Positions 1 to 32,000 of a stretch of DNA of 32,000 nt are shown here, one piece after another (the first letter of the stretch is position 1; the number at the start of each line of letters is the position of its first letter). Source of the stretch: Tardiphaga sp. (GTDB taxonomy: Bacteria > Pseudomonadota > Alphaproteobacteria > Rhizobiales > Xanthobacteraceae). The stretch spans positions 1-32,000 of the forward strand of contig NZ_JBIIOT010000004.1 in the NCBI RefSeq assembly GCF_044336785.1, in the 5' to 3' direction. Made by a program: the position numbers and the translations under genes. The notes under the pieces are model-generated. The model ran no database searches. It saw nothing but the letters and a program-made list of their open reading frames with translations, and was not told the DNA's origin.

Positions 1-480
1 CGCAGCAGCCGCGACCATCGATGCCATGCTTTGAAGCTCCACCGGCTGTCGCGGATCGCGGGCCACCGCCGCAGCTTCATCACGCAGGCGCGCATTGCAT
101 TCGCAGGTCGGCAAACGCCCCGTCGGCGTGCAGGCATCGTGATGCATGCAGGCGACGTCGAGTGCATCGATCGGACCGCCCGGACGCTGACCGACACCGC
201 AATAATTGCCGTGGATCAAGGTCAGGCCGTTGGTGGTGGGATCCATGTTCTTCGGATCACGCGGCGTCGGGATCTGGACTCGTGCAGGCGGGGCAATGAC
301 AACGGGCTCTGCAGCCGGCGCCTCGCGCACCACGGCCGGTGCCTCGCGCACCACGGCCGGTGCCTCGCGCACCACGTCCTGCGCATGGCCGGGCACAGCC
401 GCGACACCGCAGGCTGACGCCAGCAGCAGCGCGGCGCAGGCATATCGGAGCCACAAAGCGAATTGCGAGGGCCTGGTCAT
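1..480 (-). CDS. secreted phospholipase A2-like protein (N-terminal 160 codons; 3' end lies beyond window start)
   Basis: Absent from the ORF track because it runs off the window. Hand translation of the minus strand from ATG (480..478) stays open for all 160 codons: MTRPSQFALWLRYACAALLLASACGVAAVPGHAQDVVREAPAVVREAPAVVREAPAAEPVVIAPP...LIHGNYCGVGQRPGGPIDALDVACMHHDACTPTGRLPTCECN... The N-terminus is hydrophobic and signal-like. YCGxG followed by C-x-HHD-x-C resembles the PLA2 Ca-loop and His-Asp catalytic motif. Confidence 0.55.
   Translation of the reverse strand, partial: MTRPSQFALWLRYACAALLLASACGVAAVPGHAQDVVREAPAVVREAPAVVREAPAAEPVVIAPPARVQIPTPRDPKNMDPTTNGLTLIHGNYCGVGQRPGGPIDALDVACMHHDACTPTGRLPTCECNARLRDEAAAVARDPRQPVELQSMASMVAAAA
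320..376. repeat. 21-bp tandem repeat, about 2.7 copies (gcctcgcgcaccacggccggt)
   Basis: Units at 320-340 and 341-361 are identical; 362-376 is a partial third copy. The repeat is in frame within the minus-strand CDS and encodes the heptad VVREAPA x3 just after the predicted signal peptide. Confidence 0.9.
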
Positions 481-576
481 CGTTGCGCGATCCGGGTAAC
501 GGCCGACGGACATATCGGCCGCCAAAACTACGCGCAACGCGCCGTTTTGTTCCCTTTCGGGTTCCCGACCGCGGCC

Positions 577-1830
577 TCAGCGGCCCGCGATCAGATCCTT
601 CGCCAGCGCCATATAGGCTGGCAGCGTCACCACATCATTGGCGGCATTGCCGGCGACCGGATGCGAGGCATAGCGGGCGATCACCATCTCGGCCTTGGGA
701 TCGATATAGATGCCCTGCCCGTAGACGCCACGCGCCATATAGGCGCCGTGCGCGTTATGCGTGACCCACCATTGATTGCGATAGGAGCCGCCGGGCAGCG
801 TGACATAGCCAGCGGGCTTGAACTTTTCCGGATCGGCGCCGCGCTCGATGTCTTCCACCACCGACGAAGGCACGATCTGGCGACCGTTGAAGCGGCCGTG
901 ATTGCGCATGGTCTCGCCGAAGCGCGCGAGATCGCGCACCGTGGTGGAAAGCCCGCCGCCGCCGCTCTCGGTGCCGATGCGATCGACATGATAATGCGCG
1001 TCTTCTTCCGCGCCCATCGGCGCCCAGATGCGCTCGGACAAGAGATCGCTCAGCGTCGCACCGCTCGCGCGACGAACGATGAAGGCCAGCACATCGGTAT
1101 TGACGGTCTTGTACGCAAAGGCCTTGCCATGCTCGCCCTGCTTTTCCTGCTGACACAGCAGAGCGAAGATGTCGGTCGCGCCCTGATAGTCCGGCGGGAT
1201 CGGCGCCATGCCATTGGCGCGGCGCAGGCTCCAGACATCGGAATTCCGGTCGGCATAGACTTCGGTGTATTTCAGCCCCGTGGTCATATCCATGACCTCA
1301 TGCACGCGGGCATCGCCGAACGCACTGGCCTTCAGCTCCGGCACATAGTCCGTCACCGGCGCCTGCGGATCGATCTTGCCTTCGGCGATCAGGATGCCGG
1401 CCAGCGTGCCGGTGAACGACTTGGTGACGGACATCGCGATATGCGGCTTGTGCGGCTTCAGCGCGCCGGCATAGCGCTCATGGATCAGCTTGCCCTTGTG
1501 CAGCACGACCATGCCATCGGCATAGGTCTCGTCGAACATTTTTGCGAAGGTCATCGGACGGCCATCCATGGTCGTCGATTGCGAGCCGCCGATATCGCGC
1601 TCTTCGCGCGGCAGCGCCGATGGGCCGCCCGCCCCGCGCCAGACGGCCACCGTCGGCACCAGCGAGCGCACATTGCTCCAGGCCCAGCGCAGCTGCGGGA
1701 AATCACGGAACGAGTCGTCGTGAAACTTGATGGTCTTGTCCGGCGCCGGCGGAAAGCCCTTCATCCAGCCGAGCGTGTTCGGATCGGTCTCGGCGGCGGT
1801 AGGGACAGACTGTGCGGGGGCGTCGGACAT
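577..1830 (-). CDS. beta-lactamase-related serine hydrolase (6-aminohexanoate-dimer-hydrolase-like family)
   Basis: The 444-aa ORF contains the S-x-x-K motif SVTKSF and class-C beta-lactamase-like length and composition. The internal ATG at 1830 (MSDAPAQ...) is preceded by GGAG about 8 nt upstream, so it is preferred over the ORF-track start at 1911. Confidence 0.8.
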   Translation of the reverse strand: MSDAPAQSVPTAAETDPNTLGWMKGFPPAPDKTIKFHDDSFRDFPQLRWAWSNVRSLVPTVAVWRGAGGPSALPREERDIGGSQSTTMDGRPMTFAKMFDETYADGMVVLHKGKLIHERYAGALKPHKPHIAMSVTKSFTGTLAGILIAEGKIDPQAPVTDYVPELKASAFGDARVHEVMDMTTGLKYTEVYADRNSDVWSLRRANGMAPIPPDYQGATDIFALLCQQEKQGEHGKAFAYKTVNTDVLAFIVRRASGATLSDLLSERIWAPMGAEEDAHYHVDRIGTESGGGGLSTTVRDLARFGETMRNHGRFNGRQIVPSSVVEDIERGADPEKFKPAGYVTLPGGSYRNQWWVTHNAHGAYMARGVYGQGIYIDPKAEMVIARYASHPVAGNAANDVVTLPAYMALAKDLIAGR

Positions 1831-2019
1831 GGGGAAGGCTCCGGAGGACTGGAGCGTCTGTCGTAACACCCTAAACGCCGGCACACATCCTGCGTTTGAG
1901 CCGGGCGGCATTCATCTGCCGCATGCCATGCGGAAAATCATGTCACGCAGTTGCGTGACGGCCGGGACGTTGTCCCGGCCATCGATCCCGCAAGGCAATA
2001 GCGATGTCCCGCTATCTGA

Positions 2020-3129
2020 TCACGCCGGCACCGGCGCCTTATCCTCGATCAGTTTCTCGCGCTTCAACGCGGCCCAGAATTCTGCCGGCACCTTGGCGCG
2101 GATCGAGGCTGCGTTCTGCGCCACCTGCGTGGCCGAGCGGGCGCCGGGGATGATCGCCGACACGGTCGGATTGGCGATGGCGAAATGCAGCGCGGCGGTG
2201 CGCAGATTGGTGCCGTGCTCCTGCGCGAGTGCGGCGATACGCGCGCGCTTGGCGCGCATCTCCGCCGGGATGGCGGCGTAGTTGAAGCGCTCGCCACCGG
2301 CGAGGAAGCCGTCATTGAGCGGCGCGCCCACCACGATCGACGCGTTGTGCTTCGCCACCACCGGGATCAACTGGTTGAGCGCATCCGCATGTTTGACGAG
2401 CGAATATTGCGTGGCCGACAGGATTATATCGGGATCGGCAACTTCAAAGGCCTTCAGTGCCGGCGGCAACGTGTTGACGCCGAGCCCCCAAGCCTTGATC
2501 ACACCGGCATCACGCATCTTTGTCAGCTCGACAAAGGCGCCGGTCCTGGCCTTCTCAAAGTGCTCGGTCCACGTCTCGCCCATGTCCTTGTTGTCCGGCG
2601 ACAGGTCATGCACGAAGACGATGTCGAGCCGGTCCATCCCCATGCGCTGCAGGCTCTGCTCCACCGAGCGCTTCACGCCATCGGCACTGTAGTCATATTC
2701 ATGCCGCATCGGCGGCGTCACCGCCCAGTTGCCGACCTTGCTGCCAGCCACCTTGGCATCGGGCACCAGCACGCGGCCGATCTTGGTGGAGATGATGTAG
2801 TCGTCGCGCGTCTTGCCGTCGAAGAATGTGCCGAAGCGGCGTTCGGACAGGCCGAGGCCATACCAGGGCGACGTGTCGAAATAGCGCACGCCCTCGTCCC
2901 AGGCCGCCTGCATGATCGCCGCCGCCTGATCCGCCGGCGTCGCCACATGATTGCTGCCGACCTGCGTGCCGCCGATGCCGAAGCGGCCGGCCGGGCGATA
3001 GCGCGCGGCTTTCTCATTGACCGGCAACGGCGCTGCCGGCGTCGTCGGCGCAGCCATAGCACCACGGGCGCTCGCAGCGAGAATGGCGGCACCGGTTGCG
3101 GCAGTGAGGAAAGTTCGACGATCGGTCAT
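2020..3129 (-). CDS. aldo/keto reductase with twin-arginine (Tat) signal peptide
   Basis: 369 aa. The N-terminus MTDRRTFLTAATGAAILAASARGAMA-A fits the S/T-R-R-x-F-L Tat consensus, a hydrophobic region and an AxA cleavage site. AKR hallmarks present: FDTSPWYG (Asp/Tyr), STKIG (Lys), VFVHDL (His). Confidence 0.85.
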   Translation of the reverse strand: MTDRRTFLTAATGAAILAASARGAMAAPTTPAAPLPVNEKAARYRPAGRFGIGGTQVGSNHVATPADQAAAIMQAAWDEGVRYFDTSPWYGLGLSERRFGTFFDGKTRDDYIISTKIGRVLVPDAKVAGSKVGNWAVTPPMRHEYDYSADGVKRSVEQSLQRMGMDRLDIVFVHDLSPDNKDMGETWTEHFEKARTGAFVELTKMRDAGVIKAWGLGVNTLPPALKAFEVADPDIILSATQYSLVKHADALNQLIPVVAKHNASIVVGAPLNDGFLAGGERFNYAAIPAEMRAKRARIAALAQEHGTNLRTAALHFAIANPTVSAIIPGARSATQVAQNAASIRAKVPAEFWAALKREKLIEDKAPVPA

Positions 3130-3241
3130 CAGAGGCCCTTCATTTCATTCGGCGGAATGCTGAGTGAATGCGGCCGGCAGAACGACGTTCCGGAATTGAT
3201 GTCGTGGCGAATAGACGCGGACACAGCGACGACCGCGGATT

Positions 3242-3269
3242 TTGCCAAGACTTACAATCTATCTATAGT
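3242..3269 (+). promoter_or_regulatory. putative sigma70-type promoter of the ATPase/HNH cassette (TTGCCA-N16-TATAGT)
   Basis: TTGCCA at 3242-3247, a 16-nt spacer, and TATAGT at 3264-3269, inside a very AT-rich stretch 40-55 nt upstream of the candidate start codons. Motif match only. Confidence 0.3.
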
Positions 3270-3308
3270 TGATTTTGTTACTACAGATCAAGTAGTAGCT
3301 AACAAACA

Positions 3309-4862
3309 TTGGAGTGCTGCTCGTTGAGATTCGTAGTTATTCAGAGGTCGCAGAGTTTCCCTCAAACGGGACAAAGCGAGGTCTATCTGCGAATAGACCA
3401 TTGGAACGACTATTCTTTCGTGACGATGTTTGACGTCACCGCATTTGACGAAAATGGAAATCGTTTCGAGCTTGGCAGCGTGAAGATCGGCTTCGTTGAA
3501 CAAACGATCGAAACAGCAACCTATTCCACGCTCGGCGACAACTTCGAATCTCTCTCAGATAAGCATTTTTCACTGGGGCAAGATGTAAGCTATTATCGTG
3601 CATTAAGCGAAGACGCTTCAACAACCTTCAAAGATGCGATTCTACGCGGACTTAGAGATATTGTGGCCAACCCGGAAAGTTTAGAGAAAGCTTCCGGCCA
3701 GCGTGTCTTCAGCGTATCGCTCCTGCGCTCGGTAAGCCACTCGATGATAGATGGTCAATTCCGCCGAGTGCTAGAAGGCGGAGCCCCCTTAAGCGACTTT
3801 AACTTTGGCTTCGCACGCCCTCAATCTGACAAGATCGCCGGGATCGAGTTAAGCTTTGTTGTCAAAGCCTCATCCAAACCGAGCACTAATATTCATGCTA
3901 TCATCGGCCGCAATGGCGTTGGAAAAACATCACTACTCAACGAGATGATAGCTGCGATCATTCAGCGAGATAAGACTGACGCGAGATTTCGCGCAAACAA
4001 CATTTTTCAAAGTGTTGAGATCGATCAAAACTACTTCAGCAGCTTGATTTCAGTCTCTTTTAGCGCATTCGATCCATTCAATCCTCCAGAAGAGCAGCCA
4101 GACCCAGAGCACGGAACACGTTATTACTACATCGGATTGAAAGACATCGCGGACGATTCAGGAACGTTATTAAAGTCGCTATCCGCGTTGCGCCGTGATT
4201 GCATCGCCAGCCTCGCCGAGTGTTTCTCGGACAAGGGTAGACGCGAGCGCTGGAGCAACGCCATCGCGACCCTAGAATCCGACGAGAACTTCGCTCGTAT
4301 GGACCTTCGGTCTCTGGCTTCCCTTTCTGGCACAGCCATGAAGTCGACAGCAGAGAGCCTAGTTGAGCGCATGAGCTCCGGCCATGCTGTCGTCCTTCTG
4401 ACAGTTTCCCGCTTAGTAGCAAAAGTTGAAGAAAAGACTCTGATTTTGATTGATGAACCAGAGAGTCATCTTCACCCACCGCTATTGTCGGCATTCACAC
4501 GAGCATTAAGCGAACTGTTAAGCAACAGAAATGGCGTGGCGATTATCGCCACGCACTCCCCAGTTGTCCTGCAAGAAGTGCCACGATCGTGCGCTTGGGT
4601 CATTACCAGATCAAGGCTTTCGATGCACGCGGAGCCTCCACGAGTAGAGACATTCGGTGAGAATGTAGGGATGCTTACTCGCGAAGTCTTTGGCCTTGAG
4701 GTTACAAAATCTGGCTTCCACTCCTTGCTGGCCACTTCAGTTAATGATGGAAAATCGTACGATGAAATCGTAGCAGAGTATGCCGGACAGCTTGGGCTCG
4801 AGGCTCGCGGGATACTGCGCGCAATGATTGTCGAGCGTGACGCGAGGCTCGATCAAGCGTGA
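3309..4862 (+). CDS. ABC/SMC-type (AAA15/21-like) ATPase with unassigned ~190-aa N-terminal domain; PtuA-like defence ATPase candidate
   Basis: 517-aa ORF with a TTG start at 3309. An alternative TTG at 3324 lies 9 nt after GGAG at 3311-3314. Motifs: Walker A GRNGVGKTS (aa 200-208, nt 3906-3932), C-loop-like MSSGH (aa 355-359), Walker B LILIDEPESHLHP (aa 378-390), H-loop ATHSP (aa 414-418). AT-rich codon usage is unlike the flanking genes. Confidence 0.85.
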   Translation: MECCSLRFVVIQRSQSFPQTGQSEVYLRIDHWNDYSFVTMFDVTAFDENGNRFELGSVKIGFVEQTIETATYSTLGDNFESLSDKHFSLGQDVSYYRALSEDASTTFKDAILRGLRDIVANPESLEKASGQRVFSVSLLRSVSHSMIDGQFRRVLEGGAPLSDFNFGFARPQSDKIAGIELSFVVKASSKPSTNIHAIIGRNGVGKTSLLNEMIAAIIQRDKTDARFRANNIFQSVEIDQNYFSSLISVSFSAFDPFNPPEEQPDPEHGTRYYYIGLKDIADDSGTLLKSLSALRRDCIASLAECFSDKGRRERWSNAIATLESDENFARMDLRSLASLSGTAMKSTAESLVERMSSGHAVVLLTVSRLVAKVEEKTLILIDEPESHLHPPLLSAFTRALSELLSNRNGVAIIATHSPVVLQEVPRSCAWVITRSRLSMHAEPPRVETFGENVGMLTREVFGLEVTKSGFHSLLATSVNDGKSYDEIVAEYAGQLGLEARGILRAMIVERDARLDQA

Positions 4863-5734
4863 GAAAACTCGACATTCCCGGCGACGACCCGATGGACGTC
4901 TACAACGCTTGCGTTGCGGCCGTCAGCGACCCACAACTCCAACACCTCTACGATTCTAATCAGCCTCATATATTCAGAGCAGTCACTGCGTTCAATGACG
5001 CTACAGCAGCGGTGGCTTGGTCAAATCTCCCACGAGTGCCGCGCGGAAACGATGGACGAGTCATTGCCGGCAACCTAACAAAGAAGCACCTTACTGACCT
5101 TTACTCTAGCTACATGGTTGGCAGCACGGGCTCTTCGAGGAAGATATATGATGACATCCTAGTTTCCTCGGGAGGGCTATGCCCATTCTGTGGCGGTCTG
5201 GGCCAAGTGCACACTCTTGACCATTACCTGCCCAAGTCAAACTTCCCAATTTATTCCGTGCTGCCTACAAATCTCATCCCCTGTTGCCGCGATTGCAACA
5301 CCGGCAAAGGCAATACTTTTGGATCTCAGCTAAACGAGCAGACACTACATCCGTATCTTGACGACGATAAATACTTTGCTGCGCGATGGGTATTTGCTGA
5401 AATCTCGGAGACCACGCCGATCGGCGCAGCATTTGTGTGCTTGCCGCCCGCTCATTGGTCAAACTTAGAAAAACTCCGTGCAAAGCGGCATTTTAAGAGC
5501 TACGATATTGCCTCGCGATTTGGTGTCCAAGCCGGCGCCGAATTGGGGAGACTCATTGACTTACGTAGGAACAGCTTGCGGAAACTTTCCTCGCAGATGT
5601 TCAAGGACTATCTCATCGATAACGCGAACTGTGATGGGTTTGACTTGAACGGCTGGAGCAGAACAATGTACGCCGCTCTGGCCGAGGCGGAGTGGTTTTG
5701 CGAGGCGGACTTTACGGCTCGAAGCGGAGTTTAA
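4859..5734 (+). CDS. HNH endonuclease (zinc-ribbon HNH, PtuB/TIGR02646-like) candidate defence nuclease
   Basis: 291 aa. The GTG start overlaps the upstream stop (GTGA at 4859-4862). HNH core at aa 108-147: CPFCGG...VHTLDHYLPKSNFP...LIPCCRDCNTGKGN, i.e. CxxC ... H-x3-H ... CxxC-N. Confidence 0.85.
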   Translation: MRKLDIPGDDPMDVYNACVAAVSDPQLQHLYDSNQPHIFRAVTAFNDATAAVAWSNLPRVPRGNDGRVIAGNLTKKHLTDLYSSYMVGSTGSSRKIYDDILVSSGGLCPFCGGLGQVHTLDHYLPKSNFPIYSVLPTNLIPCCRDCNTGKGNTFGSQLNEQTLHPYLDDDKYFAARWVFAEISETTPIGAAFVCLPPAHWSNLEKLRAKRHFKSYDIASRFGVQAGAELGRLIDLRRNSLRKLSSQMFKDYLIDNANCDGFDLNGWSRTMYAALAEAEWFCEADFTARSGV

Positions 5735-5915
5735 TCGAGTGCCAAAGTCTGACTAACTGCAACTAAGATGCGCCCGAAAATCGATGAAAGAGCAGGGACA
5801 TCTCGAAATTTAGCTGTCTACCTCGTCGCCATCGCAGCTACTTCGGGATAGAAGGATGCCAACCGAAATCGGCAACACGCATTGATCCCTTTCTTTGGGG
5901 CACCTCAAAACGAGA

Positions 5916-5953
5916 ACGGCGCGGCAGGTACTTACCTGCCGCGCCGTTTCTTT
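5916..5953. terminator. GC-rich hairpin, likely bidirectional rho-independent terminator (HNH operon / acnB)
   Basis: acggcgcggcaggta (5916-5930) pairs with tacctgccgcgccgt (5933-5947). It is followed by ttctttacc on the plus strand and tctcgttttga on the minus strand. It lies 21 nt beyond the acnB stop. Confidence 0.6.
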
Positions 5954-5973
5954 ACCAACTCTTCAGATCGCCC

Positions 5974-8766
5974 TCAGTAGTGAACCGACGCCCCCATCGC
6001 ACCGGACTTCGGCGGTGCGAACTTGGTGAGGTCGATGCCTTCCACCGCAGCCTTGTATTCTTCCGCGCTGGGCGTGCGGCCGAGGATGGCGGCCAGCACC
6101 ACGACCGGGGTCGAGGCGAGCAGCGACTCGCCCTTCTTCTCGGCGGTGTCTTCCACCACGCGGCCCTGGAACAGGCGGGTCGAGGTGGCGAGGACGGTGT
6201 CGCCCTTCTCGGCCTTTTCCTGGTTGCCCATGCACAGGTTGCAGCCGGGACGCTCGAGATACAGGATGTTCTCGTAGGACGTACGGTTCGCCGTCTTCGG
6301 CTTCACGTCGTCGAATTCGAAGCCCGAATACTTCTGCAGGATTTCCCAGTCACCTTCGGCCTTCAGCTCGTCGATGATGTTGTAGGTGGGCGCCGCCACG
6401 ACCAGCGGCGCGTTGAACGCCACCTTGCCTTCGGTCTTCTCGATATTCTTCAGCATCTGGGCGACGATCTTCATGTCGCCCTTGTGCACCATGCACGAGC
6501 CGACGAAGCCGAGATCGACCTTCTTGGTGCCGCCGTAATAGGAGATCGGGCGGATCGTGTCGTGCGTATAGCGACGCGACACGTCGGCATTGTTGACGTC
6601 GGGATCGGCGATCATCGGCTCGTCGATGATGTCGAGATCGACGACGACTTCGGCGAAATACTTCGCATTCGCATCCGGCGTCAGCGCGGGCTTTTCGCCC
6701 GAGCGGATTTCGGCGATGCGCGCATCGGCCTTGGCGATCAGGCCCTTCAGCGTGCCCGCGGCATTCTCCATGCCTTTGTCGATCATGATCTGGATGCGCG
6801 ACTTGGCGATCTCCAGCGACTCGATCAGCGTCGCGTCCTGCGAGATGCAGATCGACGCCTTGGCCTTCATCTCGGCCGTCCAGTCGGTGAAGGTGAAGGC
6901 CTGGTCGGCCAGCAGCGTGCCGATATGGACTTCGATGATGCGGCCCTGGAAGACGTTGTCGCCGCACTGCTGCAGCATCTGCGCCTGGGTCGCATGCACG
7001 ACGTCGCGGAAGTCCATATAGGGCTTCATCGCGCCCTTGAAGGTGACCTTGACGGATTGCGGGATCGGCATGGTGGCTTCGCCCGTCGCCAGCGCGAGCG
7101 CCACGGTGCCGCTATCGGCACCGAAGGCGACGCCCTTCGACATGCGGGTGTGGCTGTCGCCGCCGATGATGATCGCCCAGTCATCCACGGTGATGTCGTT
7201 CAGCACCTTGTGGATGACGTCCGTCATCGCATGATAGACGCCCTTCGGGTCGCGCGCGGTGATGACGCCGAAATTGTTCATGAAGCCCATGAGCTTCGGG
7301 ATGTTCACCTGGGCCTTCTTGTCCCACACCGAGGCGGTGTGACAGCCCGACTGATAGGCGCCGTCCACGAGCGGCGAGATGACGGTGGCCGCCATCGCTT
7401 CCAGTTCCTGCGCGGTCATCAGGCCGGTGGTGTCCTGCGAGCCGACGATGTTCACCTTCACGCGCACGTCGGAGCCGGCATGCAGCACCTTGCCCGGCGT
7501 GACGCCGACAGCATTGCGGTTGAAGATCTTCTCCACCGCGGTCAGGCCCTGGCCCTCGACAGTGATTTCCTTGTTCGGCGCGAACACCGGGGTGGCTTCG
7601 ACGCCGAGCGTTTCGGCGGCAAAGGTCTGCAGCTTCTTGCCGAACACGATGGCGTAGGACGAGCCCGCCTTCATGAACTCCATCTTCTGCGGCGTGAAGG
7701 CAGCGGCCACGTCCACCAGCTCCTTGCCGGTCTCGTCGCGCAGCTTCTTGGCCTTGGCGTCGAGCTTCAGCACGGTGCCGGTCTCGACCGAATATTTCTG
7801 CTCGAGGATCGGGTTGCCCTCGTTGTTGAGCACGGGCTTGCCGTCCTCACCGAGCTTCTTGACCCAGTTCTTCAGGTTGACGCCGATGCCGCCGGTGACG
7901 TCCACGGTGGTCGCGAAGATCGGCGAGATGCCGTTGGTGCCGGCGACGACCGGGGCGAAGTTCACGAAAGGCACATAGGGGCTGGCCTGCTTGCCGGTCC
8001 ACAGCGCCACGTTGTTGACGCCGGACATGCGCGACGAGCCGACGCCCATGGTGCCCTTCTCGGCAATCATCATCACGCGCTTGTCCGGATGCGCTTTCTG
8101 CAGCGCGACGATCTCCTGCTGCGCTTCCGGCGTGATCATGCACTGGCCGTGCAGCTCACGATCCGAACGCGAATGCGCCTGGTTGCCGGGCGACAAGAGG
8201 TCGGTCGAGATATCGCCTTCGGCGGCGATATAGGTGACGACCTTGATCTCGTCTTCGACATCCGGAAGCTTGGTGAAGAACTCGGCCTTGGCGTAGCTTT
8301 CCAGCACATCCTTGGCGACGGCATTGCCGGCCTTGTAGGCGTCGCGCAGGCGGAACATGTCGGCGTCGTACAGGAAGACCTGGGTCTTCAGGACTTCACC
8401 CGCCTGCTTGGCCAGCGCGGCGTCCTTGCCGAGCGTCACATCGAGCAGCACGCCGATCGAGGGTCCGCCCTTCATGTGCGACAGCAATTCCAGCGCGAAG
8501 GTCGGGGTGATCTCGGGGACGATCGCCTCGCCGAGAATGATCTGCTTGAGGAAGGCAGCCTTGGCGCCTGCGGCGCTCGTGGTGCCCGGCAGGGTGTTGT
8601 AGATGAAGAATTTCAGGGCGCCGGCGCGGAATTCGCTGCCTGAGTCCTTGATGAGGGCGATGATCTCGCTGGTGAGCGCGCCATCGTCGATCGGCTTGGG
8701 AGCGAGGTTCTGAGCTTTCCGGCTTTCGATCTCGGCGAGGTAATCTGAATACAGGCTCATCGTCAT
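5974..8766 (-). CDS. acnB: aconitate hydratase B family (bifunctional aconitase 2 / 2-methylisocitrate dehydratase type)
   Basis: Collinear with E. coli AcnB as recalled: N-terminal ...YLAEIESRKAQNLAPKPID, VGSQDTTGLMT, GGDSHTR, FVGSCMVH, PGCNLCMGNQ. Start taken at MTMSLY (8766) or MSLY (8760) rather than the ORF-track start at 8808. Confidence 0.9.
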   Translation of the reverse strand: MTMSLYSDYLAEIESRKAQNLAPKPIDDGALTSEIIALIKDSGSEFRAGALKFFIYNTLPGTTSAAGAKAAFLKQIILGEAIVPEITPTFALELLSHMKGGPSIGVLLDVTLGKDAALAKQAGEVLKTQVFLYDADMFRLRDAYKAGNAVAKDVLESYAKAEFFTKLPDVEDEIKVVTYIAAEGDISTDLLSPGNQAHSRSDRELHGQCMITPEAQQEIVALQKAHPDKRVMMIAEKGTMGVGSSRMSGVNNVALWTGKQASPYVPFVNFAPVVAGTNGISPIFATTVDVTGGIGVNLKNWVKKLGEDGKPVLNNEGNPILEQKYSVETGTVLKLDAKAKKLRDETGKELVDVAAAFTPQKMEFMKAGSSYAIVFGKKLQTFAAETLGVEATPVFAPNKEITVEGQGLTAVEKIFNRNAVGVTPGKVLHAGSDVRVKVNIVGSQDTTGLMTAQELEAMAATVISPLVDGAYQSGCHTASVWDKKAQVNIPKLMGFMNNFGVITARDPKGVYHAMTDVIHKVLNDITVDDWAIIIGGDSHTRMSKGVAFGADSGTVALALATGEATMPIPQSVKVTFKGAMKPYMDFRDVVHATQAQMLQQCGDNVFQGRIIEVHIGTLLADQAFTFTDWTAEMKAKASICISQDATLIESLEIAKSRIQIMIDKGMENAAGTLKGLIAKADARIAEIRSGEKPALTPDANAKYFAEVVVDLDIIDEPMIADPDVNNADVSRRYTHDTIRPISYYGGTKKVDLGFVGSCMVHKGDMKIVAQMLKNIEKTEGKVAFNAPLVVAAPTYNIIDELKAEGDWEILQKYSGFEFDDVKPKTANRTSYENILYLERPGCNLCMGNQEKAEKGDTVLATSTRLFQGRVVEDTAEKKGESLLASTPVVVLAAILGRTPSAEEYKAAVEGIDLTKFAPPKSGAMGASVHY

Positions 8767-9058
8767 CCCAACGTCATGAGGCGGTTGACGCTGGAAACGC
8801 AGCGCCACCTGCCGTTCTTGTTAAAACCGGTCTAAAGGCGAATTCGGCTTCGAGTACGTCAATCAGGGCTGACTGACAAGATACTGCATTGCGGTAAAAA
8901 TAGTCCTTTAAAATCAGGTTTCAACGGTGTGGACGATGGTGTCGCAGGGGGCGGATGGCGAGCGGCACAACCGAGTTATGCGGCGCCCGGAATCGGAGGT
9001 TGATCGGCGGCACACGTTGCTGCCGACAACCTCTCCGGCTCCCGCTGGAATTATTTAA

Positions 9059-9342
<284 letters not shown>

Positions 9343-9343
<1 letters not shown>

Positions 9344-9768
9344 TGCTCTATCTGGACACGTCGCTCGTCGTCGCGGCGCTTTCCAACGAAGCCATGACCT
9401 CACGCGTCCAGCACTGGCTTGCCGAACAGGACCCCGCGCAGCTTCTGATCAGCGACTGGACCATCACCGAGATGTCTTCGGCTTTTGCCTTGAAGCTGCG
9501 CAGCTCGCAGATCAATCCGGAGCAACGTGCGGCGGCACTGGCGATGTTCAACAGGCTCGTGGTTGATAGTTTGACGGTGTTACCCGTGACGGGCTCACAC
9601 TTCCGGACGGCAGCACGGTTTGTTGATCAACACACACTGGGGCTTCGCGCGGGCGATGCGCTGCATCTTGCAGTCGCCGCGGAGCATGGCGCCAAGGTGC
9701 AGACGCTGGATCAGCGATTAGCTGCGGCCGGACCGGTGCTGGGTGTGCCGACACAGTTAATCACGTGA
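9343..9768 (+). CDS. vapC: PIN-domain toxin, VapC family
   Basis: 141 aa. [10 protein letters not shown]... (Asp5), ITEMSS (Glu), GDALHLAVA and TLDQRL acidic residues in PIN order. The start overlaps the antitoxin stop (TGATG). Confidence 0.85.
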
Positions 9769-9843
9769 CGACAAGGCTTCCCACCTTTCGCTAATCCCAC
9801 CCACACTCGATCGCCCCCGACGGGTTGCTGGCGTTGAAAAATG

Positions 9844-9870
9844 ATAGCAATCTGGCTATTGTGATATCAC
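9844..9870. promoter_or_regulatory. two palindromes (ATAGC-N6-GCTAT; GTGATATCAC), candidate operator of the second TA module
   Basis: 9844-9859 is an inverted repeat and 9861-9870 is a perfect 10-bp palindrome. They lie 19-45 nt upstream of the RHH antitoxin ATG (9889); the RBS GGAGG is at 9878-9882. Confidence 0.3.
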
Positions 9871-9888
9871 TCGCAATGGAGGCTCATC

Positions 9889-10143
9889 ATGCCGGCCGTC
9901 ACGATCAGGAACCTGTCCGACGCCACGCACCGCGCGCTGAAAGCGCGGGCCGAGCAGCATGGCCGCAGCACAGAGGCCGAAATTCGCCACATCCTTGAGA
10001 CTGTGGTCCGTCCGGATGAACGCCTCCGGCTTGGCAGCGCAATTGCGGACATCAGCCGTCGTCAGGGACTGACCGACGCGGAAGCCGAAGCGCTCAGTCG
10101 GACCCGCGACCGAACGCCAGCCAAACCGATGAGCTTCGAGTGA
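9889..10143 (+). CDS. ribbon-helix-helix (FitA/StbC/Arc-like) antitoxin
   Basis: MPAVTIRNLSDATHRALKARAEQHGRSTEAEIRHILE is a canonical RHH antitoxin N-terminus. 84 aa. Confidence 0.8.
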   Translation: MPAVTIRNLSDATHRALKARAEQHGRSTEAEIRHILETVVRPDERLRLGSAIADISRRQGLTDAEAEALSRTRDRTPAKPMSFE

Positions 10144-10562
10144 TCCTTCTCGACACGAACGTCGTGTCCGAGGTGATGAAGCTATCACCCGACAAGACCG
10201 TGCGGGCGTGGCTTGATGAACAGATAGCTGAAACGTTTTTTCTGTCGAGCATCACCGCCGCCGAATTGATGTTCGGAATTGGCGTCCTTCCCAATGGCAA
10301 GCGAAAGAACGAACTGACGGCCATTCTGGATGGAATCATCAAGCTGTTCGAAAATCGCATTCTGCCATTCGACACCGCAGCCGCACGACACTACGCCGAG
10401 CTCACTGTCAAAGCTCGCGCGGTCGGCAAAGGTTTTCCGACACCCGATGGCTATATCGCATCGATCGCTGCGTCGCACGGCTTTGCCGTCGCCACGCGTG
10501 ATCCTAGTGCGTTCAATGCGGCTGGGCTGAGGGTCATCGATCCGTGGAAGACGGAGCGTTGA
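10140..10562 (+). CDS. vapC: PIN-domain toxin, VapC/FitB family
   Basis: 140 aa. MILLDTNVVSEVMK (Asp5), ITAAELMFG (Glu), DGYIASIA and ATRD acidic residues. The GTG start overlaps the antitoxin stop (GTGA). Confidence 0.85.
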   Translation: MILLDTNVVSEVMKLSPDKTVRAWLDEQIAETFFLSSITAAELMFGIGVLPNGKRKNELTAILDGIIKLFENRILPFDTAAARHYAELTVKARAVGKGFPTPDGYIASIAASHGFAVATRDPSAFNAAGLRVIDPWKTER

Positions 10563-10585
10563 CGCCCCGCTTCACACACATCAAA

Positions 10586-12193
10586 TCACTCCCACTCGAT
10601 CGTCCCCGGCGGCTTCGAGGTGATGTCGTACACCACGCGGTTCACGCCCTTCACCTCGTTGATGATGCGTGTCGCCGTCTCGCCCAGGAACTTCATGTCG
10701 AACGCATAGAAGTCCGCGGTCATGCCGTCCGTTGACGTCACCGCACGCAGGCCGACGACGTATTCATAGGTGCGGCCGTCGCCCATCACGCCGACGGTCT
10801 TCACCGGGAGCAGCACGGCGAAGGCCTGCCAGATGGTGTCGTACAAACCAGCCTTGCGGATCTGGTCGATATAGACGGCGTCGGCCTCGCGCAGGATGTC
10901 GAGCTTCTCAAGGGTGATCTCGCCGGGGCAGCGGATGGCGAGGCCGGGGCCCGGGAACGGGTGGCGGCCGACAAAAATATCGGGCAGACCGAGTTCGCGG
11001 CCGAGATCGCGCACTTCGTCCTTGAACAGTTCGCGCAGCGGCTCGACCAGCTTCATGTTCATGCGCGCGGGAAGACCGCCAACATTGTGATGCGACTTGA
11101 TGGTCACCGACGGGCCGCCGGTGAAGGAGACGCTCTCGATCACGTCGGGATACAGCGTGCCTTGTGCCAGGAAATCGGCGCCGCCGATCTTCTTGGCCTC
11201 GGCATCGAACACGTCGATGAACAGACGGCCGATGGTCTTGCGCTTCACTTCGGGATCGGTGACGCCTTCGAGTTCGCCGAGAAACTGTTTTGACGCATCC
11301 ACATGGACCAGCGGGATATTGTAGTGGCCGCGGAACAGATCGACGACGGTCTTGCCCTCGTCCTTGCGCAGCATGCCGTGATCGACGAACACGCAAGTGA
11401 GCTGATCGCCGATCGCTTCATGGATCAGCACGGCAGCGACTGCGCTATCCACGCCGCCGGAGAGGCCGCAGATCACTTTGCCCTTGCCGACCTGGGCGCG
11501 GATCTTCTCGACCGCTTCCTCGCGGAAGGCGCGCATGGTCCAGTCGCCGGTGAACCCGGCAACTTTTCGCACGAAATTGCGGATGATCTTTGCGCCGTCC
11601 GGCGTATGCGCGACTTCCGGATGGAATTGCATCGCATAGAATTTGCGGACGTCGTCGGCGATCACCGAGATCGGCGAGCCCGGCGCCTTGGCCACGCCGC
11701 GAAAACCGTCCGGCAGTTTGGTGACGCGGTCGCCATGGCTCATCCAGACGTCGTATTTGCCGCCCTTCTCCCACACGCCTTCGAACAGCGGGCAGTCGTC
11801 GGTGATCTCGATGGTGGCGCGGCCGAATTCGCGGTGATGGCCGCCCTCGACGGTGCCGCCGAGCTGCTGTGCCATGGTCTGCTCGCCATAGCAGATGCCG
11901 AGCACCGGCACGCCGGCGGTGAGGATCGACAGCGGCACCGAGGGTGCATCCTTGTCGAGCACCGAGGCCGGGCCACCGGACAGGATCACGGCTTTCGGCT
12001 TCATCTCGGCAAAGGCGGCTTCCGCCTTGTTGAACGGGACGATCTCGGAATAAACGCCGTCCTCGCGCACCCGGCGCGCGATCAGCTGCGTCACCTGGGA
12101 GCCGAAATCGACGATCAGAATCTTGTCATGCTCGGCACCCACATGGGCGGAGTGGGCCGAGGACGGAAGGGCGGATGTGCTGGGGGCTGTCAT
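10586..12193 (-). CDS. guaA: glutamine-hydrolysing GMP synthase
   Basis: 535 aa. GATase-1 domain ([32 protein letters not shown]), ATP-PPase SGGVDS motif, and the C-terminal ...KPPGTIEWE typical of GuaA. Confidence 0.95.
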
Positions 12194-12259
12194 AGCGAGG
12201 AATTACGCGACGAGAGGCGCGTTCGCAAGGGTTGCGTGCCGCATCGCACAGGCAGCAGT

Positions 12260-12366
12260 TCCCTCTCCCGCTCTTGCGGGGGAGGGTTAGGGTGGGGGTG
12301 CCTCCGCAGGCTCCGGAGCTTGGGGCTGCCCCCACCCCGGCCCTCCCCCGCAAGCGGGAGAGGGAG
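12260..12366. repeat. REP-like palindromic element (tccctctcccgc...gcgggagaggga family)
   Basis: The left arm tccctctcccgctcttgcgggggagggttagggtggggg is complementary, imperfectly, to the right arm cccccaccccggccctcccccgcaagcgggagaggga. Intergenic between guaA and the SulP gene. Confidence 0.8.
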
Positions 12367-12377
12367 AAGAATACAGC

Positions 12378-13862
12378 CTAGTGCCTGGCCGCGCCCAAAG
12401 CGGCGCCTGCTTTGTCATGCGTACCCAGTCTGTCCACCAGGGTGCGGGTCGCCTCGTTCATGCCGATGAGCTCGACCGGGATACCGTGGTGGCGGAACTT
12501 GAGGACCACCCGGTCCAGCGCATTGACGCTGGTGAGGTCCCAGAAATGCGCCGCCGACAGGTCGATCACCACGCCCTTGAGGTCCTCCTCGCGGAAATCG
12601 AAGGCGGTGTGGAAGGCCTCGGATGTGGCAAAGAAGATCTGGCCGGTGACGGTATAGGTCCGAACCGCCGTCTCCTCCGCGCGACCGGACGAGACGCCGA
12701 ACAGCTTTGTCACCTTGTGCGCAAAGAACAGCCCACTGAGGATCACGCCAAACAGCACGCCCTTGGCGAGATCATGGGTGGCCACCACGACCACGACAGT
12801 CCCCAGCATGACCACGCTGGATGATTTCGGATGGGTCAGCAGCGTGCGGACCGACTTCCACTGGAACGTGTTGATCGACACCATGATCATGACAGCGACC
12901 AGCGCCGCCATCGGGATCTGCGCCACATAGGGCCCGAGCACGACGATCAGGAACAGCAGGAAGGCCCCGGCCCAGAATGTCGAAAGCCGTCCGCGCCCGC
13001 CGGAGGAGACATTGATCACCGACTGGCCGATCATCGCGCAGCCAGCCATGCCGCCGAAGAAGCCCGAAGCGATATTGGCCGCGCCCTGCCCGGCGCATTC
13101 GCGGTTCTTGTTGGATGTCGTGTCGGTCATCTCGTCGATGATGGCCGCGGTCATCAGGCTTTCCAGCAGGCCGACCATGGCGATGGCGAAGGAGGTCGGG
13201 AAGATGATGCGCAGTGTCTCCCACGTGAACGGCACCTGCGGCAGCGCGAAGAACGGCAGCTCGCTCGGCAGCGCGCCCATGTCGCCGACGGTGCGGATGC
13301 CGAAGCCGAAATACATGGACGCCGCGGTGAGCAGCACGATGGTGACCAGCGGCGATGGCACGGCTTTGGTGATATAAGGCAGACCATAGATGATCACGAG
13401 GCCGATGGCGGTCATTGCGTAGACCGTGGTGCCGCGGCCAAGAAGCTCGGGCATCTGCGCCATGAAGATCAGGATCGCCAGCGCATTGACGAAGCCGGTC
13501 ACCACCGAGCGCGACACGAACCGCATCAGGGTGCCGAGCCGCATCAGGCTGGCGATGATCTGGATCACGCCGGTCAGGATGGTCGCGGCAAACAGGTAGT
13601 TGATGCCGTGCTCCTTGACGAGACCGACCATCAGCAGCGCCGTGGCGCCGGTCGCCGCCGAGATCATCGCCGGCCGGCCGCCGGCAAAGGCGGACACGAC
13701 GGCGATACAGAACGAGGCATAGAGGCCGAGCCTGGGATCGACGCCGGCGATGATCGAGAACGCGATGGCTTCGGGAATAAGTGCGAGGGCCACGACGGTG
13801 CCCGCGAGCAATTCACGGGTGACATTCGGAGCCCATTCGCTCCGCAAATGAACCATATCCAT
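12378..13862 (-). CDS. SulP-family inorganic anion transporter with C-terminal STAS domain
   Basis: About 495-503 aa and polytopic ([12 protein letters not shown], multiple TM segments). The C-terminal STAS-like region is ...[15 protein letters not shown]...[17 protein letters not shown]. Start uncertain: 13889, 13862 or 13856. Confidence 0.85.
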
Positions 13863-14067
13863 GGTGATGTTTGAACTTTCTTGTCTCACACGCGAGAGCG
13901 TATGAGGCGCGCAAAAGGGCGAACGGCCGCGATGCGGTCCGTATATGGCAGCCAGGATTTTGCGTTGTCCGGCGGGTCGGCGGCCGGAAGAGCCACCCGG
14001 ATTTGCACCGGGTCCGGTGGATTGGGTGGAGAGTAACGGAGACGGTGATGCGGCGCAATGCAGTCGC

Positions 14068-14169
14068 GTAGGATGGGTTGAGCGCAGCGATACCCATCAC
14101 CCCAAGCACCGGAGCATGCGGTGATGGGTATCGCTCAGGCGCTGCGCACCTAAGCTCAACCCGTCCTAC
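14068..14169. repeat. REP-like nested palindrome (gtaggatgggttgagcg family), complete copy
   Basis: The outer arms gtaggatgggttgagc (14068-14083) and gctcaacccgtcctac (14154-14169) have one mismatch. The inner arms gcgatacccatcacc and ggtgatgggtatcgc also pair. Related copies lie at 28305-28351 and 31932-32000. Confidence 0.85.
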
Positions 14170-14172
14170 AAA

Positions 14173-15474
14173 TTACGCAGAGCGCTTCAGCACCGACACG
14201 AAAAATCCGTCCGTCCCCGTCTTCCGCGGCGTCATCAGCAGGCCTTCGGGCGACTGATAGACCGCGGCCGCAAAATCATCCGCGCGCTCCCACAGTGACG
14301 AGATCACCTGCTCCGGTGGCACCACCGCAAAGCCGGACTGCCGCGCGAGAAAAGCCTTCACCTGCTCGCGGTTTTCCTGCGGCAGCACTGAACAAGTGAC
14401 ATAAGCGATCCGTCCGCCCGGCTTCACGAACTGCACCGCGCGGTCGAGCACCTCCCGCTGGTCCTTGATGCGAACTTCGAGTGCACCCGGCCGCATGCGC
14501 CATTTGGCGTCGGGATTGCGGCGCCAGGTGCCAGTGCCCGTGCATGGCGCATCGATCAGCACGAGATCGGCGGAGGCGCGGATGTCGGCGAGCGGATCCT
14601 CGTCGCCCTTCGGCGTGCGGATATCGGCATTGTGGATGCCCGCGCGGGACAGCCGCTCATGGATGGGCGCCAGCTGGCGCTTGTCGGCATCGGTGGCAAT
14701 GAGGCGGCCCTTGCCCTGCATCATCGCGCCGAGCGCCAAGGTCTTGCCACCGGCGCCGGCACAGAGATCGATGACCTGCTCGCCGGGCTTGGCGCCGGAG
14801 AACAGCGCCGCGAGTTGCGAGCCCTCGTCCTGCACCTCGATGCCGCCCTTGATGAAATCTTCTTCGGCATTGATGCCCGGATTGCGCGCATCGGCGCCCA
14901 GCGCGATGCGCAGGCCGAGCAGCGACCACGGCGTCGCGGTGGCACCGAGATGCTTCAAGGAAGCGAGCGCCTTCTCGCGATTGCTCTTCAGCGTGTTGAC
15001 GCGCAGGTCGAGCGGTGCGCGGCTGGCCATCGCGACGGCTTCGGCCACGCGCTCATCGCCGAACACATCGGCAAGCTGGCTGTCGAGCCATTCCGGATAA
15101 TCGCCAGCGATGTGAGCGGGCGCGCCTTCGGCCGTCCGCGTCTCCAGCGCCTTGCGCTCGGCATCGCTGAGCGGCTCCGGCGCAAAACGGCTGCCGTCGC
15201 ATAGGACGGCGATCGCCTCGGCATCCATGCCGCGTTCGAGCTTGAGCATGCCGAGCACGCGCGCACGCGAGCTATCATCCTCCATCACCCACGCGCTCGA
15301 GGCGCGCCGGCGCAGCACGTCCCAGACCAGGCCGGCGATGCCGGCGCGATCGCCGGAGCCCGCGAAACGATGCGCGGTGCCCCACTCCTTCAGCGCCTTG
15401 GCGGCGGGAATCCGCTGGGTATCGATGGCGTCGATGACCTCGATGGCAGCAGTCAGGCGGGCGGCGGGCGTCAT
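14173..15474 (-). CDS. rsmB: RsmB/Sun-family 16S rRNA cytosine-C5 methyltransferase
   Basis: 433 aa. SAM motif DLCAGAGGKT, catalytic DAPCTGTGTWRRNPD, and a NusB-like N-terminal region. Confidence 0.85.
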   Translation of the reverse strand: MTPAARLTAAIEVIDAIDTQRIPAAKALKEWGTAHRFAGSGDRAGIAGLVWDVLRRRASSAWVMEDDSSRARVLGMLKLERGMDAEAIAVLCDGSRFAPEPLSDAERKALETRTAEGAPAHIAGDYPEWLDSQLADVFGDERVAEAVAMASRAPLDLRVNTLKSNREKALASLKHLGATATPWSLLGLRIALGADARNPGINAEEDFIKGGIEVQDEGSQLAALFSGAKPGEQVIDLCAGAGGKTLALGAMMQGKGRLIATDADKRQLAPIHERLSRAGIHNADIRTPKGDEDPLADIRASADLVLIDAPCTGTGTWRRNPDAKWRMRPGALEVRIKDQREVLDRAVQFVKPGGRIAYVTCSVLPQENREQVKAFLARQSGFAVVPPEQVISSLWERADDFAAAVYQSPEGLLMTPRKTGTDGFFVSVLKRSA

Positions 15475-15516
15475 GGCAAACTTTCAAGTCCGGAGAATCG
15501 GCGCCGCCCCGAGGCC

Positions 15517-15867
15517 TCACAGCAGGAGCAGCATCCGCAGGGCGAAGTAGAACCACATGGCCAGCAATACAAGCGCGCTGGCGATCCAGGCCTGCGATCC
15601 CCTGTTGGCGGCGAAGAAACCAGCCCCCACGAAACGGGCCACCACGAACACCCAGGACAGGCAGACCAGCGCCAGATCGATCTTCCGCAGCGGCAGGCCG
15701 AGGGCAATCAGGGAATAGAACAGCAGATCGAGCTGCGGCGCGGTATTCGGCAACTCACGGGCGTCATTGCGCCCGACGCCACCGCTGCGCAGGCCGGTGA
15801 CGAAGAACATGCCGAGCGTGATCGCGACAAGCACGAAAACCGGCAGCAGAACCATTTGGACAGACAT
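15517..15867 (-). CDS. small integral membrane protein (possibly MAPEG-like)
   Basis: 116 aa from ATG 15867 (MSVQMVLLPVFVLVAITLG...), with AAGGGA 6 nt upstream. Three to four hydrophobic segments. The ORF-track N-terminal extension to 16014 only translates a REP element (VPAFAGTT). Confidence 0.6.
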   Translation of the reverse strand: MSVQMVLLPVFVLVAITLGMFFVTGLRSGGVGRNDARELPNTAPQLDLLFYSLIALGLPLRKIDLALVCLSWVFVVARFVGAGFFAANRGSQAWIASALVLLAMWFYFALRMLLLL

Positions 15868-15949
15868 TGGAATTCCCTTGAGCCCGCCAGCGATACGCCG
15901 GCTTCCGGGAACTGGAACCCGCGAGCATGGGCCTGGGTTCCATCCGCCT

Positions 15950-16074
15950 GTCGTCCCCGCGAAAGCGGGGACCCATAACCTCCGAGTAAGTGGCGGCGGC
16001 ACAGGCCGAGCCACACCGGCTACATTTCAATTATGCCGACAGCGTATATGGGTCCCCGCTTTCGCGGGGATGAC
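15950..16074. repeat. pair of inverted 28-bp REP hairpin units (gggtccccgctttcgcgggga family)
   Basis: The reverse complement of gtcgtccccgcgaaagcggggacccata (15950-15977) matches tatgggtccccgctttcgcggggatgac (16047-16074) at 27 of 28 positions. Each unit is itself a hairpin. Confidence 0.85.
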
Positions 16075-16077
16075 GGA

Positions 16078-17103
16078 TTACGCCTTGTCCGGCCCCACGC
16101 GCACCAGCTGCTTGCCAAAATTCTGGCCCTTTAGCAGGCCCATGAACGCCGTCGGCGCGCTGTCCAGGCCTTCGGTGACATATTCGCGATACTTCACTTT
16201 GCCCTCGGCGATCCACTGTGCCATGTCGCGCAGGAAATCGCCATGCATCGACGCGAAATCGCGGACGATGAAGCCGCGGAAGTTGAGGCGCTTGGTGAGC
16301 ACATTGCGCATCATCGCGCCGGCCCATTTCGGCGCGCTCGACTCCGTATCGTTATATTGCGCGATCAGGCCGCAGACCGGGATGCGCGCGAAGAAGTTGA
16401 GCAGCGGAAACACCGCCTCGAACACCTCGCCGCCGACATTCTCGAAATACACATCGATGCCGTTCGGGCAGGCTTCCTTCAGCTTCGCCGCAAAATTGGG
16501 ATCACGGTGATCGATGCAGGCATCGAAGCCGAGTTCTTCAACGACATAGCGGCACTTGTCCGCGCCGCCGGCAATGCCGATGGCCTTGGCGCCTTTGATC
16601 TTCGCGATCTGTCCAACCGCCGAGCCCACCGCGCCCGATGCTGCAGCGACCACCACCGTCTCGCCCGGCTGCGGATTGCCGATCGCCAGCAGCCCCGTAT
16701 AGGCCGTCATGCCGGGCATGCCGAGAATGCCGACTGCCGTGGAGATCGGTGCAATGGCCGGGTCGATCTTGCGCAGGCCCTTGCCGTCGGAGATCGCATG
16801 CGTCTGCCAGCCCGAATGCGACAGCACGATATCGCCGGCCGCAAAGCCAGGATTGTTCGAGGCAACGACCTCACAAACCGTGCCGCCTTCCATCACGCCA
16901 TCCACCGGCACGGGAGCAGCGTAAGACGGGCCGTCATTCATGCGGCCGCGCATATAGGGGTCGAGCGACAGCCAGATCGTGCGCAGCAGCACCTCGCCCT
17001 CGCCGGGCTTTGGCACGGCAAAATCCTCGAGGCGGAAATTCGACGGGCCGGGTTCGCCATGGGGGCGCGATGCGAGAACGACGCGTTTGGCCGATGCGGA
17101 CAT
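16078..17103 (-). CDS. NADP-dependent oxidoreductase, medium-chain dehydrogenase/reductase (YncB/CurA/PTGR-like)
   Basis: 341 aa. Rossmann motif AASGAVGSAVGQIAKIKGA and family-typical ends (...SRPHGEPGPSNFRLE..., ...GKQLVRV). Confidence 0.85.
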   Translation of the reverse strand: MSASAKRVVLASRPHGEPGPSNFRLEDFAVPKPGEGEVLLRTIWLSLDPYMRGRMNDGPSYAAPVPVDGVMEGGTVCEVVASNNPGFAAGDIVLSHSGWQTHAISDGKGLRKIDPAIAPISTAVGILGMPGMTAYTGLLAIGNPQPGETVVVAAASGAVGSAVGQIAKIKGAKAIGIAGGADKCRYVVEELGFDACIDHRDPNFAAKLKEACPNGIDVYFENVGGEVFEAVFPLLNFFARIPVCGLIAQYNDTESSAPKWAGAMMRNVLTKRLNFRGFIVRDFASMHGDFLRDMAQWIAEGKVKYREYVTEGLDSAPTAFMGLLKGQNFGKQLVRVGPDKA

Positions 17104-17144
17104 GGATGTCTCCTGCTGTTTCTTGTTGTGATGAGAGGCTGACG

Positions 17145-17180
17145 CAAAAACGCGGCACGCGATGATCGCGCGCCGCGTTC
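17145..17180 (-). terminator. rho-independent terminator of the 17201-17827 gene
   Basis: Minus strand reads aacgcggcgcgcgatcatcgcgtgccgcgtt followed by tttttgcg, a long GC stem plus T-tract, 21 nt after the stop. Confidence 0.65.
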
Positions 17181-17200
17181 AATTCGTAAACCCGATACTA

Positions 17201-17827
17201 TCAGGCTGCGATCTTTGCGAGCACCGCATCAAATGCCGCAGCCGCGCTGTCGAGATCCTTGAAGGCGAGACCGCCGTCGGCGGACTGCTTCTGCGCCGGG
17301 GTCGCGGTCGGGCGGATTTCCGCCACCGGCTTGCCGCCGTCGAGCATCGCGAGCGGTGCGATGACCTGAAACTCGTGGGATTCGAGCGGCTGGTCCTTGA
17401 GCAGGAACACGCTGAGCGTGACGATGTCCTTGCCGCGGCGATAGGAGATGTAGCGGTCAACGGCCACCGAGCCATCGCGCTGCATGCCGCCGAGTTTGGC
17501 CGAGCCCTTCGAGTCCAGCAGCTTGTGGGCCTTGAAGCCCTTGACGCCTTCGGACTTCGCCTTGGCGGTGGCTTCCGACAGGTCGTATTTCTCGGCCAGC
17601 GTCTTGCCGACGGCCGCGATCTGGTCGGCCATGTCGTGTTCGAACTGTTTTGCTTCGGAGCGCGGCTGGCCGATGCGGCGTGGCTTGTCGGCATTGCGCT
17701 TGGCGAGTTCGGCCGTGCAGATTTCGGCCAGAGCGGCGACATCGCGCTTCAGGGCGTTTTCGCGCAGATTCTTGATCTGCGGGGTCTCCAGCGCGGCGAC
17801 GCGCTCTTCGGTCCATTCGATGGCCAT
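17201..17827 (-). CDS. hypothetical protein
   Basis: 208 aa from ATG 17827 (MAIEWTEERVAAL...), with GGAG 7 nt upstream. Host-like GC3-rich codon usage and its own terminator. I recognised no family. Confidence 0.6.
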   Translation of the reverse strand: MAIEWTEERVAALETPQIKNLRENALKRDVAALAEICTAELAKRNADKPRRIGQPRSEAKQFEHDMADQIAAVGKTLAEKYDLSEATAKAKSEGVKGFKAHKLLDSKGSAKLGGMQRDGSVAVDRYISYRRGKDIVTLSVFLLKDQPLESHEFQVIAPLAMLDGGKPVAEIRPTATPAQKQSADGGLAFKDLDSAAAAFDAVLAKIAA

Positions 17828-18001
17828 GAAAGTCTCCAATGTGCTTGGCGAATATGCGGGCGAGCGGTACCGCGTCAGGCAGTACCGGAACAGGTCTCTT
17901 TACGCGCAAGCGGGAACCCGCACGCGTTTGAGGCGAATACGCGTGCGTTTTGGACCATCGGTAAGGCCCAATTTAGGCAGGAATGCCTAGTTTGTTCCGT
18001 G

Positions 18002-18083
18002 GGCCGGATGAGCGAAGCGTCATCCGCCGATCTGCGTCCAAAGATCGGCCGGCGGATGACGCCTTCGGCTCATCCGCCCTACG
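18002..18083. repeat. REP-like palindrome (gtagggcggatgagc...gtcatccgcc family)
   Basis: ggccggatgagcgaagcgtcatccgccgatct (left arm) pairs with agatcggccggcggatgacgccttcggctcatccgccctac (right arm). Immediately downstream of guaB. A second family member lies at 27228-27312. Confidence 0.85.
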
Positions 18084-18093
18084 CATCCCGCGA

Positions 18094-19593
<1,500 letters not shown>

Positions 19594-19754
19594 TCAGCGG
19601 CCGGTGCCGCGCGTGGGACTGAGGATGCACCAAATCGGCGGCGGTGCATCACCGTCGCCGACTCGTGACCCTCAACATAGGATTGGCGGTGGTCGATAGC
19701 ATGCTGCCCTGCGGAATCAAAGTGTTTGGCAGCCATGCACAGGGATTTTACATG

Positions 19755-20168
19755 TCACTCGATCAGCAGGTCGAGCGGTACCCCGAGAGCCTTGGCCAGT
19801 TTCTTCTGCAGCTCCGCCGGCCCCTTGCGCCGCCCGTTTTCGATCTCGGAGAGGTAATTCGGGCTGATCCCGACTGCGACCGCCAGCTGGCTTTGCAACT
19901 GCTCGCGCCACTCCCGAATGACGCGCACGGGATTATCGCCATCCGCGAGCCGATCTGCGACCTTCTTGGGCAAGACAATGTCCCGGCCCTCTTTCAGGGC
20001 ACGTTGAGATTGGCGTATCAGCCGGCTAGCGGCTGCATCCTCCTGCGCGTCTTCCGCCTGAGCGACCAGCCGCTCATAGTCCGCCCTCGGCAGCACCGCG
20101 AGATCGGCGCCATCCGGCGTTCGCAGGAATTGAACGGCAATCTTGCGCGTGGAATTTGCTTTCGCCAT
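19755..20168 (-). CDS. XRE-family helix-turn-helix antitoxin (HigA-like position)
   Basis: 137 aa. C-terminal HTH_XRE: LQSQLAVAVGISPNYLSEIENGRRKGPAELQKKLAKALGV. It starts 6 nt after the upstream toxin gene. Confidence 0.75.
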   Translation of the reverse strand: MAKANSTRKIAVQFLRTPDGADLAVLPRADYERLVAQAEDAQEDAAASRLIRQSQRALKEGRDIVLPKKVADRLADGDNPVRVIREWREQLQSQLAVAVGISPNYLSEIENGRRKGPAELQKKLAKALGVPLDLLIE

Positions 20169-20174
20169 CTCTCG

Positions 20175-20429
20175 TCACCCGTAAATATCGCGACGATGCC
20201 CGACCGCATGGATCAGCACCGTGTCGTCGATCATCGTAAACAGCACACGCCAATCGCCAACGCGAAGCCGCATACCGGGAACGCCCTTCAGGGCTTTTAT
20301 GTCGCCGGCTCCTGTTGCAGCCCATAACTGCAGCCGGGTGTCTATCTGTGCGCGCGCCGGCTTCGGCAGCTTGCGCCACTGCCGCGATGCTGCCGACGTG
20401 AAGGCGATTTGCTTCGCCAACGCCACCAC
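20175..20429 (-). CDS. RelE/ParE-superfamily toxin (toxin-first, HigB-like arrangement)
   Basis: 84 aa. ...KALKGVPGMRLRVGDWRVLFTMIDDTVLIHAVGHRRDIYG is the typical RelE/ParE C-terminal pattern. Confidence 0.75.
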   Translation of the reverse strand: MVALAKQIAFTSAASRQWRKLPKPARAQIDTRLQLWAATGAGDIKALKGVPGMRLRVGDWRVLFTMIDDTVLIHAVGHRRDIYG

Positions 20430-20439
20430 CCAGATTTAT

Positions 20440-20486
20440 TCGCAGAATGCGATCCCTCAGGCCAGGCGCATATTCGCATTATGCGA
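20440..20486. promoter_or_regulatory. duplicated palindrome TCGCA-N3-TGCGA, candidate operator/promoter of the toxin-antitoxin operon
   Basis: tcgcaGAAtgcga at 20440-20452 and tcgcaTTAtgcga at 20474-20486, with centres 34 bp apart. They lie 11-57 nt upstream of the toxin start, in the divergent region shared with the MFS gene. Confidence 0.45.
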
Positions 20487-20625
20487 TATGCATTGTCACG
20501 CAAGATTTAGAGGTGATGTTAGCGGCCCAGATGGCCCGCTCCCGGACATGGTGTTAAAGCGCGCTGACAAAGCTCAAGAAGAATCGACAGGAATCCGCAC
20601 TGTCTGTCCGGGATACCGCTACCGC

Positions 20626-22116
20626 ATGATGTCCAAGGAACGCCTGATCCCGCTGATCGTCGCCGCCGCCCTGTTCATGGAGAACATGGACTCCACGGTG
20701 ATCGCGACCTCGCTGCCGGCCATCGCCGCTGATATCGGCACCAGCCCGCTGACGCTGAAGCTGGCGATTACGTCCTACCTGCTCTCGCTTGCCGTCTTCA
20801 TTCCCGCCTCCGGCTGGACCGCCGACCGTTTTGGCGCCCGCACCGTGTTCTCGGTTGCCATTGGCGTGTTCATGATCGGCTCGATCGGCTGCGCCCTGTC
20901 GCAGAGCGTCACGCATTTCGTCATCGCGCGCATCATCCAGGGGCTCGGCGGCGCCATGATGACGCCGGTGGGACGGCTCGTCCTGGTGCGCTCCATCGAC
21001 AAGGCCGGGCTCGTCAATGCGATGGCCTGGATGTCCGTGCCGGCGCTGATCGGTCCGGTGATCGGGCCGCCGCTCGGTGGCTTCATCACCACCTATGCAT
21101 CGTGGCACTGGATCTTCCTGATCAATATCCCGATCGGCTTTCTCGGCATCTATCTGGCGCAGCGCTATATCGATCCGATCAAATCGGACAATCCCGAACG
21201 CTTCGACCTGCTCGGCCTCGTGCTGGCCGGCGTCGGCCTCGCCGGCATCGCCTTCGGTCTCTCGGTCGCGGGCCTCAATCTGCTGCCATGGGAAGTCATC
21301 ACCGCGCTGCTGGTCATCGGCACGGTCTCGATGACGCTCTATCTCATCCATGCCAGGCGAACATCATCGCCGGTGCTGGATTTCTCGCTGATGCGCTATG
21401 CGACGCTGCGCGCGGCGATTATCGGCGGCTTCCTGTTCCGGCTTGGCATCGGTGCATTGCCGTTCCTGCTGCCGCTGATGATGCAGATCGGTTTCGGCCT
21501 GTCGCCATTCCAGTCCGGCATGGTCACCTTCGGTTCAGCCGTCGGCGCCATGGGCATGAAGACGCTGGCAACCCGCATCATCCGCGCGTTCGGCTTCCGC
21601 AATGTGATGACCGTCAACGCGATTGTCAGCTCGGTTTTCCTCGCGGTCTGCGCACTGTTCACGATCTCGACGCCGCTGACGCTGATCCTTCTGATCCTGC
21701 TCGTCGGCGGCTTCTTCCGCTCGCTCGAGTTCACCGCCATCAACACCGTCGCCTTTGCCGAGGTCGAGCCCGCGCAACTCAGCCGCGCGACCACCCTCAC
21801 AGCAGTGGCGCAGCAATTATCGATCTCCGCCGGCGTCGCCATCGGCGCGTTCAGCGTGGAAAGCACCATGGTCTGGCGGGGAATGACAGAGTTGTCGGCC
21901 GGCGACTTCGCTCCGGCATTTCTCGTCGTGTCGCTGATCTCCGCGACCTCAGCCTGGTTCTTCTGGCAGATGCCCGCCGATGCGGGCGCTGAAATCTCCG
22001 GCCGCAAGGCCGTCGAGATCGCCAGCCGCAAAGGCGAGAAGAAAGGCGCGGAGCACGCCGCTGCGAAAGCTGCGAGCGAGACGACGGAAGATACGCGGGA
22101 TCAGCGGCTGGGTTAG
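20626..22116 (+). CDS. MFS transporter (DHA2/EmrB-like, about 14 TM)
   Basis: 496 aa from ATG 20626 (MMSKERLIPLIVAAALFMENMDSTVIATSLPAIA...), typical of drug:H+ antiporter-2 MFS proteins. The ORF-track extension back to 20221 overlaps the toxin gene and has non-protein-like composition. Its stop overlaps the convergent rlmE stop (TTAG at 22113-22116). Confidence 0.85.
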   Translation: MMSKERLIPLIVAAALFMENMDSTVIATSLPAIAADIGTSPLTLKLAITSYLLSLAVFIPASGWTADRFGARTVFSVAIGVFMIGSIGCALSQSVTHFVIARIIQGLGGAMMTPVGRLVLVRSIDKAGLVNAMAWMSVPALIGPVIGPPLGGFITTYASWHWIFLINIPIGFLGIYLAQRYIDPIKSDNPERFDLLGLVLAGVGLAGIAFGLSVAGLNLLPWEVITALLVIGTVSMTLYLIHARRTSSPVLDFSLMRYATLRAAIIGGFLFRLGIGALPFLLPLMMQIGFGLSPFQSGMVTFGSAVGAMGMKTLATRIIRAFGFRNVMTVNAIVSSVFLAVCALFTISTPLTLILLILLVGGFFRSLEFTAINTVAFAEVEPAQLSRATTLTAVAQQLSISAGVAIGAFSVESTMVWRGMTELSAGDFAPAFLVVSLISATSAWFFWQMPADAGAEISGRKAVEIASRKGEKKGAEHAAAKAASETTEDTRDQRLG

Positions 22117-22817
22117 TCCTCAGCCTCGTCAGCGCCACCCGGCGTGCCGCGAAAGCCCATCGCGAGCACATAGCGCTCCGACGAATCCTTTCGGCTCGAG
22201 GCCGGCTTCACGTGCTTCACCGACGCAAAGTCGCGCTTGAGCTGTGTCATGAGCGTCGCATCGGCGCCGCTCTGGAACACTTTTGCGACGAAGGTACCGC
22301 CCGGCTTCAGCACATCGCACGCGAACGCTGCGGCGTCCTCGACGAGGCCGACGATGCGGAGCTGGTCGGTCTTGCGATGACCGGTCGTGTTGGCCGCCAT
22401 ATCGGACATCACCACATCGGCGAGACCGCCCATCATCTCTTTCAGCTTCGCCGGCGCGTCGGCATCGAGAAAATCCATTTGTGCGAAGGTGACACCGACG
22501 ATCTCGGGCATTTCCAGAAGATCGATGGCGATCACCTGTCCGCGGCCTTCGGCCGAGCCGACCCGGCGGGCGGCGATCTGGCTCCAGCCGCCCGGGGCAG
22601 CGCCGAGATCGACCACGGAGATGCCCGGCTTCAGGAAGCGGTGCTTGTCGTCCATTTCGATGATCTTGTAGGCCGCCCGCGAGCGCAGGCCGTCTTTCTT
22701 GGCCTGCTGCACATAGGGGTCATTGAGCTGCCGCTCCAGCCAGAGCTTCGACGACAGTTTCATCCTGCCGGCGCTCTTGACCTGGACGCGCATGCGGCCG
22801 GTACTGTCTTTTGCCAT
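22113..22817 (-). CDS. rlmE: 23S rRNA U2552 2'-O-ribose methyltransferase RlmE (FtsJ/RrmJ)
   Basis: 234 aa. WLERQLNDPYVQQAKKDGLRSRAAYKIIEMDDKHRFLKPG, the SAM motif VVDLGAAPGGWSQ, and KVFQG-like motifs. Confidence 0.9.
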   Translation of the reverse strand: MAKDSTGRMRVQVKSAGRMKLSSKLWLERQLNDPYVQQAKKDGLRSRAAYKIIEMDDKHRFLKPGISVVDLGAAPGGWSQIAARRVGSAEGRGQVIAIDLLEMPEIVGVTFAQMDFLDADAPAKLKEMMGGLADVVMSDMAANTTGHRKTDQLRIVGLVEDAAAFACDVLKPGGTFVAKVFQSGADATLMTQLKRDFASVKHVKPASSRKDSSERYVLAMGFRGTPGGADEAED

Positions 22818-22883
22818 CGGTAATTGCTTGCTTTCGGGTTTGGCGGCCCTCTTAGCACGGCCCGTCGCAAAAGCCGAACTGCG

Positions 22884-23951
22884 TTACGATGCCTTGATGA
22901 CGCCGTCCTCGCGCATCATTTCCACCAGCATCCCCTCGCGCAACCCGCGATCGGCGACGCGGAGGCGCGGCAACGGGAACACGGCGCGGATGGCATCGAG
23001 GATGGCGCAGCCGCACAGGACCAGATCGGCGCGATCGGGGCCGATGCACTGGTTGGCCGCTCGTTCGGCGTAGCTCAGGCCCATCAGCTTCACGATGGTC
23101 GCATCGAGTTCGGCATTGTCGAGCCAGATGCCGTCGATGCGGCGACGGTCGTAGCGCAGCAGGCCCTGATGGATGCCGGCCAAAGTCGTCACCGTGCCAG
23201 AGGTGCCGAGCAGATGCATGCCGTCGAGATCGACGCCGTGCTCGGCCGCGAAGGGCGCGACGTGCTGGGCGACCTCGGCGATCATGAGATCGTAGGACTC
23301 GCGGGTGACATTCTTGCCGCCGAATTTTTCAGCCAGCGTGACCACGCCGAGCGGGATCGACATCCATGCCTTGATCAGCGGCCGGCCATTGGGATCGGCG
23401 GCATCGCGCTCGATCCGCACCAGTTCGGACGAGCCGCCGCCGATATCGAACAGGATCGCGCCGCGGCCTTTCGGATCGATCAGCGGCGAGCAGCCGATCA
23501 CGGCGAGACCGGCTTCGGTTTCGCGGTCGATGATCTCCAGCGTAATCCCTGTCGCCTCGGCCACGCGGCTGAGGAATTCATCGGAATTCGACGCGGCGCG
23601 ACACGCTTCCGTTGCGATCAGACGCAGCCGCGTCGCGTTGCGGGCGCGGATCTTGTCGCGGCAAATCGACAGCGCGGCAACAGCGCGATTGATCGCGGCA
23701 TCGGAGATGACACCCGATGTCGAGACGCCCTCGCCGAGGCGGATGATCCGCGAAAACGAATCGATCACGCGAAAGCTGTCGCCGGTGGGGGCGGCGATCA
23801 GCAGACGGCAATTGTTGGTGCCGAGATCGAGCGCGGCATAGACGGCCGGATTGACTGCATCGCTCGCGCGCGCAGCCACCACGGCCCCCTGCTCCGTTCC
23901 CGGCACGTCATTCGGCTCCAGCGAGGGGCGGAGCCGCGTGGTGTCATCCAT
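22884..23951 (-). CDS. Ppx/GppA-family phosphatase (exopolyphosphatase-like)
   Basis: 355 aa. ASKHA-fold motifs DLGTNNCRLLIA, DIGGGSSEL and GTSGTVTTLA. Tandem with rlmE. Confidence 0.85.
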   Translation of the reverse strand: MDDTTRLRPSLEPNDVPGTEQGAVVAARASDAVNPAVYAALDLGTNNCRLLIAAPTGDSFRVIDSFSRIIRLGEGVSTSGVISDAAINRAVAALSICRDKIRARNATRLRLIATEACRAASNSDEFLSRVAEATGITLEIIDRETEAGLAVIGCSPLIDPKGRGAILFDIGGGSSELVRIERDAADPNGRPLIKAWMSIPLGVVTLAEKFGGKNVTRESYDLMIAEVAQHVAPFAAEHGVDLDGMHLLGTSGTVTTLAGIHQGLLRYDRRRIDGIWLDNAELDATIVKLMGLSYAERAANQCIGPDRADLVLCGCAILDAIRAVFPLPRLRVADRGLREGMLVEMMREDGVIKAS

Positions 23952-24136
23952 TCAATCGGTCTTTCCGCGGCTTGTGGCCGGCATGGAAACCATTCTCACG
24001 GAAACTTTAGCAGGGCACGGGATTGGCGCAACCTTCGCACCCGCGCCATGCCCAATCGGACGTTGTGACCGCCGCGCGGGCGTCCTATCTGAGGTGATCG
24101 CCAGGACCGCAAGTCCGGCGCCGTATCGACAGTCAA

Positions 24137-26518
24137 ATGGACGTCCCCATGCAGGATTTTACCGGCTCCCGCGACAATTCCATCGCCATGCAGAAATACG
24201 GGGTCGGTCAGCCCGTCCGGCGCAAGGAGGACGACACGCTGGTGCGCGGCCAGGGCCGCTATACCGACGATCTTCATTTGCCTGGCCAGCTCTATGCCTG
24301 GGTGGTCCGCAGCCCGCATGCCCATGGCGTGATCCGCAAGATCGACACCGAGGCCGCCAAGGCGATGCCCGGCGTGCGCGGCATCTGGACCGGCGCCGAT
24401 ATTGCTGCGGCCGACTACAAGCCCTTCACCGTCGGCCTCCCGATGAAAAGCCGCGATGGCTCGCCGCTGCTGCAGACCAATCGCCAGGCGCTGATGACCG
24501 ATCGCGTCCGCTATGTCGGCGATCCCATCGCCTTCGTCGTCGCGGAGACACTCGCGCAGGCGCGCGATGCCGGCGAAGCCGTCGAGCTCGACATCGAGCC
24601 ACTGCCCGCCGTGACCTCTGCCGAGGACGCGACCAAGCCGGGCGCACCGCAGCTCTATGAGCACATCCCGAACAATGTCGCGCTCGATTATCACTATGGC
24701 GACACCGACGCGATCGATGCGGCCTTCGCCTCGGCTGCGCATGTGACGAAACTCGACATCGAGAACACCCGCGTGGCCGTCGTCTCGATGGAGCCACGCT
24801 GTGCGCTGGCATCGTTCGACAGGGAGACCGAGCGCTACATCCTGCAGGTGCCGACCCAGGGCGTCGCCGGCAATCGCGCCACGCTGGCGCGCCACATGAA
24901 TGTGCCCGCCGAGAAGATGCGCATCCTCACCGGCAATGTCGGCGGCTCCTTCGGCATGAAGAATGTGAGCTACCCCGAATATATCTGCCTGCTGCATGCG
25001 GCAAAGGCGCTGGGCAAGCCGGTGAAATGGCTGGATGAACGCTCATCCAGTTTCCTCTCCGACAGCCAGGGCCGCGCGCAACAGATTCATGCGGAGCTGG
25101 CACTCGACAAGGACGGCAAGTTTCTCGCCGCACGCCTGTCCGGCTACGGCAATCTCGGCGCCTATATCACCGGCGTGTCGCCATTGCCGCTATCGATCAA
25201 TGTCGGCAAGAACCTGCCGAGCGTCTATCGCACGCCCCTGGTCGGGGTCGACATCAAATGCGTGGTCACCAACACGACCCTGATGGGCGCCTATCGCGGC
25301 GCCGGACGGCCCGAAGCGAACTATTTCATGGAGCGCCTGATCGACCGCGCGGCGGACGAGATGGGCATCGACCGGCTCACGCTGCGCAAGCGCAATTTCA
25401 TCAAGCCATCGCAACTGCCTTTTGCGGCGGCGTCGGGCGTCACCTATGACAGCGGCGATTTCCAGGGCGTGTTCGACAAGGCGCTGGCGATTTCCGATCA
25501 TGCCGGCTTTGCCAAACGCAAGCGCGAGGCGAAGAAGCAAGGCAAGCTGCGCGGCATCGCCGTCGGCTCCTATCTCGAAGTCACCGCACCGCCCTCGCCC
25601 GAACTCGGCAAGGTCACGTTCGACCCGGACGGCACCGTGACCATCACCACGGGCACACTGGATTACGGCCAGGGCCATGCGACGCCGTTTGCGCAGGTGC
25701 TGTCGGAGCGGCTCGGCGTGCCCTTCGATGCGATCCGGCTGCAGCAGAATGACAGCGATCTCGTGCGCACGGGCAATGGCACCGGCGGCTCGCGTTCGAT
25801 CACCGCATCGGGCCAGGCGATCGTCGAGGCGTCGGATCTCGTCATCGCCAAGGGCAAGGTTGCTGCCGCACATCTGATGGAAGCGTCCGAGGCCGATATG
25901 GAATTCGAGGATGGCCGCTTCACCATTGCCGGCACCGATCGCTCCATCGACATCATGGAGCTGGCGCAGCGGATGCGCGACGGCAAGCTGCCCGAAGGCG
26001 CCCCGGAGACGCTCGATGTGGATCACGCCAGCGAGGGCCCGCCATCGACCTTCCCCAATGGCTGCCATGTGGCGGAAGTGGAGATCGATCCGGACACCGG
26101 CGTGCTGACCATCGTGCGCTACAGCGCGGTGAATGATTTCGGCACCATCGTCAACCCGATGATCGTTGCCGGCCAATTGCATGGCGGCGTCGCGCAGGGC
26201 ATCGGCCAGGCGCTGATGGAGAAGGTCAGCTACGACAGTTCGGGCCAGCCGATCACCGGCTCCTTCATGGACTATGCGCTGCCACGCGCCGGCGACATTC
26301 CGCTGATGGCCATCGGCGATCATCCGTCGCCCGCCAAGACCAATCCGCTCGGCACCAAGGGCTGTGGCGAAGCCGGATGCGCCGGAAGTCTCGCGACCGT
26401 CGTCAACGCGGTGGTCGATGCGTTGAGTGCGTATGGCGTGACGCATCTCGACATGCCGCTGACATCGGAACGCATCTGGCGTGCGATCCAGGATGGAAAG
26501 ACAGCCGAGGTGGCGTAA
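24137..26518 (+). CDS. xanthine dehydrogenase-family molybdopterin-binding large subunit (CoxL-like, AYRGAGR type)
   Basis: 793 aa. N-terminus [22 protein letters not shown], the motif [20 protein letters not shown], and C-terminal GTKGCGEAG. Start is 24137 or 24149; neither has a clear RBS. Confidence 0.85.
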
Positions 26519-26527
26519 GGCGCTTTC

Positions 26528-26700
26528 TTTTCCCTCCCCAGAGCGCAGCGACTGGGGAGGGTGGATCGATGCGAGCGTTCAGCGAGCATCAAGACGGGTG
26601 GGGTCTATCCCCACGCTCGGTTCGTCGTGGGGATAGACCCCACCCGGCGCTACGCGCCACCCTCCCCGCTGCGCCGCTCCGCGGCTTGAGGGAGGGAAAC
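26528..26700. repeat. cluster of REP-like hairpins downstream of the CoxL-like gene
   Basis: ccctcccca (26532-26540) pairs with tggggaggg (26553-26561). A perfect 20-bp stem forms between gggtggggtctatccccacg (26596-26615) and cgtggggatagaccccaccc (26626-26645). A further ccctcc...gggaggg arm lies at 26660-26697. Confidence 0.8.
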
Positions 26701-26803
26701 CATACGCTCCTGCGCGCTACTTCCGGATCAACCTGTCAAACAGCCACGCTCTCGCAATCTCGCGGCGCTTGCGCGTCCGAGGTGTGAGCCGTTCTCCCCC
26801 CGA

Positions 26804-27155
26804 AACATGAGGGGAGGTGGCACGCCGCAAGGCGCGTTTGAGTGGACTTGACGCTGCCCGTGCAAGCTGGATCGCCAGCAAGCCCGAGCCGCGCAACGCC
26901 TTACGGCGCGCCACCGCGACGTCTTGCTGGTCGAAGGACCGTTCTTCCGGGTACTGGGCACTTCCCATAAGGAAGCCATCCGACGGATTTCTCCGCCTTC
27001 GCCCGCACCACGTCCAGCCGCGTTAGCGGCAGGGCCCCGTAGTGGGCCCGGACGGTGACCCCCGACCACCCGAGTGCAGGAGGTACGTCCTCCCCTGCCC
27101 GCAGGCGCCGCATCTTGTCCCACTCAAAGACGCCTCATGAGAGCGCCCCTCGTGA
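26804..27155. other. ~350-bp non-coding element bounded by imperfect ~40-nt terminal inverted repeats (MITE-like or structured RNA)
   Basis: The left end aacatgaggggaggtggcacgccgcaaggcgcgtttgagtgg (26804-26845) aligns with the reverse complement of the right end ccactcaaagacgcctcatgagagcgcccctcgtgaac (27120-27157). The core aggcgNNtttgagtgg matches 14 of 16. An internal 8-bp stem CCAGCAAG/CTTGCTGG is present. There is no credible ORF. Confidence 0.3.
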
Positions 27156-27227
27156 ACAAGACAAACGGGATAATGGTGAGGATGGGAATTTTGTCAAGAA
27201 CAAAGAAAGAACACGCATTCGCAACTC

Positions 27228-27312
27228 TAGGGCGGATCAGCGGAGTGTGATCCGCCGGCCGAGCTGATGTGAGGAAGAACGGCGGATGACGGCTACGCCT
27301 TATCCGCCCTAC
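27228..27312. repeat. REP-like palindrome, same family as 18002-18083
   Basis: tagggcggatcagcggagtgtgatccgcc ... ggcggatgacggctacgccttatccgccctac, with outer arms tagggcggat and atccgcccta. Confidence 0.8.
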
Positions 27313-27321
27313 GGCTCCTCG

Positions 27322-27360
27322 CAAAAAAGCCGGCCGGCGGTTCGTCCGCACGGCCGGCTT
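27322..27360 (-). terminator. rho-independent terminator of the 27380-27884 small-gene pair
   Basis: Minus strand reads aagccggccg-tgcggacgaaccgc-cggccggctt followed by ttttttgc. It begins 20 nt after the stop at 27380. Confidence 0.7.
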
Positions 27361-27379
27361 TCAAAACTCAACGCAACGC

Positions 27380-27622
27380 TTACAGGCCGGTATAGCCCGC
27401 CTTGACCGGATCATTGCTGCCGTCGCGCTCGCGCAGATAGGTCAGGCCGCAGACCGTGAGACGCTGCATGTCGGTCTCGCCGCCATCGAACAGCGACTGC
27501 ACATATTCAGTGACCTTGACGCGCGCGTCTTCGCTCGCGGCTTCAGCGCGATTGGCCATTAGATTGTAGGTCTGCATGATACGGTCGATGGCAATTTGCA
27601 TGTCGTCTTTCCCCTTAGACAT
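27380..27622 (-). CDS. small hypothetical protein (73-80 aa)
   Basis: ORF MSKGKDDMQIAIDRIMQTYNLMANRAEAASEDARVKV... with host-like codon bias and a strong terminator. The internal ATG at 27601 is preceded by AAGGGGA at 6-nt spacing and may be the true start. Confidence 0.55.
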   Translation of the reverse strand: MSKGKDDMQIAIDRIMQTYNLMANRAEAASEDARVKVTEYVQSLFDGGETDMQRLTVCGLTYLRERDGSNDPVKAGYTGL

Positions 27623-27662
27623 GGTTTTAGTCAGACTTGGTTTCGCTAGACATCGGACGCGC

Positions 27663-27884
27663 CTAGTGCGGCGCGGCCTGGAATTGGGCTATCGCCCGAT
27701 TGGCAAGGCGGAGCTTGTTGCCCTCGCCGCGATGAAACGCCTGCACGATGATTTCGAGCAGCCGGTCATTGGTGACATACGTGTCCGGGATGGCGCCGGA
27801 GCGCCGCAGGAAATTGGCCGCGATCGCATAGGCATCGCCCACGGCCTCGACATTCATCACTTTCAGACCGCGTTCGACCAGCAT
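27663..27884 (-). CDS. small hypothetical protein (73 aa)
   Basis: MLVERGLKVMNVEAVGDAYAIAANFLRRSGAIPDTYV... GGAGA lies 7 nt upstream of the ATG at 27884. It ends 40 nt upstream of the next small gene. Confidence 0.55.
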   Translation of the reverse strand: MLVERGLKVMNVEAVGDAYAIAANFLRRSGAIPDTYVTNDRLLEIIVQAFHRGEGNKLRLANRAIAQFQAAPH

Positions 27885-28024
27885 GGCTCGATCTCCGATG
27901 ATGTGGAGATAAGTTGACTGGTGGAACTTGGTTCCATGACGGGGAATCTATTTCGGAAATGGGGCGGGAGGGAGTCATTGCGAGGTGAGCAATGAGGCGC
28001 CGCGAGCTTTCTTATCAAGATTTC

Positions 28025-28270
28025 TCAATCTGACTTAGCCAACCATAGAAACAGCGCAGCAAGTGCAAGCCCTGGAAGTCCGAACCAGACTGCGACGACA
28101 GTCACAACGTCAATGGTGAGGGGGCTTCTTGACTCCCAAAGAAACAGCCCAATGAGAAGCCAGGGGCCGAGACAGAAAAACGCTGCCAATAGATATCCAC
28201 GCTGGTTCATCGGCATTCCGATCGCTGCCTCAACGTAGTGAACTCGCGTTATTTCAGTGCCGTAGATCAA
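28025..28270 (-). CDS. hypothetical small membrane protein
   Basis: 81-aa ORF with two clear hydrophobic segments (YLLAAFFCLGPWLLIGLFLW; VVTVVAVWFGLPGLALAALFLWL). Lower GC than its surroundings, start uncertain, no good RBS. Confidence 0.35.
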   Translation of the reverse strand: MIYGTEITRVHYVEAAIGMPMNQRGYLLAAFFCLGPWLLIGLFLWESRSPLTIDVVTVVAVWFGLPGLALAALFLWLAKSD

Positions 28271-28304
28271 AACATGCTTGCATTGTTATGCGGCAAACTC
28301 CGCC

Positions 28305-28351
28305 GATGGGTTTCGCTTCGGCGCTGCGCGCCTGCGCTCTACCCATCCTAC
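28305..28351. repeat. half copy of the gtaggatgggttgagcg REP family
   Basis: gatgggtttcgcttcggcgctgcgcgcctgcgctctacccatcctac matches the right half of the 14068-14169 element. The preceding tgcggcaaactccgcc matches 31973-31988. I saw no left arm. Confidence 0.7.
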
Positions 28352-28364
28352 AGTTCACGCATCT

Positions 28365-28399
28365 CCAAAAACAAAAAGGCGCCCTGAGAAGGCGCCTTT
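28365..28399 (-). terminator. rho-independent terminator downstream of the Flp pilin gene
   Basis: Minus strand reads aaaggcgcc-ttctcag-ggcgccttt followed by ttgtttttgg. Confidence 0.7.
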
Positions 28400-28493
28400 C
28401 ATGTTCAGTGCAGCCTCATGGCTACTCCAAAAAATTGACCCACGCGACGGCTCCATATGGCAGAGCCTTCGCATCCCCAGCCACGGGCAGATC

Positions 28494-28658
28494 TTACTTC
28501 AGCGACGTGTTGAGCGTCGTGAACTTGGTGTTGAGCGTGCTGCCGAGACCATTCACGGCGGCAATGATCGCAAGTGCGATGCCGGCGGCGATCAGACCGT
28601 ATTCGATGGCGGTGGCGCCACGTTCGTCCTTCAGAAAACGTCCAAATGAAACCAACAA
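28494..28658 (-). CDS. flp: Flp/Fap-family type IVb pilin
   Basis: C-terminal part of ORF 28494..29042: (L)LVSFGRFLKDERGATAIEYGLIAAGIALAIIAAVNGLGSTLNTKFTTLNTSLK. It has the G/ATAIEYGLI Flp processing motif and a hydrophobic helix. No in-frame ATG is available. TTG at 28658 or 28655 is preceded by GGGAGAG, giving about 54 aa. Confidence 0.75.
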   Translation of the reverse strand: MLVSFGRFLKDERGATAIEYGLIAAGIALAIIAAVNGLGSTLNTKFTTLNTSLK

Positions 28659-29130
28659 AGTGCTCTCCCAGGTGCTGAAAATGAAACCGGAACCGCCGGT
28701 TCCATTTTGAGGAACCTGCCCAAAAGCCCTTAAAATTTTACCAATTGCGTTCGCTTTTGGCCAAGAAAATCGGAATCGCGCGCCGTAGACGCAAATATCG
28801 GACGAAAACGGCATATGGACCGCCATCAGCCTCCGAACAGAATGCCCAGCAGGTAAGGAAGGCTCACGGTGACGAGGAGCAGCGCGATGATGCCGAGCAC
28901 CATGCCATCCCCCTCTTCCGCGCGTCCGGGTGGCTTCGGGCCGATCCATCTGAGAATGTCGCGCCACACATCGGCACCCGATCACCTTGCTGCTCTGCGC
29001 GCGCGACGAAGGAATTCGTTTTGCGTCGCGGCGTCTTTGCAAAAGATAATTGCTGCAGACTGGTTAAGTTCAGGAACGTCGCCATCAATGCGGGATTGTC
29101 GCAGCGATCCGCAACCGATGGAGATAACCG

Positions 29131-29406
29131 ATGAAGAAGCTTCTGATCGGCGCAGCCTGCGCCCTCATGCTGTCGTCCACTTTCGCAGCCGCACAGTCCA
29201 GCCAGGGTAAAGGTGGTGCTGCGATGACCGGCGAGTCCGCAGACCAGACCAAGACGCCCGGTGCAGGCATGGCGCCCGCCAACCAGAACAAGGGCACCAT
29301 GAGCAAGGACAATATGGGCACCAGCGGCATGTCGAACAGCAAGAACATGGGCGGCGCCAACAAGAATGGCGACGGCCAGATGACCAAAGGCGGCATGAAC
29401 AAGTAA
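29131..29406 (+). CDS. small secreted Met/Gly/Asn/Lys-rich low-complexity protein
   Basis: 91 aa. Signal peptide MKKLLIGAACALMLSSTFAAA-QSS. The mature part has about 10 Met and no aromatic or branched-chain hydrophobic residues (MSKDNM, MSNSKNM, MTKGGMNK). GGAGA lies 6 nt upstream, and a terminator follows directly. Confidence 0.7.
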   Translation: MKKLLIGAACALMLSSTFAAAQSSQGKGGAAMTGESADQTKTPGAGMAPANQNKGTMSKDNMGTSGMSNSKNMGGANKNGDGQMTKGGMNK

Positions 29407-29415
29407 CGACGAGAG

Positions 29416-29446
29416 AAGGCCGCACCACGTGTGCGGCCTTTTCTTG
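29416..29446. terminator. perfect 10-bp hairpin terminator (aaggccgcac-cacgt-gtgcggcctt + ttcttg)
   Basis: Stem 29416-29425 / 29431-29440, followed by TTCTTG on the plus strand. It sits 10 nt after the 29406 stop and 10 nt beyond the 29456 minus-strand stop. Confidence 0.65.
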
Positions 29447-29642
29447 CTGATGCAATCATCCCTGGCCGAAGATCGCCCAGATCACAAAGGTCAGCGCGCC
29501 CGCGCACAGCACGGCGACGATTGCTGCAAGCAACTCGTTTTCCCTGCTTTCGTCTTCGCCGTCGAATTTCAACGCGATCACCCTTTGCACGAGTGAACGC
29601 GGCGGTGAAAGCGTAGTTCCGCTGGCACTGCCGGAGCGCTGA

Positions 29643-30050
29643 CTAGCCTTCCGCGGCGCGATGCGTCGGCCCCTGCCGAAAGCGATTGATGATCTGCAAT
29701 GCCGCCCATGGTCCGAGCACCGTGAGAAGCGCCATCGCGGCATAGAGCAGATATTTTGCCGGATTGGTCGATGAGGCGAGCGAGCCGTCGAGGCGAAGGA
29801 GTGGCAAGGCCGCTCCCATCAGCATGCCCTCGATGATGATCGCGACAAGTCCGCCAAGGAGGGCCGTGACGAGATTGACGATCCATCCGAGCGGGCCGCG
29901 CTGGTTCGCCCACGCCTCGTAAATGCCGACAGCGAGGATGATGACGAACGAGATCATCAGCATGCCCATCGGGCCACCGACGCTCGATCTGGTGCCGAGC
30001 AGATCCAGCAAAATCATCGCCACCACGGCGCCGAGTGCAATCATCTTCAT
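29643..30050 (-). CDS. hypothetical integral membrane protein (4 predicted TM)
   Basis: 135 aa. MKMIALGAVVAMILLDLLG..., MLMISFVIILAVGIY, WIVNLVTALLGGLVAIIIEGMLMGAAL, YLLYAAMALLTVLGPW. No family recognised. Confidence 0.6.
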   Translation of the reverse strand: MKMIALGAVVAMILLDLLGTRSSVGGPMGMLMISFVIILAVGIYEAWANQRGPLGWIVNLVTALLGGLVAIIIEGMLMGAALPLLRLDGSLASSTNPAKYLLYAAMALLTVLGPWAALQIINRFRQGPTHRAAEG

Positions 30051-30074
30051 GGCAAGACCCTTTGGGTAAAGCGA

Positions 30075-30509
30075 TTAGTCGCGCCCGGCATGGCCGGGTT
30101 CAATGCGCCCGGCGTCGCCGCCGTGCGGCGCAGACCCGACCAGCCACGAACAGATGGCCGCGGGCAGTCCCCATACCGGCCCGACATACCACCACACCTC
30201 GGCATAGCGCTGCATCAGCTCCGGCCCGCCGCTCTCGATGGTGAGGAGCAACAGCAGCCCGGCGGCCATGGCAAAGCCCGCCAGGAAACAGACGAGCGCG
30301 CGCCAGCGCCGATGCGACAGTCGGCGATCGATGGCCGCCGTGGCCCAGAGCGGCAACAGCGCGAAGACGAAGCAAACCATGAAAGAGGCCGGCCAATAGC
30401 GATCGTCCTCGAACACGGGTGCCGGACGGTTCACGATGGTGAGGCAGGCGATGCAATAGAGCCAGCTGAGAATTGGCCCGACCAGAAAGAATATGCGGTT
30501 GCGAGTCAT
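30075..30509 (-). CDS. hypothetical integral membrane protein
   Basis: 144 aa from ATG 30509 (MTRNRIFFLVGPILSWLYCIACLTIV...) with four hydrophobic segments. The ORF-track GTG start at 30596 adds a non-hydrophobic 29-aa leader. Start uncertain. Confidence 0.5.
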   Translation of the reverse strand: MTRNRIFFLVGPILSWLYCIACLTIVNRPAPVFEDDRYWPASFMVCFVFALLPLWATAAIDRRLSHRRWRALVCFLAGFAMAAGLLLLLTIESGGPELMQRYAEVWWYVGPVWGLPAAICSWLVGSAPHGGDAGRIEPGHAGRD

Positions 30510-30733
30510 GTCGGCGTCTCGGCGATCTGCTGCCGCGTTTGTCGCGATACGTCGCGTGACGTTCAAATCATGCGCTATCGTCTTCAACTTCTGCACTCAG
30601 ATGCAGCGCCATGAGCGCCTCCCCTCGCTGCTGATGAACCATTTGATCTGCGCCCAGACCAAGGACACATGAGCGCTCGCATGGCGACCGGCCATCCCCT
30701 GCTGCTCGCATCAACATGCGGAGACATACTCAC

Positions 30734-31573
30734 ATGCGCTTGTCCACATCCCGGCTGCTCGCAGGCATGGCCGTCGTTCTGTTCGCCGGCTTGCCGCATA
30801 CAGCTGCCGCCGACGAATGGACCTCCTGCGTCAAACTATCGGATAGCCTCGCTATCGCTGGCTGCACGCGCGCCATCGAGTCACAACAATATACGGGGCG
30901 CAGCCTCGCGCGGATGCATACGCGCCGCGGCGACGCCTATCGGGCGCAAGGCGATTTCGACCGCGCGATGGTGGAATTCAACGACGCGATGCGGATCGAC
31001 CCCACCTATTCGTCGGCCTACAACAATCGCGGCAATGCCTGGTATCACAAGGGCGATCATGACCGGGCCATCGCGGATTATAACGAGGCGATCCAGCGCA
31101 ATGCGAAATATGCCCTCGCTTACGCCAACCGCGCCGCCGCCTGGGCTGGCAAAGGCGACTTCGACCGCGCCATCGCGGATTTCGACACCGCGATCCAGAT
31201 CGATCCGAAAGATGCCGATGCCTGGTATGGCCGCGGCCTCGCCTGGAATAAGAAGGACGACAACGACCGCGCGATCGCGGACTACACTCAATCGCTGCAG
31301 CTCGATCCGAAATCCGCGCGCACTTATGTGAACCGCGGCACCGCCTGGGGCGAAAAAGGCGATCTCGACCGCGCCATCGCAGACTTCGGTCAGGCCATCC
31401 GCCTCGATCCGAAACTTGCACTGGCCTATTACAATCGCGGCATGGCGCTGGAGATGAAACATCGCCTGCAAGCGGCCCTGGCCGACTTCCGGATCCACGC
31501 GCAACTTGCGCCGTCCGATCCGAGTGGCCAGAGCGCGCTGAAGCGCGTGTCGGCGGAGTTGAAAGTGAAGTGA
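30734..31573 (+). CDS. secreted tetratricopeptide-repeat (TPR) protein
   Basis: Signal-like MRLSTSRLLAGMAVVLFAGLPHTAAA. Then about 7 tandem 34-aa units of the form GD(F/H/L)DRAIADF(D/N/T)xAIxLDPKxAxAYxNRGxAW. GGAGA lies 9 nt upstream of the ATG at 30734. Confidence 0.85.
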   Translation: MRLSTSRLLAGMAVVLFAGLPHTAAADEWTSCVKLSDSLAIAGCTRAIESQQYTGRSLARMHTRRGDAYRAQGDFDRAMVEFNDAMRIDPTYSSAYNNRGNAWYHKGDHDRAIADYNEAIQRNAKYALAYANRAAAWAGKGDFDRAIADFDTAIQIDPKDADAWYGRGLAWNKKDDNDRAIADYTQSLQLDPKSARTYVNRGTAWGEKGDLDRAIADFGQAIRLDPKLALAYYNRGMALEMKHRLQAALADFRIHAQLAPSDPSGQSALKRVSAELKVK

Positions 31574-31787
31574 CGGGCGCTGACATCGCGTGACGCCGGA
31601 ATGCTGAACATGATCAGACTGCACCTCCGGCAATCGTCTTGCCACCGTGTTGACGCGAGACTTGCCACGTGGCGGGCCTGGGGCATCGGTGCCTGATCAC
31701 GCGGAGAACACGGCATGCGCAAACGGAGCGGAGGCGGCTCGGCATCGACCTATCCGCGCTCGACCCATCCTGCATCTGCGTTTCTCC

Positions 31788-31822
31788 CAAAAGAAAAAAG
31801 GCGCCCGTTTCTGGGCGCCTTT
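31788..31822 (-). terminator. rho-independent terminator with no annotated gene upstream (candidate sRNA 3' end)
   Basis: Minus strand reads aaaggcgccc-agaaac-gggcgccttt followed by tttcttttgg. The 10-bp stem at 31797-31806 / 31813-31822 is perfect. Confidence 0.65.
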
Positions 31823-31931
31823 GTCGTTGTCAGTGCCGTCTGCATCTTGCGTGCATTTCGGCGTTGCTTTCGGAGGGCAAAATTCCGTTAGCGGCAGTGT
31901 CGACTTGGAGGGTCGAAGTAAACTCAGAGGC

Positions 31932-32000
31932 GTAGGATGGGTTGAGCGAAGCGACAACCCATGCTGTCTGTCGATTGCGGCAAGCTCCGCCGATGGGTTG
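31932..32000. repeat. REP-like element (gtaggatgggttgagcg family), truncated by window end
   Basis: gtaggatgggttgagcgaagcgacaacccat ... tgcggcaagctccgccgatgggttg parallels the copies at 14068-14169 and 28291-28351. Confidence 0.75.

Follow-up and report, generated by a model that had tools for sequence, protein, structure and literature searches.

The 32,000-nt window (the whole stretch of DNA analysed here) carries a cassette of translationally coupled genes for an ABC-type ATPase (ORF1) and a zinc-ribbon HNH protein (ORF2). The cassette is chromosomal and horizontally acquired, and the homology of its two proteins makes it almost certainly a member of the phage lambda Ea59/Ea31 family, which corresponds to PDC-M01 in PADLOC. 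Taken as a whole, the statement that this family member works through a Septu-like ATPase-HNH defence mechanism is probably correct. The original prediction had described the pair as Septu-like and possibly undescribed. The second part has to be abandoned, since ORF1 and ORF2 match the models PDC-M01A and PDC-M01B, respectively, along their full length and are homologues of Ea59 and Ea31. The first part holds for the fold, as PtuA and PtuB chains are the best structural matches (12-16% identity), but not for the PtuB sequence model (14.1 bits against a cut-off of 150). The features of the locus are as follows.

Positions 3230-5900, no strand: low-GC island containing the cassette genes only (composition profile, GC 0.504 against 0.62 for the whole window).
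Positions 2020-3129, minus strand: aldo-keto reductase gene, one island border.
Positions 5974-8760, minus strand: acnB, the other island border, convergent with ORF2.
Positions 3324-4862, plus strand: ORF1, Ea59-like/PDC-M01A ABC-type ATPase, 512 aa (PADLOC, Pfam, lambda Ea59 homology and AF2).
Positions 4859-5734, plus strand: ORF2, Ea31-like/PDC-M01B HNH nuclease, 291 aa.
Positions 4859-4862, plus strand: GTGA, the ORF2 start codon overlapping the ORF1 stop codon (read from the sequence).
Positions 3242-3269, plus strand: sigma-70-like promoter candidate TTGCCA-N16-TATAGT (consensus scan, 10 of 12 positions matched).
Positions 3311-3314, plus strand: GGAG, candidate ribosome-binding site 9 nt before TTG 3324 (read from the sequence).
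Positions 5915-5948, no strand: perfect 16-bp hairpin, GC-rich, in the gap between ORF2 and the convergent acnB.

The two genes alone occupy the island, which is 2.7 kb long and has a GC content of 50%, compared to 62-66% in the flanks. The GC3 values are 0.53 for ORF1 and 0.58 for ORF2, against 0.80-0.89 for the flanking genes; horizontal acquisition is concluded from this difference, and the earlier claim of a foreign composition is strongly upheld by it. At the island, neither a tRNA gene nor direct repeats of at least 8 nt on its two sides were found, and the inverted repeats are at chance level only. When the neighbouring aldo-keto reductase and AcnB were looked up by exact protein match, the only records retrieved were this assembly itself or fragments with the same ATPase gene; an empty insertion site was not recovered. 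Within the window there is no other phage gene, and no integrase or other recognised defence system is adjacent to the cassette. No restriction-modification gene was detected up to approximately 10 kb from the cassette, nor was one noticed elsewhere in the window. Two VapBC-type pairs are located 3-5 kb from the cassette.

The co-directional reading frames originally listed (ORF1 at 3309-4862 and ORF2 at 4859-5734, both on the plus strand) do overlap by 4 nt, with GTGA at 4859-4862 common to both. The same 4-nt overlap is seen at 38 of 74 related junctions, and 57 of the 74 range from a 4-nt overlap to a 2-nt gap; the remaining ATPase/HNH junctions are mostly within a few nucleotides. In addition, of 80 loci sampled from different species, 79 carry the ATPase gene immediately upstream of the HNH gene. 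Since the pair and its tight junction recur to this extent, the cassette is more than a chance arrangement. Neither a conserved third gene nor a recurring reverse-transcriptase gene cluster was found among 79 related loci.

A tight two-gene operon with conserved coupling would also suit a selfish addiction module of the toxin-antitoxin kind, in which the HNH protein is the toxin, the ATPase restrains it, the island is thereby stabilised and phage defence is incidental. The two VapBC pairs nearby agree with this, Pfam names the AAA_21 family after the AbiEii toxin of a type IV toxin-antitoxin system, and wild-type retron PtuAB is toxic when freed from its retron (PMC12819146). On the other hand, there is no sign that either protein is labile, and the tolerance of lambda for the loss of both homologous genes argues against strong addiction there. 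We consider an addiction module very unlikely as the primary role, although toxin-antitoxin behaviour could coexist with abortive-infection defence.

The candidate promoter TTGCCA-N16-TATAGT claimed upstream of the pair is indeed present, approximately 55 nt before TTG 3324, and is a putative site by consensus match only. The strong hairpin claimed downstream is also present, with a perfect 16-bp stem. However, because it is called as a minus-strand terminator (tail CTCGTTTTGA) and lies 26 nt past the acnB stop codon, it is more likely the acnB terminator, perhaps a bidirectional one, than a terminator specific to the cassette. On the plus strand, the hairpin is 180 nt past the ORF2 stop codon and its T tail is weak.

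An ORF finder extends ORF1 to TTG 3309, which gives the 517 aa originally reported. The true start is most likely TTG 3324 and the length 512 aa, because the public assembly calls a 512-aa protein, residue 2 of lambda Ea59 aligns at this point and GGAG is found 9 nt upstream. The Walker A lysine previously numbered K206 therefore becomes K201, and all residue numbers of ORF1 given here follow the 512-aa numbering.

Positions 3324-3797, plus strand: ORF1 N-terminal domain, residues 1-158, with a beta-meander and then a helical bundle.
Positions 3906-3932, plus strand: Walker A/P-loop GRNGVGKTS (G198, G200, K201 and T202 invariant in homologues).
Positions 4371-4385, plus strand: ABC signature-like MSSGH (S351, G353 and H354 invariant in homologues).
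Positions 4440-4457, plus strand: Walker B LILIDE (D377 and E378 invariant in homologues).
Positions 4548-4562, plus strand: H-loop ATHSP (A409-P413 invariant in homologues).
Positions 5180-5299, plus strand: HNH core and zinc ribbon of ORF2, C108-x2-C111...D121-H122...N138...C143-x2-C146-N147 (invariant in 22 homologues of 40-65% identity).

All of the ordered ABC/SMC ATPase motifs noted earlier in ORF1 are present, and most of their residues are invariant in homologues. ORF1 matches the PADLOC PDC-M01A model PDLC04235 with an E value of 4.6e-210 (residues 7-512 on profile positions 2-507 of 510), and the Pfam families AAA_21 (58.0 bits) and AAA_15 (46.4 bits) both score over their cut-offs. 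An ABC transporter ATPase was considered as a candidate and rejected: the matches fall far short of the cut-offs, no permease gene is present, and ORF1 is paired with a nuclease.

The late position of the P-loop had been regarded as atypical. It is real, with the lysine at residue 201, but it is the norm for the Ea59-like family, since an N-terminal domain of approximately 155 aa precedes the ATPase in every homologue examined, lambda Ea59 included. The residues D25, W27, D29, F32, T34, F36, D42, G56 and Q60 of this domain are invariant in homologues. Pfam gave nothing for the domain at E values up to 10, and a profile search of PDB sequences gave chance-level matches only (e.g., GrpE, E 0.054). 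In a full-library profile search, the domain matched 2259 clusters at 50% identity; among the 150 best matches listed it is always N-terminal, and the complete proteins are approximately 500-560 aa long with the same architecture. Judged from its sequence matches, the domain is specific to the Ea59-like family and without annotation.

ORF2 matches the PADLOC PDC-M01B model PDLC04256 with an E value of 1.6e-97 (residues 1-283 on profile positions 1-283 of 285), and the Pfam HNH model reaches 21.2 bits against a cut-off of 21.4. The motifs of the zinc-ribbon HNH core described in the original prediction are present, and C108, C111, D121, H122, N138, C143, C146 and N147 are invariant. His118, which had been counted among them, varies in homologues; D121-H122 is the conserved catalytic pair. 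His164 is also invariant in homologues.

In structural comparisons, PtuA and PtuB come out as the nearest, albeit remote, matches of the two proteins. The first 38 PDB matches of the AF2 model of ORF1 (pLDDT 86) all belong to PtuA, either of Septu or of retrons Eco7/Ec78 and Ec83, and Foldseek against viral models (BFVD) returned generic ABC ATPases only. The AF2 model of ORF2 (pLDDT 93) matches PtuB chains best in the PDB; next come the phage GVE2 HNH protein, the Cas9 HNH domain and Cap5. The Foldseek probability is 1.0 for the top three PtuB chains, the nearest of which has an E value of 3.9e-4 and TM-scores of 0.36/0.47; a PDB sequence search matched ORF2 to PtuB at E 0.065. The predicted HNH fold of ORF2 and ABC ATPase fold of ORF1 are thus both supported, with PtuB and PtuA chains at the top.

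These matches raise the question of whether the cassette is simply a canonical Septu system (PtuA/PtuB), so that the knowledge of Septu applies directly. The PADLOC PtuA1 model PDLC00282 aligns to ORF1 over the full length (E 1.9e-193), and in a Bacillus cereus survey some PDC-M01 and Septu calls fall on the same proteins, both of which would agree with this reading, as do the top structural matches. However, the sequence models for Septu give a mixed picture. PDLC00282, AAA_15 and AAA_21 match ORF1, whereas the NCBIfam PtuA model scores only 43.6 bits against a cut-off of 500, the NCBIfam PtuB model NF041761 scores 14.1 bits on ORF2 against 150, and no TIGR02646 match is listed for ORF2 at an E value of 0.1 or better. 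The canonical PtuA1 model PDLC00283 aligns to ORF1 only from residue 189, at profile position 21. The 25 best PADLOC matches of ORF2 are all PDC-M01B models, and the same is true for the 78-aa HNH core alone; any match to a PtuB model is therefore worse than approximately E 1e-12. The extra 155-aa N-terminal domain also places the Walker A lysine at K201, compared to K43 in Septu Ec-B88 (PMC13096335), and ORF2 has 291 aa, compared to approximately 205-234 residues in the matched PtuB chains. With an identity of 12-16% to the solved PtuA and PtuB proteins, a canonical Septu system is improbable, and membership of the Ea59/Ea31 family is the preferred reading.

The named prototypes of this family are the following genes of phage lambda.

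NC_001416, positions 25396-26973 and 24509-25399, b region: lambda ea59 and ea31, respectively.

BLASTP aligns ORF1 with lambda Ea59 at 50% identity (residues 1-506, E 6e-178) and ORF2 with lambda Ea31 at 34% identity (residues 1-280, E 5e-59). The lambda genes are named and have been known for decades (approximately 50 years). They are non-essential, as the deletion of both is tolerated and growth is unaffected, and in the papers found that mention both genes, they figure as dispensable or as a site for insertions. The two polypeptides Ea59 and Ea31 may correspond to a lambda endonuclease described in 1982. In PMC5241400, a lambda endonuclease of Benchimol et al. 1982 is cited as single-stranded-DNA-dependent; the label "ATP-dependent endonuclease" is found in PMC10695390.

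Because the lambda genes are located in the b region and growth does not require them, a function to the advantage of the phage is just as conceivable. The cassette could be a phage-derived accessory nuclease, a stranded moron of the lambda b-region type that serves a mobile element and brings little or no gain to the bacterium; its native role might then be, for example, an attack on co-infecting phages, host DNA or plasmid DNA, or the countering of host systems. The position of ea59 and ea31 next to int and xis is consistent with such an origin, as are an unannotated gut "Bacteriophage sp." record that encodes a relative at 39% identity, the integrase found within 5 kb in 10 of 79 related loci and the foreign composition of the cassette. 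Against this, the island consists of two genes only, in a window without other phage genes, and the reading frames and all catalytic residues of the pair are intact. The family is found in at least 528 species genomes from many phyla but just 19 of 50,697 phage records contain it, the majority from Escherichia or lambda-type phages, and several related loci are embedded in restriction-modification operons. This reading as a whole is unlikely. Competition between phages carried out by a resident element is itself defence, so that the reading overlaps with the main explanation.

The embedding in restriction-modification operons bears on a further reading, namely, that the pair is an accessory ATPase-nuclease of a restriction-modification system and depends on a partner methyltransferase or specificity subunit. 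Related loci adjoin the type I genes hsdR (at 9 loci, with a median gap of 17 nt), hsdM (at 10 loci) and hsdS (at 6 loci), and 3 loci adjoin type ISP enzymes. Genes of type I or type ISP systems are contiguous with approximately 10% of the loci. ORF1 also has a weak match to TIGR04435, "restriction system-associated AAA family ATPase", which at 54.7 bits is far from the cut-off of 300. Approximately 90% of the loci, including those of the window and lambda, have no adjacent restriction-modification genes, and dependence on such a partner is extremely unlikely.

The function of the cassette is most likely that of an ATP-regulated nuclease complex for defence against phages or mobile elements. 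We infer complex formation, nuclease activity, regulation and the defence role, and the steps of the mechanism are drawn from the structures and biochemistry of Septu and retron PtuAB. [quoted passage not shown] By analogy, the ORF1 ATPase would oligomerise and hold the HNH subunit via C-terminal helical bundles, and nucleotide binding or hydrolysis would gate the nuclease activity. A cue from the phage or mobile element may then release or activate the nuclease, the sensor being possibly the N-terminal domain or the nucleotide state. Finally, the nuclease would cut DNA, or possibly tRNA, so that phage replication is blocked or the infected cell is arrested. Because the sequence models of PtuA and PtuB score far below their cut-offs, this transfer from Septu is an extrapolation. 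The defence role with a Septu-like mechanism is regarded as reasonably likely. Genomic context also favours the defence role, as subsets of related loci adjoin type I or type ISP restriction-modification genes or, at 10 loci, integrases. No anti-phage experiments on PDC-M01 or on lambda ea59/ea31 were found in the literature searched.

A bolder proposal, which is tentative and rather doubtful at present, is that the Ea59/Ea31 modules form a mechanistically distinct branch of ATPase-HNH immunity and are not mere imitations of Septu, in which the N-terminal domain would sense, for example, single-stranded DNA or replication intermediates, and which lambda would use against phages or plasmids. 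A single-stranded-DNA sensor in this domain would fit the old description of a single-stranded-DNA-dependent lambda endonuclease. If this proposal is true, it would assign a function to two "orphan" lambda genes and provide a biochemically tractable model system for a defence family that is widespread in bacteria. The function of the family and the target of the N-terminal domain become testable in the best-studied phage-host pair, for which b-region deletions exist.

Compared with known systems, the cassette differs from the type I-A retrons (Ec78/Eco7) in having no reverse transcriptase or msr/msd RNA. As originally stated, no reverse transcriptase is found among the island ORFs; the island contains no further ORF with a homologue-supported call, and the sole Rfam match over the window is sul1, 8 kb from the cassette. 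A retron effector was thus ruled out. Models of AriA (PARIS), MAD3 (MADS) and OLD-type proteins match the C-terminal half of ORF1 from Walker B to the H-loop (E 1e-13 to 1e-17), but these matches span only 70-110 residues, and the partner of ORF1 is an HNH protein, unlike the Toprim or DUF4435 partners associated with Gabija GajA, OLD, PARIS AriA/AriB and MADS MAD3. OLD, Gabija and PARIS were also rejected as candidates, with no Toprim match in either protein.

Septu PtuA/PtuB is likewise a two-gene pair of an ABC-type ATPase and an HNH nuclease, and it provides the nearest structures for ORF1 and ORF2. Walker A, Walker B, the signature and the H-loop are in common, as is the HNH core with its C-x2-C pairs, and both subunits have C-terminal helices like those at the PtuA-PtuB interface (PMC12819146). 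On the other hand, the TM-scores are 0.3-0.5, the Ea59-type ATPase has a much shorter helical insert in addition to its extra N-terminal domain, and ORF2 is approximately 60-90 residues longer than the matched PtuB chains and has its own N-terminal helical region.

The lambda pair Ea59 and Ea31 has the same N-terminal ATPase domain and all of the ATPase and HNH motifs, the same gene order (ATPase, then HNH) and the same 4-nt stop/start overlap (ea59 ends at position 4004 of the lambda locus examined and ea31 starts at 4001), and it matches the same PADLOC models as the window pair. The differences are that Ea59 has 525 aa with a longer helical insert, compared to 512 aa for ORF1, and that the lambda genes are part of a phage genome, whereas the window copy forms a separate island within a GC-rich bacterial chromosome and comes with its own promoter-like site.

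PDC-M01 belongs to a published set of 145 phage defence candidates, which are computational and stated to be without experimental test. Its nomination rested on its occurrence inside loci of BREX, DISARM or type I restriction-modification systems (Payne et al., bioRxiv 10.1101/2024.01.29.577857). Restriction-modification embedding was recovered independently here in a subset of loci. Both proteins of the window match PDC-M01 over their full length, their genes are adjacent and co-directional, and nothing structural differs. The locus itself is therefore one more copy of a widespread family, and the comparison exposes a link: the orphan lambda genes ea59 and ea31, the candidate PDC-M01 and the Septu fold represent one kind of module.

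The cassette consists of two co-directional genes, in which the ABC-type ATPase gene (ORF1) and the HNH nuclease gene (ORF2) share 4 nt, as had been predicted; the overlapping GTGA at 4859-4862 is seen in the sequence. The two genes, read from the sequence, are as follows:

3309-4862, + strand: ORF1, ABC-type ATPase gene (longest frame)
4859-5734, + strand: ORF2, HNH nuclease gene

The start of ORF1 is most likely TTG 3324, giving a protein of 512 aa rather than 517 aa, because 512 aa is the length of the identical public protein (P0121), this start aligns with position 2 of the PADLOC profile and residue 2 of phage lambda Ea59, and a GGAG lies 9 nt upstream. The motifs on which the original prediction relied are all present, and most are invariant in homologues; His118 of the nuclease is variable. 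In the ATPase (512-aa numbering), G198/G200/K201/T202, S351/G353/H354, D377/E378 and A409-P413 are invariant across homologues; in the nuclease, the invariant residues are C108, C111, D121, H122, N138, C143, C146, N147 and H164. The variability of H118 indicates that the predicted catalytic dyad of ORF2 is D121-H122, not H118/H122.

The cassette is flanked by an aldo-keto reductase gene and acnB, and it has been acquired horizontally. The foreign composition noted earlier is borne out by a sharp trough at the cassette, where GC is 0.50 compared to 0.62-0.66; similarly, GC3 is 0.53 in ORF1 and 0.58 in ORF2 compared to 0.80-0.89 in the flanking genes. A tRNA, an integrase and a flanking repeat were looked for around the cassette, and none was found. 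The candidate promoter TTGCCA-N16-TATAGT at 3242-3269 holds up as the top consensus match of the region. The hairpin noted downstream of the cassette is also real (16 bp, perfect, 5915-5948), but it lies 26 nt past the stop of the convergent gene acnB, and the terminator call falls on the minus strand. The most suitable reading is therefore an acnB terminator, possibly serving both genes. Between acnB and guaA are two tandem VapBC-type pairs (9065-9768 and 9889-10562, +), a Phd/YefM antitoxin with a PIN protein and a FitA-like RHH protein with a PIN protein, whose GC3 of 0.65-0.73 is somewhat below that of core genes.

A second low-GC patch (approximately 27400-29000, GC 0.53-0.57) contains small ORFs only. 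One of them, at 28494-29042 (-), ends in ...ATAIEYGLIAAGIALAIIAAV..., and its product looks like a Flp-family pilin from its sequence. The only Rfam match in the window is a full-length sul1 RNA motif (RF03058) at 13963-14018 (-), which scores 75 bits (gathering score 36); the gene that follows it directly on this strand encodes a SulP/STAS sulfate transporter (12378-13889, -).

Both proteins match PDC-M01, a PADLOC phage defence candidate. ORF1 matches PDC-M01A (ATPase) over its full length with an E value of 4.6e-210, as well as one PADLOC PtuA1 model, PDLC00282, also at full length (E 1.9e-193); ORF2 matches PDC-M01B (HNH) with an E value of 1.6e-97, and its best 25 PADLOC matches are PDC-M01B models throughout. 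In Pfam, ORF1 matches AAA_21 and AAA_15, and ORF2 is borderline for HNH (21.2 bits, cut-off 21.4). The NCBIfam models of PtuA and PtuB, the ATPase/HNH pair of Septu and of some retrons, score far below their cut-offs (43.6 bits against 500 for ORF1; 14.1 bits against 150 for ORF2), and the PDB sequence search gives only marginal likeness to PtuA (E 4e-4, ORF1) and PtuB (E 0.065, ORF2). AlphaFold modelled both proteins with confidence (pLDDT 86 for ORF1, 93 for ORF2). The best 38 solved-structure matches of the ORF1 model are PtuA chains (E. coli Septu, retrons Eco7/Ec78, Ec83), and the ORF2 model matches PtuB chains best, followed by other HNH domains (phage GVE2 HNH, Cas9, Cap5); the identity of the PtuA/PtuB matches is only 12-16%, with TM-scores of 0.3-0.5. 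Therefore, the cassette is Septu-like by fold and architecture, as proposed, but not by membership. The further suggestion that it is possibly undescribed does not stand, given the full-length PDC-M01 matches and the lambda Ea59/Ea31 homologues. The cassette is a real, intact and apparently recently acquired member of a catalogued family, not a new system.

When phage genomes were searched in translation with ORF2, lambda ea31 was retrieved, with ea59 adjoining. ORF1 is 50% identical to Ea59 over the full length, including the N-terminal domain (E 6e-178), and ORF2 is 34% identical to Ea31 over the full length (E 5e-59). The gene order and the 4-nt overlap are identical in lambda, and Ea59/Ea31 match PADLOC models in common with the cassette (PDLC04235/PDLC00282 and PDLC04256). 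The endonuclease of Benchimol, Lucko and Becker (1982) reportedly required ATP and was ascribed to the polypeptides Ea31 and Ea59. PMC5241400 cites this lambda-specified endonuclease as single-stranded-DNA-dependent. The genes ea59 and ea31 lie in the lambda b region and are not needed for growth (PMC10695390, PMC9674246).

A nearer relative of ORF2 than that of lambda (39% identity) is found at 26896-27759 of MT835554.1, a 33-kb record from human faeces that is named "Bacteriophage sp." and bears no annotation, which implies that, as judged from sequence, the family is also present in non-lambdoid gut phages. In PLSDB, three "plasmids" attributed to Stenotrophomonas, Paenibacillus and Salmonella (NZ_CP104294.1, NZ_CP068597.1 and NZ_CP082339.1) are 48,499-48,502 bp long, which is the length of the lambda genome, and carry an ea31 match like that of lambda (34.5% identity, E 5e-48), as does MW057783.1, "Campylobacter phage CJLB-4" (48,361 bp). 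All four appear to be lambda DNA, either a control or a contaminant, deposited under other names.

When one genome for each species was scanned with ORF2 as the query, relatives turned up in at least 528 genomes of Alpha-, Beta- and Gammaproteobacteria, Desulfobacterota, Cyanobacteria, Bacteroidota, Verrucomicrobiota, Campylobacterota and Deferribacterota, and 80 loci were kept. The pairing is obligate, with the ATPase gene directly upstream of the HNH gene on the same strand in 79 of the 80 loci. The only locus without an upstream ATPase homologue, L010 in a Pseudohongiella MAG (10001-10825), has an HNH match beginning at residue 13 and may be an orphan or decaying copy. The junction is a 4-nt overlap in 38 of 74 cases and a 1-nt overlap in 10; nearly all the others range from a 13-nt overlap to a 13-nt gap, and one seems to overlap by more. 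Two divergent cassettes (L046, L053) are present in the genome of Pseudomonas sp. PLMAX (NZ_CP064949.1); the identity of their ATPases to ORF1 is 50% and 58%.

No conserved third gene was found among the neighbours of these loci, the largest neighbour clusters occurring in at most 10 loci. The family is linked to restriction-modification loci: the genes seen repeatedly beside it encode integrases (10 loci) and, of type I systems, HsdM (10), HsdR (9, median gap 17 nt, e.g. L038 10892-14137) and HsdS (6), together with WYL regulators (4) and type ISP restriction-modification enzymes (3). In the last three loci (e.g. L021 3535-8463), only approximately 4 nt separate the cassette from the preceding gene of a type ISP enzyme of 1642 aa, and the cassette may form joint operons with the type ISP or type I HsdR genes. 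This context agrees with the basis on which PDC-M01 was nominated: it belongs to a set of 145 candidates, explicitly untested, that were detected within loci of BREX, DISARM or type I restriction-modification systems (bioRxiv 10.1101/2024.01.29.577857). When Bacillus cereus was surveyed, some PDC-M01 and Septu calls fell on the same proteins (PMC11811056); thus, current tools do not separate the two sharply.

The first 155 or so residues of the ATPase form a conserved N-terminal domain, which AlphaFold models as a beta-meander and then a helical bundle. Its invariant residues include D25, W27, D29, F32, T34, F36, D42, G56 and Q60. No relative of this domain was found in Pfam or among PDB sequences. 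Among 1.84 billion library representatives, it matches 2259 clusters; in the best 150 of these, it is always N-terminal, and complete proteins are approximately 500-560 aa.

[quoted passage not shown] Retron Eco7 and Septu Ec-B88 deplete tRNA-Tyr in vivo, and Ec-B88 requires both its Walker and HNH motifs (PMC13096335). If the cassette works like PtuAB, its ATPase would form oligomers that bind the HNH subunit via C-terminal helices, the candidate interface being residues 464-511 of ORF1 and 202-282 of ORF2. On these precedents, it is proposed that the nuclease would be gated by the nucleotide state and that an infection-derived cue, which the N-terminal domain may sense, would unleash cleavage. 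In this picture, complex formation, substrate, trigger and defence phenotype are inferred, while the analysis shows the homology, the architecture, the conservation of catalytic residues, the obligate pairing, the horizontal acquisition and the link to restriction-modification loci.

In the literature searched, no statement of a link between the untested candidate PDC-M01, the Septu fold and lambda ea59/ea31, nor a functional test of this link, was found. The interest of the cassette is that it joins these three. Compared to Septu, the architecture differs at several points. In Septu PtuA, the ATPase head is located right at the start of the protein (K43 in Ec-B88; PMC13096335), and the alignment of a canonical PADLOC PtuA1 model to ORF1 begins only at residue 189. 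In addition, the helical insert that separates Walker A from the signature motif in ORF1 is short (approximately 65 residues in the AlphaFold model), and the ORF2 nuclease exceeds PtuB by 60-90 residues.
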